Below are positions 1 through 64,000 of a stretch of DNA of 64,000 bases, one piece after another. Numbering within the stretch: the first letter of the stretch is position 1; each line of letters opens with the position of its first letter. The position numbers and the translations under genes were made by a program. Under the pieces are notes generated by a model that saw only the letters and a list, made by a program, of their open reading frames with translations, was not told the origin of the DNA and ran no database searches. Source of the stretch: a virus (lineage: Duplodnaviria > Caudoviricetes); the IMG/VR virus record IMGVR_UViG_3300028735_000004, positions 179,942 through 243,941 of that record; one strand, 5' to 3'.

Positions 1-615
1 ACGAGTTGCAACATATCTTCCAAGATCTTTTAAATTATCAATTAATGATTTATTTAAAGATTTTGCTTGGCTTACCAAATCAATAGTATCTTGTCGTAAT
101 TTGCCAATAAAAGAAGATGGAAACCTTTTTTCTAAGGCCTTAATTGCTAAATTATGTGGAGAGAAAAATCCGGCAAACATATCGCTTAAAGAAGAGAAGA
201 ATCCGGCATTTTTAACTAATTCAATTGATAATTCTGATTTTTTAGCTACAGGTTGATATTTAAATAGTTCTTCTAAATGCTCTTTTTTTGGTCTGCTTAA
301 TAAAATATCATAATTTTTAAAATTTACAATATTTTTTAAAGTATCAAATTTTTCTTTAATTGAAGAAACAGCATCATTATATTTAGTTAAATAATAAGCA
401 GTAGTTATGTAATCTCTAAGCCTGCTTGCAGAGACAGCTTTATCTAAATTGATTTCATTTTTTTCTACAATTTTTCTAATTTCATTATCAGTAGATCTAA
501 TAATCTTCATTATTTCTCTAAATTCCGAATCTCTTAATTCTAAGAATTTACCAGAAATATTAGATTTTTCTCTAACTTTACTTAAGAAACTTCTTCTTTG
601 AGCGATTTTTTTCAT
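1..615 (-). CDS. Hypothetical protein, C-terminus runs off the window (probable head-cluster protein)
   Basis: Translated by hand: open frame from ATG at 615 (MKKIAQRRSFLSKVREK...) to the window edge, preceded by an AGGGAG RBS. Contains KIAQ and KNAG motifs like its neighbours. Confidence 0.75.
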   Translation of the reverse strand, partial: MKKIAQRRSFLSKVREKSNISGKFLELRDSEFREIMKIIRSTDNEIRKIVEKNEINLDKAVSASRLRDYITTAYYLTKYNDAVSSIKEKFDTLKNIVNFKNYDILLSRPKKEHLEELFKYQPVAKKSELSIELVKNAGFFSSLSDMFAGFFSPHNLAIKALEKRFPSSFIGKLRQDTIDLVSQAKSLNKSLIDNLKDLGRYVATR

Positions 616-651
616 AACACTCCCTATTAATTATATAAAAATATTGATTAA

Positions 652-2367
652 TTAAGGAGCTTTAGGTGATGGAGGTGGAGTTAAATCTGGTGGAATGCCA
701 GAAGTATCAGGAATGCCGGAAGGTTCTCCCCCACCAGATGGACCAGCTTCATAAGGTGATTGTCCAGGTAAAGGCGGTTCTAATATTTCTGGAATATCAG
801 CATCATCAGTTAAAGACCTTAATTCATTGAGAGGCATTTGTTTAAGAGATTCTTTCTCTTTTTCTCTAATTGCTTCTGCAATATCTTCTTTTCTAATCTT
901 TCTTCTTTCTTCTTCCCATTCCAATCCTAAAGATCTATATAAAGTTTGTTGTGAAACTCGTTTTGGATCTCCGGTTAATTGAATTAAAAAGTTAATATAA
1001 TCAGCCGCATCAAATAAGCTCATATGATTCCAGTCAATATCTGGAACTATAAGAACTTTTTTCTTATCTTTAAATTCGTAAAATTCATTGAGTTTAGAAA
1101 TGGGAGCAAAAATACGACGACGAAGCCAGGTTGTCATCATATTTCTAAACTGCATATAACGCTGTCTTAATACATCAAGAGATATACCACCGTTAGCATA
1201 TGTAATATCTCCACCACCTTCCATAACTACTTGTGGTACCATTAATCCAATATAAATTTCTTTAATTAATTGCGTAATATCTCCTGAAATATCATAAATA
1301 CCTTGACCAGAACCTATTCTTTCTATAGATACCTGATCGTGAGTAATGATTTTAAAATCTTTATCATATTGTGCTTGTTCTATCAATTCTCTCCAAGCTT
1401 CAAGATCTGCCGGAGTTGGCTTATATTCAGTACCTGCCCCTCCAACTTTAACAAGAGTTAAAGGATTAATCATATTAGCGGCTTGTGCAAATTTAGATTC
1501 TCTTAATAAATCGAATAACATTAATTGTCTAAATACAGAAACTGGAAGCCCAGTGCCTCTATGTGCATATGGGCTTATTTTTCTTGCCAAATGTGAAACA
1601 TAAAAATTATCAAGAGGTATATTTTCGCCTCTTCTTACTCTTTCAATTATTGCCGGATTTAACTGATTTCTTTGTTCTATGTCGGATGGATTATTTGACA
1701 TTACTATCTTGCGTAAATTTTCATCCGGTCTTAACATAATTAACGGCTCATTTGCTATAACCGTTTTTTTAACAACTATATAATCTGGATTTTGTATTGC
1801 TAATCTACTCCATTTTAATGATTTTGAGTCTAACTCCGCATATACAAAAGCTTCACCTAACAACCAATATTCTTGAGCAACTTGAACACAAATATTCATT
1901 AAATCTATTTCTTCAATCATTTCATTAAAGAAATCTTCTACTTTTTTATTTGGACATTTAATGTTTAATTTACTAATAGGATATGTGCTATGCAAATTAA
2001 TAGCGTTTTGTACTATGGGATTTAAGGCATAAAATGATCTGCACCAGGCATTTATTGTAGCCTGGTCTCTTGGTAAATTAAGATTTGAATTAAGCCATAA
2101 TGGAGAATAAACTTCAGGCGTTTGTCTTACAGTTCCACCTGAACCTTGCCAAGAAGTTCCAGAACTACTGCTGGCTAATTGAGCATTTTTAACAATAGTT
2201 GAATATGATGCTTGTGTTAATTCATTTTTGTTTTTAAGATTACCAGATCCATCCTTAAATAAACCGGCCTCTACCTCTTCTCCAAGTGTTTCTCGCCTAT
2301 ATTGGGAAACGGATTTATACATTAATGGAGTAATTGATGGTACATATTTTTTAGTATTATCTGACAA
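652..2367 (-). CDS. Phage portal protein
   Basis: 571 aa, adjacent to terminase. Portal-like segments (RSFYALNPIVQNAINLHSTYP; AQEYWLLGEAFVY; YAHRGTGLP) and a Pro-rich tail. TTG start with AGGTGA RBS. Confidence 0.75.
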   Translation of the reverse strand: MSDNTKKYVPSITPLMYKSVSQYRRETLGEEVEAGLFKDGSGNLKNKNELTQASYSTIVKNAQLASSSSGTSWQGSGGTVRQTPEVYSPLWLNSNLNLPRDQATINAWCRSFYALNPIVQNAINLHSTYPISKLNIKCPNKKVEDFFNEMIEEIDLMNICVQVAQEYWLLGEAFVYAELDSKSLKWSRLAIQNPDYIVVKKTVIANEPLIMLRPDENLRKIVMSNNPSDIEQRNQLNPAIIERVRRGENIPLDNFYVSHLARKISPYAHRGTGLPVSVFRQLMLFDLLRESKFAQAANMINPLTLVKVGGAGTEYKPTPADLEAWRELIEQAQYDKDFKIITHDQVSIERIGSGQGIYDISGDITQLIKEIYIGLMVPQVVMEGGGDITYANGGISLDVLRQRYMQFRNMMTTWLRRRIFAPISKLNEFYEFKDKKKVLIVPDIDWNHMSLFDAADYINFLIQLTGDPKRVSQQTLYRSLGLEWEEERRKIRKEDIAEAIREKEKESLKQMPLNELRSLTDDADIPEILEPPLPGQSPYEAGPSGGGEPSGIPDTSGIPPDLTPPPSPKAP

Positions 2368-2385
2368 AATTCACCTATATGAATA

Positions 2386-2393
2386 TATATAAC
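2386..2393 (-). promoter_or_regulatory. Putative phage promoter (GTTATATA, extended -10-like) for the portal gene
   Basis: Member of the recurrent G[TA]TATAT[TA] motif found upstream of many starts; followed by an SD-containing leader. Confidence 0.45.
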
Positions 2394-2432
2394 TTTATTA
2401 CTGATTATTTATTAGACAATATTTAGTTAATG

Positions 2433-4274
2433 TTATCTAATTTTAGGAGCATATGCTAAAACTGCAGGAAGTGTTTTCTTTTCTTCTGTGAAAGAAGTTG
2501 GAAGCCCTTGGTTAGTAAAACCTTGAGTTATATAAAATTTATAAGCAATATATGCGTTTAATAAAGCAACAAAACCATCATTAACCCCAGATTTAATATA
2601 GTGAGGTGTAACATCTCCTACTCGCGATATAGAAGGTTTTATTTCCATATTAGTGCAATGCTGAATTAACCAGGCAATATGCTCATATGAGCCAAGAGGA
2701 AATCTTACCATACCTTTTTTCATTTTTTCATATAAATCAGCAATCCAATAATCTTTTTCAAACATAATTACTTTAGGAAAAATATCTGAATTATATTTTA
2801 CTTTATTATTTAACTTACCAGTAGCTTGAGCGCACAAAAATTTTTCACCTAATTCATTTTGTAATATTTCACTCAAATCGTGCGTGTATCCAAAATCCAT
2901 CATCGCAAGATTAATAGAATATTTTTGAATAAGCTCTTTGATAAAGGACTTCTTATATTCAACATTATTTTTTTTAAATTTAGCCGCAAATTCAATTGAC
3001 ATTATACCAGCATTTTTAATAGATATAATTACCGCGGTGCTATAGCTCTGCCCCTGTATTTTAAACCTTGGATTATCAACCATTTGTTCGGTGTCTTGTC
3101 TGGCGCCTATATCTATTCCTAAGAATTTTAAAGTTTGATCTTCTGGATGAAAATTAGCCCTAAATTTTCTCTCGTGATCTCCACAAATTTCTCGTATCTG
3201 ATCTTGAGTAATAATAGAAGTTTCTCCGTGGAAAAATTCTCCAAGAACTTCGTTTTGATATGCTCTTTCACTATTAATTGGACTATTTTCAGGTTTTTCT
3301 GCAAGAATTTTTTCTTTAGTAAATTCTGGCATATACAACTGATTAATATGAAATCCTATATATTGACATTCATCTGGATTTCGTAAAGGTACCCATTTAC
3401 CTCTTTCCGCTGCTTTTCTTTTGTCTTGATCGTGGCCGCAATGAGTACATCTAACAACGAAGTCATAAATCCAAATATTTTCCCATTCATTGCTTCCAGG
3501 AGTATATAATGGAAAATGCTCTCCACATTTTTCACAACCTAAATAAAAATATTGTTGAGAAGAAGCGTTCCATAATTTATGAAAATTAGAGCCTTTTTGA
3601 AGAGGAGTTCCAAAATAAACTTGAACTCCAGAACCAATAGAACCATATCTTGCTTTATTTAGAATTTTTAAAGTATTAGAAATGGCAGCTGGGCTCATTA
3701 ATTGACATTCATCAAAAAATATAACATCCGCAGTTTTTCCTCTTAATCTTGAACCATCAAGGCCAACTGATTCTATCCATAAATGATTACCGCCAACAAA
3801 TTGCTTAAATTGTAAGCTGTCATTAGTGGCGGTTGTTGCATCAATTAAAGATTGCATATGTGATTTAGATTTGCCTTTTTTATCAGGACCGTCCGTTAAT
3901 ACAGAGTTAGATATCATTTCACTTAATTTAGTTTTAGAATACGAAAAGACGTGATCTAATTGAGGAAATGCGTGCACAACTCTAATTGGAGGCCTATCTC
4001 CAGATCCAAATAATCCAGATCCCATAAAAAACATTTCAAGTACAGAAGCCATAGTAGTGCCACCGACTTGGCGTGATTTAAGTAATACAATTGGTTTAGA
4101 ATTATTTTCTAAAGCTTTAACGCCAATGTATCGATAAATTTCAATAAATGGCCTATATCCATTACTTGTTAAATTAAAAGGCTTACCATCAAGATTTAAA
4201 TAATTTTCCGCAAAATATACAGGATCTATATTTAATAGTGTTTTCTTTATTTTTTCTAAAATTTCATCTGACAT
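2433..4274 (-). CDS. Terminase large subunit (GpA-like, ATPase plus RuvC-like nuclease)
   Basis: Walker A variant KSRQVGGTT, Walker B VIFFDE, CxxC...CxxC zinc ribbon (CEKC/CTHC), nuclease motif FLGIDIG. Confidence 0.9.
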   Translation of the reverse strand: MSDEILEKIKKTLLNIDPVYFAENYLNLDGKPFNLTSNGYRPFIEIYRYIGVKALENNSKPIVLLKSRQVGGTTMASVLEMFFMGSGLFGSGDRPPIRVVHAFPQLDHVFSYSKTKLSEMISNSVLTDGPDKKGKSKSHMQSLIDATTATNDSLQFKQFVGGNHLWIESVGLDGSRLRGKTADVIFFDECQLMSPAAISNTLKILNKARYGSIGSGVQVYFGTPLQKGSNFHKLWNASSQQYFYLGCEKCGEHFPLYTPGSNEWENIWIYDFVVRCTHCGHDQDKRKAAERGKWVPLRNPDECQYIGFHINQLYMPEFTKEKILAEKPENSPINSERAYQNEVLGEFFHGETSIITQDQIREICGDHERKFRANFHPEDQTLKFLGIDIGARQDTEQMVDNPRFKIQGQSYSTAVIISIKNAGIMSIEFAAKFKKNNVEYKKSFIKELIQKYSINLAMMDFGYTHDLSEILQNELGEKFLCAQATGKLNNKVKYNSDIFPKVIMFEKDYWIADLYEKMKKGMVRFPLGSYEHIAWLIQHCTNMEIKPSISRVGDVTPHYIKSGVNDGFVALLNAYIAYKFYITQGFTNQGLPTSFTEEKKTLPAVLAYAPKIR

Positions 4275-4311
4275 ATATTAAATATATATCAATAAATAAA
4301 TTAAAAATTAC

Positions 4312-4905
4312 TTATTTAGTTGATGGTTCTAATAATTCAAACGGATCGTAATTTTCATCACCGTCAGTAGAGGTATCAATTTTTCCTAAATTTAAATTTA
4401 CTTCTTTATTTTGAGGATTATTTTTTTCTACTTCTATAATTTTATTATTAATATAAACTCTAACATCATTGGGAACATCAAATTTATTATCTAATTTTTC
4501 TTGAATAGATTTGATTTTTAATAAATCTTCAACAACTGCTTCTGGAAATGCGGTTGGTCTGCTTTCAACATAATTATCTATAAAGATTTTCATTTCAGGT
4601 ATTCTGCTGAATATTTCTGGCTCTTTATGAGTTAATGATGAAGATGCTTGTTTTTTATTTAAGAATTCTAATAAACCAGTTCTTTTTTGCATATCTAATA
4701 CTGCTTCTTCAACACTGGAATATTTTGATTTACGATTACCTAATATTTGATTAATTTCATCAAATATGACGGCATCTTGCACTTTTGATTTTACTGCACT
4801 TTTCTCTAATTCAGAAATAAAATCATCTAACCATTCTGGCTCGTATTTATTGCCTTCAAAAGTTATATCATCTCTTGAAAAAATAGAATTATTATATCTG
4901 CTCAT
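4312..4905 (-). CDS. Hypothetical protein (head cluster)
   Basis: 197-aa ORF tightly packed in the operon; no recognised domain. Confidence 0.7.
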   Translation of the reverse strand: MSRYNNSIFSRDDITFEGNKYEPEWLDDFISELEKSAVKSKVQDAVIFDEINQILGNRKSKYSSVEEAVLDMQKRTGLLEFLNKKQASSSLTHKEPEIFSRIPEMKIFIDNYVESRPTAFPEAVVEDLLKIKSIQEKLDNKFDVPNDVRVYINNKIIEVEKNNPQNKEVNLNLGKIDTSTDGDENYDPFELLEPSTK

Positions 4906-4913
4906 AATTAATA

Positions 4914-5825
4914 TTAGGCCTGATAATTACTTGCCCAATCTCCTTTACCATCACGAGTATCTACTTCTTCATCGCGTTTATATAAACGATCAGTTCTTAC
5001 TGGATAGCCCATATCTTCAAGAAATTGTGATAATTCGGCCTGTTCTCTTTCGTTTAAGGCATATTTTTTCACTTGGTCTTCGTAAAGATGTTCAATTGAA
5101 TGACCTGCGGAAACCATTCCGTTTATACAAACTCTTGCAATTCTTGATATTAATAACGGGACTGTAACTATTATCCCACCAACATATGGGGCTCTACCTT
5201 CTTTAACTAAAGATGATTTTTCCTCGGCTTTTTTCTTTTTACCATATTTGCTATCTAAAATTTCTTCTCTTCTTTTATCTAATCTAACGATACCTTCATT
5301 TATTTCATCTTTAGCTTTTGCGACTTCATCAGCATCAATTACGCCTTCAAAATCTTGTTGCATCGCTCTGGAAATTTCACTATCTAATCTTTTAAGATAA
5401 GCAATAGCTCTTTCTAAACCAGGAATATCTTTACCCGAATGATTAGGAATTTTCTTAAGCATTTCATCCAACCAAGAAGAAAAATTAGCACAATCTTCCC
5501 AATCCCAAATATTTTTAGATTTATCTTTAACTACTTTTTCTTCTTTTTTATCTTCTAAATCTTTATCAGAAATCTCTAATACTTGAGCATCATCGGGTGC
5601 TCCCGGTATATTGGGGAGTTTAAATTTAAGCTCAACTTCTACTGGAGCCACTTCCTGAGCTAAATCTTGATGCAATTCAACAACATCTTCCATTTCTGGT
5701 TTTTCATCATAAATGACTATTTCTTCATTTGATGGAGCTAATTCTACTTCGACTGGCTCATCTACCATATCAATAACTAAATCTTTATTTTCCATTAAAT
5801 CCTGTGCGCTTTTTAAAAGTGGCAT
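4914..5825 (-). CDS. Hypothetical acidic protein (head cluster, possible scaffold/inner-head protein)
   Basis: 303 aa, GAGGGA RBS, starts MPLLKSAQ. The function is inference only. Confidence 0.65.
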   Translation of the reverse strand: MPLLKSAQDLMENKDLVIDMVDEPVEVELAPSNEEIVIYDEKPEMEDVVELHQDLAQEVAPVEVELKFKLPNIPGAPDDAQVLEISDKDLEDKKEEKVVKDKSKNIWDWEDCANFSSWLDEMLKKIPNHSGKDIPGLERAIAYLKRLDSEISRAMQQDFEGVIDADEVAKAKDEINEGIVRLDKRREEILDSKYGKKKKAEEKSSLVKEGRAPYVGGIIVTVPLLISRIARVCINGMVSAGHSIEHLYEDQVKKYALNEREQAELSQFLEDMGYPVRTDRLYKRDEEVDTRDGKGDWASNYQA

Positions 5826-5871
5826 AGTTCCCTCGATAAATATTCTTCAATATTATATAATAATATACATA

Positions 5872-6309
5872 TTAAAGTTTTTTTGATAATATTTTATTTA
5901 ATATTTCTGCTCTTTTTTGTAATTTATACATTCTATCTGCGTTTTGAGTAAAACCATAATAAAGATTATGATAATAAGTGCTTGTTTGATCGTCCATTGG
6001 GACGGTAAATAATCCATTCATTCCGGTATTATCCATAGTATTTGTATAATAATCAGATGGTTTTAATGTAGGTAATTTACACGTTTCTATAACTTTATTA
6101 TACAAACAATTAACTTGATGATCAAAAATTTCTCCAGCATACTTACATTGTGTATTTGGTGATTTTTCTAATAATAATTGTTTATTTTTAGACACATCTG
6201 TGGTATCCATTAAATCAACTAAATCACCAGCTTTTTTACAATCTTTTGTAATATCTAAGCCAAATGGACATTTATTTGCCTGATCTCTTAAAACCGATAA
6301 TTTTTTCAT
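5872..6309 (-). CDS. Hypothetical Cys-containing protein
   Basis: 145-aa ORF with several Cys; overlaps the next gene by 4 nt. Confidence 0.65.
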   Translation of the reverse strand: MKKLSVLRDQANKCPFGLDITKDCKKAGDLVDLMDTTDVSKNKQLLLEKSPNTQCKYAGEIFDHQVNCLYNKVIETCKLPTLKPSDYYTNTMDNTGMNGLFTVPMDDQTSTYYHNLYYGFTQNADRMYKLQKRAEILNKILSKKL

Positions 6310-7241
6310 TGTGGTTTATTTTTTCTAATTTTATCGATTAATTGTTTTCTTTTGTTTTTTCTTTTTTTTCTAAATTCAGATAAGCTTTTATTTTTCTTCA
6401 TATCAGAATATAAACCTAATCCAGGACCTTCTTTATCTTCTATCCCATAATCAAAATTACTAAAAAATTGAGCATTTTTAACTGAATTATAAATTACTTT
6501 TTTATTATAAAATGGCTGCAAATCTTCATTAATTGGTATATAATTCCAAATATCCATTTCATTTAATAAATAAACCAATCTATCGGGATTATGATTTAAT
6601 GCTTTATTTATATTTTTAACTTTATATTGCAATTTGATTTGATTTAAATATTGTTTATTATTTTTAATCCAATTAATAATTTTAGGATCTACATCAAAAT
6701 CTAACTTAGAAGATAAATACAATACCCTAATTATTCTATTTACATTATATTTAAATGTTAATTCTGGATCCAGGCATGTGCGTATGAATTTATTTTCGAT
6801 ATCATCTATACCTAATTCAGTTAAATCTAATGTTGTTTTTAAATCAAAATTTAATAATAAAGAATTACAAGTAAAATCTCTACTATAAATTTCTTTTTCA
6901 AGTTCAGTTGGTTTTTCTATACCTTTATAATGTAAAATTTTTTCTATATTAGGTATTTTAAAATTAGAAGAAAAATCTATTTTTAAAGAACCCGTATAAA
7001 CCGATGTATGACCGTCATCCATTTTTTTAGAAGCAGACGGTAATATTTTTGCTAATTCAATAGAAAACTCTTTAGCCAAATAATGTATAGTTTTATCACC
7101 ATTTGTAATATCTAAATCAGAAATATTATCTAATTTGTCAAGATATTTATCGCGAGGCACACCACCACATATAAAAGGTTTAGAAAAACCTTTATTTTCT
7201 GCAATATTTTCTATTAGATTTAATAAATCCTTTAGTTTCAT
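6306..7241 (-). CDS. CCA-adding enzyme / poly(A) polymerase family nucleotidyltransferase (class II)
   Basis: Motifs ICGGVPRD, DLD (catalytic DxD), SRDFTCNS, DPELTF and NRIIRVL. CCA versus PAP activity cannot be distinguished by eye. Confidence 0.9.
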   Translation of the reverse strand: MKLKDLLNLIENIAENKGFSKPFICGGVPRDKYLDKLDNISDLDITNGDKTIHYLAKEFSIELAKILPSASKKMDDGHTSVYTGSLKIDFSSNFKIPNIEKILHYKGIEKPTELEKEIYSRDFTCNSLLLNFDLKTTLDLTELGIDDIENKFIRTCLDPELTFKYNVNRIIRVLYLSSKLDFDVDPKIINWIKNNKQYLNQIKLQYKVKNINKALNHNPDRLVYLLNEMDIWNYIPINEDLQPFYNKKVIYNSVKNAQFFSNFDYGIEDKEGPGLGLYSDMKKNKSLSEFRKKRKNKRKQLIDKIRKNKPQ

Positions 7242-7244
7242 TCA

Positions 7245-8840
7245 TTAAACTGCTTTTGTTGGTACTGGTGCCGAGGTAGGAGGAGCTGGAGCTGGTGTAG
7301 GTGTAGGAGCGACTACTTCGGTAGGCTGTTCTGCTAATTCCTGTTGAACATTTTCTACAGCAGGTTTTTCGCCATCTAATTTATCTACTAACTCTTTATC
7401 TCTAACTTTTTTCTTCATATCTTTTAACTTAACTTCTTGTTCTCTTTGTTGTTTGATTTTATCTCTTAAAGCTTTTTGTTCTGGAGTTAAGTTTAATTCA
7501 GTTTTTTCTCCAAGTAAATCAATTTCAGATACACCTATGGAGCCTCTAAGAGAGGATAAAATACCTTCGATACGACTATTAACATAAGTAGAAGCTTCTA
7601 ACATTTTATGTTGAGCTTCGGGTAATGACGGGAAGAATGAAGCTAAACCTAATTTATTTAACATAGCATCAATTATTGCTAATTGTCTGCTTATTTCTCT
7701 ATTTTTAAATAAAACATTAACTTCTTCTAATTTATCAATTACATCTTGAATTGTAATATCAGAGAAAGCGGCATCAATCAATTCATCAAATTTTGACTTA
7801 GGTTCCCTTATCCAGCCTTTTTGTTGCTCTTGTTTTTCAGGAGCTACGGCCGGTTCTAAATTCTCTTGTGATTTTACCGGAGCACTTTCATTTAATTGTG
7901 CTTCTACAAATAATTCATCATCTTTTTCTAAAGGCAATATTTCTTGTTCTAAAATTATTTCATCTTCTACTGAATTAAGATCGGTAATACCAGATGTTTC
8001 TAAATTATCTATAAAACCAGCAATACCTTCAAAAGATTTTTCTTTTTTATCTTTATCTAAACCTGGTTCAGTTAAATCAGGGGTATTATTTGGTAATGTT
8101 CCTTTACCATCTATTTTACTATCTAACGGTAATGGGCCTTGATTTGCGTTAAAATTGCCGGGGGTATTTTGTGATAATTTATAAACAAAATCTGCAGATT
8201 TTATAAATCCTTGATTTTTTAAAATATTTGATTGTCTTATAATTAAATCATTATAAATGGAATTGGCAAAACTATTTTTATTTACTATTTGTATTTGTTT
8301 TTTTAATTCATAAATAGAATTTAATAATTTTTCAAACTCTGAACCAGCAAAAATTTGACCATCTTGAGAAGATAATAATTTTTCAGCAGAATGTAATCTT
8401 CCTAAAATTTTTCTGCGCTGCTCTTCTATAATTCTTCTTTTTTCTTCTTTATTTAATGCTTGTTCTTTATTTGAGATTACCGCATTTTTAGCTTCAGTAG
8501 AAACATTATTAATATCTTTTAATGGGCTGGGTGGAATAAAAGAAGAAGGTGCAGGATTAGGTATAAAATAATTAGGTATATCTTCACTTACATAATAATT
8601 ATTTTGGGCCGTTTTATATTTTAAGTGTTCTTTGCCTTCATAAAATTTCATCCAATTTAGAAATGCAATTTTCTCTAATTTATCCCAATTTATAGTACAT
8701 TCATTAACGGCATCATTTTTGGAAGATCCCATATGAATGCGCATATAAACTTGTTTCATAACATCTACCCACTTACTTATGTCATAAGCTGGTTTAGATG
8801 TTCCTGGATCACTATAGTTTGGATAAGATATTTTATGCAT
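7245..8840 (-). CDS. Hypothetical protein with coiled coils and a Pro/Ala/Thr-rich tail (head cluster)
   Basis: 531-aa ORF ending APTPTPAPAPPTSAPVPTKAV. Confidence 0.7.
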   Translation of the reverse strand: MHKISYPNYSDPGTSKPAYDISKWVDVMKQVYMRIHMGSSKNDAVNECTINWDKLEKIAFLNWMKFYEGKEHLKYKTAQNNYYVSEDIPNYFIPNPAPSSFIPPSPLKDINNVSTEAKNAVISNKEQALNKEEKRRIIEEQRRKILGRLHSAEKLLSSQDGQIFAGSEFEKLLNSIYELKKQIQIVNKNSFANSIYNDLIIRQSNILKNQGFIKSADFVYKLSQNTPGNFNANQGPLPLDSKIDGKGTLPNNTPDLTEPGLDKDKKEKSFEGIAGFIDNLETSGITDLNSVEDEIILEQEILPLEKDDELFVEAQLNESAPVKSQENLEPAVAPEKQEQQKGWIREPKSKFDELIDAAFSDITIQDVIDKLEEVNVLFKNREISRQLAIIDAMLNKLGLASFFPSLPEAQHKMLEASTYVNSRIEGILSSLRGSIGVSEIDLLGEKTELNLTPEQKALRDKIKQQREQEVKLKDMKKKVRDKELVDKLDGEKPAVENVQQELAEQPTEVVAPTPTPAPAPPTSAPVPTKAV

Positions 8841-8868
8841 AGCCTTATAAATATACTATAATATTGTA

Positions 8869-9630
8869 TTAATTATCAGTTTTTTCTAAATTACTTAAAA
8901 TTTGAGTTTCTAACTGTTTAACTTGCTCTAATCTTTCTTCTACTGGTAAGATATTAATTGGCGTAGATTTAATTTTTTTAATTTTTTCATTAAATAAATC
9001 AATAAATAACATAGATGTATTATAATCTAATTTAGCCAAAATTTCTTTAATTATTTCATATACTACACCTATATGCTGGTCTAATATTTGTATGTTAATA
9101 TTATTATTTTGCTGTTGTAAAATTTGTTCTTGCGGCTTATTAATAATTTTATCATATTTTTCAAATACATCAGATAAAGTATTAAACCATTCAATTAAGG
9201 TTCTATCCATTTTGGTGTTTCTTGGATTTTCTTGAATAGTATCAAACACTTGTTCGGCACGATATTGAATGTTAAATATCATTCTTTTTAATCTGGTATG
9301 AATATCAATCTCTTGATTTAAATACTCGGTTAATTTATCTTGATAGTCAGAGTTAGATTTTATTACTTCTTTTATTTCTTGATCTGGAGTATTTTGTTTT
9401 TCATATAATTTTATTATATCTTCTTTAATTTGAGTATAGATATCTAAGTACTCATCTTTAAATATTTCTAAAGATTTTTCAGAAAACACATATTTTTGTT
9501 CTTTATCGTATTTGACCGATAGCCATTCATTAATATCAGATAGCGGAAAACCAAGTAATAATTTAGAAATAATCTCATCCCTATCAGGATGAGATAACAT
9601 ATTTTGTACTAACTCTTTATTTTTACTCAT
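8869..9630 (-). CDS. Hypothetical helical protein
   Basis: 253-aa ORF, possibly with an N-terminal HTH-like region; no firm family. Confidence 0.65.
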   Translation of the reverse strand: MSKNKELVQNMLSHPDRDEIISKLLLGFPLSDINEWLSVKYDKEQKYVFSEKSLEIFKDEYLDIYTQIKEDIIKLYEKQNTPDQEIKEVIKSNSDYQDKLTEYLNQEIDIHTRLKRMIFNIQYRAEQVFDTIQENPRNTKMDRTLIEWFNTLSDVFEKYDKIINKPQEQILQQQNNNINIQILDQHIGVVYEIIKEILAKLDYNTSMLFIDLFNEKIKKIKSTPINILPVEERLEQVKQLETQILSNLEKTDN

Positions 9631-9643
9631 AGTACAATATATA

Positions 9644-10342
9644 TCATTTATTCATTCTTGATTCACGGGTGCTAAAAGTCATTTCTGATGGAGTTCTTTT
9701 ATCCAAAAGACTTTGATTTTCTGTTGCGCCACCTGGTACTTTATTACCTTTTAAAGTGGTAAATCCAGTTCTAAAATTATAAACTTTATTATCTAAACTG
9801 CAACGCCAAACATCTTCCCCTATTCTTTCTACTTGCAATCCTGGGTGATCTGGGCAGGTTCTTGTAGATAGTGGGGCCTCAAGAGTAATATATTGTTTCC
9901 CAGCTTCGCTTTTCTCTATGGCTTCAACGGCTTCAGAAACTTTACTGTCTTGGTGTTGTCTATCTAAAGTTTGATTATACTTTTTTTTTAATTCTTCTAT
10001 TTTATCTTCTTCTGCTTTTTTAAATTGAGCAACGGCATCTTTAGGCGCACCTATTGTTAATAATATTTCATCTAAAACTGATGCTATTTTTAATAAATCA
10101 GGATCTCCACTATTATCAAAAGCGGTGGCAAGTTGAGCAACTTCATCTAAATCTGATGGAGCAAGCCCTTGTTCCATTTGCTCTAATTCAGAGGCGCCTT
10201 TTCTTAATTCTTCAGCCGCTAAAACTAAACTTTCTGCAACTTTATTTAAAACCTGATCATTATCTTCAACACTATTTAAAATTTCATTATCAGGATTTTC
10301 TAACCAGCTGGCTAATGCTAATAGTTTTTTATAAGATTTCAT
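9644..10342 (-). CDS. Hypothetical protein with a C-terminal zinc-ribbon-like motif
   Basis: TCPDHPG...WRCSLD. Confidence 0.65.
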   Translation of the reverse strand: MKSYKKLLALASWLENPDNEILNSVEDNDQVLNKVAESLVLAAEELRKGASELEQMEQGLAPSDLDEVAQLATAFDNSGDPDLLKIASVLDEILLTIGAPKDAVAQFKKAEEDKIEELKKKYNQTLDRQHQDSKVSEAVEAIEKSEAGKQYITLEAPLSTRTCPDHPGLQVERIGEDVWRCSLDNKVYNFRTGFTTLKGNKVPGGATENQSLLDKRTPSEMTFSTRESRMNK

Positions 10343-10701
10343 TTTTTACCTAACTGCAAAGTTGATTTAATAAAAGTGGTATAAGCATCTTGTATTAACT
10401 TAATGTCATTTATTAATTGAGATTTTGTATTTAAATATACGCTATTAAAATCAGGACCAGGAGGAACATCTTTTTGTTTTCTAATGGTGTTAATAAAATT
10501 AGTAATAGATTCTTTATCGTTTTGAAGTTGGCTTAATGAATTATAAAAATTATACAATATATATGCCATCTCTAATAATTCATTTCTTTTATCTTTTGTA
10601 TCCTGAAGTATTGCAATTGGAGGAGGACCGCCTTTAACAGGACTCCATTCTTGTTTTTGAGCAAGTTTTTTTAAAAATATAACTCTATCTTTAATATTCA
10701 A
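10339..10701 (-). CDS. Hypothetical protein
   Basis: 120 aa with a GAGG RBS; KKLAQ near the N-terminus. Confidence 0.6.
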   Translation of the reverse strand: MNIKDRVIFLKKLAQKQEWSPVKGGPPPIAILQDTKDKRNELLEMAYILYNFYNSLSQLQNDKESITNFINTIRKQKDVPPGPDFNSVYLNTKSQLINDIKLIQDAYTTFIKSTLQLGKK

Positions 10702-10708
10702 TTGATCC

Positions 10709-12343
10709 TCAAAAAAGAATTTTGCTTGTCATACTTAATGCGCTTCCAGCATCCTCTATATTCTTTCTGTATAATGGAACACAATTACCATTCTTATCTT
10801 GATAAACTTTATTTATAGGTAATCCTGTATGACCACAGATTGTTTGTGTGCTATGCGCGTGTTTAACTTTCATATTACAAGTATTTTGCGGTTTTTCTTT
10901 TTGATTTAAACAATCAATATAAGTAGCAAACGCTGATTTATAAGCGTTTTCATATGCAAATTTATCCGGAGTATCTTCTGAGGATTTTGCTAAAATAACA
11001 TTAAGAGCATCTTCTGCTTTCTTTAAATTACCTTCGGCCATTGATTTTTCAACAATATCAACTAAAGCCCCAGGGTGTAAGGGATATAATGATGATATCG
11101 ATGATGCCGCTTTATAATCAAACGATAATGAAGTTGATAATCTTGTTAAACCTTCTTTATCAAAAGTTTCAATAGATCCGTTTGATACGATAAATGGAGA
11201 TAATTCAACATTATTTCCACTTATTTTAACAGGAGTAGTAAAAACAACATTATTTGCTTTTACTGTAAAAGAAACATCATCATCTCCTACATCTGATAAT
11301 GACATTTGATAATCTTTTATACCTAATTCATTAAGAGCTGATTTTAGAATTTGAGATGCTTTATTTAAAGCTTGTTTTCCAAATTTAAATTCTGCTATTC
11401 CTGCTTTACTATCAAAATGTTTTGCAAAATTTAATATTTCAGTATCTTCATATTTTGGCAAATCTAAATCTTTTTGTTCTAATTCCGGGATAGAATTATA
11501 AACTACATTATTATCAAATAAACTGCCCGATGTTTCAGCTTGGGCATTTAATTTTGAAACCGCTAAATCAACACCACTAATAGTATCTTCTTCAAGTGAA
11601 GCTAAAGCGTTTAATACTTTTTGTTCATTTACTTTTAATGATGAACCAGCATTAGATAATATATAATTTTTAATACTATCTTCTGTTAGTTCTACCGGAC
11701 CCTCATTTCCTATAAAAACTGAAGGAAATAATGGAGTTTTACCATTCATTTCTACTGGCAATAATACATTAGTTAAACCTTTAGGAGTTTCAAAAGAAGC
11801 TTTGCATAAAATGAAATGATCTTCTTTTCCTCCAACAATCGATACTTCTTTTGGTGATATAAGTAATGAATTTAATGAATTAAAACAAACATCAGCGGCT
11901 TTTTTAGCCGTAATTGATGAATAAGCTTCTTTTTTAACGCCAAATGCTAAATTTAAAGAAGATAATAATACCGGGTCTATTACTTTATCATAAATAGAAT
12001 CTAATGAAGCATCAGCCGAATCATCACTTCTATCATAGATTTTAACTTGATTTTTATTTTCAACTTGACCTAATTCTTCTGCAAATAATTGAGCAAATTT
12101 AGTATTTCTTGAATATAATTTACTATATAAATCTTTAATTTCTGCTCTAGAAATTAGAATTTTATTTGAGTTTAACATCATTTTTTTGGTAATTTCTGAC
12201 ATCATACCAATACAATGATCTTCCGGATACTGTTTTGAAGCTCTGGAGAGTTTTTCAACAAAAAGCGGCAAAGCTATTTTTTCATTATCTTCTATCATTT
12301 TTGATAATGATTCAGCTATTTTTTTAATTTCATTAAAACTCAT
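10709..12343 (-). CDS. Hypothetical protein (head cluster)
   Basis: 544 aa, AGGTGA RBS, C-terminal Cys/His cluster. Confidence 0.7.
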   Translation of the reverse strand: MSFNEIKKIAESLSKMIEDNEKIALPLFVEKLSRASKQYPEDHCIGMMSEITKKMMLNSNKILISRAEIKDLYSKLYSRNTKFAQLFAEELGQVENKNQVKIYDRSDDSADASLDSIYDKVIDPVLLSSLNLAFGVKKEAYSSITAKKAADVCFNSLNSLLISPKEVSIVGGKEDHFILCKASFETPKGLTNVLLPVEMNGKTPLFPSVFIGNEGPVELTEDSIKNYILSNAGSSLKVNEQKVLNALASLEEDTISGVDLAVSKLNAQAETSGSLFDNNVVYNSIPELEQKDLDLPKYEDTEILNFAKHFDSKAGIAEFKFGKQALNKASQILKSALNELGIKDYQMSLSDVGDDDVSFTVKANNVVFTTPVKISGNNVELSPFIVSNGSIETFDKEGLTRLSTSLSFDYKAASSISSLYPLHPGALVDIVEKSMAEGNLKKAEDALNVILAKSSEDTPDKFAYENAYKSAFATYIDCLNQKEKPQNTCNMKVKHAHSTQTICGHTGLPINKVYQDKNGNCVPLYRKNIEDAGSALSMTSKILF

Positions 12344-12353
12344 TTAATCACCT

Positions 12354-12812
12354 TTAAAGTAGCTCCGGATATTTTTTACATATTTCTTGTCTTTTATCTT
12401 CATTTAATTCTTGAAGTAAAGCTTGAACTAATTTTTTATTTTCTGCTAATTTTTTAGGTAAATAAGAAATTGTTTTATTAAGCTCTTCTTTAGAAAGGCC
12501 TAATTTAGAAGAAGCCATTTTTGTTAAAAACTCCCCTTTATAATTAAATACTAAATCCTGTGATATTTTGCTTATACCAACCTGCCAATCAGATGCTTCT
12601 GATTTCTTTTCTTCAGTATCTTGATATAAGGCAACTATGTAATCGCCATCTTCGGCATTTTGAATTTGCCATAATTCTTCAAGATTACCATCTTTAAATC
12701 TAACTACATCAAATGCTACTTTTTCGATACGATCTTGAACATCAGATAATTTATATCTTTTTTTATCAACGGCATCTGATAATGTTTGATAATCTAAAGA
12801 AAATTTGTTCAT
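12354..12812 (-). CDS. Hypothetical protein
   Basis: 152 aa with a GAGG RBS. Confidence 0.65.
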   Translation of the reverse strand: MNKFSLDYQTLSDAVDKKRYKLSDVQDRIEKVAFDVVRFKDGNLEELWQIQNAEDGDYIVALYQDTEEKKSEASDWQVGISKISQDLVFNYKGEFLTKMASSKLGLSKEELNKTISYLPKKLAENKKLVQALLQELNEDKRQEICKKYPELL

Positions 12813-12893
12813 ATAAACCTCAAATATAATTCTTCTAATAAGAAATACAATAATATGTATATATTTTATATATTTAATTTAGTTAGATTTTAA

Positions 12894-13340
12894 TTATAAC
12901 CAGTTTTCATCCCTTAGTTCTGCTATCTTTTTTAAGATTTCTTGAATTTTAGGATCATTTTGAATTAATTTTTGAATTTTTCGTTTTGCGCCACCATAAC
13001 TTCTACGACCGTTCTTATAATCAACATTTCCATTTAAACACTTAGTAATAGAGCTTTGATTAACGCCTAATTTTTTAGCAATCTCTTGTTGAGTATATCC
13101 ATTTGAATATAACTTTAAAACTTCTTTCTGTCTTGTAGTTAATTGTGTCTCAACTATTCTCCAGAACTCCTGTCTTAACTGTTCCTCTAATTCAGATACC
13201 TGTTCGTTATAAGAAAATGGATTTAACCTCTTATATATACTATCCTCATTAGAAAATGCTTCCAACATTTCGTGTGGGCAAGAAGTTTCTACAATTAAAT
13301 GTTGATATTTTTCACTTCTATTTGGGCGACGATCTGACAC
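12894..13340 (-). CDS. Sigma-70 region 4-type HTH protein (phage sigma-like or transcription factor)
   Basis: LTTRQKEVLKLYSNGYTQQEIAKKLGVNQSSITK matches the sigma70_r4/LuxR HTH pattern; AGGAG RBS, GTG start. Confidence 0.75.
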   Translation of the reverse strand: MSDRRPNRSEKYQHLIVETSCPHEMLEAFSNEDSIYKRLNPFSYNEQVSELEEQLRQEFWRIVETQLTTRQKEVLKLYSNGYTQQEIAKKLGVNQSSITKCLNGNVDYKNGRRSYGGAKRKIQKLIQNDPKIQEILKKIAELRDENWL

Positions 13341-13427
13341 ATTAACTCCTAATATATAAAATTATATAATGTTATATATCTGATATAATTTAAAATTGCT
13401 ATAAATTATAGATAAATATAAATTATA

Positions 13428-14186
13428 TTAGGAGATAAAATCCAATTTGCCACCATCTTTTAAAAATTCATCAATATCTTTATAGCCGTCTGGAATAAAT
13501 ATTTGTTTTATATTAAAAATATTTTTATATCTTTTAATAATCTTATCCCTTCCTTTTATCCCAGCAGGATCATTATCTAACATTATTTTTATATTATCGG
13601 TATATCTCAATAAAAGAGCGGCCTGGCTTTCGGTAAATGACGCTGAACCCAAAGCAACTACATTTTTTATACCATAATCAACACAGGTAATACAATCAAA
13701 TTGTCCTTCAACTATAATAGCGCAATTTTCTTTTATTATATCGTATTTATTGTCAAATAAACCAAATAAATGCTTTCCTTTATCAAAGAAAGTATTTTTG
13801 TATTTAGAAATATTTAAATCTTCTCTTTCTGAATCAGATAATAAAGTTCTACCAACCATAGCAATTATTTCACCATATACATCTTTATATGGCATAACCA
13901 AATTGTGGTACTGTAAGATAGGCTGAATTACCTCAAAAGATTGTCCTGCATCAAATATTTTTTTATTATAGACTAACTCTGTATCAAATAAAATTTTATT
14001 ATCGATGATGCCATCTAAAACATTTAAGTTATTTAAATCTGGAAAATATCCTAATTGAAATTTTAATTGAGCTTCTTTAGATATTCTATGATCTACATAA
14101 TCTAAGAATTGTTTGGCTGGCAAAAAATTGTTTAATAAATTAGAGCAAATATTAATAATTTGATCAAATTTCTGAGTTCTTAACAT
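13428..14186 (-). CDS. dnaG: DNA primase catalytic core (TOPRIM), lacking the N-terminal zinc-binding domain
   Basis: GEIIAMVGR, SKYKNT, IIVEGQFD, VVALGS and MLDNDPAG motifs. Confidence 0.88.
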   Translation of the reverse strand: MLRTQKFDQIINICSNLLNNFLPAKQFLDYVDHRISKEAQLKFQLGYFPDLNNLNVLDGIIDNKILFDTELVYNKKIFDAGQSFEVIQPILQYHNLVMPYKDVYGEIIAMVGRTLLSDSEREDLNISKYKNTFFDKGKHLFGLFDNKYDIIKENCAIIVEGQFDCITCVDYGIKNVVALGSASFTESQAALLLRYTDNIKIMLDNDPAGIKGRDKIIKRYKNIFNIKQIFIPDGYKDIDEFLKDGGKLDFIS

Positions 14187-14496
14187 TTTGTTTTAACATA
14201 TTTAAATATATCTTACTTACATTTAAATCTTTTTTACAATATTTACAAACGCACTTATCGTTATCAATAATTGGAGTTCCACTTTTATTACAAGAATTAC
14301 ATTTTATAGCAAAACTTTCTTTAGAAGAACTTTTGATTATTTCTCCCATACTTTTCATTTGTCTTTTTGTAAAGTCAGAAACTCCGGATATTGGATTACC
14401 GCATTCACCACAAATTACTTCATTTGTTTCTGGATTTAATAATGAATTTTGTATTTTAAAACATCCTTTATTTGTACAATTTAATAAAAATGGCAT
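14164..14496 (-). CDS. Small multi-zinc-ribbon protein
   Basis: Four CxxC-type pairs (CTNKGC, CGEC, CNSC, CKYC). Confidence 0.65.
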   Translation of the reverse strand: MPFLLNCTNKGCFKIQNSLLNPETNEVICGECGNPISGVSDFTKRQMKSMGEIIKSSSKESFAIKCNSCNKSGTPIIDNDKCVCKYCKKDLNVSKIYLNMLKQNVKNSEI

Positions 14497-15476
14497 TATT
14501 GTTCCTGTTGTGATAAAAATGTTATTAACTTATTAAGATCAGATGGATATTCTACATTTAATATAAATCTATGACAACCTTTGGTATTCTTTACTCCACA
14601 TCCAGGTATAGTAACTTCATCCTTGTTCTTGACGCCCGCTTTAATTTCTAAAGTTTTTTTACCATAAACTGTATCTACTTCCCTGACGGTTCCTCTTAAA
14701 GCGTCTAATAAATTTATAGATAGTTCTGATACGACATCTTGATTTACCAAAGTCATATTTTTATATGGATCTACTTTTATATTAACAAACAAATCAGTAT
14801 ATGAAGATTGATTAAAGAAATTTGACTTACCTGCAAAATTACCTCCTCCGGCTATCCTTAAAGTAGAATTATCGCTAATTCCAGGAGGAATGTTAATTTT
14901 ACCATTAACATTCATTTCTTGTGTACCAATCCCATCACATTTTTTACATATCTCTTTTTTTACCGATCTACCAAAACATTTATTACAGGTCATAACGGAA
15001 ACCATCCCTCCCATTTGTCTTGTTATTCGACCAAAACCATTACACTCAGTACATCCATTACTTATTAATTTATGACCCTCTCCATTGCAAACTTCACATT
15101 CAACTTCTCTATTATATGAAATATTTTTTTCACATCCTAAAATGGATTCCTGAAAAGAAATTCTTATACTTAAAGAAGGTATTGATACATTTCTTCTAAC
15201 ATCACTATGAAAAAATGGATTTTGATTTCCAAAAAAATCAGAAAAAATATCATTATAATTAATATGCTGATTGTAATCGTGGCTGAATATATTGGGATTT
15301 TTTCTATATTCCTGAACATATTGGTAGGCTTCATTAATTAATTTTAATTTATTTGGATCTTCTTTATAAACATCTGGATGATATTTTTTAACATATTCTT
15401 TATGTTTTTTCTTTAAATCCTCATCTGAAATATCAGCTGATACTCCAAGTATTTTATAAGCTTCATTTATATTCAT
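14496..15476 (-). CDS. dnaJ: DnaJ chaperone (type I)
   Basis: J domain with HPD, four CxxCxGxG repeats and a C-terminal substrate domain. Confidence 0.93.
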   Translation of the reverse strand: MNINEAYKILGVSADISDEDLKKKHKEYVKKYHPDVYKEDPNKLKLINEAYQYVQEYRKNPNIFSHDYNQHINYNDIFSDFFGNQNPFFHSDVRRNVSIPSLSIRISFQESILGCEKNISYNREVECEVCNGEGHKLISNGCTECNGFGRITRQMGGMVSVMTCNKCFGRSVKKEICKKCDGIGTQEMNVNGKINIPPGISDNSTLRIAGGGNFAGKSNFFNQSSYTDLFVNIKVDPYKNMTLVNQDVVSELSINLLDALRGTVREVDTVYGKKTLEIKAGVKNKDEVTIPGCGVKNTKGCHRFILNVEYPSDLNKLITFLSQQEQ

Positions 15477-16003
15477 TTCTTACCCTCAATTAATTTCAAA
15501 GCAAAAGCTAAACCGCACGCTATTCCATCAGCAGTATCATAATTCTCTTCTCGCTCTTTGCCATTTTTATTTAATTCTTTTTTTAAAGTAATTTTTAATC
15601 TTTCTTCAATTATGCTCGGAATTTCTGATTTATCTGGTAATTTTTTAGATAATTTTATTTTATGTCTAATTGATAATACATTTAACATATTAGGGTTTCT
15701 TCCAGTATAATCATAACAATATTGTCCAACAAAACGATTAAATATTGCCAACTGTATTATGGTGTTTGCTGAGCTTTTACCTGGCATATACTTACTAATT
15801 TCTTCAATAGCAATATGATCTGGATTATACTTATCTAATATTTTTGATAAATCTAATCTCATTTTAGATAATCTTTCAAAAACAGAGCCTTTTTTAGAAG
15901 GTTTAAAATAACCATAATCTAACAATTTTATCTTATCATTAATTACTTCTAATACTCCCCAGCCAACTGTTGTTGAAGAAGCATCTATACCTAATATAAT
16001 CAT
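15473..16003 (-). CDS. ruvC: RuvC-like Holliday junction resolvase
   Basis: ILGIDASSTTVGWG, IAIEE and C-terminal DTADGIACG. Confidence 0.85.
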   Translation of the reverse strand: MIILGIDASSTTVGWGVLEVINDKIKLLDYGYFKPSKKGSVFERLSKMRLDLSKILDKYNPDHIAIEEISKYMPGKSSANTIIQLAIFNRFVGQYCYDYTGRNPNMLNVLSIRHKIKLSKKLPDKSEIPSIIEERLKITLKKELNKNGKEREENYDTADGIACGLAFALKLIEGKK

Positions 16004-16010
16004 AATAAGA

Positions 16011-16018
16011 AATATAAC
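16011..16018 (-). promoter_or_regulatory. Putative promoter GTTATATT, 7 nt before the ruvC ATG (near-leaderless)
   Basis: Recurrent motif; no SD between the motif and the ATG. Confidence 0.5.
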
Positions 16019-16037
16019 TTAATATATTTTTTATTAC

Positions 16038-16066
16038 AAAAACAAAAGCCCTCCGATCTGGAGGGC
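16038..16066 (-). terminator. Rho-independent terminator
   Basis: GCCCUCC-AGAUC-GGAGGGC stem-loop followed by UUUUGUUUUU on the minus strand, downstream of SSB. Confidence 0.8.
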
Positions 16067-16103
16067 CTCTGCCTAATTACTATAATAATTATGTAGCGAA
16101 TAT

Positions 16104-16203
16104 TCCGAAAATCTGATCCGCGCAGTTTGTTAGTTATTTATAAGCCGATTATAATTAATATAATCTATAATTGCTAACAACAATTACTTATAAATATTTC
16201 GGA
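16104..16203 (-). ncRNA. Candidate structured ncRNA (multi-helix, pseudoknotted), unknown family
   Basis: Perfect helices at 16104-110/16197-203 (7 bp), 16135-144/16187-196 (10 bp), 16147-153/16159-165 (7 bp) and 16168-173/16181-186 (6 bp). The 7-nt loop 16174-180 is complementary to 16127-133. Strand inferred from operon direction and the downstream terminator. Confidence 0.6.
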
Positions 16204-16209
16204 TTAACC

Positions 16210-16890
16210 TCAAAACGATGATGAAGATGCGTCAAAATCAGCAAATTCATCATCATCTTCAAGAGATGCCGCTGATGAAGCGGTTAAGCCGGAAGATTTT
16301 TCACCTCCTTGTCCGGCTGATTTAGTGGTTAATCTTTCAAGTTTTTCGGCAACTTGAGAGAAAGATGGCGGTACTGTTCTCCTAACTAACTCTTCTGCAT
16401 CAAAAGCATCTTTTAATTGTAATTCTGATGCATTAAGAGGTTTTTTAGGTTTGGCTACTACGGTGTAATATCCAGTAGCACCACCGTTCGGATCTACCAC
16501 TATATCTATATCATAGTTTAGTGGAGACCCCCAATCTTCATCATTAGCATACGCTTGAATACCTTTTAAGACAGCAAAACTGAAATCTAAAATTTTTGAA
16601 GTTCCTGTTTTTTTGTCTATTACGCCAACATACCAGCGTTTTTTAGGTTTATCGCCTTTATCACAAATAGGGCATCCTGTTCCAGATGGAGTTGAACAAG
16701 TAATTCTCTGTCCAAATTTATCTGTTGGATTAACCTTATATTTATGTTGATAGTATTGATGAGGCATCGTTATTAATCTTACTACATTTGAACCTGGGCT
16801 CAATCTTAAAAACGCATCTCTATTATTTTTTTGGCTACTCTCTGTTGCACTATCCCAACTTATTTCGCCTGTTTTTAATCCCATATGCAT
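16210..16890 (-). CDS. Single-stranded DNA-binding protein (gp32-like, Zn motif, acidic tail)
   Basis: FLRLSPGSNVVRLI, C...CPIC, RWYVGVID and an acidic/aromatic tail (EDDDEFADFDASSSSF); lies in the RecA cluster. Confidence 0.7.
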   Translation of the reverse strand: MHMGLKTGEISWDSATESSQKNNRDAFLRLSPGSNVVRLITMPHQYYQHKYKVNPTDKFGQRITCSTPSGTGCPICDKGDKPKKRWYVGVIDKKTGTSKILDFSFAVLKGIQAYANDEDWGSPLNYDIDIVVDPNGGATGYYTVVAKPKKPLNASELQLKDAFDAEELVRRTVPPSFSQVAEKLERLTTKSAGQGGEKSSGLTASSAASLEDDDEFADFDASSSSF

Positions 16891-16927
16891 AACTCCTTGA
16901 GCTTTATTTATAATTTATAATTATTTA

Positions 16928-17203
16928 TTATGATCGTTTAACAAATGATACTAAACGATTTCTTGCGTGATCTGAGGTTCTTCTAAATTGAACTCTAACT
17001 CCTTCTTTACGAAGAGATGATAAAGTACGATTTACAACTCTGCGTAAATGACTTGGTGAGCCAGGCCATCCCGCAGGAACTGAACGACGGAGACCTTTTG
17101 TAATAGCTCTATCTAAATCAGTCATTGTACCTTCCCAAGTACCATTTCTGCGATCTAAAAGTGTTAAAATTCTTGTTTTTACTTCTTGTACTAATGTTTT
17201 CAT
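16928..17203 (-). CDS. Small basic putative DNA-binding protein
   Basis: 91 aa, Arg-rich, WPGSPSHLRRVV; AGGAG RBS. Confidence 0.65.
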   Translation of the reverse strand: MKTLVQEVKTRILTLLDRRNGTWEGTMTDLDRAITKGLRRSVPAGWPGSPSHLRRVVNRTLSSLRKEGVRVQFRRTSDHARNRLVSFVKRS

Positions 17204-17222
17204 TATTTTCTCCTATTATTAT

Positions 17223-17552
17223 TTATTTCGATTTGTAAATCAAATTTTTGATTTTGATTACTCTCACCACAGGTACGAGCACTTCTATATATAACTCTCG
17301 TCCGACATCTTTGACAAGATCTAAATATTTTTTATTTATCTCATCCTCTGTTAAATCACAATAAAATCCCACCACCTTAACAAATGATGCACCTTCGTCT
17401 AAGCGAGTGGCAATAAAATTTCTGTACTTTACTTTAACCGTTGGATCTTCAAAAACTAATAGGTGTAAAGGTACTGTTTGTTTTTGAACATTATTTATTA
17501 ATTTTGATACTGCACTAACTGCTAAATCTTTATCTGACATGTTAAACTCCAA
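17223..17552 (-). CDS. Hypothetical protein
   Basis: 109-aa ORF; probable start at MSDKDL with a GGAG RBS. Confidence 0.65.
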   Translation of the reverse strand: MEFNMSDKDLAVSAVSKLINNVQKQTVPLHLLVFEDPTVKVKYRNFIATRLDEGASFVKVVGFYCDLTEDEINKKYLDLVKDVGRELYIEVLVPVVRVIKIKNLIYKSK

Positions 17553-17558
17553 TTTTAT

Positions 17559-18542
17559 TTAATCTTCTTCACTGTCATTCCAACCTTGAATATCTTCCCT
17601 GCTTTTAACATCTTTGGCGGGATAAACACCATCCGCTGCAACAACGCCTTCTAATTCGTGCAAACTTTCTTCTGCATTAAATAAATGATTTTTCTTAACT
17701 TTACATCTAGTCAAAATACCATATTTATATTTATTCCCATTTTTAACTCTGGTCAAATCTTGTTTTCGAGTTAATTGAACTATAACTGATGATAAATATT
17801 CTAATTGAGATCCTCCTCGTTCAACCATACCTACGCTACCGATGTTCGCATAAGTTTGATTAATTACTAAGGTTCCTATAGTATGTTCTCCAGTTTCTCT
17901 ATTGGCATATTTATTGATTAATTTATTAAATTTCTTAACGGCCCAACCAATTTCTCGAGCATCTACGCCTGGTTGTTTCGAAAAATCTTCATCATCTTCG
18001 TGATTTTCACTTGAATTTATAGAACTTCCTACGCTATCCCAAACGATTAAAATTTTTTGTTTTGGGTATTGTTCTTTTACTGTATTTACTAAATGAGCAA
18101 CTCCTTTAGCACCATCAACTATACTATTCGTATCAACAACTAATAATTGAGATGGATCTCCTCCCATTTTTTCAAATCTAAAATCGGAGAATTTACCTTC
18201 AGCATCCCAAAGCACAACTAACAAGCCTTGTTTTTGAGCATCTACCATAAATTGTAAAGCACAAGAGCTTTTACCACTATCCGGTTTTCCTGATATTTGA
18301 ACAACTTTACCTAAAGGTAGTCCTTTTAAATTAGTTAAATCTTTCCAGAAAGAATTTTTAGACCAAACAACAAAATCTTCATCTGAATTTGGTCTTATAA
18401 TGGAAGACCCGGTATTAAATCTGGCCGCGCCTTTTTCATTTTTGGGATAATTATCTTTTGCTAATTTTACTATTTTATCTAAATCAATCACGATTTTTTT
18501 CTTATCTTCTTTTGCAATTTCTTTATGCATTTTTACTCCCAC
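17559..18542 (-). CDS. recA: RecA/UvsX-like recombinase
   Basis: GLPLGKVVQISGKPDSGKS (Walker A), WDAEGK, LIVWDSVG, LVINQ and GG..L.Y.SS motifs. Confidence 0.9.
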   Translation of the reverse strand: MGVKMHKEIAKEDKKKIVIDLDKIVKLAKDNYPKNEKGAARFNTGSSIIRPNSDEDFVVWSKNSFWKDLTNLKGLPLGKVVQISGKPDSGKSSCALQFMVDAQKQGLLVVLWDAEGKFSDFRFEKMGGDPSQLLVVDTNSIVDGAKGVAHLVNTVKEQYPKQKILIVWDSVGSSINSSENHEDDEDFSKQPGVDAREIGWAVKKFNKLINKYANRETGEHTIGTLVINQTYANIGSVGMVERGGSQLEYLSSVIVQLTRKQDLTRVKNGNKYKYGILTRCKVKKNHLFNAEESLHELEGVVAADGVYPAKDVKSREDIQGWNDSEED

Positions 18543-18955
18543 ATATTTTTGCCTTTAGCTACATTTCTATAAAATAAATGACCATCTTTTATGGTACCTA
18601 ATATATATCCCCATTTTTTCAATGATGATTCCGCCAACGCTGCTTCTTGTTCTGCTTTAATCACATCAGGATCTTTTGCAATCATATGATTTAAAGAAGC
18701 TTCGGTCAATTTAGAACCTGCATTAGCATTCTTATAAAAAAAATATTTCTCCGCTTCAACAACTTCTACATTTCTTCTTGCTTGTTTTGATTTTAACTCA
18801 AAATCGTGTAAAAGATCTGCCAGTTGCATTTGTACGCTAAGGAAGAGAGCAGCGGTTCGTTCAGCTTTTTCCTGATCGTATTTTGCCTCTTGTGCTGATT
18901 CCAATTCTTTTAGACACTTGTGAATTAATTCTTCTAATTCTTGTTCAGTTTTCAT
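18533..18955 (-). CDS. UvsY-like recombination mediator
   Basis: Helical, with KLTEASLNHMIAKDPDV resembling the UvsY core; immediately upstream of recA. Confidence 0.55.
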   Translation of the reverse strand: MKTEQELEELIHKCLKELESAQEAKYDQEKAERTAALFLSVQMQLADLLHDFELKSKQARRNVEVVEAEKYFFYKNANAGSKLTEASLNHMIAKDPDVIKAEQEAALAESSLKKWGYILGTIKDGHLFYRNVAKGKNMWE

Positions 18956-18973
18956 ATATAAACCTCAAGCAAG

Positions 18974-18981
18974 AATATAAC
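18974..18981 (-). promoter_or_regulatory. Putative promoter TGTTATATT (extended -10) with an SD-containing leader
   Basis: TG-T-TATATT followed by a GAGG RBS and ATG. Confidence 0.5.
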
Positions 18982-19012
18982 AGGAGATATAAATAATATT
19001 TTTACTAATAAA

Positions 19013-19306
19013 TTATATTTTATTTAGCAATTTGCGCTCTAAATCATCTACTCTTTTATATAATACTCTCATATGTTGGTGCTGATAAATAGCAACAACG
19101 AACAAAAATACTTCCATACTTATATATTTATGAGAAGGTGGTTTAATAAATATTATTAAACCATCATCATTTGTAATAAATAAATCTTTGAAAAGATCTT
19201 CACCCTTAAAATTTGCACGATCATAATTTTTACAAATATCAAGAAACATCTGATATTCATCTTCAGTCATATCTACTTTTTGATTATTTATTATTTTGAT
19301 AGACAT
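19013..19306 (-). CDS. Hypothetical protein
   Basis: 97-aa ORF in the operon. Confidence 0.65.
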   Translation of the reverse strand: MSIKIINNQKVDMTEDEYQMFLDICKNYDRANFKGEDLFKDLFITNDDGLIIFIKPPSHKYISMEVFLFVVAIYQHQHMRVLYKRVDDLERKLLNKI

Positions 19307-19854
19307 TATTTTTTAAATTTAGGTAAGCTCATATCTCCGGGATGAAACTCTGTAAATAAACTTTCAAGTTCAGATTTATCTACCCGAGCATCATTTATAT
19401 TTAAGAAATCTTCATTCACATGATCTTCTACATTTAAATCTTCAGATTCTTGCTCAGCTATCATTTTAGCTAAAGTTTCCATTTTATCAGGTTTAATTTT
19501 CATTTTATCTAAACCGGCTCTTTTTGCAAATGTAGTTAATTCTTTTTTAACTACTACTGGTTTTACTTTCACCTGAACATCTTCCGAAGTGTCATCTTGT
19601 TCTAACTCTTCTTTTCTGTAAAATTTAGAAACTGGCTCTGCATTACCAATTTTTAAAACTTTAAAATTAGATAATAGCCAACAAGCAAGTCCTTCAGGAT
19701 CGTTTGGCATTTTGCTCATAGCCTCTTTTAATTCCGTAAGTACTTGCCCAGTTTCTTCTGTATAAATTTTATCACCACATCCTGGACATATATTATTTCT
19801 AATTGCCGCTAAATACTGAGGCGGAATTTCTGCATTACAATTCATACATTTCAT
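19306..19854 (-). CDS. Hypothetical protein with an N-terminal zinc ribbon
   Basis: CMNC...CPGCG; GAGG RBS. Confidence 0.7.
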   Translation of the reverse strand: MKCMNCNAEIPPQYLAAIRNNICPGCGDKIYTEETGQVLTELKEAMSKMPNDPEGLACWLLSNFKVLKIGNAEPVSKFYRKEELEQDDTSEDVQVKVKPVVVKKELTTFAKRAGLDKMKIKPDKMETLAKMIAEQESEDLNVEDHVNEDFLNINDARVDKSELESLFTEFHPGDMSLPKFKK

Positions 19855-19869
19855 AAAAACCTCTGATGA

Positions 19870-22800
19870 TTATATATCATTATTTTCGTTATCTAAATCA
19901 ATTAAACCTATATCAAATAATTCGTCTTCCAAATTTTCTATTAAATTATCTAAACTTGCATCATCTTTTTTAATTTTAGATATTTTCATTTCTACTTGTT
20001 TAGATTTTAAATCTTTAGGTAAAGATGGTTTAGGAGAGATATCATATAATGTATCTAAAATTAATCCGGTTTCTTCTTCATAAATATTTACCGTGGCGGA
20101 AAAATGAATAGATATACCTTCACTAAATGTATATTTATTTTTATATAAATCTCTAATTCTATTTTTAACTTCTTTTAATTTATCAGGAAAAATTGTTAAA
20201 GTAGCTACATTATTTTTTTCATCTTCAATTAAAACTTTTAACATAGGCTCTCCAAAAAACTTACTGCCTTGTTTTTTTACTTTAAATTCAAAAATATCTT
20301 TAACTTCCGCTTTAATCGAAGGTATTTGGGTTTTGTTAGGCGCCTTATTAATAAATGATAAATTTAAATATTTACCTGTCTTATAAAAACTGCCGAAAGC
20401 ATCTGTTTTTGTATAAGAAAAACTTTCACCAAGATAATTCTTTTCCAAAGCAAAAATTTCAGATGGAGTCCATTCATTAACATCATTTGGCCAAGGATAC
20501 TTAAATTCTTCAGTATCAGGATTATGAGATTTTAACCAATTTTGCATTTTTTTTCTGTAATCAGAACAATACAAATAAATTGCTTTTCTTGATAAACCAA
20601 AGTCGTCTAAACATCCAGATGCGGCTAAAGCTTGAATAGCATTAGATCTTATTTTCGAAGAATCTATTCTATACATAAAATCAAAGAAATTTTTAAATGG
20701 TCTTTTTTCAACTAATTCCTTAACAGCATCATCTCCAACAAATTTTAAAGAATCTAATCCTGTTAATAAAGTATTATTATCTACCAATGTATAAACCATA
20801 TCAGATTTATTAATGTCTGGAGGTAATATTTTTACTTTATATTTTCTTAATTCATTTTTAATGGCATCTATGTTCTTGGCAGCAACTTTTTTATTAACTG
20901 ATTTAACTTCTGACATTAAATTTGCTAATAAAAACTCAATTGGATAATGAGCTTTTAAGTAGGCAGTGTGATATGAAATCATAGAATAAAGAACAGAGTG
21001 AGATAAATTAAAACCATAACCAGAAAATCCAGCGATAACATCATCCCAGATTTTTATTGCAATATTTTTTGGTATATTATTTTTAACCGCATCTTCTATA
21101 AATTCATCTCTCCACTGTAAAACTTTTTTTGGATTTTTGCCTTTTTCTTTAGTTAATTTTCTCAAACGATCTGCAGAGTGTAAATTCCATCCTGCAACAT
21201 CTTGAGCCAAAAACATTAAGCTTTCTTCATATAATCCGAAACCATATGTAAAACCAAATGCTCTTTTTAATGAAGGGTGCAACAATTCAACCGGTTTTTT
21301 ACCTTCTTTAGTTTCGATAAATGATTGTCTAATATTTTTGGCTGCTGGACGAGCCAAAGAGTTAATGTGGCTTATATCATCAATAGATTTTGGTTTAACT
21401 TTTTTACAAAGATCCATTGTACCGGCGCTGGTTCCCAGCTGAAAAACGCATAAAGTTTCTCCTCTTGAAATTAAATCATATGTTGCTTTATCATCTAACG
21501 GTGGATCTAAGGGAGGAGTTTCATTTTTATATTTTTTTATTAAATCATATGTAGTGTTAATAATATTTAATGTTTCTAAGCCAAGTGTATCAATCTTAAC
21601 TAAACCATTTTCTTCTGCATCGATTTTATCAAACTGAATTGCAACAGATCCGTCCTTATCTTTTCTAATCGGTACAATTTCGTGCAATGGTCTTTTAGAA
21701 ACTATCAACCCAGCAGCGTGAGTTGCCCAAGCCCGATATTTACCATTAATTTTAGAAAATCTCTTAATTTGAGGATATCTTTTTGCATATTCAGCGAATA
21801 AAGGAGCTTTTTCTAATAAAGATGAAATGTCATCTTCTTTCATTTCTTTAGGAATACTATCAGCAATATCATTTCCTAATTTAACCGCATCTTGCCTGGA
21901 CCCACCTAATTCACAAGCTCTTGAAACATCTCTTGCATATACTTTAGGGGTTATAGTATTAATATTGGATACGTGAGCAACACATTCTTCACCGTATTTG
22001 TTTCTAATATAATTTTGAACCTTATCTCTTCCAACTGGATCGAAATCTAAATCGATATCGGGAAAACTTGTTTTCTCTTTATTATGAAATCTTGCGAAAA
22101 TTAAATTATAAATAATGGGATCGGCTTTGTGAATTCCTAATAAATAAGCAACTAAAGATCCTCCAACGCTATTATGAACAACTCCATTTATAGTTAAATA
22201 ACTGTGATCTTTATCTACGGTAATATCGTATACAAATTGATCTTTACAAGATTTAATATCATTAACTACACAATAATATCCATTATTAAATTGCCTATGA
22301 GCCAATTTAACTGTATTAAAATTAATAAATTTTATTGTATATGCAGGTGATGTAATCTTACCATTTCTTTTAGGCTCTTTTTCAACATATACCGTTGCTT
22401 TAATATTCAATAAAGTTAATGCTTCTTTTATCTCTAAAGATAATCTTTGACTTGTCGTCTTAATAACAACATTATCATCAAATGCATAACCATCAGAATC
22501 AATTAGGCCTTGTAATAAAATCATTAATTGATTTTTACTTAATTTTCTAAAAAAATTAGGTAAATGTTTTGTTTGTGATGATCTTTGATAATCATTAAAA
22601 ATTTTACGAAATAAATTAGATATTATTGAGCCAGAGACTGTTATTGAGGTGCAGTTATACTTATCTGTTCTAATCCTCGGATTAAATCCCAATGACATCA
22701 AATATTTTTTGATTTTATTAATTCCATCGAGATCTTCTTTATGAAAAGCAATATTTATACCATTGTTTCCACTTTGGTAGCTACCATCTCCAACCCATCT

Positions 22801-24705
22801 TCCTAATAAATAAAGAAAGTCATCATTTAATTTGATAAATCTATTTATTTCATAATTTGAATATTTAGGTTGTTTTCTCCATTTGGTAATAGAGATATTT
22901 TTAGTTGATAAATAACTATTTATTTTTTTATACTGTTCAGTTTTTGACGATAATTTATTATGATATACTTTTCTTACCACCTCAAAAGATAATTGAGTAT
23001 TATTGGATATTTCTCTAAAAGAAACTTGTTTATTTTTACTGGTATTAATGACAATAGTATTTGATTTTACCTCATTTATTTTAGTAAACTTTGATAAATC
23101 AAATATTTTTTGATAATCTTTTTTACAATAATTTGGAAAAGTATGATAAATAAAATCTCCTTTACTCAAATCTTTAGCTCTTATCCAAGATGGCTCTGAA
23201 TAAACAATTTTTGACAATTTAACTTTTTTAGTTTTATTACCATAATGATAATTTTTATAATAATAGTCTTTAGTTTGCTTGCAAGCAAATACTTTATGAT
23301 CGGAAGTCATTTTCAATGTTCCTAAAGAATTAGATATTTTAAACTCTAATAATTCTTCATTAGAAACATCAAATTTAAAAGTATTTAATACTTTCTTTAG
23401 TTTTCCAGTATGTGTATATACGCTATCTCCTACTTCAATTTCCGATAGATTTTTATATCCACAAGAAGTTAATACTTGCGTATCTCCTGTTAGGCATCCT
23501 CTTCCTGGACCAACTAATACGCCATTATCTTTAGCCCAATTAACATAATCGGAAACCATCAACATATAACTGGAAAAATCGTGATATTCTAAAACATCAA
23601 ACTCTTCATCTAATCTTTCCAAATATTTTTTATGTTTATCCTTTGGTATTTTATTTACAAGTTCCTGCAAGCAAAGAAATCTTAAATAAGACTGATCTTC
23701 TGGAAGTTTTTGAATTTTATCATCTTGATTTTTCTTCCATTCTAAATATTCTGGATATTTTTTTTCATCTTTAATAGGAAAAATTGGAAGTTCTTTACCA
23801 GAAGGATTAGTAAATTTAGGATCTACCCAATCTGGATTTTCGCACATATTGGCAAAATCAACACTATTTTTACAAATTTCTTCAGCAAAATCTTCACCAT
23901 AATTACGGGCAAAAAATGTTTTTACCTCTTCATAAGATTTTAAATAAAAATCTGGAACATTATATCTTAACCTTGCATTAGAATAATATGGCTGCATAGA
24001 TCCTATTGCGAGAAAAATATCGTGTACCTCAGCATCATTTTTTTCTAAATAATGAGCATTACAAGTTGGAACAACTTTAATATTTATTTTTTTTGCCAAT
24101 CTAATTGTATGATAATTAGTAAATATTTGATTTACTTGAGTGTAATAATAAGTTGCATTTCTATTCAAAGCATTAGGTTGAACCTCAGCTCCAAGGTTAT
24201 CTCCGAATATAGATTTTAATCTAACTAAATCTTGTTCTGCTTGATCGAAATTTTTTAAATTAATATTTTGACCGATTATACCTAAACCACAACCTGTTAA
24301 ACAAATTAATCCTTCGCTATATTTTTCTAAAAATTCCCAATCGATTACTGGTATAATTTTTTTGGTTAATTTTATAGCGTAATCAAAACTTTGTTTAGTT
24401 AATAGCAATAAATTCTGATACCCTTTTAAATTTTTGGCTATTAAAACAATTGATCTTAATTTTATATTATCATTAAGTAATGATATGCTTGGAACAAAAT
24501 TAAATTCAGAACCTACTATAAGTTTAACTCCAGTATCTTTATATGCTTTATACGCTTCCCATACTCCCGCTAATGTTGAATGATCGGTAATTGCTATAGC
24601 GGATTGATTTAATTCTTTTGCTTTTAATAGAAGTTCTTGAGGAGTTGGTAAAGCATCAAGAATTGAAAAATGAGTTTGATTATGCAGGCTTATGAATTTA
24701 TCCAT
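19870..24705 (-). CDS. dnaE: DNA polymerase III alpha subunit (family C, PHP domain), intein-containing
   Basis: PHP motifs (HNQTHFSILD, ITDHS), GPGRG|SVGGSLVAYLLGI, FPDIDLDF, HAAGLIV, VKIDTLGL, YGFNLSHS and an OB fold. Confidence 0.96.
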   Translation of the reverse strand: MDKFISLHNQTHFSILDALPTPQELLLKAKELNQSAIAITDHSTLAGVWEAYKAYKDTGVKLIVGSEFNFVPSISLLNDNIKLRSIVLIAKNLKGYQNLLLLTKQSFDYAIKLTKKIIPVIDWEFLEKYSEGLICLTGCGLGIIGQNINLKNFDQAEQDLVRLKSIFGDNLGAEVQPNALNRNATYYYTQVNQIFTNYHTIRLAKKINIKVVPTCNAHYLEKNDAEVHDIFLAIGSMQPYYSNARLRYNVPDFYLKSYEEVKTFFARNYGEDFAEEICKNSVDFANMCENPDWVDPKFTNPSGKELPIFPIKDEKKYPEYLEWKKNQDDKIQKLPEDQSYLRFLCLQELVNKIPKDKHKKYLERLDEEFDVLEYHDFSSYMLMVSDYVNWAKDNGVLVGPGRGCLTGDTQVLTSCGYKNLSEIEVGDSVYTHTGKLKKVLNTFKFDVSNEELLEFKISNSLGTLKMTSDHKVFACKQTKDYYYKNYHYGNKTKKVKLSKIVYSEPSWIRAKDLSKGDFIYHTFPNYCKKDYQKIFDLSKFTKINEVKSNTIVINTSKNKQVSFREISNNTQLSFEVVRKVYHNKLSSKTEQYKKINSYLSTKNISITKWRKQPKYSNYEINRFIKLNDDFLYLLGRWVGDGSYQSGNNGINIAFHKEDLDGINKIKKYLMSLGFNPRIRTDKYNCTSITVSGSIISNLFRKIFNDYQRSSQTKHLPNFFRKLSKNQLMILLQGLIDSDGYAFDDNVVIKTTSQRLSLEIKEALTLLNIKATVYVEKEPKRNGKITSPAYTIKFINFNTVKLAHRQFNNGYYCVVNDIKSCKDQFVYDITVDKDHSYLTINGVVHNSVGGSLVAYLLGIHKADPIIYNLIFARFHNKEKTSFPDIDLDFDPVGRDKVQNYIRNKYGEECVAHVSNINTITPKVYARDVSRACELGGSRQDAVKLGNDIADSIPKEMKEDDISSLLEKAPLFAEYAKRYPQIKRFSKINGKYRAWATHAAGLIVSKRPLHEIVPIRKDKDGSVAIQFDKIDAEENGLVKIDTLGLETLNIINTTYDLIKKYKNETPPLDPPLDDKATYDLISRGETLCVFQLGTSAGTMDLCKKVKPKSIDDISHINSLARPAAKNIRQSFIETKEGKKPVELLHPSLKRAFGFTYGFGLYEESLMFLAQDVAGWNLHSADRLRKLTKEKGKNPKKVLQWRDEFIEDAVKNNIPKNIAIKIWDDVIAGFSGYGFNLSHSVLYSMISYHTAYLKAHYPIEFLLANLMSEVKSVNKKVAAKNIDAIKNELRKYKVKILPPDINKSDMVYTLVDNNTLLTGLDSLKFVGDDAVKELVEKRPFKNFFDFMYRIDSSKIRSNAIQALAASGCLDDFGLSRKAIYLYCSDYRKKMQNWLKSHNPDTEEFKYPWPNDVNEWTPSEIFALEKNYLGESFSYTKTDAFGSFYKTGKYLNLSFINKAPNKTQIPSIKAEVKDIFEFKVKKQGSKFFGEPMLKVLIEDEKNNVATLTIFPDKLKEVKNRIRDLYKNKYTFSEGISIHFSATVNIYEEETGLILDTLYDISPKPSLPKDLKSKQVEMKISKIKKDDASLDNLIENLEDELFDIGLIDLDNENNDI
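22171..23496 (-). mobile_element. Intein (442 aa) with a LAGLIDADG homing endonuclease in dnaE
   Basis: Begins CLTGDTQV after GPGRG and ends VVHN before Ser+1. Internal LLGRWVGDGS and LLQGLIDSDG motifs. Confidence 0.95.
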
Positions 24706-25309
24706 TAATTTTACCGTATAAAGATTTTATTTTTTTAAACTTGTCTTTCCAAAATTCTTTTTCTTTAGATTTGTTGCACAATAAATATTTTATTTCATTA
24801 TACTCTATATATTTTCTATTATAAAGAAAATGCGATAACAATTTAACCGTCTCCCAATGTTCAGTCAATATTTTTTTAGTTTCATCTTGCATTTCTTTTT
24901 TAAACGCAAATCTTTCTGGACCAGGATCTGCTAAACTGTATTTAGAAATTAAACCAGATATTATTTGAATATCATTAAAGGATCCTTCTTTTAAATGCAT
25001 AGGAAATTTGTCAGATCCGCAAATATCTTTATAATAAATTTTCTCAGCAATTAATCCCGCATATAAAAACTGTATTTCTGATTTAACAAACTTTTTAACA
25101 TTTCTGTCTTCTTTTAAATCATCTAAATCCAACAATTCATATACGGTTTCGTACCTTGTTTCGCCAAGATCACTTGCTATAGGAATAATAGAAGCGGACA
25201 TTACTTTAATACAATTATGAATTGCACAAATTACATGTCCGCTTTCGTGATAACATAACGCTATTATCCTATAATCATTTGCTTGTTTTTTATTTATACT
25301 GTTGGACAT
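24698..25309 (-). CDS. Stand-alone peptidase M41 (FtsH protease domain-like) protein
   Basis: HESGH zinc motif, YAGLIAE and GSFND; no AAA+ or TM region. Confidence 0.7.
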   Translation of the reverse strand: MSNSINKKQANDYRIIALCYHESGHVICAIHNCIKVMSASIIPIASDLGETRYETVYELLDLDDLKEDRNVKKFVKSEIQFLYAGLIAEKIYYKDICGSDKFPMHLKEGSFNDIQIISGLISKYSLADPGPERFAFKKEMQDETKKILTEHWETVKLLSHFLYNRKYIEYNEIKYLLCNKSKEKEFWKDKFKKIKSLYGKING

Positions 25310-25574
25310 TACTAATAAATATTTTTTCTATACTATCTAACTCTTCATTACAAGAAGAATTTTTACATTTTATTTGTAATTTATTAGATCCGAATGGGCA
25401 AATGGCAATTACTCCATTATTTTCTATATAAAAGAAACCTGATTTAATATATGAAGAATTTGTGATATAATTATTATTAATAAAATAATCTATATATTCT
25501 TTTAATATTGGAAAATCAGTTTCTATATAGATATTTTTTTTACCGCAGCAGGCTTCTGAACTAATTCTCTTCAC
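25290..25574 (-). CDS. Hypothetical protein
   Basis: 94-aa ORF in the operon. Confidence 0.6.
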   Translation of the reverse strand: MKRISSEACCGKKNIYIETDFPILKEYIDYFINNNYITNSSYIKSGFFYIENNGVIAICPFGSNKLQIKCKNSSCNEELDSIEKIFISNVQQYK

Positions 25575-25858
25575 ATCTTAACTCCCCTACTTTCTAATAC
25601 ATACATACAATATTTAATTTTAGCATTAGCGGTAGCTTTGGCCTCTCTGTATGCTGCACCAAGCTCTTTTAAACTTTCTCTTGCTGCTTTTAATTTTTCA
25701 TCAGCTTCTTTCTCTTTATCAATTTCATAAATATGACCTTCTGATTCTAAGATTTTTTTCTTAATATCTTCGGTATCAGAGGCCATCATAGCGTCAGCAA
25801 AACCTTCTGGTAATTTTTTTAATACTTTATCACTAATCATTTTGTCCTCATTAATCAA
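25571..25858 (-). CDS. Hypothetical coiled-coil protein
   Basis: 95-aa helical ORF. Confidence 0.65.
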   Translation of the reverse strand: MINEDKMISDKVLKKLPEGFADAMMASDTEDIKKKILESEGHIYEIDKEKEADEKLKAARESLKELGAAYREAKATANAKIKYCMYVLESRGVKM

Positions 25859-27104
25859 TAATTGTTGAATTTTTTCTTATAAAATCAAATACATATTCAT
25901 CTTTTACTCGTGAAAGTAAAATCATAAGTTGATTATTTTTATGCAATTGCTCTAAAATTTGATCTGGATTTTGATCTGGAACTTGTTTTTGAAAATTAGT
26001 TTTAGCTAAATTAATAGTTTCTTCATCAGTTAATTGTGCTTCTGGTTCATTTTCTCTTATTTTAGATAAGATTAAAGAAATCTTAATATTATCAAGAATA
26101 GATTGGACTATTAAGTCTTTATTTTCTTGCTCCAAAGATTCTAAGTCTAAGTTATTTTGCTTTGCAAACATTTGTAATTGACTTGAAACTATCCAAGATG
26201 GCAATTCAAATGAATGATTCTCTAATAATTTAGAAGTAATTTGTTTTGTGTAGGCATCAAATTCATTTTTTTGATATCTATTTGATGCGTATGTAAATAT
26301 TTGATTATGTAAATCCTGATATGTATCAAATCCAAATAATTTAGCAAAATCATCATCTAATGCCGATAGAATTATTTTACTTCCATTGACAAATTTAACT
26401 TTAAATTCTAAAGTCTTACCGGCATATTTAAAATTATCATTTTCTTCGAAAGATAAAACAAATTCTCTTTCTTCTCCTAATTTCATACCAAATAAATTAG
26501 AATCTAAACCTTTAATTTGAGATTTACCAACTGTAATCAAATCTCCTTGAACATTTAAATCTTCAAGTAAAGATCCATCAAGATAAGCCTGATAATCAAT
26601 TATTACTTGATCGCCTTCTTGAATAAAATCATTTTCATCAAATGCTTTTACATTTGCATATTTAATTCTCAGATCTTGAATTGATTTTTCAGTCATTTCC
26701 TCTGGAGTCTCTAAATATGGTTTAGATAAAGTTAAACCTTTATATTGATTTAACTCAAAATCTGGCAAAGTAAATAAAGTAAATTTACAAGAAAAAGAAG
26801 TATCAGAAAAATTTACTTCCTTAACTAAAGGAGATCCAAAAGGTTTTATATTTTTTTCAGATATAACTATATTGTATGCTTCATTTAATAATGACTGTTC
26901 GACCTGTTTATTTACTTGTTTCTTAAAATAATTTAAATAAACTTCATCAGTTGCTTTACCTTTTCTAAAACCAGGTATAGTAAAATTTCTTAAATTAGGT
27001 AAAATATCATTAATTATTTCTTGTTTTTTATTAAGAAAATCTTGATCTCCGATAAAAAATACATCATATTTGCATTTTTCTAATTCATTTAATTCAATTT
27101 GCAT
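25851..27104 (-). CDS. tig: Trigger factor
   Basis: Ribosome-binding loop IPGFRKGK, FKBP-like domain (GDQVIIDY...GMKLGEERE) and C-terminal chaperone domain; 417 aa. Confidence 0.9.
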   Translation of the reverse strand: MQIELNELEKCKYDVFFIGDQDFLNKKQEIINDILPNLRNFTIPGFRKGKATDEVYLNYFKKQVNKQVEQSLLNEAYNIVISEKNIKPFGSPLVKEVNFSDTSFSCKFTLFTLPDFELNQYKGLTLSKPYLETPEEMTEKSIQDLRIKYANVKAFDENDFIQEGDQVIIDYQAYLDGSLLEDLNVQGDLITVGKSQIKGLDSNLFGMKLGEEREFVLSFEENDNFKYAGKTLEFKVKFVNGSKIILSALDDDFAKLFGFDTYQDLHNQIFTYASNRYQKNEFDAYTKQITSKLLENHSFELPSWIVSSQLQMFAKQNNLDLESLEQENKDLIVQSILDNIKISLILSKIRENEPEAQLTDEETINLAKTNFQKQVPDQNPDQILEQLHKNNQLMILLSRVKDEYVFDFIRKNSTIID

Positions 27105-27107
27105 AAT

Positions 27108-27923
27108 TCACCACTCTATCTTTCCGTAAATCATATTTTTTTGATCTTGGTTTAAAAACTTTTTCCCCGTCATACATACATCTAAAAAATCACAATATTT
27201 GCATAATATGGATGGATTAGGTCTCCATAACTCTTCTGTGTTTATATCAGAGGCGTATTTTATGTAAATATCACCTATATTAATAATATCTTTTCTTGTA
27301 TATTCTTTAGTAAAATACTGAAAATTATGCCTCAATAAAATATAAGAGGTTCTAATATTTTGTATAGAAGGATCTTCCATCATCAAAACATAAGCGTATG
27401 TTTGTAATTGTAAAAAATCATCTTTTAGATATTTTTTATTTTTAATTGTCTTATAATCACATACATGTACAACATTATCGTCATCTATCTGAACTTTGTC
27501 AATCATTCCGGTTAAAATAACATTATCAGCCAATTTTAATTCAAATTTTTTTTCTACTGAAATAACATTATCTACTTCTTTTCTATTTAAAGAAATTCTT
27601 TTCAAATAAGCACCGATTATATTTCGTGCTTCTTTTTTAGACTCTATGCTTAATTTATTTTTAAACTCTTGATATGCGGCTTTATAAACTTTAGCCATCG
27701 TTTTAGCAAACGGCTCTTGACTTTTATTTATATATTCCTGATGAAAATCCTCAAGTATTTTATGAACAAATTGGCCAAGTGCGTGATGTTCCCAATCTTT
27801 TTTAGGTAATTTCTCTATATAATTGTATCTATATTGAGCTTTACAGCCATCAAAAGTTTTAACTTTTGAGCAAGATAATTTTATTAATTGGTGATTATTA
27901 AATAAATTTAATTGATTGTTCAT
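27108..27923 (-). CDS. PD-(D/E)XK nuclease, RecB/AddB/Cas4-like, with a putative Fe-S Cys set
   Basis: LSCSKVKTFDGC, GMIDKV, DYKT, QLQTYA and CKYCDFLDVC. Confidence 0.85.
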   Translation of the reverse strand: MNNQLNLFNNHQLIKLSCSKVKTFDGCKAQYRYNYIEKLPKKDWEHHALGQFVHKILEDFHQEYINKSQEPFAKTMAKVYKAAYQEFKNKLSIESKKEARNIIGAYLKRISLNRKEVDNVISVEKKFELKLADNVILTGMIDKVQIDDDNVVHVCDYKTIKNKKYLKDDFLQLQTYAYVLMMEDPSIQNIRTSYILLRHNFQYFTKEYTRKDIINIGDIYIKYASDINTEELWRPNPSILCKYCDFLDVCMTGKKFLNQDQKNMIYGKIEW

Positions 27924-27968
27924 TTACTAATGAACTATAACTTCAGTTGCACTTATTTAATTTCTTAA

Positions 27969-28964
27969 TTAAGTTAATACTCTTCGCATAAATGGTATCC
28001 AAGGAAAAACTTTACCCTGCGATCCTTGTTGTCTTGGAAAAACCATATTGTATAATGGACCAGGTTCTTTTCCGTTTGGTTCATATGTAGCTTTTGATAT
28101 AATCCATCTACAATTTGTATTATCGTAATAATAATAAGTAATTTGATTTGTTCTGGGATCATAGTGTTGCCTTAATAAAGAACCACCTCCGGCTCCCATT
28201 TCATCTGCTGTCGTATAATTAAATACACCATCTCTTATTAATTCTTTATTTTCTAAAGTAAAATTTTGTCTATTAATAATTGGTGGATTAGTTTTATCCT
28301 CTAAAGATGCATCTTGATAAATAACAAGGGCTTTAGGATCAAATAATTTATCAGATGTATCAGAACTTTCTGTTCTATATTCTTCTGGATATCTGGAACC
28401 AGTTATATCTGCTTTAAAAGGTATATTTCCTATTTCTGGCTCACCTAAATTATTAGTTTGACTTGGTATTATATCGTAATTTTCTAAAGATATTGGTTTA
28501 TTGGTAAATATTGCTTGATTGCCATCTGCATCAAATCCATTTGGTTCAGATGGTAAATTAGGATCTAATACCGTAATTCCTGCTTTTGAAGGATTTAGAT
28601 ATATTCCTTGGGGTTGAGGCGCATTTGTTCCAAATGGAAAAAGACTTATATTATTATTTATATTAACTGGAGAAACTGGAGAGCCGGGTAATCTCGTATT
28701 ATCTATAATATTTGTTTTATATTCATTAGTTATAACCGCAGAGTTGTCCGTGCCATTTGTTGCAAAAATCTTTAAAATTACTTCCAAAGGTCCTACTGGC
28801 AAATAAATTGGACCTGTATATACATCGGACATAGTTGTTGGAATACTGCCGTCTAATGTATAGAAAATAGTTGCTGGAACATTAGCCTCAATAGAAATTG
28901 TTCTCGGTATTCCGGATATAATTTGTTCTTCAGATTCACTTATTGTTAAGCTTATTGCTGCCAT
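27969..28964 (-). CDS. Protein with an FN3-associated (chitobiase C-terminal-like) domain, possibly virion
   Basis: ATIFYTLDGSIPT...YTGPI motif. Confidence 0.65.
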   Translation of the reverse strand: MAAISLTISESEEQIISGIPRTISIEANVPATIFYTLDGSIPTTMSDVYTGPIYLPVGPLEVILKIFATNGTDNSAVITNEYKTNIIDNTRLPGSPVSPVNINNNISLFPFGTNAPQPQGIYLNPSKAGITVLDPNLPSEPNGFDADGNQAIFTNKPISLENYDIIPSQTNNLGEPEIGNIPFKADITGSRYPEEYRTESSDTSDKLFDPKALVIYQDASLEDKTNPPIINRQNFTLENKELIRDGVFNYTTADEMGAGGGSLLRQHYDPRTNQITYYYYDNTNCRWIISKATYEPNGKEPGPLYNMVFPRQQGSQGKVFPWIPFMRRVLT

Positions 28965-29265
28965 TTTCCACCAAATTTAAGAATTTAGTGCTCTTATCAA
29001 TTAAGTCGCTTTTAAACATTAATCTATGAACTTTATGAGCCGCTCTTCTAAATTCTTTAGCTAAATCTAAATAAACGCTATCGCCTTCTCTTCTGTATAA
29101 TTTTAGAAAATTATCATAGTATTCCATTAGATCTAAATCAGGTCTATACTTGTTATTTTCGACAATTTTTTCAAGAGAATGACTTATTAAAAATCTATAA
29201 AATTTATCCTTACCCATAGATGAGTATTTAGATATAAATATATTTTTAACATTATCAGGTATCAT
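28936..29265 (-). CDS. Hypothetical protein
   Basis: 109-aa ORF. Confidence 0.6.
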   Translation of the reverse strand: MIPDNVKNIFISKYSSMGKDKFYRFLISHSLEKIVENNKYRPDLDLMEYYDNFLKLYRREGDSVYLDLAKEFRRAAHKVHRLMFKSDLIDKSTKFLNLVENGSNKLNNK

Positions 29266-29296
29266 TTATTATAATTAGATGCCTTAATATGGATAA

Positions 29297-29911
29297 TTAA
29301 GTCGGTTCTATCTTAGCAACAATATTTTTAACTTTTAACCTCAATGAATCTAAATCAGAATCATTATTAATAATAAAATCAAAAAAATCATCTTTTATAA
29401 TATCTTGTGCAGTTTCGGTAGCATCATTAATTTCTATATTATCTTTCCTTTTAATTCTTATTAAATAAAAATAATTATTCTTCAACCACTCAGCCTCATT
29501 TTCAAATCTGCAATCAGTAATTATATATGCCGATTTTTTGTGGTAATTAGATTGTCCAAGAGTTTTTATCATTTTTTGAGTTTCTGATAATACTTTTTCT
29601 TCAATTTTATTAATCCATATATTTTTATTATATGATCTTCCAAGAGTTCCAAGATCTATTAAAAGTTGTCTATAAGTCAAAGGTTTGCCATTTTTATCAA
29701 ACAAATCATTATTTACCACCTTAGATCTTAATTGGCTTGATCCATATAAGCAATTTTTATCTACATTAGGTATCATTTGTTCTATCATTGATTTAATAGG
29801 ATTTGCAAATGCATCTATGTAATAACATAACGGATCAAGCTCCTCAATTAATAAATGAGCTAAAGTATTTTTTCCAGAATTCGCTTTACCTGATATTGCT
29901 ATTTTAAACAT
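29297..29911 (-). CDS. Deoxynucleoside monophosphate kinase
   Basis: IAISGKANSGKNT, FANPIK, RQLLIDLGT.GR, IITDCRFENE. Confidence 0.85.
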   Translation of the reverse strand: MFKIAISGKANSGKNTLAHLLIEELDPLCYYIDAFANPIKSMIEQMIPNVDKNCLYGSSQLRSKVVNNDLFDKNGKPLTYRQLLIDLGTLGRSYNKNIWINKIEEKVLSETQKMIKTLGQSNYHKKSAYIITDCRFENEAEWLKNNYFYLIRIKRKDNIEINDATETAQDIIKDDFFDFIINNDSDLDSLRLKVKNIVAKIEPT

Positions 29912-29914
29912 AAA

Positions 29915-32098
29915 TCACCAATTATTAACCAATTTAGCAGTGGAAGTTAAATCATCATCTTGTTCAACAAGTATAGCGTGAGTAAATCTATCTTTTAGTT
30001 TGTTATTATGTGTAATAACTAATATCTTAAAATCTTTTTGAAGTTCTTTTATGATATCAGAAAAGATATTAACTCCATTTTCATCTAAAGCCTGATCTAC
30101 CTCATCTAATAATAATATTTTTAAATCTACACCTAATCTTTTCTTTATTAAAGATGATAATGCTAATTTAAGTGATAATGAAGCTATTAACTTTTGAGCT
30201 CCAGATAGTTGTTTATATTCTCTTGTATTTCCGTCTATAATATAATTAATATCTAAAGTATCTTCTTGATCTGTATTAGATTTCGCTTTGATTACTGAAA
30301 ATTGAAGCTGTAATCCTGGTCTAAATTTAAATAACCATTCATTTGCTTCAGTTTGATAATCATCTAAAATATTATTAATAATTAAAGATGGAATACCTTT
30401 AGTCGAGAAAGCTTGACAGACTTGTTGAATAATTAAATAATCATTTTCTAATTTTTTAATAGATGCTTTAATTTCTTTTATTTTTTCTATTTTATCTAAA
30501 TTTTCTTCAATTTTATGCTCAATTATATTTTTTGATTTTAGCAAATCTTCATAATCTTTTTTATAAAGAGAAATTTTATTTAAATTAATTTCTTTATTTT
30601 TAATTAAAGATAATAAATCTTTTTTAAAATTCTCTACATTAGAGGTATCCATTTGTGATAGTTTCTCTTCGACTTTACTTAATTCTATTTTTAATAATTC
30701 TAATTTTTCTTTATTTTTTTGATAAATATTGTTTAATTCAGAAAATAACTGTCTCATATGCTCTAATTCTTTATTTTTTAGAGCTAAATTATTTTTTAAA
30801 TCAATAAAAATAATGCTGTCTTTTTTTAGATTTTTTAAATTATTTTGAAGCAAATCTTTTTCTTTATTTAAAATAAGATTTTCGTTTTGAAAGAATACTA
30901 TTTTTTCTTGTATATCAGATAAATCTTTTGTTATTTTTTCTTTACAAGATTGAATATGTTCTTCAGTTAATGATTGGCGACAATGATTACATACCGGACC
31001 GCTAGGTAAGGGAATTAATAATTCTTCTTTTTTATTTTTCAAAGTATTGATATTTATTTGATTATCGGAAATCTTGGATGAAATTTTATCGATATTTGAT
31101 GATATGGTATTAATTTCTTCATCAAAATTTATATTATCATATTTAGATAAATTATTTTTTAACTCATCAACCAACAAAGATATTTTTTTACCATCATTTT
31201 TAATAGATTTAATTTTTAGTATATTTGAATCAACTTCTTTATTTAAAGAAAATAACTCATTTTCTATTTTTATTTTTTCTGATAAAATAGATGACTGATT
31301 ATTTTCGATTAATTTAATATTATTATTAATATCGTTAATTTGTTGATCTATAGATGAATTATTGTTTAATAGATTATTTAAATAATCGTTATTTTTTTCT
31401 ATTTTTAATTCTGTAGCAATAAGATCATCTTTATATTTTTTTATATTAACTTCAGGATCTTCAAAAGTTGATAATATTGCTTTTTGTCTATCTATTTCTT
31501 TAGAAATAATTTGTAATTTATTTTTGGCTATTTTTTCATAATTTGCATAATTACTTAAATTAAGAACTTCTTTTAAAATTAATTTTCTTTTATCAGGAGT
31601 AGCTTGAGCAATATTATAAAATTCTCTTTGAGATGGATTTTCTGAACCAATTTGAGAAAATAAAACAGAAGCACAAAATGTTTTATAATTTATTTTGAGT
31701 AGTTTATTAATTTCTTTTTCATTATCATTAATTCGTCTCTGAGTAATATCATCCCATTCTTCATTTATTTTTTTATAAAGTCTTAAATCTGACCCTGATT
31801 TTTTACTTATAGATCTTACAATTTTATACACCTCATTATCGTGAGGTGAAACAAATTCAAAACTAACTCTCGCTATATCTTTACCATCTTTAATAATTCT
31901 ATCTAATGTTGAAAACTTAATTTCATTAAATAATACATATTCTATCGCATTAAAAATAGTGCTTTTACCAGCGCCGTTAGATATATGATCATTTCCTTTA
32001 ACTTTACCAACTACTAAGGCGCTGGAAAAATTATTAAAATCTATTTCTGTATAAGAATGGCTTGCAAAATCATTTAATGTTAATTTAATAGGTATCAT
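29915..32098 (-). CDS. sbcC: SbcC/Rad50/gp46-like SMC ATPase
   Basis: NGAGKST Walker A, coiled coil with CNHC zinc hook, LSGAQ signature and LLLDE Walker B. Confidence 0.92.
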   Translation of the reverse strand: MIPIKLTLNDFASHSYTEIDFNNFSSALVVGKVKGNDHISNGAGKSTIFNAIEYVLFNEIKFSTLDRIIKDGKDIARVSFEFVSPHDNEVYKIVRSISKKSGSDLRLYKKINEEWDDITQRRINDNEKEINKLLKINYKTFCASVLFSQIGSENPSQREFYNIAQATPDKRKLILKEVLNLSNYANYEKIAKNKLQIISKEIDRQKAILSTFEDPEVNIKKYKDDLIATELKIEKNNDYLNNLLNNNSSIDQQINDINNNIKLIENNQSSILSEKIKIENELFSLNKEVDSNILKIKSIKNDGKKISLLVDELKNNLSKYDNINFDEEINTISSNIDKISSKISDNQININTLKNKKEELLIPLPSGPVCNHCRQSLTEEHIQSCKEKITKDLSDIQEKIVFFQNENLILNKEKDLLQNNLKNLKKDSIIFIDLKNNLALKNKELEHMRQLFSELNNIYQKNKEKLELLKIELSKVEEKLSQMDTSNVENFKKDLLSLIKNKEINLNKISLYKKDYEDLLKSKNIIEHKIEENLDKIEKIKEIKASIKKLENDYLIIQQVCQAFSTKGIPSLIINNILDDYQTEANEWLFKFRPGLQLQFSVIKAKSNTDQEDTLDINYIIDGNTREYKQLSGAQKLIASLSLKLALSSLIKKRLGVDLKILLLDEVDQALDENGVNIFSDIIKELQKDFKILVITHNNKLKDRFTHAILVEQDDDLTSTAKLVNNW

Positions 32099-33291
32099 TA
32101 ATTATCCTTCGAATTATTAAATTCTTCAATTATTTCTAAAGAATATTTAATAAAATCATTTTTAATAGAATTATCTACATTGAGATCTGCATACATTTTT
32201 AATGCAGTTAATGGATTAATTGTGTTATCTATATCTACATTTTGTTTTTTCTTTATGGGAGATATTTTTCTTTCTTCGGAAATTCTGTTTACATAAAAAA
32301 CTCCGCTATCAGTCAAAAATTTTTCTATTAAATGTCTATCTATAGATTTTATTTCTGGATTTTCTAAAATAATATTTAATCTAACTATAGATTTTTTAAG
32401 ATTTTTATTTTTACTTAATTCTGATAAAATAAATTCATTTACATCCTCAACATCCTGAGGTATATTTATATTAATATGATATAAAGGTCTATTAGGAACA
32501 TCAATATATTCAAAATGATGCTGTGTTTTTGGATTAATCAAAACTATTTTTTTAGTATGACTTGCTTCATAAAAAGTAGCGAAATCCATACTGCCTATAT
32601 GAGATATGTATGGTTTTTCAGATAATACTTGTGGCTTATGGACATGTCCCATCCAAACATAATCGTATTTGCTAAACATACTTAATGGACAAAATAACTC
32701 ATTAGACATGTCATCGAATTCATCGCCTATGGGTATAGATTTTTCTATCGCCAGATGCCCTACAATAATTTTTAAATTTTCTAAAGGTATTTCTGGTACC
32801 TGGAAATCTAATTTATCTGACAATTTTTGAATTGCTTCTAAGTTTGAATCAGTATTAAAAGATCTTCGATCTCTAAAAGGCATTAAAGTAAAAGAAGCAC
32901 CATCGGTATGAACCGTTGATATGTTTTTATAAACATAAATATTGGGTATTTCGGCAGAAACTATTACATCTAATGCTGAAATATAATATTGACCACTTCT
33001 TAAAACATCGTGATTACCAGAAATTATATGTACATTTATGTCGTGAATTGAACATTTTTTAAGCCAATCCAAAAATAACGATATTAACGCTGGATGAGGC
33101 TTTGGATCTTCAAAAATATCTCCAGTTAAAAATATATTATCAATATATTTATTTACTGAAGTATCTAATATCCAATCTAAAGTCTGTAATTGATCTATAA
33201 TTCTACTGTTTAAATTAGATCCTATTCCAGGTTTTCCAATATTTAACCCACCGCCTAAATGAACATCACCCACTATTAAACTTGCTGACAT
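32098..33291 (-). CDS. sbcD: SbcD/Mre11/gp47-like nuclease
   Basis: GDVHLG, TGDIFE, SGNHD, GHL and GHVH phosphoesterase motifs. Confidence 0.92.
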   Translation of the reverse strand: MSASLIVGDVHLGGGLNIGKPGIGSNLNSRIIDQLQTLDWILDTSVNKYIDNIFLTGDIFEDPKPHPALISLFLDWLKKCSIHDINVHIISGNHDVLRSGQYYISALDVIVSAEIPNIYVYKNISTVHTDGASFTLMPFRDRRSFNTDSNLEAIQKLSDKLDFQVPEIPLENLKIIVGHLAIEKSIPIGDEFDDMSNELFCPLSMFSKYDYVWMGHVHKPQVLSEKPYISHIGSMDFATFYEASHTKKIVLINPKTQHHFEYIDVPNRPLYHININIPQDVEDVNEFILSELSKNKNLKKSIVRLNIILENPEIKSIDRHLIEKFLTDSGVFYVNRISEERKISPIKKKQNVDIDNTINPLTALKMYADLNVDNSIKNDFIKYSLEIIEEFNNSKDN

Positions 33292-33877
33292 AATATTGTT
33301 CCAATTTGGATTTTAAATTTGAATGTAGAACCTCTAAGCCTTCTGGTTTAACTGAATGTTTTTTTAGAATTAAATCATAGGCTCTACATAAGTTTTCAGC
33401 ATATAATATAGCATCTGTTTCATAGTTATTTTTAATAAGAAAATTTCTAATCATATTGGAAAATTTTATAGAATGATCAAAGACATTATGATTTTCTGGT
33501 ATTTCTATTTCAGAAGAGTATTCATCAAATATATTTAATATATGAATGGCGGCATCATTTTTAGATATATTTAAAAAACTTGAAATAAAATCTACCGATG
33601 ATCCTCCAGTTTGACAACCGAAACAATAAAAACTATTTGTGTCCGGATAGTAATATAATGACGGAGTTCTTTCCTGTCCATTCTTATGACTTAGGAATGG
33701 ACATTTTGTTTTATTAGTGTAATGATCTATATTTATATTATAGTGTTTAAATATCTCATATAAATCTATTTTATTTGCTTTTAAGATAAATGTTTTATTA
33801 CTTGCTCTAGAACTTCTATCCTCGAAGTGTGTTTCGCCACAATGATAGGATCCGTTTGAGTTTGATAATAACCGCAT
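33266..33877 (-). CDS. CHC2 zinc-finger protein (primase zinc-binding domain)
   Basis: CPFLSH...ERTPSL...FYCFGCQTGG..DF. Confidence 0.85.
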   Translation of the reverse strand: MRLLSNSNGSYHCGETHFEDRSSRASNKTFILKANKIDLYEIFKHYNINIDHYTNKTKCPFLSHKNGQERTPSLYYYPDTNSFYCFGCQTGGSSVDFISSFLNISKNDAAIHILNIFDEYSSEIEIPENHNVFDHSIKFSNMIRNFLIKNNYETDAILYAENLCRAYDLILKKHSVKPEGLEVLHSNLKSKLEQYYVSKFNSG

Positions 33878-33978
33878 AATTGTATATATAAAGTATATTT
33901 TTCTTTCTCTTCAGAAATCATTTGTAATAGATATTCTTTTATCGAATTATCATTTTGAATTATTTTTTTGAAAATCAT
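33781..33978 (-). CDS. Possible small hypothetical protein
   Basis: 65-aa ORF overlapping both neighbours; start uncertain. Confidence 0.4.
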   Translation of the reverse strand: MIFKKIIQNDNSIKEYLLQMISEEKEKYTLYIQLCGYYQTQTDPIIVAKHTSRIEVLEQVIKHLS

Positions 33979-34396
33979 CTAATTGTTTTTTTAATGTTAG
34001 TAAATCAAAAGATAATTTATTTATCTTATCTCTTTGAAGTAAAACAGTTTTTAAAAGCAAAGTAGATAATACTATTGAACCAGCTCCTTCCGGCTGATTT
34101 TCATCTGCATTAATTTTATAGGATAAATCAATTAATTTATTAATTAAATCAGTTTCAACATTTTTAACTAATGGTGTTTTATTAATATCTAATGTTTGAT
34201 CATTTATGATTTTAACAAACTGTGAAGAAAATTCCCATACACTATGCTTATAGTCTTGATCTTTTTCAAAAGCTTCATCGGCTTTTTTATCAAAAGATTG
34301 TTTTTCTACCACTTTAGAATGAACCGAAGAATTAGTATTACTTACCTTTAAACCTTTAGTTTTTACATTAACTTCATCTTCTTCATCAAATGGCAT
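33950..34396 (-). CDS. Hypothetical protein
   Basis: 148-aa ORF, coupled start/stop with the upstream gene. Confidence 0.65.
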   Translation of the reverse strand: MPFDEEDEVNVKTKGLKVSNTNSSVHSKVVEKQSFDKKADEAFEKDQDYKHSVWEFSSQFVKIINDQTLDINKTPLVKNVETDLINKLIDLSYKINADENQPEGAGSIVLSTLLLKTVLLQRDKINKLSFDLLTLKKQLDDFQKNNSK

Positions 34397-34650
34397 TAAA
34401 CTAATCCTTTATCTTTTACAACTATAAATCTTCCTGACATTTCACATTCATATTTATCTTCGGCTTTTAAAGCTTCCTCTAAAGCTGGAAGTAATGCAGA
34501 TATACTGTAAGATAAATAACATTCTTTATCACTTATTGGCATTGGTTCACATAATTCACTTAATTTTTTAGGTGGCAAAGCAAATAATGATACTTCTAAT
34601 CCAGATACATCTTTCCATATTTTTTCAGCTTTTCCAATTAATTTACTCAT
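34396..34650 (-). CDS. Hypothetical protein
   Basis: 84 aa with an AGGAG RBS. Confidence 0.65.
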   Translation of the reverse strand: MSKLIGKAEKIWKDVSGLEVSLFALPPKKLSELCEPMPISDKECYLSYSISALLPALEEALKAEDKYECEMSGRFIVVKDKGLV

Positions 34651-34678
34651 TTTTTACTCCTTCAATAGGATATAACAT

Positions 34679-34855
34679 TTAATTATTTTCTGTATTCATA
34701 GAAACTATATTTTTTTTAATTTCTTCTGATATAATTTGAACTTCATTATTAATTTCTTCAAGATTTAAAATACCTTTATTTATAAGTAATTTTTGAATCG
34801 CAAGATATTTCAAAAACATTTCAAAAAATAATATATCTTTATTTGTAAAATCCAT
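34679..34855 (-). CDS. Small hypothetical protein (58 aa, not in the ORF track)
   Basis: Hand-translated MDFTNKDILFFEMFLKYLAIQKLLINKG...; GAGG RBS. Confidence 0.55.
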   Translation of the reverse strand: MDFTNKDILFFEMFLKYLAIQKLLINKGILNLEEINNEVQIISEEIKKNIVSMNTENN

Positions 34856-34862
34856 TTATTCC

Positions 34863-35075
34863 TCATTTCTTACCACAAGAATTACATCCATTAAATTTAA
34901 AATTTTTTGTTATATTAGTATTAATAATTTTTTTCAAACAAATAGCGCATATTTTTTCGGTATCAGAACAATTATTACATATATGAGATAATTGATTGTT
35001 TATTACATTATTGCATCTAACACATTTTTTATTTGATAGAACTAAATTTAATTTTTGACAATTTAAACAAAGCAT
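34863..35075 (-). CDS. Small Cys-rich (zinc-binding) protein
   Basis: Five CxxC pairs in 70 aa. Confidence 0.65.
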   Translation of the reverse strand: MLCLNCQKLNLVLSNKKCVRCNNVINNQLSHICNNCSDTEKICAICLKKIINTNITKNFKFNGCNSCGKK

Positions 35076-35127
35076 CTTATACTATATATCAGTATTATTG
35101 TATAATAATATAATTATTGAGGTAGTA

Positions 35128-35274
35128 ATGTTTTATCCATTTATTTACAAAAAACAAGAAAAAAAACAAAAAATATTACCTTTGTATATAAATATAGAAA
35201 AACCTTTAAAAATTAAAAAAGAAGAGGAAATTAAGAAGCAAGATAAAGAGCCTATTATTATTCAACTTATTTAA
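35128..35274 (+). CDS. Small hypothetical protein (48 aa, not in the ORF track)
   Basis: MFYPFIYKKQEKKQKILPLYINIE...IIIQLI; GAGG RBS; fills an otherwise empty gap. Confidence 0.55.
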   Translation: MFYPFIYKKQEKKQKILPLYINIEKPLKIKKEEEIKKQDKEPIIIQLI

Positions 35275-35773
35275 AAAATATCTCCCAATCTTCGTGCCAA
35301 ACTTCTTTGTCTGGATAAATATATAATTGTGGTTTAGGCTCGTATGGTTGATATAAAAGTTTCATTGAAGCTTGTTCTGGAGTTTTATTTCCTTTTCTGG
35401 AATTACAAGGAAAACAAGCTGTAATACAATTTAAAAATGAATTTTTACCACCAAAACTTTTTGGAACAATATGATCTAAAGTAATTTGATTTGGTTTAAA
35501 TTTAATACCGCAATAACAACAAGTATAATTGTCTCTTCTGAAAACAACACTTCTTGAGAAGTTTAATTTATTATTAAAATTTCTTGAAACATAATATCTC
35601 ATTCTTACTATTGATGGGACATATATTTCTTTGTCGATAAATTTAACTTTATCTTTCCAATGAGAAATTATATCAACTTTACCAGCAAAAAGCATTTTGA
35701 ATAATCTTTTTTCTGAGATAAAATTTAATATTTCGTATGTAGAATTTAATAATAAAACTCTTCTTTTTGACAT
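35267..35773 (-). CDS. HNH endonuclease (McrA-like)
   Basis: VLLLNSTYE, RDNYTCCYCG, TLDHIVPKSFGG and CFPCNSRKG. Confidence 0.9.
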   Translation of the reverse strand: MSKRRVLLLNSTYEILNFISEKRLFKMLFAGKVDIISHWKDKVKFIDKEIYVPSIVRMRYYVSRNFNNKLNFSRSVVFRRDNYTCCYCGIKFKPNQITLDHIVPKSFGGKNSFLNCITACFPCNSRKGNKTPEQASMKLLYQPYEPKPQLYIYPDKEVWHEDWEIFFK

Positions 35774-36337
35774 TTAATTTCTTTTTACAATAACAGTATT
35801 TAACTTTAAATCTTCATCTTTTTCTGATACAGAAATATTTTGAGATACTTCTATTTTATTTTTAGAACTATCTATCTTAGATATCAAAACATTATAAGAT
35901 CCAACCGGCAAATGAGCTTGCCATTTACCAACAGCATTTGTTTTTGTTTTAAGTATTTCATTATTATTTTCATCAGTAATCAAAACATCTGCCATAAATA
36001 AATCTCTACCTTTATCATCAGTTATTCTTTGAGATATTGGAACTTTTTTACCAGAGGCAGTTTTCTTCTCTTGAGTAACAACTGCGGATGGTTTTGTATT
36101 TATTATTGGGGAATTACTTATATTAATTGGATTTTGACTAAATTCTTGGACTACTTGTTTATTTTTAACCTCTACTGGATTTTTTTCTAAAATTTTAGAA
36201 ATTTTATTTATTTTATCTAAAATTAATTTAGTATTAAAATCATATAAACTTATTATCTTTAATAAAGAATTAACTTTCTCTTCTAAAGATAAAAGAATTT
36301 CCGTTGCTTTTCTTTCTTGATTTTCTTGATCTGACAT
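35774..36337 (-). CDS. Hypothetical protein with a C-terminal prealbumin/carboxypeptidase-regulatory-like fold
   Basis: TKTNAVGKWQAHLPVGSYNV. Confidence 0.55.
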   Translation of the reverse strand: MSDQENQERKATEILLSLEEKVNSLLKIISLYDFNTKLILDKINKISKILEKNPVEVKNKQVVQEFSQNPINISNSPIINTKPSAVVTQEKKTASGKKVPISQRITDDKGRDLFMADVLITDENNNEILKTKTNAVGKWQAHLPVGSYNVLISKIDSSKNKIEVSQNISVSEKDEDLKLNTVIVKRN

Positions 36338-36339
36338 TT

Positions 36340-36783
36340 TTACTCTAATACAATATCATATCTAATATCTATTTGTTTTAAAACAACTATTTCATTTGCG
36401 AAAATCTTGTATTTCAAATTTTCTATATATTTTAGAGAATTTAATACTTCTTGTTTAGATCCGCTTGTTATTATTTTACCACAATCTAATAATATATATA
36501 ATGGATCTTTTGATTTATTTTCCTGTTTAAATGCGGCTACAGAAAAATTTGCATTCTTATCATTATCTATAGATCCATTATTTATAATAACATTATTATG
36601 TTTAAGATCTTCTGGAAGATCTTCATATAATGGATCTTGTGCAAAATTAGGATTAACCTCAAAAATTGGATCTGGCTCTATACCCATCTCTAAATGAGCG
36701 GGAGGAGCATAATTAAATACCTTTTTGCCTCGATTTGGATTTTTAATTATTTCATCTGACATTTGGATCTTTTTCACTTTCAA
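36340..36783 (-). CDS. Hypothetical protein
   Basis: 147-aa ORF. Confidence 0.6.
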   Translation of the reverse strand: MKVKKIQMSDEIIKNPNRGKKVFNYAPPAHLEMGIEPDPIFEVNPNFAQDPLYEDLPEDLKHNNVIINNGSIDNDKNANFSVAAFKQENKSKDPLYILLDCGKIITSGSKQEVLNSLKYIENLKYKIFANEIVVLKQIDIRYDIVLE

Positions 36784-37039
36784 ATTTTGATTCTAATTCC
36801 ATTATTCGTTTTCTATTTTCATTTAGTTTTCTTCTTTTTTTATCAGAAGGTTTTTCATAATGTTGTTTTTCTTTATAAATAGAAAGAACTCTTTCTTTTT
36901 GAACAATTGCTTTAAAAATCTTAAAAGCTTTATCAAAATTACCGTCATATACTTCTACTTGAAGTGGGGAAAATTTTAATTCATCATAGCCTTTTAAAGA
37001 GATGCTTGAAATTGTTGGTGTTTTTTTATTTTTTCTCAT
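36752..37039 (-). CDS. rpsU: Ribosomal protein bS21 homologue
   Basis: VEVYDGNFDKAFKIFK...QHYEKPSDKKRRK is the bS21 signature, here with N- and C-terminal extensions; GAGG RBS. Confidence 0.88.
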   Translation of the reverse strand: MRKNKKTPTISSISLKGYDELKFSPLQVEVYDGNFDKAFKIFKAIVQKERVLSIYKEKQHYEKPSDKKRRKLNENRKRIMELESKFESEKDPNVR

Positions 37040-37057
37040 ATAAATACCTCTGTTAAG

Positions 37058-37065
37058 AATATAAC
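37058..37065 (-). promoter_or_regulatory. Putative promoter GTTATATT for the bS21 gene (SD-led)
   Basis: Recurrent motif followed by CTTAACAGAGGTATTTAT-ATG. Confidence 0.5.
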
Positions 37066-37092
37066 TGCCTTTATAGTAAAATATTTTTTTAT

Positions 37093-38874
37093 TTAGTGAT
37101 TTAATTCTTCTTTTTCAGAACATTCAATAATATTTCGACAAGATGGGTAATTACTGCATCCAAAGAACAATTGACCATATCTTGACATTTTCTTTGCCAT
37201 TGGAGATCCACATTCATTACACATAAGAGCTCCATTTTTTTCATAAGCTTTATTTAGTTGTTTTTTAAATGGTAAATAAAAATTATTTAATACAGATAGA
37301 TAATTACTTTTACCTTCTTCTATTTTATCTAATTCTTTTTCCATATTTGCGGTAAATTTATAATCCATAAAAATAAAATTATCAACCAAAGTTCTAGTAA
37401 TTCTTTCACCCAATTCAGTTAAATAAAAAGTATTACCTCTTTTCTCTACATAATTTCTATTTTGAATTTTTTTCAAAATATCAGCGTAGGTAGCTGGACG
37501 ACCAATATGTTTTTTATCTAACTCTTTAATTAAAGATGCTTCCGTAAATCTTGGCGGAGGTTGAGTGAATTTTTGTTCATAAGTTATTGGATTTTTGTCT
37601 GATAAAATAATTTTTTCACCCTCTTGTAAAGATGGTATTTCTATCTTTAAATCTTCATTTGCTGAAAATAATGCCAAATAACCCTTTTCTGATAAAGATT
37701 TGCCTGAACACTTAAATACTAAATCTTTATCGTCAAAATGAGATATTTTAACTTCAAGAGTATCCCATACAGCATCATTCATTTGACTAGCTACAAAAAA
37801 TCTCCAAATTACTTCATATAATTTTTTTTCATCATCACCTAATAAAATTTGAGAAGATTTTACAGAAACATCAGTTGGTCTAATACATTCGTGAGCATTT
37901 TGTGCGGCATTATTACTTTTATACAAATTTGGCTTTTTGGGAATAGGTATATTTTTACTACTTAAATAATCTCTTACACTATTTAAAGCTTCATCTGATA
38001 TGTTTGTTGAATCAGTTCTAATATATGTGCAATATCCATATTCGTATAGTGTTTGGGCTAATGACATGGTATAATCGGCACTAAAACCAAATTTAGATGA
38101 CATAACTTGTTGCATTTTAGATGTAATTAATGGTGGTTGAGGTTTTTCTTTTTTTACTTTAGATAAAACCTTAATTACTTTGAAATTATTATTTTTTAAG
38201 CAAAAGTCTTTAATACCATCTGCTTCTGCTTTATTTTTGATCTTTTTTTCTAATTTTGCAGTAAAAACATTATTATCTTTAGATAAAGATATGATAAAAT
38301 TCCAATATTCTTCTGGAGTAAAATTTTTAATTTCACTCTCTCTATCAGCAATCATTCTGATAACAACACTCTGAACTCTACCTGCGCTTAATTTAGAATT
38401 ATATGTATTAATTAAAAATGGCGAAACTGTAAAACCCACTATTCTATCCAGTGCTCTTCTTGCCTGTTGAGCGGCAACTACATTCATATCAACATCTCTT
38501 GGATTAGAAATGGCATTTTCTATACCTTTCTTTGTAATCTCTGATGAAACAATTCTTTTTATAGGTTTTCCTGTCGATAATAATATTTCTTTGAGATGAT
38601 AAGAAATAGCTTCTCCTTCTCTATCTAAGTCTGAGAATAAATATATTTCATCACATCTCTCTGACGCTGTTATTAAATCATCAATAACATTAATTTTATC
38701 TGGTATTAAAGCGTAATTCAATTTAAAATTATTATTAATATCTATACCCATTTTATTTTTATGAGATAAATCTCTAATATGACCATAACTTGATTTAACT
38801 ATGTAATCATTTCCAAGATATTCTTGTATCTTTTTTGCTTTTGTTGGCGATTCCACAATAATTAATTTTTTCAT
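37093..38874 (-). CDS. topA: DNA topoisomerase I (type IA)
   Basis: LIIVESPTKAKKI, DLDREGEAI, SAGRVQS, CTYIRTDS (catalytic Tyr), AHECIRPT, GRPATY and one C-terminal zinc ribbon. Confidence 0.96.
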   Translation of the reverse strand: MKKLIIVESPTKAKKIQEYLGNDYIVKSSYGHIRDLSHKNKMGIDINNNFKLNYALIPDKINVIDDLITASERCDEIYLFSDLDREGEAISYHLKEILLSTGKPIKRIVSSEITKKGIENAISNPRDVDMNVVAAQQARRALDRIVGFTVSPFLINTYNSKLSAGRVQSVVIRMIADRESEIKNFTPEEYWNFIISLSKDNNVFTAKLEKKIKNKAEADGIKDFCLKNNNFKVIKVLSKVKKEKPQPPLITSKMQQVMSSKFGFSADYTMSLAQTLYEYGYCTYIRTDSTNISDEALNSVRDYLSSKNIPIPKKPNLYKSNNAAQNAHECIRPTDVSVKSSQILLGDDEKKLYEVIWRFFVASQMNDAVWDTLEVKISHFDDKDLVFKCSGKSLSEKGYLALFSANEDLKIEIPSLQEGEKIILSDKNPITYEQKFTQPPPRFTEASLIKELDKKHIGRPATYADILKKIQNRNYVEKRGNTFYLTELGERITRTLVDNFIFMDYKFTANMEKELDKIEEGKSNYLSVLNNFYLPFKKQLNKAYEKNGALMCNECGSPMAKKMSRYGQLFFGCSNYPSCRNIIECSEKEELNH

Positions 38875-38887
38875 TTTTACCTTAAAT

Positions 38888-39295
38888 ATGCTAATTTTAA
38901 TTTATTTTAATATGATGTTTATAGATTTTTTGGACACAAGTCTAAAACAATTGAAATGTAATCAACTAACAAAATCATACATTATAAATGTATTAAATAA
39001 ATACCAAAAGCAGCATAATGATTTGTCTAACGATAGTATAACCATACTATATCAGAAAGCAACAGAAGATAATAACTTTGTTTTATTTCAAAATATAGCA
39101 GATTGGATCTTTTTTATTGAAAGTATTTTTCCAGATTTTCATAAAGATTATAAATCATACGCTCAAACTATAGGACAATTATCGTATTACAAATGTTATA
39201 AACTTATAAATAAACAAATATATGTATATGAGAATATGGCAGATGAATTTAAAACATTAACAAGACAAATTAATTTTCTCATTCATAATAATTAA
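38888..39295 (+). CDS. Hypothetical protein
   Basis: 135-aa ORF filling the gap between topA and the phosphoesterase, on the opposite strand. Confidence 0.65.
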   Translation: MLILIYFNMMFIDFLDTSLKQLKCNQLTKSYIINVLNKYQKQHNDLSNDSITILYQKATEDNNFVLFQNIADWIFFIESIFPDFHKDYKSYAQTIGQLSYYKCYKLINKQIYVYENMADEFKTLTRQINFLIHNN

Positions 39296-40064
39296 AATTA
39301 TATTTATAAATATTATTCTTTCCGCTTTTGATTGAACAAGCACTCATAGAATTTAACTCAAATAAAAATAATCTTTTAGGAGCTCCCCCTCCTAACATAA
39401 AATATTTAGAATAGATAAATGGTTTTTTAGATTTATAGTTGTGTGCACCTACATATATATATTTATTATTCTGAAGGGGTTTTTCGCCTCGTTTTAAGAG
39501 CGTTTTCACATATCTTGAACCGCTATAATCAAAAATAAAATTATTAATATCATTTTCATTTATATCTTTTAGGGGATTAAAACTACCATGAAAAAATAAA
39601 TAATTATCTATATTTACAACATTAGATAAATTAGATAAAAAATCAATATGATTTGATGGCATTATATTTAATAATCTATTTTTTGATAATGAATAGGGAT
39701 TCTCTAACAAATTTATACTATTTAAATATGATTTTACCGTTTCAGATCCTATTGAATTTACCCAATCAATATAATCATCATTTCGATCAGAAAGAATTGA
39801 TCTTAAAAACATTTCTTCGTGATTGCCTTTTAAGAAAAAGGTTCTATCAGGATATTCTGATTTAATATTAAATAATATATCTATTACTTTATTAGAAGAT
39901 GGTCCTACATCAATATAATCTCCCATAAAAACTATAATGTCTTCTTGATTTTTAAATTTTCTAAGCGGTAGAATTCTATCTAACATTATAGATAAACTAT
40001 CTGCATTTCCGTGTATTTCGGAAACTACATATAAACATTTATGTGTTGGTCTCCATTTTCTCAT
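39279..40064 (-). CDS. Calcineurin-like metallophosphoesterase (PrpA/lambda-phosphatase-like)
   Basis: SEIHG (first Asp replaced by Glu), MGDYID, KGNHE and FFHG. Confidence 0.85.
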   Translation of the reverse strand: MRKWRPTHKCLYVVSEIHGNADSLSIMLDRILPLRKFKNQEDIIVFMGDYIDVGPSSNKVIDILFNIKSEYPDRTFFLKGNHEEMFLRSILSDRNDDYIDWVNSIGSETVKSYLNSINLLENPYSLSKNRLLNIMPSNHIDFLSNLSNVVNIDNYLFFHGSFNPLKDINENDINNFIFDYSGSRYVKTLLKRGEKPLQNNKYIYVGAHNYKSKKPFIYSKYFMLGGGAPKRLFLFELNSMSACSIKSGKNNIYKYNFNYYE

Positions 40065-41119
40065 TTCTTTAAATATTCTATATTTGTAGATTGATTGGTA
40101 AATGCTGTCTGAAATCTAACAAAATTAAAAATATAATTTTTTATAATTGCATCTCCATACCCATATAAACATTCTGCGCCAACGGCATCTAATATTACTT
40201 TAGAGTCAGTATGAGATGCTACTTTACAAGCTATTCTTGCTGGAAAATTTGCTTTTATTGCTCCATTTAATATATCAGCAGATGGTCTTTGAGTAGCGAC
40301 GACTAAATGTATTCCTGCTGCTCTGGATTTTTGAGCTAATTTTGTTATTTTTTTCTGCAATTCTTTACTATCATCGTGTAAAATTAAATCAGCAAATTCA
40401 TCTATTACAAGTAATATATGTGGAACATAAGGTTTTTGTTGTTTAAAATAAGAAGATGGTAATTTTTTCTTTGCTAAAAAATCATATCTTCTTTCCATAG
40501 TAGATATTAAATAATCAAATAATTCTAAACTATCTTCATATGATGATATTACTTCAATATTTTTAAAAACTCCATATTCATTAAATTCAATATTTTTAGT
40601 ATCAATTAAAAATAATTTATTATCATTTATAATTGAATTGGCTATTATGTTATGTAGGAGAGTGCTCTTACCCGATCCGGTTGTTCCAGCAATTAATAAA
40701 TGCGGATTTTCAGCCATATCCATCCATATTTTTTGACCATCAGTAGCATCACCTAAATACATAGGCATCGTATAATCTGGTATTTTCTGATCTATAATTT
40801 CATCAAAAAATAATATTTTTGAAGGATCATTGTCCATTAACTCTAATCTAACTAAGCCTTGTTCAGAACAAATTTTAATTAAAGGTTTATTTTTTGTTTT
40901 TAAATAAATAGAAATTTCATTAATATATTTTTGAATATCTTTGATTCTTGATCCTGGTAAAAGATTCAAATCATATATAGAAAAATTTCTAATTTTTTGA
41001 TAGTTGGTGCAATTTGCATTTATATTTAAAGCATCTAAAATGTGATTTAATTTAACTATTTTTTGTTGTCCGGATTCAATCATACCATACAATGTAATGA
41101 CGGCACCTACATCCGGCAA
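40061..41119 (-). CDS. ftsK: Soluble FtsK/SpoIIIE ATPase domain protein
   Basis: PHLLIAGTTGSGKS, LVIDEFADL, LAQKSRAAGIHLVVATQRP and ANFPARI; no TM or gamma domain. True start possibly MIESG. Confidence 0.88.
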   Translation of the reverse strand: MPDVGAVITLYGMIESGQQKIVKLNHILDALNINANCTNYQKIRNFSIYDLNLLPGSRIKDIQKYINEISIYLKTKNKPLIKICSEQGLVRLELMDNDPSKILFFDEIIDQKIPDYTMPMYLGDATDGQKIWMDMAENPHLLIAGTTGSGKSTLLHNIIANSIINDNKLFLIDTKNIEFNEYGVFKNIEVISSYEDSLELFDYLISTMERRYDFLAKKKLPSSYFKQQKPYVPHILLVIDEFADLILHDDSKELQKKITKLAQKSRAAGIHLVVATQRPSADILNGAIKANFPARIACKVASHTDSKVILDAVGAECLYGYGDAIIKNYIFNFVRFQTAFTNQSTNIEYLKK

Positions 41120-41150
41120 GGCAGCAATATTAACTACTTACAAGAATATA

Positions 41151-41507
41151 TTATTTTAATATGATTTCATCACCAATGGAAATGCAATGTGTTTTACAAA
41201 AACCATATGGAGCTTCAACTATTAAATCGGTGGGATGGTTTGGTCCAATAGCCTCTTCTGAATGAGGCTCTCCTTTTTTAATATCTATTACTTTACCTTT
41301 ATAACAAAAAATCATATCTATTGGTAAAGAACAATTTTTCATCCAAAATTTATTATATCTTGGAGAAGAAAAAACAAAAGACATTATGGGAACCGGATCC
41401 ATAAACATAACGCCTTTTTGTTTTTCTTCTTCAGTTAAAGCAAGAAGTGTATTAAATGCCTTGGTTCCTAATAAAATAATACCATTCTTCATAGCAAAAT
41501 TATTCAT
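41151..41507 (-). CDS. DUF192 family protein
   Basis: ALT...KGVMF, FWMKN..LPIDMIF and ..VEAPYG. Confidence 0.8.
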   Translation of the reverse strand: MNNFAMKNGIILLGTKAFNTLLALTEEEKQKGVMFMDPVPIMSFVFSSPRYNKFWMKNCSLPIDMIFCYKGKVIDIKKGEPHSEEAIGPNHPTDLIVEAPYGFCKTHCISIGDEIILK

Positions 41508-42834
41508 CTATATAAAATCTATCCATATCTCTTCTAATAGATTTGAATAAACTCATATCTGTTAAATCTCTTTTATCTTTTTTATCTTTATGTTTTTTCT
41601 TACTTTCTTTTTCTTTTTCTTTCAAATAATAATCTTTATAGACATTAATTAATATATTAATTGGTTTTTTAACCTCAGATAAATTATGATTTATTTTATT
41701 AACTAACTCAGATATTTTTGATAAATCTGATTTTTCTTCTAATTCATCCATTAAAATATTAAGATCTTTTTTAATTGTTTCAAGCTGATTATGCGCATCT
41801 AATCTGGCCGCAGAAGTTGATTCAAAAGGAGTTAGTTGGTGTAAATTTTTTAAAATCCATCTGGTTAAAACATTCCCTGATTTTTTAACTAAATAAAATT
41901 CTAAACCTAAATCAGATTTTGATAATAAAGCTTGGCTTACATCATCAGAAATATCTTCTAAACTCAATTGTTCTGATACTTCTATATCATATTTTTCTTT
42001 TACAAAAGATCTGACTTTTTTAAGTATAGATTCATATTCATTATAAATTGCTTCAGTTAATATTTGTTTTTTAATATCGTCATTCTCTTTGCTATAATTT
42101 TTAAATAAATTATTAATATTAGATAAAATTGATGTTGGAAGACCTATTTCGATTATATTACCTAAATCTTTTTTTATCTCATTAATATCAAGATTATGAT
42201 CATTATCTTTAGATTCTACTTCATTTACTTTGAGTTTAGATAATTCTTGATTTTTATATAGTCGCAAAAATCTATTAAAAGTTATTTTTAATGAATCAAA
42301 ACTATATATTACCGACATATATAGATCCATCACTTCAGATATATTTTTATATGATCTTGATAAAATTACATCTTCTAATTTAGATATTTTATGATATACA
42401 TCAGTAGCACTCTTTAATAATGACAATCTATAATGTTTGCCTTGTTCTCCGGAAAAAACAGAAGATATATATGTCCAAAATCTTGAAACTTTAGATGAAG
42501 CTTGTTTAATTGGTTTTTTTCTACTAACAGAATATTCTGATTGTTCCTTAATAATATCTGAACTTTTTTGAACTAAATTTTCAAAATCAGAAGAAAGTAA
42601 AACTAAAAAAGAAGATACTTCCTGAGGTAATGGATTTTTGATATTAGAAACTGGTAAATTAAATTTCGGATCCCCTCTTCCATTAAGGGCTCTTTTAAAT
42701 GCTATTAATTTTGCGATAAATTGACTTGCTAATTTGTTCCAATTATCTTTATTTATCCTTAACTGTTCCTGTTTTGGATCTGAGGATTTTTTTCTTGCAG
42801 TAATAATTTTGTCCATATCATAATAATACCACAT
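41500..42834 (-). CDS. Hypothetical helical protein
   Basis: 444 aa; KQAS and KSA motifs. Confidence 0.7.
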   Translation of the reverse strand: MWYYYDMDKIITARKKSSDPKQEQLRINKDNWNKLASQFIAKLIAFKRALNGRGDPKFNLPVSNIKNPLPQEVSSFLVLLSSDFENLVQKSSDIIKEQSEYSVSRKKPIKQASSKVSRFWTYISSVFSGEQGKHYRLSLLKSATDVYHKISKLEDVILSRSYKNISEVMDLYMSVIYSFDSLKITFNRFLRLYKNQELSKLKVNEVESKDNDHNLDINEIKKDLGNIIEIGLPTSILSNINNLFKNYSKENDDIKKQILTEAIYNEYESILKKVRSFVKEKYDIEVSEQLSLEDISDDVSQALLSKSDLGLEFYLVKKSGNVLTRWILKNLHQLTPFESTSAARLDAHNQLETIKKDLNILMDELEEKSDLSKISELVNKINHNLSEVKKPINILINVYKDYYLKEKEKESKKKHKDKKDKRDLTDMSLFKSIRRDMDRFYIDE

Positions 42835-42836
42835 TA

Positions 42837-43454
42837 TTAGATAATTTTATCTATAATACCATATTTTAAACAATCTTTAGCATCTAAAAACAAATCCCTT
42901 TCACAATCTTTTTTAATTTTAGATACTGATTTGCCAGTGTGTTTTGCCAAAATTTTAATAATTTTTTCATTATATTTATATAAATATTTTAAATATTTAT
43001 CAGAATATTCAATATCTGCAAACGGAGTGTTTGGAAAAGATGATTGTATCCCGTGTATCATAACTAAAGAATTTTTAGTCATAAATCTTTTACCACTTGC
43101 TCCAGAAGCCAAAATAACAGCACCTGCAGAATATGCTTTTCCTATACAAATTGTATTAACCGGCGCAGTAATCATATGCATTATATCATAAATATTAAAT
43201 AATGCCGGAACATCTCCACCAACAGTATTTATAAATAAAGTAATATCATCAGATGGGCTTGTTAAATTGTGATAAATTAACATAGATGTCAAAGAAGATG
43301 CCGTTTCATCTAAAGTAATTTCTTCTGATAAAAATAATACTCTATCAGATGCTAAATGAGCATATACCGGAGATATATTATCGTTTTGGTTTTTTTGCTG
43401 ATTTTGACTTTTGTTTAGATTTGGTTTTTGTGGTTCTTTTTTTTCTGACTGCAT
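42837..43454 (-). CDS. clpP: ATP-dependent Clp protease proteolytic subunit (catalytic triad intact)
   Basis: DRVLFL, INTVGG, AYSAG (Ser), MIHG (His) and ERD (Asp). Start placed at MQSEKK (43454). Confidence 0.9.
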   Translation of the reverse strand: MQSEKKEPQKPNLNKSQNQQKNQNDNISPVYAHLASDRVLFLSEEITLDETASSLTSMLIYHNLTSPSDDITLFINTVGGDVPALFNIYDIMHMITAPVNTICIGKAYSAGAVILASGASGKRFMTKNSLVMIHGIQSSFPNTPFADIEYSDKYLKYLYKYNEKIIKILAKHTGKSVSKIKKDCERDLFLDAKDCLKYGIIDKII

Positions 43455-44025
43455 TATTTTTTTCCAAAGTAATAATATGATCAATTAAATTATATCTTTT
43501 AGATTCCAATGGAACCAAAAATAAAGTGTTAGATGTATCTTTAACTAAAACTGACTCAGATATTCCGGTTGATTCAGATAAGGCTTTTACAAATATAGAA
43601 TGTTCTTTTTTAAATAAATCATTTGATATTTTAGCATTAGATAAATCCGAATACATTATGTCATTTACTTTTAATGATGATATCGCTAATATAGAATTAG
43701 GGGTACAATATCTCATACCTTTTGTGCCGGCTGCAAGCAATAAAATACTTTCGTGCATCGCAACTCCAACGCATATTGTTTCAATTGGAGATTGTAATAA
43801 ATTCATAGCATCATAAATCATCATAATGCTTCGTATATCTCCACCATCAGAATTAATAAATAATGTTATTTTTTCCTGATTGATTTTATCCAAAAAAAAT
43901 AATGTTGCTACTATATCAGAAGCAACATTATCATTAATAAAACCGTGAGCAAAGATTACTCGTCTTTGCATTAAATTTTCATAAACATCAATTATATTAC
44001 CATCATTCAATATTAGTGTATTCAT
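43378..44025 (-). CDS. ClpP paralogue lacking catalytic residues (ClpR-like)
   Basis: RRVIF, INSDGG, ETICVG, LAAGTKG. The Ser position reads AMHES and the His position reads LAISS; basic C-terminal tail. Confidence 0.85.
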   Translation of the reverse strand: MNTLILNDGNIIDVYENLMQRRVIFAHGFINDNVASDIVATLFFLDKINQEKITLFINSDGGDIRSIMMIYDAMNLLQSPIETICVGVAMHESILLLAAGTKGMRYCTPNSILAISSLKVNDIMYSDLSNAKISNDLFKKEHSIFVKALSESTGISESVLVKDTSNTLFLVPLESKRYNLIDHIITLEKNNAVRKKRTTKTKSKQKSKSAKKPKR

Positions 44026-44039
44026 TCAATATAGATATA

Positions 44040-44387
44040 TCATCTTATTGATGATTTATTCCTGAGCTCATTTTCTTCTGCACAACCTACACACATAGAA
44101 AAAGATGGATTAAATAATAATCTTTTTTCACCTATATCTTCGCCACATTCTTCGCAAGAGCCAAAACTTCCATTTTTTATTTTATCTAAAGCGATATCTA
44201 TTTGTTTGATTTTTAATAAATCACGACCCTTTAAAGCTTTTGTACTATCAAATAATATTTTTGCTTGAATATGATCGGTATCATCACCATCTAAATCTAA
44301 TTCTTCTTGATTGGCAATAGAATTTAATAAATTTTGTTTTTGTTCAGTTAATGATTTTTTTAATTTTTCTAATTGTTTTTTATTCAT
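44040..44387 (-). CDS. dksA: DksA/TraR C4 zinc-finger protein
   Basis: Coiled coil with DDTD at the tip; CEECGEDIGEKRL...CVGCAE. Confidence 0.9.
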   Translation of the reverse strand: MNKKQLEKLKKSLTEQKQNLLNSIANQEELDLDGDDTDHIQAKILFDSTKALKGRDLLKIKQIDIALDKIKNGSFGSCEECGEDIGEKRLLFNPSFSMCVGCAEENELRNKSSIR

Positions 44388-44722
44388 CGCAGTTCCTCGT
44401 ATTTATATTTTAATAGATTTTTAATTTTTTTATCTATTAATAAATTAATTTTTGTAATTTCCTTAGATGATTGTTTATTACCTGTTTTAAAATTCAAAAA
44501 AATATAATTATTATATTTTTTATAAGTAAAAGTAGCGAAATTTTCTATAGTAAATGTAAATTTATTTTTTAATTCTAATAAAAGTAATTCGATTAGTTCG
44601 TTAATTACAATAACTATATATTTATAAGGTATTCTTTTTAAAGATTTTTTAATCTCCAATAATAGAAATCTTTTATCAACAAAGTTATTAATAATAAAAT
44701 TATTCTTACTCGTATGTTTCAT
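44384..44722 (-). CDS. HU/IHF-like DNA-binding protein (divergent)
   Basis: Helical N-terminus, FTIENFATF strand and NFKTG arm. Confidence 0.6.
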   Translation of the reverse strand: MKHTSKNNFIINNFVDKRFLLLEIKKSLKRIPYKYIVIVINELIELLLLELKNKFTFTIENFATFTYKKYNNYIFLNFKTGNKQSSKEITKINLLIDKKIKNLLKYKYEELR

Positions 44723-45189
44723 TCTATGGTGTTAAGAAAATTCAATAAATTATCATATAAAATATTATTTGTATTTTTTTGATAATTAACAAATAATCCA
44801 AATAAATTTTCAAATCCAGTTAATAATTTAGATTGCATTAAAATATTAGTCATAATCCAAGTTTTTTCAACAAGATTTGCTTCAATATATGAATATATTT
44901 GAGAATTATCATCTGGTCTAAAATCTAAACTAAAACAATTATTATTAGCGTAAATAATAGCAATTATTCTTTTTTCATCATCTGTAGATAAATCACAAAC
45001 CATAGCCTCTAATTTAAAATCTGATATAATAATTTCGGATGACCATATATTTTTTTCTATTTTAGAAATATTATTTTCTTCTTCTATCTCTAATATAATT
45101 TTTTTAGAAAAAAGAAAATCATCTCTCATTATTGGTTGTAAATACTCAAATAAATGTTTAACTATTTCATTCGTTAATGTTTGTTTCAT
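44719..45189 (-). CDS. Hypothetical protein
   Basis: 156-aa ORF with 4-nt overlaps to its neighbours. Confidence 0.6.
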   Translation of the reverse strand: MKQTLTNEIVKHLFEYLQPIMRDDFLFSKKIILEIEEENNISKIEKNIWSSEIIISDFKLEAMVCDLSTDDEKRIIAIIYANNNCFSLDFRPDDNSQIYSYIEANLVEKTWIMTNILMQSKLLTGFENLFGLFVNYQKNTNNILYDNLLNFLNTIE

Positions 45190-45416
45190 TTTTTTAAATT
45201 AAAATAATCCAATAAATTAAGTTCTTTTTTAAAATCTGGAAGTTCTTTCATTTTTTCTTCTATATATTTTTCAAATTCAAATACATCTCCGGAGGCTCTT
45301 CGTTTTGCTAACTCTTCCATTGCGGAAATTGATTCATCTCTCATTAACCCTAAATATCTATAAGTTATAATTATATCACATAATTTTATGTTATTAAATT
45401 TTGAATAATCCATCAT
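45186..45416 (-). CDS. Hypothetical protein
   Basis: 76-aa ORF. Confidence 0.6.
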   Translation of the reverse strand: MMDYSKFNNIKLCDIIITYRYLGLMRDESISAMEELAKRRASGDVFEFEKYIEEKMKELPDFKKELNLLDYFNLKK

Positions 45417-45697
45417 ATTTTACCATTTTTTATTTTTAAAAAAATTTGATTTTTACCATCTAAAATTCTATTATAAATAAATATATGAGCTTTGGGTAAA
45501 AATTTGCTAATTCTTATTATTTTTCCAACTAAAATAAATTCTCTTATTTTTTCAAAAAAAGTATTGCATATCAAAACAATATCATCTTTTGCTATGAATG
45601 GATATTTTTGGTGAATTTGATCTATTATATGTGATATTTTGTATAATTTCACTGGAAAATCTTTGTTTAATTTCAAAATATCTTCTTGTTCGAGCAT
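45413..45697 (-). CDS. Possible second, degenerate HU/IHF-like protein
   Basis: IIDQIHQKYPFIAKDDIVLICNTFFEKIREFILVGKIIRISKF resembles the IHF helices and first strand. Confidence 0.45.
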   Translation of the reverse strand: MLEQEDILKLNKDFPVKLYKISHIIDQIHQKYPFIAKDDIVLICNTFFEKIREFILVGKIIRISKFLPKAHIFIYNRILDGKNQIFLKIKNGKI

Positions 45698-46021
45698 TTA
45701 ATTATTTTCTTTTTCTAAAGACTTGACATATTTTTTGTACAAAATGTGCTGTTTTTCAGCATCGGTAGCGCATTCAATATGCCACCCAACTTTACTTTTT
45801 ACAAAAATATACATTCCTTTGTAATATCTTTCATTGCATCTACAACATTTTGAATCAAAAACACTTTTTAAGAACAATAATTTATCATCTTTTCTTGCCG
45901 TTAATTTTAAATCACCATGTTCAACCATCGAGAGGATTTTTGCAGCAATATCTGCTCTTTTGGTTTCTCTCCACAAAGCAAACAAGTAATCAAGTTCAAG
46001 TTCTTTAACTGTTTTTGACAT
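45698..46021 (-). CDS. Hypothetical protein with a LIM-like Cys/His cluster
   Basis: CCRC...WHIECA. Confidence 0.6.
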   Translation of the reverse strand: MSKTVKELELDYLFALWRETKRADIAAKILSMVEHGDLKLTARKDDKLLFLKSVFDSKCCRCNERYYKGMYIFVKSKVGWHIECATDAEKQHILYKKYVKSLEKENN

Positions 46022-46029
46022 GTCAAATC

Positions 46030-46037
46030 AATATAAC
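46030..46037 (-). promoter_or_regulatory. Putative promoter GTTATATT, 8 nt before the ATG (leftward operon start)
   Basis: Recurrent motif. Confidence 0.5.
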
Positions 46038-46085
46038 TCCTTCTTAGAATTGATCAAGTGTGTTTATTGTTTTATTAATTAAGGA

Positions 46086-46104
46086 ATCCCTCCTACGGAG
46101 GGAT
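46086..46104. promoter_or_regulatory. Palindrome ATCCCTCC-TAC-GGAGGGAT (terminator, attenuator or operator)
   Basis: Perfect 8-bp stem; same CCCTCC/GGAGGG core as the 16048-16066 hairpin. Confidence 0.5.
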
Positions 46105-46121
46105 CTATATTTTTGATACAC

Positions 46122-46180
46122 TTATACTATTATATATATTATTTATACTATCTATAACTACCTTTTACTATTTATACTAT
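46122..46180. repeat. Short direct repeats TTATACTAT (3 exact copies plus degenerate copies)
   Basis: Exact copies at 46122, 46143 and 46172; ACTA cores recur at about 10-bp spacing. Confidence 0.6.
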
Positions 46181-46364
46181 GGCTTTTGTTAATTAAAATT
46201 AAAATAATTTACTAAACAATTTTAGTGGTTTAAAAACTTATCGCCCCAACTTAAAACATAATTTTATTAATTTGCTACATAATTTTAAAAATATTTTCAG
46301 TTTAAATATATGGCAAGGTAGCATAACGATTTAAAAGAAAGTTTAAAATTAAATGTGAGGTATA

Positions 46365-46419
46365 GGGCACTATGAGCACTTCGGCGGCTCCTACGCTGCC
46401 CGTGGCAGTAGGCGCTCAC
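46365..46419. other. GC-rich structured non-coding island
   Basis: Nested complementary segments (GUGAGCG/UGCUCAU, CCUAC/GUAGG and UGCC/GGCA on the minus strand) in an otherwise very AT-rich genome. Confidence 0.45.
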
Positions 46420-46495
46420 CACCAAAAGATATTTTTAAGATGCTATAAAGTTTTTTAAACTTTTCGCAGGAACCTCTTTAGGCCGCTCAACAAAT

Positions 46496-46503
46496 GTTAT
46501 ATT
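46496..46503 (+). promoter_or_regulatory. Putative promoter TGTTATATT, 7 nt before the ATG at 46511
   Basis: Recurrent motif on the plus strand; no SD. Confidence 0.5.
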
Positions 46504-46510
46504 CACAAAT

Positions 46511-47002
46511 ATGAAACTTAATTGCGAAAAATTAAAAATAAATCAAAATATTTATTGCCAAGTACTAAATCAACTTAATTATAAAGAAATAGAATACAAT
46601 GAAAGTGATATTTTTGTTTATTTTTTAGATTTTGATGAAGATTTTAATTTACATAATTTAATTAAAAAAGATAATATTTATTATTTAATTGATAAAAATA
46701 TGTTTTTGCAAAATACAAATATAATTAAAAATTATAATAATATTATCTGGATGAACCAAAATAATTTGATAAATAAATTTACATACCCTAACAATAATTC
46801 TTTTATTTTTACCAATATAGATATTAGTAAGATGCTCAAAGTTGAAGATTGTGAATTATCTTATTTAAATACAAAAAATATTATTAATTATAAAGGTAAT
46901 TTGGGATACTGGGTCAGTAAAGGAAATCAAGATAAATTTTATGAATATGGTGTTGAATTAAAAAACAAAAAACTAATATTTGATTATCTTGGATTAAAAT
47001 AG
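46511..47002 (+). CDS. Hypothetical protein
   Basis: 163-aa Asn/Ile-rich ORF. Confidence 0.6.
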   Translation: MKLNCEKLKINQNIYCQVLNQLNYKEIEYNESDIFVYFLDFDEDFNLHNLIKKDNIYYLIDKNMFLQNTNIIKNYNNIIWMNQNNLINKFTYPNNNSFIFTNIDISKMLKVEDCELSYLNTKNIINYKGNLGYWVSKGNQDKFYEYGVELKNKKLIFDYLGLK

Positions 47003-47035
47003 TAATAATTTTATATTTTAAGTATAGGAGTTACT

Positions 47036-47830
47036 ATGGCATCAGTTAGCGAAGCTTGTTGTTATTATTTGGCACTTTTAAGATCATTATATTTAACTCA
47101 TCAAAATAATCATTGGTTATCAAAAGGTGATAATTTTTATGGCAATCATTTATTATTTCAAAGAATTTATGAATCAGCTCAGGTTAATTCGGATTTAGCG
47201 GCTGAAAAATTTATTGGAGTATTTGGTAGCGAATGTGTATCTTTAAAAGATCAGAGCGAATATATTTATAAAATAACTAAAAATTTAGACGATAAAGATC
47301 CAGTTAAATTATCATTATCTTTAGAAAAAACATTTTTAGATTTTTCTAAAGAATTTTATGGACAATTAAAAGCAAAAGATTTAATGACTTTAGGCCTTGA
47401 TGATATGATTATGAGTATCGCAAGCGATCGAGAAGAAGCGGTTTATCTATTACAACAAGCAGGTGGAGTATCTCCAAAAGTAGCTGATGTTGCTAATAAA
47501 TTTATTAAAAAATTCTCTCAACCTCAACCAGATCAAGTAATAAAATTAGATACAAAAAAATTAAAAACAGCTTGTGAAGCAGCTATTGCAAATCTTAATT
47601 ACGGGGTACCATTCAGAGTTGATATTGAATTTAATCAACTTGATGGAAAAGTAAAGGGTACATTAAGATTACCTGCCAAAAAACCAGGATCTTCACAATA
47701 TCTGATAAATGATTCTAAACTTTCTCACGCCGTAGATGTTGGATTAAAAGCTTTACAAGAAGCAGTTAAAAGACAAATAAAAGATTTGCCAACTAATTTT
47801 GTAATTACTTTTGGCGCAGCTCCATTATAA
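47036..47830 (+). CDS. Ferritin/Dps-like domain protein with a C-terminal extension
   Basis: HQNNHW...GNHLLFQRIYE...DLAAEK resembles the Dps ferroxidase signature; AGGAG RBS. Confidence 0.7.
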   Translation: MASVSEACCYYLALLRSLYLTHQNNHWLSKGDNFYGNHLLFQRIYESAQVNSDLAAEKFIGVFGSECVSLKDQSEYIYKITKNLDDKDPVKLSLSLEKTFLDFSKEFYGQLKAKDLMTLGLDDMIMSIASDREEAVYLLQQAGGVSPKVADVANKFIKKFSQPQPDQVIKLDTKKLKTACEAAIANLNYGVPFRVDIEFNQLDGKVKGTLRLPAKKPGSSQYLINDSKLSHAVDVGLKALQEAVKRQIKDLPTNFVITFGAAPL

Positions 47831-47831
47831 T

Positions 47832-48116
47832 TTAAAGTTTCTCTAATTCTATTTCATTCATTAGAGCTTCATATACATTAATTTTTTCTAAATTTGAAAA
47901 TTGGCATAATTTAAATAAAATTTCTCCAATTTTCTTTTGCTTAATAAAATTTTTAACTGATAAATCTGTAGATAAATTATCTATTTTTGATAAATCAGTA
48001 ATTAGATCCTGAAGTTCTTTTATTAGAGAATTAAAATCTTTTAAACCATATTTTTTTTCAGAAACCTGTTCGGCATCTTCCCAAAGATGCTCAAAGTTCT
48101 TTACTTCTTTGGTCAT
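47832..48116 (-). CDS. Degenerate MazG-like protein
   Basis: KIGEILF...INVYEAL resembles the all-alpha NTP-PPase second half. Confidence 0.45.
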   Translation of the reverse strand: MTKEVKNFEHLWEDAEQVSEKKYGLKDFNSLIKELQDLITDLSKIDNLSTDLSVKNFIKQKKIGEILFKLCQFSNLEKINVYEALMNEIELEKL

Positions 48117-48307
48117 TCAACTTTACCTTTTGCTAGAGATGAGATCTGTAATTCTTCATTACCTTCTTCACTACAAAATACTAAAAAAGCAACTCCGTCT
48201 TTACAATCAATAAGTACAGGACCCTTTAATTTTGCTATATAAAATTTTTTACCATAACTATCGGTTCTTGGTTCTAATTCTAATTTTAATTTTCCATCAG
48301 TAGCCAT
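48113..48307 (-). CDS. Small hypothetical protein
   Basis: 64 aa with an AGGAG RBS. Confidence 0.65.
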   Translation of the reverse strand: MATDGKLKLELEPRTDSYGKKFYIAKLKGPVLIDCKDGVAFLVFCSEEGNEELQISSLAKGKVE

Positions 48308-48328
48308 AATATTCTCCTAATTATTTAA

Positions 48329-49198
48329 TTATTTAAGTTTATTTTCAACAAATTTTTTCATACACTCAGATAACGCTTCTTTACTTGGTTTTAATTTTAA
48401 ACCTATAGAATTTACCTTTGATGTATTTAATATACAATTAGATCTTTTCGCTTTAGTTAATAAAGATAATTGATGCTCTGTTATTTTATTATAAGTATGA
48501 GAAGGAACATATTTTCTATATTCTTCTAGTATATCTTCGTGAGTTAGAGTTTGGGGATTTGCGATATGAAAAATACCGGGTTGCGGATTTTTAACAAAAA
48601 AATCTATAACATTAACTAAATCATCAATAAAAGTTATTGAGTTTGGAGTAATTAATACATCTTTATAATTTAAAAGTTTATTAATTAAATTTCTTGGATG
48701 ATTTTTAGTTGATACCGGCATTCTTAATCTTAATGAAGTAATGTGTGGCATTGGTCCAAGAATCAAATCACAAGCGTATTTTGTTTTACTATAGAATGAT
48801 TGAGGATTAGCGAAGTCTTCCTCTTTCCAACCATGGTCTAATATACTTTCTTTTTTAATTCCATCAACAAAAGAAGTATGATATGTTGTATGCGGCGAAT
48901 TCCCAAAAAATACACAACCGCTTGATAAATGTATCATATGAATTGAATGTTTTTCGCACACTTCTGATAAAACGGTTGGTATAGTTAAATTTGCAATTAT
49001 TGTTTTATTTTTTTCAATTTCACATTGATCTACATTTGGACTGCCACAAAAACCAATACAATTAATAATAGTATTTGGTTTATATTTATTGATAATATCT
49101 TCTATTTGATTATAATAAGGATTAACTCTTTCCTCAGCTTTTTGATAATTTAAATGTGATGCAATAAAAGAATTTTTTCCTAAAATTAAAACTGACAT
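48329..49198 (-). CDS. NDP-4-keto-6-deoxyglucose epimerase/reductase (NRS/ER, RmlD-like SDR)
   Basis: IINCIG..G.PNVDQCE, HLSSGCVF, YSKTK (YxxxK) and LRLRMP. Confidence 0.8.
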   Translation of the reverse strand: MSVLILGKNSFIASHLNYQKAEERVNPYYNQIEDIINKYKPNTIINCIGFCGSPNVDQCEIEKNKTIIANLTIPTVLSEVCEKHSIHMIHLSSGCVFFGNSPHTTYHTSFVDGIKKESILDHGWKEEDFANPQSFYSKTKYACDLILGPMPHITSLRLRMPVSTKNHPRNLINKLLNYKDVLITPNSITFIDDLVNVIDFFVKNPQPGIFHIANPQTLTHEDILEEYRKYVPSHTYNKITEHQLSLLTKAKRSNCILNTSKVNSIGLKLKPSKEALSECMKKFVENKLK

Positions 49199-49219
49199 TT
49201 ATAATCCTTAATTAATAAT

Positions 49220-49921
49220 TTATTTTTTATAAAAATAATCTGATACTAATTTAACACTATCAACTGTTCCGGCGTCGCTCCAAAAGCCAGTATTAAATGT
49301 ATAATTTAATTTGCCGTCATTGAGATACATATTTAATATATCAGTTATTTCAAATTCTCCACGAGAAGAAGGTTTTGTTGATTTAAAATATTCAAAATAA
49401 TTTAAATCAAATTTATAACATCCGGTAATTGCGTAATTATCATAATTATCATCTAATATTTTCGGTTTTTCAACTATATTTATAATTTTATTATCTTTAA
49501 TAGATGCAACACCAAATCTATATAATTCAGAATGTTTGTGTAAAACTATTGATGATCCATTTGTATTGGTAAAATCTATTTTGTTTTCAAAAATATTATC
49601 ACCTAACACCACAACAAAATCGTCTTTAATATAATTTTTGCATAAATTTATTGCTGCTGCTATTCCATTAGGTGAAGATTGGTATACATAATTGATATTA
49701 AAACCAAATTCACTTCCATCTTTTAGATAAGAAACAATTTGATTAAAATAATTCCCGCCAAGGATTACTGTCAAATCAGTAATTCCAATTTGTTTTAATG
49801 TATTTAAAGAAAAATCAATGACAAATTTATCATTTATTGGATATAAATGTTTATTTCCAAGTTTAGATGTAAAATGTCCTAATCGAGTACCGCTTCCACC
49901 AGTTAAAATAATACCTTGCAT
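49220..49921 (-). CDS. rfbA: Glucose-1-phosphate thymidylyltransferase (RmlA-like)
   Basis: GIILTGGSGTRL, KHLYPI, YVYQSSPNGIA, VLGDNIF, EKP, PSSRGEFEITD and WSDAGT. Confidence 0.92.
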   Translation of the reverse strand: MQGIILTGGSGTRLGHFTSKLGNKHLYPINDKFVIDFSLNTLKQIGITDLTVILGGNYFNQIVSYLKDGSEFGFNINYVYQSSPNGIAAAINLCKNYIKDDFVVVLGDNIFENKIDFTNTNGSSIVLHKHSELYRFGVASIKDNKIINIVEKPKILDDNYDNYAITGCYKFDLNYFEYFKSTKPSSRGEFEITDILNMYLNDGKLNYTFNTGFWSDAGTVDSVKLVSDYFYKK

Positions 49922-49929
49922 AAACAAGA

Positions 49930-49937
49930 AATATAAC
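49930..49937 (-). promoter_or_regulatory. Putative promoter GTTATATT, 8 nt before the rmlA ATG
   Basis: Recurrent motif; no SD. Confidence 0.5.
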
Positions 49938-49965
49938 TTAAAAAGTAATAATTAATTAATATAAA

Positions 49966-50304
49966 TTAATATACGAAACTGTAGGTATCCCAAGGTAATT
50001 TATTTTCCTTGGCTAATTTATTTACTGTATCTTGTAATTTTTTTAAGAAACCAGCTTTGCCAGGTTTAAATACAACTTTTACAACGCCAATTGATCTTTG
50101 TGTTCTTGGATCTTTTCCTGGATGAACTTCTAATCTTTCAATAGCTTGTTTTAATTCAGGAGCTGCATTTAAAATAGTTTCAGCTTCTCTTAAATTTGGT
50201 TTAACTGGCTCTCTGTAGTCCATTGGAGGGGCTTGTTTTCCAAATTGAGCCAATTTTTTTTCAAATTTTTCTGCTAATTTAAGAATTTTTGTTTTAACCA
50301 TCAT
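49966..50304 (-). CDS. Hypothetical basic protein
   Basis: 112 aa with KLAE and KKLAQ at the N-terminus. Confidence 0.65.
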   Translation of the reverse strand: MMVKTKILKLAEKFEKKLAQFGKQAPPMDYREPVKPNLREAETILNAAPELKQAIERLEVHPGKDPRTQRSIGVVKVVFKPGKAGFLKKLQDTVNKLAKENKLPWDTYSFVY

Positions 50305-50322
50305 ACTATTTATATGTAATTA

Positions 50323-50793
50323 TTACTTATTTAAAAGATAATCTTGAATAATTTTATCATTTAAATATTTATTTTTAATATTTTCCGGTAATAAATAAAA
50401 CCCGCTAATAATTTTTCTACAATTATAAGCTCCACAATCGCATTTTAAATTGAATGTTTTTTCATCTTCTGTACTTGTTAAAGAATAATCTATTAATAAT
50501 TCTTCATCTTTTCTAATATCCCTATAGGCTATTAAAAAAACATTATTTACAGCAATTTTTATATAACAGTTTGGATTACAAGAATGATTTATAAAAAAAC
50601 TTTCAGTATTGCTCATATCTAAAAATTTATCTAAACCAATCTGTAAGTAATGATAAGTTTCAGTTGAGGATAAATTTTCTATATTTATTTTTGGAATTAT
50701 TTTTCCATTTATTCTAAGCAATATATCATTTTTTTTATGAAATTGATCGGTAAATAAACCGTTTCTGTTTTTATTTTTTTTGATGCTCAACAT
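50323..50793 (-). CDS. SET-domain lysine methyltransferase with a post-SET motif
   Basis: GLFT, FINHSCNPN, EELLIDY and CDCGAYNCR. Confidence 0.92.
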   Translation of the reverse strand: MLSIKKNKNRNGLFTDQFHKKNDILLRINGKIIPKINIENLSSTETYHYLQIGLDKFLDMSNTESFFINHSCNPNCYIKIAVNNVFLIAYRDIRKDEELLIDYSLTSTEDEKTFNLKCDCGAYNCRKIISGFYLLPENIKNKYLNDKIIQDYLLNK

Positions 50794-51554
50794 TATTTTA
50801 ATATATTATATAAAAATTCTTGATTTTTATTGAAAGATGGTAGATTTAAATCTATAAATAATTTATTTTTTAATTCATTTTCTCCATTTGGTTTTTTAAC
50901 TAATTTAGGAATTCTATAGCACCCAATACCTTTTCTAAATGGTATTGGGTAATCGTTAAAATCTATATCACATTTTTCTAATAAAATATCTATTTTGTCA
51001 TCTATAGTAGTATTTAATAGTATTTTATTTACATAATCTATATCAAATTTTTTAGATAACTCATAAAAACAAGAAAAAGATACGGCTGAATAATAAGCCT
51101 GATGCTGCTTGTAAATTAAAAAATTAACTACTTCCGAAATCGATGGAACTACAAAAGACTTACTAATAAAAGTAGGATCTCCTATAATATTTAAACCAAA
51201 TTCTTCTGCGGCTTTATAAAAAGATAAGGTTGCTATTGAAGCTGCGGCAGAATTTATTTTTTGCAAATTTCCATCATACCACATTTCAGTATCTATTGTT
51301 TGATTATTTTTCGAAATAATAATAATTTCGTCATTAAAAGAATAAACAAATACCGTGCCATCAATTTCAGATGCCAATTTAATAACACTGCTGCAAATTG
51401 CTTCAAAAAATTTTGTTGAGTAAGGTTTAGGAAGCAACGAAGTATTTTTTTTAAAAGACCTTCCGTTTAAATTTATTACTAAAGGTAATTTTTTAATTAA
51501 TTTAAAATCGTAATTACTTTCGTAATCAACAATTCGTTCTTTTAATGTACTCAT
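50793..51554 (-). CDS. thg1: tRNA(His) guanylyltransferase-like (Thg1/TLP) protein
   Basis: YES...LPLVINLNGRSF, FNDEI, WYDGNLQK..S..ASIAT and FRKG. The first catalytic Asp appears as Asn. Confidence 0.85.
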   Translation of the reverse strand: MSTLKERIVDYESNYDFKLIKKLPLVINLNGRSFKKNTSLLPKPYSTKFFEAICSSVIKLASEIDGTVFVYSFNDEIIIISKNNQTIDTEMWYDGNLQKINSAAASIATLSFYKAAEEFGLNIIGDPTFISKSFVVPSISEVVNFLIYKQHQAYYSAVSFSCFYELSKKFDIDYVNKILLNTTIDDKIDILLEKCDIDFNDYPIPFRKGIGCYRIPKLVKKPNGENELKNKLFIDLNLPSFNKNQEFLYNILK

Positions 51555-51562
51555 TAATAGTA

Positions 51563-51570
51563 GATATAAC
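51563..51570 (-). promoter_or_regulatory. Putative promoter GTTATATC, 8 nt before the thg1 ATG
   Basis: Recurrent motif variant; no SD. Confidence 0.45.
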
Positions 51571-51571
51571 T

Positions 51572-52009
51572 TTATTTAATATTTTGGACTGATGTTTTCC
51601 AAGTGCTTAATAAAGTAATAATTTCAGTTTTTAGTCGGTTAATTGTCGGTTCAGAAAAAGAATATGTATTTAATTTAATCGATAAATCATTAATTAATTT
51701 TAATATTTGCTCAGAACTATATTGTTTTTTATCATTTACATTAGTTAAATATTTATATATTAATTTAACAAATTCTGATAAATATTTTTTAGAACCACTT
51801 AAAGCCATTAAAGATGGGTTTAATGCTAAAAATTTAAAATTTAATTTCTGATTATTATAAATAATATCATCTAATACATTGTTTATTTTTAGATAAATTT
51901 TATTTAAATAAATCCAATCGTTTTCTCTAAAAAGATAATTATTAACATTAGGCAAGTATCTAATATCTTGAGATTGAGCTAATTTTAGCAAAAATTTTAA
52001 TCTGTTCAA
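51572..52009 (-). CDS. Hypothetical protein
   Basis: 145 aa beginning MNRLKFLLKLAQ. Confidence 0.6.
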   Translation of the reverse strand: MNRLKFLLKLAQSQDIRYLPNVNNYLFRENDWIYLNKIYLKINNVLDDIIYNNQKLNFKFLALNPSLMALSGSKKYLSEFVKLIYKYLTNVNDKKQYSSEQILKLINDLSIKLNTYSFSEPTINRLKTEIITLLSTWKTSVQNIK

Positions 52010-53442
52010 GTATCCCGCCTTATATAATAAGAAACATCGGATCTATCAACCATAATGTTATTTTTATCTATATGATATTTTAATAATTTTTCTGGATTTA
52101 TATATTGACCTTCATCTATATATTGTTCTATATTATCAAATAATGATGCGTAAGTATCCATAATGTTAGATTTACCATATGCAAACTGATCGTTATATCC
52201 GCCCCAATCAAAAAAATTAGGTAAATATAATCTATCTAATATAGCATAACTTTTAATTGTTGGAGGATATGTAATAAATAAATCTGCTCTACATCTAATT
52301 ACAAGATCATATGTAAAACTATTTTCTAATTCATATTGTTTTTTAAGTTCATTACATTTTTTAATTTTATAATACATACTTAACATACCATTTAAATCTC
52401 TATGCTCATAATTTTTATCTATTAATTTTTGGTTAAATGGAAAATGAATAAATGGTTCTATTTCTATTTTTTTAGGTTTATATAAATAATTTATTCTTGG
52501 TAAGTAATCATATGTAGATAATTTAACAATTCTATTATCAAAACCTCTGAATGGAGTTCCGACCGAATCCCAAGTAGAAATGAAAACATCACAATGTAAT
52601 GGTTTTATAATATTATGATTAATTGATTCAAAAGTTTTTTCAAAACCTCTCATATGTCCAGATAGACATAATGCTACTTTAAAATTACTATCAACTACAT
52701 TAGGCTGCTTTGTTGCAAAAACTGGTTTATTTATATTTTGCGATACAATATTTAAATATTGTGGAGATATATCTTTATTTATTTTTGGTTTTGGTTGATT
52801 GTCTATTATTGGTTGATTTTCATCACGAGTGATAATCCACATTCTTCTGTTAGAAATATTTCTTTGATTAGAATTTGTTTCAGGAAGATTATATTTAAAA
52901 AATGATGTATCAGGTGTATATATTTTTTCAAATTTCATACCTAATTCTAATAAAATTCTTTCTATAAAATAAGGAGAAGGTTTAGCCCCTATTCCATTAA
53001 AAGACCAATCATATATAGATTTATTTTCATCAACATAAATACACCTATTAGGATCGTTTGAATCTAATACTTCTGTTTCAAGAACTATACAATTAGATAT
53101 TTTACAAAGTTTAGTTAAGTGTCCTTTTATATCTTTCAAATGACAAATTAATCCTAAATCAAAAACTATATCAAATTTTTGATTTACAAATGGCCATTCC
53201 TTATCTAAGTCTGCTTTTACGATTTTTATATGAGGATATTTTTTTCTCAAAATATTTATATGTTCTTGTCTTACTTCTACGGCAGTTGCAGTAGCTCCTA
53301 ATCTTGTAAAAGCATTACTGATATCACCAATACCGGCACCCAAATCTAATAAAGTTTTTCCATTAAAGAAATTAGGACCAAATTTATCTATTATGGCTTT
53401 TATTCTATTTCTATTCCAATCTATATAATGATGGTCAAACAT
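52006..53442 (-). CDS. Class I SAM methyltransferase fused to a putative glycosyltransferase-like domain
   Basis: N-terminal LDLGAGIG; the C-terminal domain (VALCLSG.MR...DVFISTW...RCRAD...NDQFAYG) is paralogous to the next gene. Confidence 0.75.
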   Translation of the reverse strand: MFDHHYIDWNRNRIKAIIDKFGPNFFNGKTLLDLGAGIGDISNAFTRLGATATAVEVRQEHINILRKKYPHIKIVKADLDKEWPFVNQKFDIVFDLGLICHLKDIKGHLTKLCKISNCIVLETEVLDSNDPNRCIYVDENKSIYDWSFNGIGAKPSPYFIERILLELGMKFEKIYTPDTSFFKYNLPETNSNQRNISNRRMWIITRDENQPIIDNQPKPKINKDISPQYLNIVSQNINKPVFATKQPNVVDSNFKVALCLSGHMRGFEKTFESINHNIIKPLHCDVFISTWDSVGTPFRGFDNRIVKLSTYDYLPRINYLYKPKKIEIEPFIHFPFNQKLIDKNYEHRDLNGMLSMYYKIKKCNELKKQYELENSFTYDLVIRCRADLFITYPPTIKSYAILDRLYLPNFFDWGGYNDQFAYGKSNIMDTYASLFDNIEQYIDEGQYINPEKLLKYHIDKNNIMVDRSDVSYYIRRDT

Positions 53443-54146
53443 TAGGACCTATTAATAAAATATTTTATTTTTGATAGTTTATATGGAACTTTAATTGTTT
53501 CTAAATGCCACTTAACAAATATTTCTGGTCTAAAATCTCCTCCCTCAGAAAAATATCTTGATAAATGATTATACATACCGCAATAATAATCAATTAAATG
53601 ACCAGAACCAAAAGCAAATTGATCGTTAATTCCGCCATATCCTTCTATTTCTGGAACATATAAATATTTTTTTGAATCAAGTAATTCTTGAGTATTTAAT
53701 AACGATAAAAATTGTAAGTCAGGTCTTGTTCGAATAATTAAATCATATTGAATATTATGATCTCTTTCATATTGTTTTCTTAATTCGTTGCAAGCCCATA
53801 TTTTATAAAACATTGCAAACATATGTCCAGGATGCTTTGGTATATCGGGAGCAATATAAAATTTTACTTTTGTCTCTGCTTCTTTTTTAAAACTTTCTAA
53901 TTCTTTTTGAGATTGAATTATTATTTGTTTAGGTTTAAGAATATTTTGTATTAAATTTAAATTAGAATGAGTATAATTATTTATATAGAAATTGTGATCG
54001 GGTCTCCAATTATTATGATACCCTAAAGTATCCCAAGTATGAATAAAAATATCATAATCTAAATTTCTTAATAAAAAAGAATATAAAGATGGTGTTGTTT
54101 TTTGAAAACTTCTTAAATGACCGGATAAGCAAACTGCAATTTTCAT
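53442..54146 (-). CDS. Putative glycosyltransferase-like protein
   Basis: IAVCLSGHLR, DIFIHTW, IIRTRPD and NDQFAFG. Confidence 0.65.
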   Translation of the reverse strand: MKIAVCLSGHLRSFQKTTPSLYSFLLRNLDYDIFIHTWDTLGYHNNWRPDHNFYINNYTHSNLNLIQNILKPKQIIIQSQKELESFKKEAETKVKFYIAPDIPKHPGHMFAMFYKIWACNELRKQYERDHNIQYDLIIRTRPDLQFLSLLNTQELLDSKKYLYVPEIEGYGGINDQFAFGSGHLIDYYCGMYNHLSRYFSEGGDFRPEIFVKWHLETIKVPYKLSKIKYFINRS

Positions 54147-55510
54147 TTTGACTTTAAGTAAATTTCTAAATCTTCTGGAGTTCCTATTCCGTGCATAGCG
54201 TTGCAGTTATATGTTTTTATTTTTTTCTTATCTTGTATCATTTCATTATAAATTGGCGCCACATAGAACTCATTATTTACTCTTATATTTTTTGAAATCA
54301 TTTGTTCGGCATATTTAACATATTCTGAACCTTTATTATAGTAATAAATACCCACCGTGGCGTGATTGCTTATTGGTTTTTTTTCAGCAACTTCTAACAC
54401 AAATCCATTTTCATCTAATTTAGCATATGACCACTTTGGATCATTTTCACTTGTAAATGTAAGTATCCCACCATCAGTATCAGATGTCAGCATAGAATAC
54501 ATAAAATGACTACTATCCCAGTCAACTATTTGATCAGAATTTGCTATCAATAGATGTTTATCATCATTAATTAAATCTTTTGCTAATAAAGTAGTGCAGG
54601 CAGCTCCTTCTGTTAAACCATCTGTTTTGACAATCTTACATCCAGGAGCAATTAAATTAAGATAAGCGCCAAGATTATAGTTATTATAATGTTCTTCTTG
54701 CACAATAAATATAAAATTAGCCTCCATATTTAAATTTTCAACCACTCTTTGTATCATTGGTTTTCCATTAACATCAATTAATGGTTTTGGTAAATGGTAT
54801 TTTGCTCTCATACGAGAGCCTGCGCCAGCCATAGGAATTAAAATATTTAATGTATTCTTTGCATACCATTTATAATTGGCTGGTTTTATTTGATTAATGC
54901 TTTTAATAATATGAGCATAAGAGAAATCATTAGCACTATCTACTTCACACAAATGCGCTTTAGATCTTAAGGCAGCCTCTCTACCGTGCTTACTATCTTC
55001 TATAATCAAAGTTTGTTCCGCTTCTACCCCGGCATCTAACATACATTTTAAATAAATCTCTGGAGAAGGTTTTTGATTTTTTACATCTTCATTTGCATAA
55101 ATTTTATCAACTAGATGTAAAATATCTAATTTTCTTAAACCTTCCTCTACCGTAGCTCTCATAGCATTTGAGGCGACATAAAAAAGAAAACCATCTTCTT
55201 TTAATTGCTGAATAGATGGTTTAATTTTTAAGTTTATTTTATTAAAAGTTTTTAATGCCTCTAATGTAAACTTTTGTTTTAAAGAATTTATTTCATTTAC
55301 CTTATCTAAAGGGAAATTTTTTGTTTGATTAAGAATATTTAATTTCTTTTTTGTGGAAAGACCATCGAAGATTTTTATATGATCTTCCAAAGAAATTATA
55401 TATTTTTTATCTAATGTTTCAAGTGCTTTATTTAAAGTATCAAAATGAAGCTCTTTTAAATCAAGAAGACAGCCATCGAAATCAGATATAATTAACTTAA
55501 TATTTTGCAT
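54143..55510 (-). CDS. HAD phosphatase fused to an NTP-transferase/GT-A (BcbE-like) domain
   Basis: SDFDGCL, KPSPEIY and IIEDS (HAD); IPMAGAGSR, KPLIDV, IANSDQ and GIGTPEDL (NTP transferase). Start placed at MQNIK. Confidence 0.85.
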   Translation of the reverse strand: MQNIKLIISDFDGCLLDLKELHFDTLNKALETLDKKYIISLEDHIKIFDGLSTKKKLNILNQTKNFPLDKVNEINSLKQKFTLEALKTFNKINLKIKPSIQQLKEDGFLFYVASNAMRATVEEGLRKLDILHLVDKIYANEDVKNQKPSPEIYLKCMLDAGVEAEQTLIIEDSKHGREAALRSKAHLCEVDSANDFSYAHIIKSINQIKPANYKWYAKNTLNILIPMAGAGSRMRAKYHLPKPLIDVNGKPMIQRVVENLNMEANFIFIVQEEHYNNYNLGAYLNLIAPGCKIVKTDGLTEGAACTTLLAKDLINDDKHLLIANSDQIVDWDSSHFMYSMLTSDTDGGILTFTSENDPKWSYAKLDENGFVLEVAEKKPISNHATVGIYYYNKGSEYVKYAEQMISKNIRVNNEFYVAPIYNEMIQDKKKIKTYNCNAMHGIGTPEDLEIYLKSK

Positions 55511-55541
55511 CAAAAAAATGCAAAAAAATGCACCTAATAAA

Positions 55542-55985
55542 TTATTTAAATTTAAATGGCAAATCCGTGCATACTCCAGCACAATTATTTAAATCCCATC
55601 CATCAACATTCTCAATCATTACCGCAATACTTTTACTGGTTAATATATTTTTAGCATCAGGATAGGTCCAAATAAAACCTTGAGAAGTTAAGACACAATC
55701 ATCTTTATCGTGGTAAAATGCATTAATTAAAGGATTAGATATTAATTTTTCCAAAGCCTCTATATTTTTACAATGAACCCACATTCTATCATTATAGAAA
55801 AAATTATCTCCAACTTCATATTCCGCCTTATCGTGCCCTAATACGAATTTATTATTTAAATATCTAACATCAATTTCTACATTAAAACCTAAAGATAAAA
55901 CATACTTAATTGAAGATGGATGATTTTCTCCAAAATAAGCAGTATTAGGGCCATTGGTATTAGCTCTATGACTAATTATAATCAT
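55542..55985 (-). CDS. GDPD/PI-PLC-like phosphodiesterase domain protein
   Basis: ISHRAN, EN, VEIDVR, LGHD, WVHCKN and CTD. Confidence 0.75.
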   Translation of the reverse strand: MIIISHRANTNGPNTAYFGENHPSSIKYVLSLGFNVEIDVRYLNNKFVLGHDKAEYEVGDNFFYNDRMWVHCKNIEALEKLISNPLINAFYHDKDDCVLTSQGFIWTYPDAKNILTSKSIAVMIENVDGWDLNNCAGVCTDLPFKFK

Positions 55986-56311
55986 TTTTTAAGTTTATTA
56001 ATTTTAGATCTATAAGATTTATAAAATGTATCGGCAAGTTCTAATTCGAATTTATTACCAACAACCTTATAAGATTTTAATAAACCTTTATCAAACATTC
56101 TTGTAATGATATTTTCATCATATTTAGTTTTCCGATCCAATTCAAAAGAACACTCTTTTTCAAGTTCTTTTTGAGTTAAATAATGTACTGCGCAAAAATG
56201 TATTATTCTTGATTTTGCTTCATTATATTTTTGATGACGATATTTTAATTTTGATGTATCTTTTTTAAATAGCGAAAGAAATGAATTCCATAATTGTTCT
56301 AAAAATTTCAT
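55982..56311 (-). CDS. Hypothetical protein
   Basis: 109-aa ORF. Confidence 0.55.
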   Translation of the reverse strand: MKFLEQLWNSFLSLFKKDTSKLKYRHQKYNEAKSRIIHFCAVHYLTQKELEKECSFELDRKTKYDENIITRMFDKGLLKSYKVVGNKFELELADTFYKSYRSKINKLKK

Positions 56312-56317
56312 ATCATA

Positions 56318-56536
56318 TTATATATCATCATAATTTAAACTCAATATCTTGTTATATGCAGCATCATAACTTTTTGATGTAAAAATAACACCTAATGATA
56401 ATGATAATACGCACCAATTTTTATTTTTATGATTTCTAATAAATACCCATTGATTAGAGTTTATTATTTCAATGATTGGGGCATTCCAATCTTTTGCTTC
56501 TTCTTTATTTAATAAATTTAATATTGTGTAATTCAT
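56318..56536 (-). CDS. Small hypothetical protein
   Basis: 72-aa ORF. Confidence 0.5.
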   Translation of the reverse strand: MNYTILNLLNKEEAKDWNAPIIEIINSNQWVFIRNHKNKNWCVLSLSLGVIFTSKSYDAAYNKILSLNYDDI

Positions 56537-56640
56537 AATAAGCTCAAATGTTTTGTATTTCTGGAATATAATCCGTAAATCCAGGAGTAAAGATTATTTT
56601 CATATTTAAGATATGAAATATATTCTATTGATTTAAACAT
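56533..56640 (-). pseudogene. Internally deleted remnant of the MFKSI...KYLSLL family
   Basis: Starts MFKSI and ends HLSLL; an alternate frame gives TPGFTDYIPEIQ, matching the family C-terminus. Confidence 0.55.
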
Positions 56641-56956
56641 TATATTTATCACCTTTAACTGAAGGTAATTTAACAACAGCGGTAATTGCATCAGTTAATG
56701 CTTTAAAATCAGTTGCTTCTCCGGGTTCGATAACAAGAATATCATCTTTAACATATTTTTGTCCATTCATTTCCACTTCACCATCAACAATTACCGTTAT
56801 TTCAGTAGAAATTTTATGCACATGCTTTCCTTCAAAATCTCCGGCTTTATATCGTTTAACTGCAACTTCAAAGCCATAAGAGTTAATGATTACTGGCTCA
56901 AAACCACCGCCAATAAACCAACCTTTAACAAATTTTTTTAAATCGTATTTTTTCAT
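56633..56956 (-). CDS. Cupin-fold protein (sugar-modification cluster)
   Basis: GWFIG, KHVHK..TEIT and IEPGE cupin motifs. Confidence 0.75.
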   Translation of the reverse strand: MKKYDLKKFVKGWFIGGGFEPVIINSYGFEVAVKRYKAGDFEGKHVHKISTEITVIVDGEVEMNGQKYVKDDILVIEPGEATDFKALTDAITAVVKLPSVKGDKYNV

Positions 56957-56990
56957 TTATTTAAATAATAATTTATTTGTTTTTCAATTT

Positions 56991-57413
56991 TTAGTGATTG
57001 AAATTTTTTAGTTTTTTTTTGATAAAATTTCTTAAAGCAGCACTTCGTTTAGATGGTTTATCAAAGTCTTTCGAAAAATTCATCAAATAATAAGTGGCTA
57101 ATACACCATAAAGCATCACATTATCTGGAGGATTAATATTATTGTTAATAAACAAAGATAATAACATATGCCAACTCATAGCGTTATCCTCATCCCATTT
57201 AAATACATTTTTTGGAATTTTTATTTTTTTTAAAACATTAGGAATTCCCTTTTGAAAACTATGCACATATTTTTGTGGTATTTTAGTTTTTTTAGATAAT
57301 AGAAATTCAAAAATTTCCTCTTTATCTAAAGAAGGAATTGCTTGTTTAATAAAACTCATATGTTGAGTTTGAGTATCATCACCATCATAAATACCATATC
57401 CAAACCAACCCAT
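56991..57413 (-). CDS. Hypothetical protein
   Basis: 140 aa with a GAGG RBS. Confidence 0.65.
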   Translation of the reverse strand: MGWFGYGIYDGDDTQTQHMSFIKQAIPSLDKEEIFEFLLSKKTKIPQKYVHSFQKGIPNVLKKIKIPKNVFKWDEDNAMSWHMLLSLFINNNINPPDNVMLYGVLATYYLMNFSKDFDKPSKRSAALRNFIKKKLKNFNH

Positions 57414-57428
57414 ATTAAACCTCTTTAT

Positions 57429-57728
<300 letters not shown>

Positions 57729-57736
<8 letters not shown>

Positions 57737-58499
57737 TATTCCATAATTCTAAAACTCGTGTTTCAGTTTCTACGTTTGCTATTTTCTCATAATCATCAAA
57801 TATGCTCATAGGCATTTTTTGCCCATAAATATCGGCACGACCTTTAGCATTTTTAATAAGCCACTCCTCTCGTGATTTATTAATATAATGCGCAATCCAC
57901 ATTACATCGTGTAGTGGCGGAATATTAAATGGTCCATTAACTTGCTGCTTATTTGTATTTACTGAGATTTCTCCGGCAGGCAAAATAGGATGATGAGGAT
58001 CATGGGTTTTTACTGGCAATGTTCTATCTGGCTGGCAAATAAATTGGCAGTGATTATTTACCCCTTCTTGTTTTCGAGTACATTTAATAAAGCGTTCATA
58101 AAGGCTTCCAGGCAATCTTTTATCTTGTCCTCCCGACCCGAATGACAGCCAGTTGCATTGCAGGCTGGCAAAATTTTCATAATTTTTTAAGATCTCTTTA
58201 ACATTGGAAGTCTGAACCGGAACTAAGGCTTGGTCTGCATCAATTAAAGCAAGCCATTTTGTTTTACCTTTATTAAAGGCTATTAATCTTGCCCAAGCCT
58301 CAGAGTGAATATTTTCTGGGATGTCCGGGAAATGAATAATTTCTACATTTTCCTCATCTTTCAATAAAGCTTTTAAAGAATGATATTCTCTATCAAAAAT
58401 AACAAATTTTTCTACCCCTACTTTTTTATGGTACTTAATGAAATCTAAAGCATAATCATTTTCATTTTTCCATAAAGTCCCTAATGTTAAATAAGTCAT
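57729..58499 (-). CDS. Glycosyltransferase (GT92/GT2-like)
   Basis: WKNENDY.LDFIKYH..VGVEKF, WLALIDAD (DxD) and IAHYINKS.EE. Confidence 0.8.
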
Positions 58500-58506
58500 T
58501 TTTTCC

Positions 58507-58869
58507 TCAATTTAATGAATATTTTTTATTTTCTTTTTCTTGCATTCGTTCATCAGAAGAAACTAATGTATCAGTATAAAGTATTAATTCATCAGGTTCG
58601 TGATAATAAGTTGCTTTAGCCATTTCTTCTGCAATTTTAAATATTATTTTGGCGGTATCCTGATCGTTCATTAAACACTCTACTCTTTGTTGAGGATCAT
58701 CGAGATTTTTAGCATTTTCTAAAACTTCATTTAATTTTAAAACCTCTTCATCTTCTATCATATCGAAGATAAATTCACTATCTTCAAATAAATCCTCTAT
58801 AACCGAATTGATACAATGTTCAATTGCCCCGGTTTTTTCTTCATCTGATAATTGAATAAATAATCTCAT
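58507..58869 (-). CDS. Hypothetical acidic protein
   Basis: 120-aa ORF. Confidence 0.65.
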   Translation of the reverse strand: MRLFIQLSDEEKTGAIEHCINSVIEDLFEDSEFIFDMIEDEEVLKLNEVLENAKNLDDPQQRVECLMNDQDTAKIIFKIAEEMAKATYYHEPDELILYTDTLVSSDERMQEKENKKYSLN

Positions 58870-58877
58870 TTTAACAC

Positions 58878-59270
58878 CTAAAAAAGTATTTGTAATTTTT
58901 TAAATTTTGGTTCAAGCAATAATAAATAATTTATAATATTCTCATTAGCAAAAGGTCTTAAATTTAAAAGATGATTTAGTAATTTAAATTTATTAAATGA
59001 TTTTATTTTAGATAAGATAATATAGAAATGTTTATGATTAATAAAATTAAATCTATCTAAACCGAAATACAACCCGATTATAAAATTTTCTTCTTCATCT
59101 ATATTTAATGTAATATTATACTTTCTGTTAATTAGAATAGATAGTTTCTTAATATACTTATTCTTGTCGTAAAGAGCAAGGTCCTTATATTCTTTTAATA
59201 AGGAAGAAATGATATTAATATCACTAATACTGTTTATATTTTTTTCAAAATTACTTAATGTACTCACCAA
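58878..59270 (-). CDS. Hypothetical protein ending KKLQILF
   Basis: 130-aa ORF; C-terminus resembles that of 61439-62152. Confidence 0.55.
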   Translation of the reverse strand: MVSTLSNFEKNINSISDINIISSLLKEYKDLALYDKNKYIKKLSILINRKYNITLNIDEEENFIIGLYFGLDRFNFINHKHFYIILSKIKSFNKFKLLNHLLNLRPFANENIINYLLLLEPKFKKLQILF

Positions 59271-59293
59271 ATGACATATATCGACATATATTA

Positions 59294-59452
59294 TTATTTT
59301 TTATTCTGTCTAATAAAAGATTTTGCCTCAAATTCTTTTAGAACCTCTGGACTAAAAGGAGGGCTATCTAATTCCATATCTTCTTCTATTTTCAATTCAG
59401 GTTGAACATCTTCCTCTTTATTTTTTTTGCGTTTTAATATAAACTTTAGCAT
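59294..59452 (-). CDS. Small hypothetical protein (52 aa, not in the ORF track)
   Basis: Hand-translated MLKFILKRKKNKEEDVQPE... Confidence 0.4.
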   Translation of the reverse strand: MLKFILKRKKNKEEDVQPELKIEEDMELDSPPFSPEVLKEFEAKSFIRQNKK

Positions 59453-59549
59453 TCATCATACCACATTCGCAATTAGTATTTAGATAGTTATTTCTAATAC
59501 GAACTTTATTAATTCTTTTTTTACAATACACACATTTTAAAAATTTCAC
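59418..59549 (-). CDS. Small zinc-ribbon protein (43 aa, not in the ORF track)
   Basis: GTG start with an AGGAG RBS; CVYC...CECG. Confidence 0.5.
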   Translation of the reverse strand: MKFLKCVYCKKRINKVRIRNNYLNTNCECGMMNAKVYIKTQKK

Positions 59550-59576
59550 TATATGCTCCTATTTTTGTATATTAAT

Positions 59577-60179
59577 ATGTCAAAAGAAGAAAAGGCTTTT
59601 GAATATTTTCGAAATTCTATATCTGATCTTCAAAAGGATTATTTTGATCCGTCAACTAATGATATTTTTGAATATTCTTTAAAATCATTGTGGAAAACAC
59701 ATTATCATCAAAATATCAAAAAAATAATTCTAAATTTTATTAAACATAATTATCAAATATTTAATGAGGATCCAACTCCACCAGTAATATATATCTTATT
59801 TTCGTTAAATGATAAAGAAATTAATACAATTATACAAAATATAGTAATTAAACAATTTATTCAAGAACAAGCCTCTGAAGCAAGTACATTTACCGTATTA
59901 AATATTGTGGATATTTTAGCGGATAAAACTAATATAGATGATTTTGTTAATGATATTATTGATGCTATAAATCATAATATGAATGAAGATATGATTAGCG
60001 CATTATCATTTTTTATAATTAATAAAAACGATAAGTATATTAAACAATTTATATCTAAATTTAAAGATCTTAAAAAGATAGATTTAATTAAAGAATTATA
60101 TAAGATGTTTGGAAGAAAAATAATGTTATCTTTAATAGAAAGTAATGATTTTAATATAATCAAAAAACTAAATGAATAA
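59577..60179 (+). CDS. Hypothetical helical protein
   Basis: ORF track 59553-60179; probable start at MSKEEK. Confidence 0.6.
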   Translation: MSKEEKAFEYFRNSISDLQKDYFDPSTNDIFEYSLKSLWKTHYHQNIKKIILNFIKHNYQIFNEDPTPPVIYILFSLNDKEINTIIQNIVIKQFIQEQASEASTFTVLNIVDILADKTNIDDFVNDIIDAINHNMNEDMISALSFFIINKNDKYIKQFISKFKDLKKIDLIKELYKMFGRKIMLSLIESNDFNIIKKLNE

Positions 60180-60765
60180 GAAATTATTTTTATTTATATT
60201 GTTATGTCTTAGTGTTATTTTCTGCACAAAAATAAAATATCCAATTTCTAACCAAGAAAATTTATCTAAAAAAGTATATATAGATACAAAATTTACATCT
60301 TCTGAAAGAAGAAAGATAGAAGAAGCTTTAAATAATTGGAAATGCTCAACTAATAGTTATGTGCATTATATGATAGTCGGCAATTTGAGCACAAAAGAAT
60401 ATGAAGATTTATATGACGAAAATACATTGTTTATTGAAAAAACAAATTCATATAATCCAATTATTGTAGAAGAAAATGATAAAAAACAAGATCATAGTTT
60501 TAATGTAGTTGGATACTATCAGCGCAATTTAAATAAAAAAGACTATATATTAATAGTTGATGATTTAATTGGTAATGATGAACTATTTTTTGGTGTAGTA
60601 TTGCACGAATTAGGTCATTCTTATGGGTTAGTGCATTCTTTAGATCCTAATGCAATAATGTATCCTACGCTTACTCATAATTTAATTTTAACGAAACAGG
60701 ATTTAGAAAATTTTTGTGATGCTTATAAATGTGATGCATCCAAAATGTTAATTTGTAATTATTAA
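60172..60765 (+). CDS. Matrixin-like (M10 metzincin) metalloprotease with a signal peptide
   Basis: HELGHSYGLVH, Met-turn AIMYP and a hydrophobic N-terminus ending in Cys. Confidence 0.85.
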   Translation: MNKKLFLFILLCLSVIFCTKIKYPISNQENLSKKVYIDTKFTSSERRKIEEALNNWKCSTNSYVHYMIVGNLSTKEYEDLYDENTLFIEKTNSYNPIIVEENDKKQDHSFNVVGYYQRNLNKKDYILIVDDLIGNDELFFGVVLHELGHSYGLVHSLDPNAIMYPTLTHNLILTKQDLENFCDAYKCDASKMLICNY

Positions 60766-60835
60766 TATTAAAATAGTAATATTATTATATTTTTATATAG
60801 GTATATTTTACCCACCAATCTACAAGAGAGCAGTA

Positions 60836-61438
60836 ATGAAAAAAATATTATCTTTAATTAGTTTATGTCTTTTAATATTAATACCTGGATGTTTGGTTTT
60901 TGAATCATCTTCACACAAACATACACACGCACCTGAAAATGAGGCAGCTGTATTAATAACTCCAGTGTATGTCGATTCCAGTTTTACCGACAAACAAAAA
61001 GCAGATATTGCTCAAAGTTTAAAAATATGGAATGATGCTCTTGTAGGCCAACATAAATTTGAAGTTGTATATGTGGGTGAAATTACGGATGAAGTTCAGG
61101 CTAAAGTAGAAAAAACAGATTTTGGATTAATTATTCACAAAGATAATGATGAAGATTTAATTGCAGAAGGTGTTTTAGCATATGTTGATGGTCTTCGCGG
61201 TCATAATATGTTCGTTGAAACAGATTTTATTGGAGAGCGTAATCTTGTTGCAATTTTAATTCACGAAGCCGGTCATGTCTTAGGTTTGCCTCATATTATT
61301 ATTCAAGGCACAGTAATGGCGCCTTCTTATGCGCTCCACCAACCTAATTGTATTGATGAAATTACGGCAAGAGAGCTCGTTACAGTTAGACCAAGAGATT
61401 TTAAATTAGAATTAATTAATTACTGCAAAGTTAAATAA
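60836..61438 (+). CDS. Matrixin-like (M10 metzincin) metalloprotease, probable lipoprotein
   Basis: HEAGHVLGLPH, Met-turn TVMAP and MKKILSLISLCLLILIPGC (lipobox-like). Confidence 0.85.
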   Translation: MKKILSLISLCLLILIPGCLVFESSSHKHTHAPENEAAVLITPVYVDSSFTDKQKADIAQSLKIWNDALVGQHKFEVVYVGEITDEVQAKVEKTDFGLIIHKDNDEDLIAEGVLAYVDGLRGHNMFVETDFIGERNLVAILIHEAGHVLGLPHIIIQGTVMAPSYALHQPNCIDEITARELVTVRPRDFKLELINYCKVK

Positions 61439-62152
61439 TTAAAATAAAATAAGCAATTTATTAAGCCGAGGTGATTTTATTTCTTTAGCAAATTTAATCA
61501 TCTCGGTTTTATTATTAGATCTTATAATTCTATTTTCTAATTTTTCTATATTTGCTCCATGAATATGCTTTGCAAATAACCTAACATACAAATCGCTTTT
61601 TGATAATATAATTAAGTCTTCAATAATCTCTAATTCTTTTTTAGATTTGGTTTTTTTAGCTAATTCAAATAAATATCTTGGTTTTTTAGAATGAATAATT
61701 ATATTTTTAATTTCATTTATATTTAAATATTTAATATGTTTAATAAACAAATAAGCAGCTTTAGCATTGTTTTCTTTTTTTATTATATCTAATATAATTC
61801 TTTTATCCGATCCTCTTACGAAAATTGCAAATTTAGCCAAAGCAATTGTATCTTTTTTAGATATTAAAGCATTCTGCAATTTATTTATATTAGCATTTTT
61901 AACATCTCTTGCATATCTATAAATTAAATCAGAACTGGCATTATTAATAACGAAATTTTCTAATTTTTTTGTGCTTAAATGAAAAACACTAATTTCTCTT
62001 GCTAAATGAAATGCTAAAAATGGATTATTATCTTTTATAACCGCTTTTTCTAATTCTCTTGCTTTTCTTCTGTATTCTTTAATATCTTTTTCTAAAGAAG
62101 ATAATTCTAATAATAGTTTTTGAAAATAAGAATACCTCAAGTATTTAAGCAT
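61439..62152 (-). CDS. Helical-repeat hypothetical protein ending NKLLILF
   Basis: Internal repeats of the type xxYxFAxxVKxANIxKLE. Confidence 0.65.
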   Translation of the reverse strand: MLKYLRYSYFQKLLLELSSLEKDIKEYRRKARELEKAVIKDNNPFLAFHLAREISVFHLSTKKLENFVINNASSDLIYRYARDVKNANINKLQNALISKKDTIALAKFAIFVRGSDKRIILDIIKKENNAKAAYLFIKHIKYLNINEIKNIIIHSKKPRYLFELAKKTKSKKELEIIEDLIILSKSDLYVRLFAKHIHGANIEKLENRIIRSNNKTEMIKFAKEIKSPRLNKLLILF

Positions 62153-62198
62153 ATATTAAAATGCTTAATAATGAGTTATAATTTTTATTATAAAAATA

Positions 62199-62558
62199 TT
62201 AGATTAAAACCAAATATTTTTCTATTTTCGGAAGATATTTGTCAAATTCAAGAACTAATTGCTTATACCTGGAAATTTGGTTTAAAATAGAGAAACGATT
62301 GGTGCTCCTGCGCGGTGCTCGTGGGACGCTATTTGCATTTTCCCAAAATTGCATAAATAATATTAAATTGTATGCCACATTGAGATTTTTGGAAGAATAA
62401 CAATTAATAATTGCTGCTACAATCGACGATCCCAAACCCTGATTTTCAGGTACTGTTTCTACAACTTCTTCTGTAAAATCAGTATCAGTTATTACATAAA
62501 GATAATGATTTAAATCATTTTCTGATTTTAAAAATATAAAACTAATCGACTGAAACAT
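62199..62558 (-). CDS. Intact member of the MFKSI...KYLSLL small-protein family
   Basis: MFQSI...TDTDFTEE...IINCYSSKNLNVA...KYLPKIEKYLVLI; GAGG-like (AGG) RBS. Confidence 0.7.
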   Translation of the reverse strand: MFQSISFIFLKSENDLNHYLYVITDTDFTEEVVETVPENQGLGSSIVAAIINCYSSKNLNVAYNLILFMQFWENANSVPRAPRRSTNRFSILNQISRYKQLVLEFDKYLPKIEKYLVLI

Positions 62559-62678
62559 ATTTAACCTATAAATTAATGAACTATTAATATTTTTTATTTA
62601 AAGAGTAAGCATAATTAACACAATGGGATTTTTGGAAGAATAACAATTAATAATTGCTGCTACAATCGACGATCCCAA
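62384..62678. repeat. 52-bp perfect direct repeat (62384-62435 and 62627-62678)
   Basis: GATTTTTGGAAGAATAACAATTAATAATTGCTGCTACAATCGACGATCCCAA is identical in both copies. Confidence 0.9.
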
Positions 62679-62789
62679 CCCTCCTCTACTCCTATATGTT
62701 TTTCATCAAAATCATCATCTACTATTTTAGATAAATAATAATAAACATTATTTTTTTTTAAAATGATTAATATATATTGATTTAAACAT
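62598..62789 (-). pseudogene. Frameshifted, truncated family member
   Basis: MFKSIYINHF, then an A9 run shifts the frame; KIVDDDFDEK; a second shift gives GLGSSIVAAIINCYSSKN. Confidence 0.7.
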
Positions 62790-62971
62790 CTACCAATTCC
62801 TATAAGATAATGGTGGTGGCCAAGACTGTTCTGAATCTAATTTTCTAATAAGAACCTCTATAAGATCGTGCTTACATTTATCGCATGTGCAATTATCTGG
62901 AATATTTTTTTAACAAATTTAGCCAGCCTTAATAAATCATTCATATTACATTTAGTCTCGGTGAAGCCATT

Positions 62972-63538
62972 TTATACCTTTATATCATATGATTTTCTAT
63001 GCAAATCACATAATCCATATTTTCTAATACCATCTTTATGATTTTTGCTCAAATAGCCTTTATTAGATTTCCAATCATAAACTGGAAATAATTTATCATA
63101 TTGAATCATTAAGTTATCTCTATAAACTTTAGCGATTATGCTGGCGGCCATAGTTTGATGAATTGTATTATCTGCTTTAACTACTGATTTATAATTATCT
63201 GCGTTTAAACAATCATCTATTAGTTTTAAATTTCCATCAACTATAACAAAACTATCTTGACATATTAAAGATTTAATTGCCTCAATATGTAGTATTTTTA
63301 ACATTTCATAAACACCATACTTATCAATGTCAGATGGAGGTGCTGATTTTATCACAAATTGAATATCATTATCTTTTTGTAATAAGATATTTACCTCTTC
63401 TCTTTTTTTAGAGGATAATTTTTTACTATCCTTAAGATAAGGCTTATTCCAATCTTTAGGCGATTTGACGGCACATACAACTAAATCACAACAAGCAGCA
63501 CCGTATCCAACTTCATCGCAACCAATAATGTATTTCAT
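62972..63538 (-). CDS. rnhB: Ribonuclease HII
   Basis: IIGCDEVGYG, DSKKL, VDGN, KAD, AASIIAKVYRD, NKGY and HRKSY. Confidence 0.93.
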   Translation of the reverse strand: MKYIIGCDEVGYGAACCDLVVCAVKSPKDWNKPYLKDSKKLSSKKREEVNILLQKDNDIQFVIKSAPPSDIDKYGVYEMLKILHIEAIKSLICQDSFVIVDGNLKLIDDCLNADNYKSVVKADNTIHQTMAASIIAKVYRDNLMIQYDKLFPVYDWKSNKGYLSKNHKDGIRKYGLCDLHRKSYDIKV

Positions 63539-63868
63539 AGTAAATTAATGTATTTTTGTAGATTAGGAAAAATTTTTTCAAAAAGTATTCCCAGAGGCAC
63601 GTTCGCAGCTTGATATGTCTCGATTTGATCTAAATATGTATATCCATATTTTTGGTTCATAAAGATCATATATAAATAAAAATTTTTTGCAACATAAGCA
63701 TCATCATTGTGATGATCATAATAAAAATATAAACGGCATAAGCATCTTGAAGCATATCATAATCATTGTATGCTATATCTACACTAAATTCTTCGTTAAA
63801 ATCATCATCTTCTATATAGTAATGAAATTTGTCTTTATAATCATCGTAAAATTTTATTGATTTAAATA

Positions 63869-63869
<1 letters not shown>
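63535..63869 (-). pseudogene. Frameshifted family member (ATA in place of ATG)
   Basis: IFKSIKF...IEDDDFNEE; frameshift near 63730; then YVAKNFYLY...FPNLQKYINLL. Confidence 0.65.

Positions 63870-64000
<131 letters not shown>

Follow-up and report, generated by a model that had tools for sequence, protein, structure and literature searches.

A conserved Lys-x-Ala motif in the head module of an uncultured phage-G-like huge phage, a candidate recognition site of its prohead protease

Proteins of the head module of an uncultured huge phage related to Bacillus phage G are enriched in the short motif Lys-x-Ala, which is selectively conserved among relatives. The same module encodes a protease whose putative catalytic His and Ser are conserved. 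We infer that Lys-x-Ala is probably the recognition site of this prohead serine protease. If true, Lys-x-Ala would be a hitherto undescribed cutting rule of a phage head protease; our literature search found no publication, and such a rule has not been described for phages. The analysis was based on a 64,000-nucleotide stretch (the window; positions 179,942 to 243,941 of IMG/VR record IMGVR_UViG_3300028735_000004), supplemented with other parts of the same genome and with contigs of relatives.

A first-pass annotation of the window had listed examples of Lys-x-Ala followed by Gln, Ser, Glu or Gly, and upon re-translation every one was found in the gene named (Table 1). In the 13 ORFs of positions 1-12812 K.A[QSEG] occurs 25 times against 5.3 expected (Poisson P 5e-10). 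Shuffling within windows of 10-40 residues, which keeps the local composition, raised the expectation only to about 6 (z=8). The other 70 ORFs of the window showed no excess of K.A[QSEG] (17 vs 14.6 expected), and neither did the permuted controls A.K[..], KA.[..] and [..]A.K (approximately 1x in the window). In the extended head module of the same genome (28 proteins) K.A[QSGAE] was found 45 times against 19.5 expected (P 5e-7), with little or no comparable excess of the T4-type [LI].E (1.24x), phiKZ-type [SAG].E (0.95x) or assemblin-type [VLI].A[ST] (0.99x) patterns. The reported tendency of the motif to lie near N-termini was also real: K.AQ starts at or before residue 25 in 5 of 86 proteins (0.27 expected), a number not matched in any of 500 shuffles.

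The motif was picked post hoc, from reading the sequence, which counts against the protease reading. In a blind scan of 48,000 three-residue patterns K.AQ ranked third (P 1.3e-5) and by itself fails correction for multiple testing, so that the weight of the argument falls on the degenerate motif and on independent support from relatives. Refined, the motif reads hydrophobic-x-K-x-A with Q, S, G, A or Y next, the hydrophobic residue 1-2 positions N-terminal of the Lys being part of the signal. The range of residues after Ala is wider than the Gln, Ser, Glu and Gly of the original description, Ala and Tyr being frequent.

The relatives used for comparison have portal proteins 64-73% identical to that of the window phage, and their contigs extend up to 446 kb. 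Across the whole contigs of two of them, the head region contained 26 (5.9 expected, P 9e-10) and 19 (6.9 expected) copies of [LIVMF].K.A[QSGA]; outside the head region the ratio was 1.7-2.3x, and permuted controls stayed at approximately 1x. The Lys-x-Ala excess was seen again in relatives of 35-47% GC. Positional conservation held for about half of the sites, which are conserved islands within variable linkers, and not for the other half; orthologue alignments revealed approximately eight such islands with flanking indels. Conservation of the motif Lys was 0.59 vs 0.37 for other Lys residues of the same proteins (P 1e-3), and that of the motif Ala 0.63 vs 0.43 (P 4e-3), each approximately 0.2 above its local surroundings. 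Permuted motifs, and K.A with another next residue, had no conservation excess. In a ranking of 1200 conserved residue pairs, four of the top five places went to A-Q, V..A, L..A and K.A. All-against-all BLAST of the motif segments detected no shared modules, indicating that the segments are not paralogous. The segments on either side of the site were compared in six candidate substrates, and in four of them the N-terminal one is the less conserved. These comparisons support the view that Lys-x-Ala is a short linear motif kept by selection and clustered in the head module.

Table 1. Genes of the window and the motif copies they contain (nucleotide positions; residues in brackets)
Gene (strand)	Protein	Motifs
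1..615 (-)	N-terminal 205 aa of 534-aa protein	KIAQ 598-609 (3-6); KNAG 202-213 (135-138)
652..2367 (-)	Portal	KNAQ 2179-2190 (60-63); KFAQ 1483-1494 (292-295)
2433..4274 (-)	Large terminase	KNAG (420); KAAE (287)
4312..4905 (-)	197-aa protein	KQAS 4642-4653
4914..5825 (-)	303-aa protein	KSAQ 5802-5813; second site, KEGR 5193-5204
6306..7241 (-)	Nucleotidyltransferase	KNAQ 6468-6479 (255-258)
7245..8840 (-)	531-aa protein	KTAQ 8604-8615 (76-79)
9644..10342 (-)	232-aa protein	KIAS 10079-10090 (85-88); KVAE
10339..10701 (-)	120-aa orphan	KLAQ 10657-10668
10709..12343 (-)	544-aa protein	KIAE 12311-12322; KFAQ 12089-12100; KAAS 11102-11113
41500-42834	Distant orphan	KQAS
49966..50304 (-)	112-aa orphan	KLAQ 50245-50256
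50323-50793	SET-domain protein	
51572..52009 (-)	145-aa orphan	KLAQ 51974-51985

The portal protein (PHROG portal, E 5e-55; 33% identical to phage G gp14) carries its candidate site KNAQ in a variable Ser/Thr/Gly-rich N-terminal arm. Lys is present at this site in 70, Ala or Gly in 65 and Gln in 64 of 70 orthologues, whereas the flanks are 0.40 identical and contain indels; identity is 0.38 over residues 1-62 and 0.69 over the remainder. The portal KFAQ, located in the conserved core, is probably structural. The gene directly after the portal gene encodes a 534-aa protein, whose full length was obtained from the same genome (L081/L082). It begins with M-x-K-x-A-Q-x-R in 52 of 58 orthologues, and its KNAG corresponds to l-i-K-E-A-g in 41 of 58, with indels on both sides and a flank identity of 0.19. 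In the large terminase (PHROG TerL, E 2e-54) both copies were counted as chance, since the motif occupies those columns in 0-1 of 61 orthologues.

The proteins encoded upstream of terminase lie where the first-pass annotation had placed its head-cluster proteins; the label goes by position only, with no cultured-phage homologue and no proteomic support. In the 531-aa protein the sequence K-Y-K-x-A-Q has Lys and Ala in 36 of 36 orthologues and Gln in 31; the motif at site 76, kept in 33 of 36, has a conservation of 0.85 vs 0.59 for the flank, with indels on both sides. The N-terminal leader of the 303-aa protein ends with KSAQ, where Ala and Gln are found in 41-42 of 45 orthologues and Lys in 8-9. 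A second site of this protein marks the boundary between a variable Lys/Arg-rich linker and the conserved C-terminal approximately 95 aa; relatives have l-v-K-E-A-Q-K here (37 of 45), with 55 additional alignment columns upstream, and identity rises from 0.31 before the site to 0.57 after it. The window phage is off consensus at this position (K-E-G-R), which counts against the protease reading. The PolyA_pol/CCA-type nucleotidyltransferase (Pfam PF01743 and PHROG tRNA nucleotidyltransferase matches) has KNAQ at the junction to a basic C-terminal tail of approximately 55 aa, and K-x-A-Q precedes the same tail in two of the three closest relatives. In about ten relatives the enzyme is joined via K-x-A-Y-F-Q-G-G-G-G to a module shared with the scaffold; in others this module is a separate gene starting with M-S-x-N-K-x-A-Y-F-Q-G-G-G-G.

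KQAS of the 197-aa protein, itself conserved upstream of terminase, is weakly conserved (same column in 5 of 43 orthologues). In the 232-aa protein KIAS is kept in 21 of 29 orthologues, but the stretch is generally conserved, and KVAE, KGAS and KKAE are not conserved (0, 2 and 7 of 29). Alignment of the 544-aa protein with five orthologues (33-42% identical) revealed partial conservation of KAAS and KFAQ in a structured-looking context and no conservation of the N-terminal KIAE. The 120-aa orphan, whose N-terminal leader ends with KLAQ followed by a Pro-rich stretch, has no homologue in the contigs of five relatives. Some strongly conserved sites (portal 292, site 85 of the 232-aa protein, and several each in the scaffold and in the 544-aa protein) have surroundings that are uniformly conserved and probably folded, and these sites may be structural, an observation that counts against the protease reading.

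The prohead protease, expected by the first-pass annotation elsewhere in the genome, was found 4.5-7.8 kb beyond the window start, adjoining the motif-rich genes. It constitutes the N-terminal domain of a protease-scaffold polyprotein of 1120 aa, matches PHROG head maturation protease (E 4e-15) and shares 34% identity with phage G gp19. An AF2 model of the core (pLDDT 95.3) has the gp21/assemblin fold: VIA-align gave Z 10.4 to T4 gp21 (5jbl; rmsd 2.9 A, 126 residues), 10.4 to VZV protease (1vzv) and 9.6 to PrV pUL26N, and Foldseek gave probabilities of 0.9-1.0 to herpesvirus proteases. Sequence similarity to T4 gp21 was not significant (hhalign E 0.16); in this alignment the invariant His135 and the near-invariant Ser186 face H85 and S140, the catalytic residues of T4 gp21 (10.64898/2026.03.04.709575).

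More than 20 conserved [KR]-x-[AG] columns are distributed over the polyprotein, a dozen or more of them within the scaffold. In 134 polyprotein representatives K.A was found at 1.56x, K.AQ at 4.7x and K.AY at 5.4x the expectation, and A.K, KA and K..A at only 0.9-1.0x. Relatives have one conserved site just after the protease domain and another approximately 38 residues from the C-terminus. The window phage also has a candidate site approximately 38 residues from the scaffold C-terminus; after its protease domain it has S-L-A-D, off consensus, which counts against the protease reading. The capsid protein could be inspected in relatives, the window phage's own capsid gene not having been recovered: 58 distinct relatives carry L-V-K-Y-A-[A/S] in an N-terminal extension of this protein, at residues 22-27.

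According to the proposed mechanism the protease would cut its own scaffold at the many Lys-x-Ala sites. It would also trim the N-termini of the portal, the capsid protein and several proteins that assemble with them, taking off either a short leader or a longer arm, and would detach cargo, e.g. the nucleotidyltransferase, from a tail resembling the scaffold. We favour cleavage after Ala over the other readings, with rather more confidence than doubt; the scissile bond most likely has Lys in P3 and Ala in P1, because Ala is the most constrained residue, the next one varies between small, polar and aromatic, and the herpesvirus assemblins of the same fold cut after Ala. In two of the leaders the part removed would be just 5-7 residues long; so short a leader is unusual and counts against the protease reading. 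The idea that Lys-x-Ala is used like other head-protease sites is strengthened by the short linear motif, by the adjacent gp21/assemblin-fold protease fused to a site-rich scaffold and by the matching placement, with cleavage inferred from sequence. The suggestion that injected cargo could be predicted from the bare motif did not survive, since about half of the listed examples are not conserved and a four-residue pattern cannot predict cargo alone.

The T4 prohead protease gp21 (MEROPS S77) cuts at I/L-x-E, and T4 internal proteins carry an N-terminal capsid-targeting sequence. The phage protease shares with gp21 its fold, the aligned catalytic His and Ser and a gene position in a portal-scaffold-capsid module; putative sites likewise lie in N-terminal leaders (capsid, minor head and small proteins) and throughout the scaffold, and the short leaders ending in a site resemble the T4 targeting sequence. 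In contrast to T4, where Leu/Ile and Glu take the places of Lys and Ala, [LI].E is barely enriched here, and the protease is fused with the scaffold and carries a conserved Cys/Cys/Cys/His insertion. The herpesvirus assemblin/UL26 polyprotein (MEROPS S21) is cut at R and M sites. Fold, union of protease and scaffold in one polypeptide and Ala in P1 with a small or polar residue after it are common to both systems, and the candidate sites after the protease domain (relatives) and near the C-terminus (also this phage) correspond in position to the release and maturation sites. Unlike in herpesviruses, Lys in P3 is the hallmark, [VLI]-x-A-[ST] is not enriched, the scaffold has many more sites and many non-scaffold proteins carry them; the lineage is that of a bacteriophage, and sequence similarity to the herpesvirus enzymes is not detectable. 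PrV assemblin cuts after Ala in Y-L-Q-A|T and V-Q-A|S (PMC4498786).

As in phiKZ-type giant phages, one protease motif seems to terminate the propeptides of many different head proteins, probable ejected enzymes among them. The phiKZ gp175 and SPN3US gp245 proteases cut after Glu at S/A/G-x-E and process many head and ejection proteins. Here [SAG].E is not enriched and the head genes are related to phage G instead. The candidate sites are placed as those of T4- and phiKZ-type proteases: in N-terminal leaders, at linker borders, in the scaffold and at the capsid N-terminus. Propeptides that hold multiple motifs are a further shared feature (PMC10052503). Phage G is the closest cultured relative, its gp27 being 54-56% identical to the capsid protein in relatives of the window phage. 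KVAS and KIAS occur in the C-terminal tail of gp19, KQAA and KMAS in the gp14 portal arm, and the motif is only approximately twofold enriched in phage G (13 vs 6.2 expected). Unlike in the window phage, the phage G protease is separate (300 aa), and gp27 lacks the capsid N-terminal extension of the relatives. Three observations count against the protease reading: phage G gp15, gp21 and gp27 lack the motif altogether, its enrichment in phage G is only the twofold just given, and a phage G virion study (fully tryptic searches) reported no processing.

Could the motif be bound and left uncut? A docking or targeting peptide, by which head proteins attach to scaffold, portal or chaperone during prohead assembly, would explain islands in disordered linkers, which fit any short linear motif, and the placement at residues 3-8 in two families, which leaves almost nothing for removal. 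In relatives' scaffold and nucleotidyltransferase the Lys-x-Ala junction is moreover followed by a longer common module, Y-F-Q-G-G-G-G-V-N-E-P-T-P. This separate module is the better targeting candidate; the notion of Lys-x-Ala itself as a capsid-targeting code was not supported. Docking would not lead one to expect a dozen or more copies along the scaffold itself, or sites in the tail of the stand-alone protease of phage G, and the required small residue at the third position with a tolerant next position is typical of an assemblin-fold P1/P1' pair; we regard docking as unlikely. Modification of the motif Lys, e.g. methylation by the SET-domain protein encoded within the window (Pfam PF00856, E 5e-15), agrees with an invariant Lys in an exposed linker. 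Nothing ties this protein to the head module, however, and the equally strict Ala two residues on and the density of scaffold sites fit a protease better, making modification very improbable.

The motif might have no dedicated function and reflect the helix-forming sequence style of head and scaffold proteins rich in Lys, Ala, Gln and Glu, combined with post-hoc pattern choice. The failure of K.AQ alone among the scanned patterns, the non-conserved examples and the occurrence of KKLAQ-type strings in designed coiled coils agree with this. Against it are the permuted motifs of the same composition, which lack an excess, the z=8 that persists with 10-residue-window shuffles, the recurrence across the GC range of relatives, the selective conservation of motif residues and the location of several sites in non-helical Ser/Gly/Thr-rich linkers. 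We judge it a poor candidate, less probable than docking. KKLAQ-like strings are common in amphipathic and coiled-coil helices, designed coiled coils being among the matches, which counts against the protease reading.

The distant orphans had also been cited as motif carriers. With no motif excess in the remainder of the window they are individually unproven, apart from the 112-aa protein. The 145-aa orphan has an N-terminal leader ending with KLAQ and no homologue in five relatives. In the 112-aa protein, encoded outside the head module, an N-terminal helix ends with KLAQ and a Pro-rich stretch follows. Two homologues (G003 and G005, 31-34% identical) keep KLAQ at residues ~20-25, then Pro-rich sequence. 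The protein is a candidate packaged small protein. G005 has two tandem copies of it.

Lys-x-Ala followed by Gln, Ser, Glu or Gly is a real motif under selection in the head module of this phage. The first-pass annotation had listed it in proteins around portal and terminase as a candidate prohead-protease cleavage or capsid-targeting code, and re-translation of the coordinates found every motif that it cited. In the 13 ORFs of positions 1-12812, K.A[QSEG] occurs 25 times against 5.3 expected from the composition of each protein; in the 70 ORFs that lie beyond 14186 the count is 17, with 14.6 expected. Permutations of the same composition (A.K[..], KA.[..], [..]A.K) showed no excess. In 5 of the 86 window proteins, against 0.27 expected, K.AQ starts no later than residue 25, and the motif-bearing N-terminal leaders have little in common beyond the motif itself. 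Paralogy was rejected as the cause of the recurrence, since all-against-all BLAST of the motif segments gave nothing.

The window has a GC content of about 27%, and its minus strand carries nearly all genes. Transcription runs from 12812 towards 1, therefore the head genes run on beyond the window start. The locus was extended with a 64-kb Logan contig carrying the same sequence; it stops short of the capsid gene, and the capsid N-terminus is known from relatives only. Apart from the three genes of 1-12812 with an assignment in the table, PHROG and family searches assigned no family to the ORFs of this region. A related portal was found in 316 IMG/VR contigs, of which 80 were retained (portals 64-73% identical, contigs of up to 446 kb). 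The nearest cultured relative is Bacillus phage G: the portal is 33% identical to its gp14 and the protease 34% to its gp19, and the capsid protein of the relatives is 54-56% identical to gp27. For the 531- and 534-aa proteins a tblastn search of cultured phages gave no match, so that their virion location cannot be transferred from a proteome. Comparison of the 402-aa protein with PDB sequences yielded coiled-coil noise only. The 459-aa protein was rejected as capsid protein; the related-loci search with it was without result and an ESM Atlas look-up was uninformative.

Features of the head locus and of related loci (L081, L082 and L084, same-genome loci extending the window; other L numbers, loci of relatives; G005, genome of a relative)
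Feature	Position	Strand	Remark
Portal	652-2367	-	PHROGs
Large terminase	2433-4274	-	PHROGs
PolyA_pol/CCA-type nucleotidyltransferase	6306-7241	-	
112-aa orphan	49966-50304		
SET-domain protein	50323-50793		possible lysine methyltransferase
Thg1-like tRNA-His guanylyltransferase	50793-51554		
Genes 3' of portal, in order			full 534-aa protein (first 205 residues = ORF 1-615), 285, 128, 220, 252, 208, 53 aa, 1120-aa polyprotein, eight more ORFs
1120-aa polyprotein	L082:10854-14216		4.5-7.8 kb before window start
Nucleotidyltransferase fused to module protein (230-380 aa)	L048, L042, L037, L063, L024, L041, L076, L071, L070, L061		
Module protein as separate overlapping gene	L053:4746-5582, L067:4344-5639		
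Two tandem paralogues of the 112-aa orphan	G005:C1:79627-80365		L172 region
Large terminase ORF, closest long relative	L002:6966-9872		968 aa
GIY-YIG endonuclease	L010:17409-18080		
HNH/DUF723 endonuclease	L084:13014-13913		the window's own genome
Tyr/dual-specificity phosphatase-like and lysozyme-like proteins	L082:9246-10004 and L082:7357-8214; L010:13641-14696		between portal and protease-scaffold

The 28 proteins of the extended head module contain K.A[QSGAE] 45 times against 19.5 expected (2.3x). In the same proteins the T4-type motif [LI].E reached only 1.24x (148 against 119), the phiKZ/SPN3US-type [SAG].E 0.95x (126 against 132 expected), and the herpesvirus-type [VLI].A[ST] showed no enrichment (0.99x). 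Whole contigs of two relatives (150 and 252 kb, GC higher than in the window) were also scanned. Their head regions have 26 and 19 copies of [LIVMF].K.A[QSGA], with 5.9 and 6.9 expected, respectively; outside the head regions of these contigs the motif is found at 1.7-2.3x and the controls at about 1x.

Positional conservation was assessed in orthologue alignments of 16 families from 80 loci. Several sites are kept in relatives, others are not. At portal residue 60, within a Ser/Thr/Gly-rich arm, Lys is present in 70/70 sequences, Ala or Gly in 65/70 and Gln in 64/70. The 534-aa protein has M-x-K-x-A-Q-x-R at residue 3 (52/58) and l-i-K-E-A-g at residue 135 (41/58; flank identity 0.19), and the 531-aa protein K-Y-K-x-A-Q at residue 76 (33/36). 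In the 303-aa protein l-v-K-E-A-Q-K stands at the border of a Lys/Arg-rich linker in 37 of 45 sequences, where the window reads K-E-G-R. K-n-A-A at residue 127 of the 220-aa protein and polyprotein positions 628 and 898 are also conserved. These sites form conserved islands amid variable, indel-rich sequence, and the islands are K-x-A, not x-x-E. Across all families the conservation of motif Lys is 0.59 against 0.37 for other Lys, and that of motif Ala 0.63 against 0.43; both stand about 0.2 above the residues around them. This excess is absent from permuted motifs and from K.A before other residues. When 1200 conserved residue pairs were ranked blind, four of the top five were A-Q, V..A, L..A and K.A, which jointly spell [LV]-K-x-A-Q.

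Among the cited examples that did not hold up, K-V-A-E (9644), K-Q-A-S (4312) and the N-terminal K-I-A-E of the 544-aa protein are not conserved, and K-Q-A-S of 41500-42834 lies at a linker border with a non-conserved Lys. The terminase K-N-A-G, a match beyond the annotation's list, is not conserved either, and no homologue was found for the 120-aa and 145-aa orphans. The 112-aa orphan keeps K-L-A-Q and a Pro-rich stretch in homologues 31-34% identical. The motif is real and selected, but with about half of the cited examples not conserved it does not yet predict cargo. For the 112-aa orphan, each of the two tandem paralogues has a helix L-V-K-I-A-[E/K] ... K-L-A-Q at its N-terminus, after which the sequence is Pro-rich or variable. 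In the window the SET-domain protein and the Thg1-like protein adjoin small orphans with K-L-A-Q leaders.

The polyprotein is rich in sites. Counting alignment columns where 45% or more of 33 homologues have [KR]-x-[AG] gives more than 20, of which at least a dozen fall in the scaffold. One conserved site directly follows the protease domain, another, K-K-A-G in the window phage, is found about 38 residues before the C-terminus, and two open a repeated module, K-x-A-Y-F-Q-G-G-G-G-V-N-E-P-T-P. In 134 full-length polyprotein representatives K.A was enriched 1.56x, K.AQ 4.7x and K.AY 5.4x, and A.K, KA and K..A stood at 0.9-1.0x; F or L is favoured two positions before the Lys and V or R one position before. 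The capsid protein of the relatives has L-V-K-Y-A-[A/S] at residues 22-27 in 58/58 distinct sequences, on an N-terminal extension of about 45 residues that phage G gp27 does not have. The 80 contigs examined for it (L085-L089, L091-L170) share 90-100% identity in this capsid protein, and their portals are only 64-73% identical to that of the window.

The prohead protease, which the annotation had expected elsewhere in the genome, is encoded just outside the window and has an assemblin fold. Residues ~108-216 of the 1120-aa protein match the PHROG 'head maturation protease' (E 4e-15). Its gene is located in the head-assembly module, 5.1 kb downstream of the portal, and the protease is fused to scaffold: outside its domain the polyprotein is helical and of low complexity, and the C-terminal part matches phage G gp21. 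A profile search gave 2,525 protease representatives (50% identity) at E <= 1e-3, and the best 150 of them are mostly polyproteins of 1,000-1,670 aa.

A search of PDB sequences with the alignment of protease homologues produced coiled-coil noise only. A first AF2 model (residues 1-320, 33 sequences) was dropped, its pLDDT being 52 and its Foldseek matches not significant. The core-only model (residues 45-250, 67 diverse sequences) had a pLDDT of 95.3, and with it Foldseek found almost only herpesvirus proteases and T4 gp21 (probability 0.9-1.0, E 5e-3 to 0.1). VIA-align gave Z 10.4 to T4 gp21 (5jbl_A; rmsd 2.9 A, 126 aligned), Z 10.4 to the VZV protease (1vzv) and Z 9.6 to PrV pUL26N, against a background of ~7 for unrelated MlaD barrels. 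Eighteen chains had Z of at least 8, and among the matches listed all were gp21 or herpesvirus proteases. Among 33-67 homologues, His135 never varies and Ser186 varies rarely if at all. Hhalign, in a statistically weak alignment (E 0.16), places them on H85 and S140 of T4 gp21, the residues mutated to inactivate that enzyme (10.64898/2026.03.04.709575). By fold, catalytic residues and gene context the polyprotein protease belongs to the gp21/assemblin superfamily, with predicted activity. Complex prediction for the protease core and the portal N-terminal arm (score 0.01, partner pLDDT ~31) gave no answer on an interface. Residues 196-212 of the polyprotein, in the protease core, contain a Cys/Cys/Cys/His cluster (C-x-x-C ... 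C-x-H) that shows little or no variation in the alignments and by its sequence looks like a zinc-binding insertion; we know of no such insertion in gp21 or assemblins.

From a selected motif and a protease encoded in the same module we infer the rest. The motif is most probably the cleavage code of a prohead protease with a new class of specificity. The assemblin-fold enzyme would recognise hydrophobic-x-K-x-A and cut after Ala, fragmenting its own scaffold, trimming the portal arm and the capsid N-terminus, removing leaders and freeing cargo. The cut is placed after Ala because this is the most constrained position (occasionally Gly), because the next residue is variable (Q, S, G, A, Y, E), and because assemblins cut after Ala, as in the PrV assemblin sites Y-L-Q-A↓T and V-Q-A↓S (PMC4498786). 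The segment before the site is less conserved than that after it in the portal and in the proteins of 303, 232 and 220 aa, a pattern that a propeptide would show; the proteins of 531 and 534 aa depart from it. A docking motif that is left uncleaved is an unlikely but not negligible reading of the motif.

A habit of helix composition, combined with post-hoc choice of the pattern, would also produce an apparent excess. Shuffling in windows of 10, 20 or 40 residues, which keeps the local composition, gave about 6 +/- 2.4 motifs in place of the 25 found (z=8). Because the pattern had been chosen after reading the sequence, 48,000 three-residue patterns were also scanned blind; K.AQ ranked third (P 1.3e-5) and alone fails multiple-testing correction, and the degenerate motif passes a rough Bonferroni estimate. 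The independent support from relatives and from the extended module is stronger than the corrected window count, and we consider the compositional explanation improbable. Modification of the Lys, for example by the SET-domain protein, would put the constraint on this residue, and Ala is conserved along with it; this we regard as very improbable.

In the nucleotidyltransferase, K-N-A-Q at residue 255 joins the enzyme to a basic C-terminal tail of ~55 aa, which the nearest relatives share. In about ten more distant relatives the enzyme runs through K-x-A-Y-F-Q-G-G-G-G into the module that is repeated in the scaffold; where the module protein is separate, it begins M-S-x-N-K-x-A-Y-F-Q-G-G-G-G. 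A programmed frameshift joining the two was rejected, as the module protein has its own ATG overlapping the stop codon. At the sequence level, the nucleotidyltransferase gene shows fusion and fission with the scaffold-like Y-F-Q-G-G-G-G-V-N-E-P-T-P module, and the window keeps the tail alone. The shared module is the best hint that enzymes are first anchored to the core and later released, and suggests that targeting is done by the module rather than by the four-residue motif. It is possible, if doubtful, that phage-G-like huge phages load putatively packaged cargo in this modular way, with enzymes and small proteins held at the prohead core by modules derived from the scaffold (such as Y-F-Q-G-G-G-G-V-N-E-P-T-P and the basic tail of the nucleotidyltransferase) or by short N-terminal leaders, each through a K-x-A junction cut by the assemblin-like protease.

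T4-like and phiKZ-like prohead proteases cut after Glu, and herpesvirus ones after Ala. To our knowledge only a few phage groups have a prohead protease whose specificity has been established, and the literature on phage cleavage rules yielded the T4, phiKZ/SPN3US and herpesvirus motifs only, with no Lys-x-Ala rule; the phage G multi-omics paper has no processing data. The system described here would work like T4 gp21 with its internal proteins and like herpesvirus UL26. Its putative Lys-x-Ala specificity differs from all those described. Ala followed by Q, S, G, A or Y fits one part of the herpesvirus code (V/L/I)-x-A↓S, Ala at P1 before Ser or another small residue; the P3 equivalent at the predicted scissile bond is Lys, not an aliphatic residue. 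A T4-like capsid-targeting sequence is an N-terminal leader that loads cargo and is then removed; of the putative leaders here, that of the 112-aa family is kept in its homologues, and little beyond the motif is common to the leaders.

If true, the rule would be a third class of prohead-protease specificity, covering a very large, mostly uncultured clade (the 316 portal contigs and 2,525 protease representatives). From it, the ends of the mature portal, capsid protein and scaffold fragments could be predicted, and it would nominate packaged and ejected proteins such as the nucleotidyltransferase. Modular loading, if it occurs, would allow the packaged and injected proteome to be read from sequence in hundreds of uncultured genomes, with a CCA/poly(A)-type nucleotidyltransferase among its members. 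Host immune sensors reportedly recognise prohead proteases by means of decoy loops matching their specificity (10.64898/2026.03.04.709575), and a new specificity therefore tells where to look for sensors against these phages.

The terminase ORF of the closest long relative, at 968 aa, exceeds the 613 aa of the window's, with only 435 residues aligning, suggesting an insertion, for example of an intein or a fused domain. Homing endonuclease genes (GIY-YIG, HNH/DUF723) lie inside the head module at insertion places that differ between relatives. The phosphatase-like and lysozyme-like proteins encoded between portal and protease-scaffold are candidate packaged enzymes. The lysozyme-like protein has an SLT domain in the relative (L010) and a weak glucosaminidase match in the window's genome. 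The 252-aa protein is Tyr-phosphatase-like, and K-x-A motifs are few in the phosphatase family (0.3 per orthologue).
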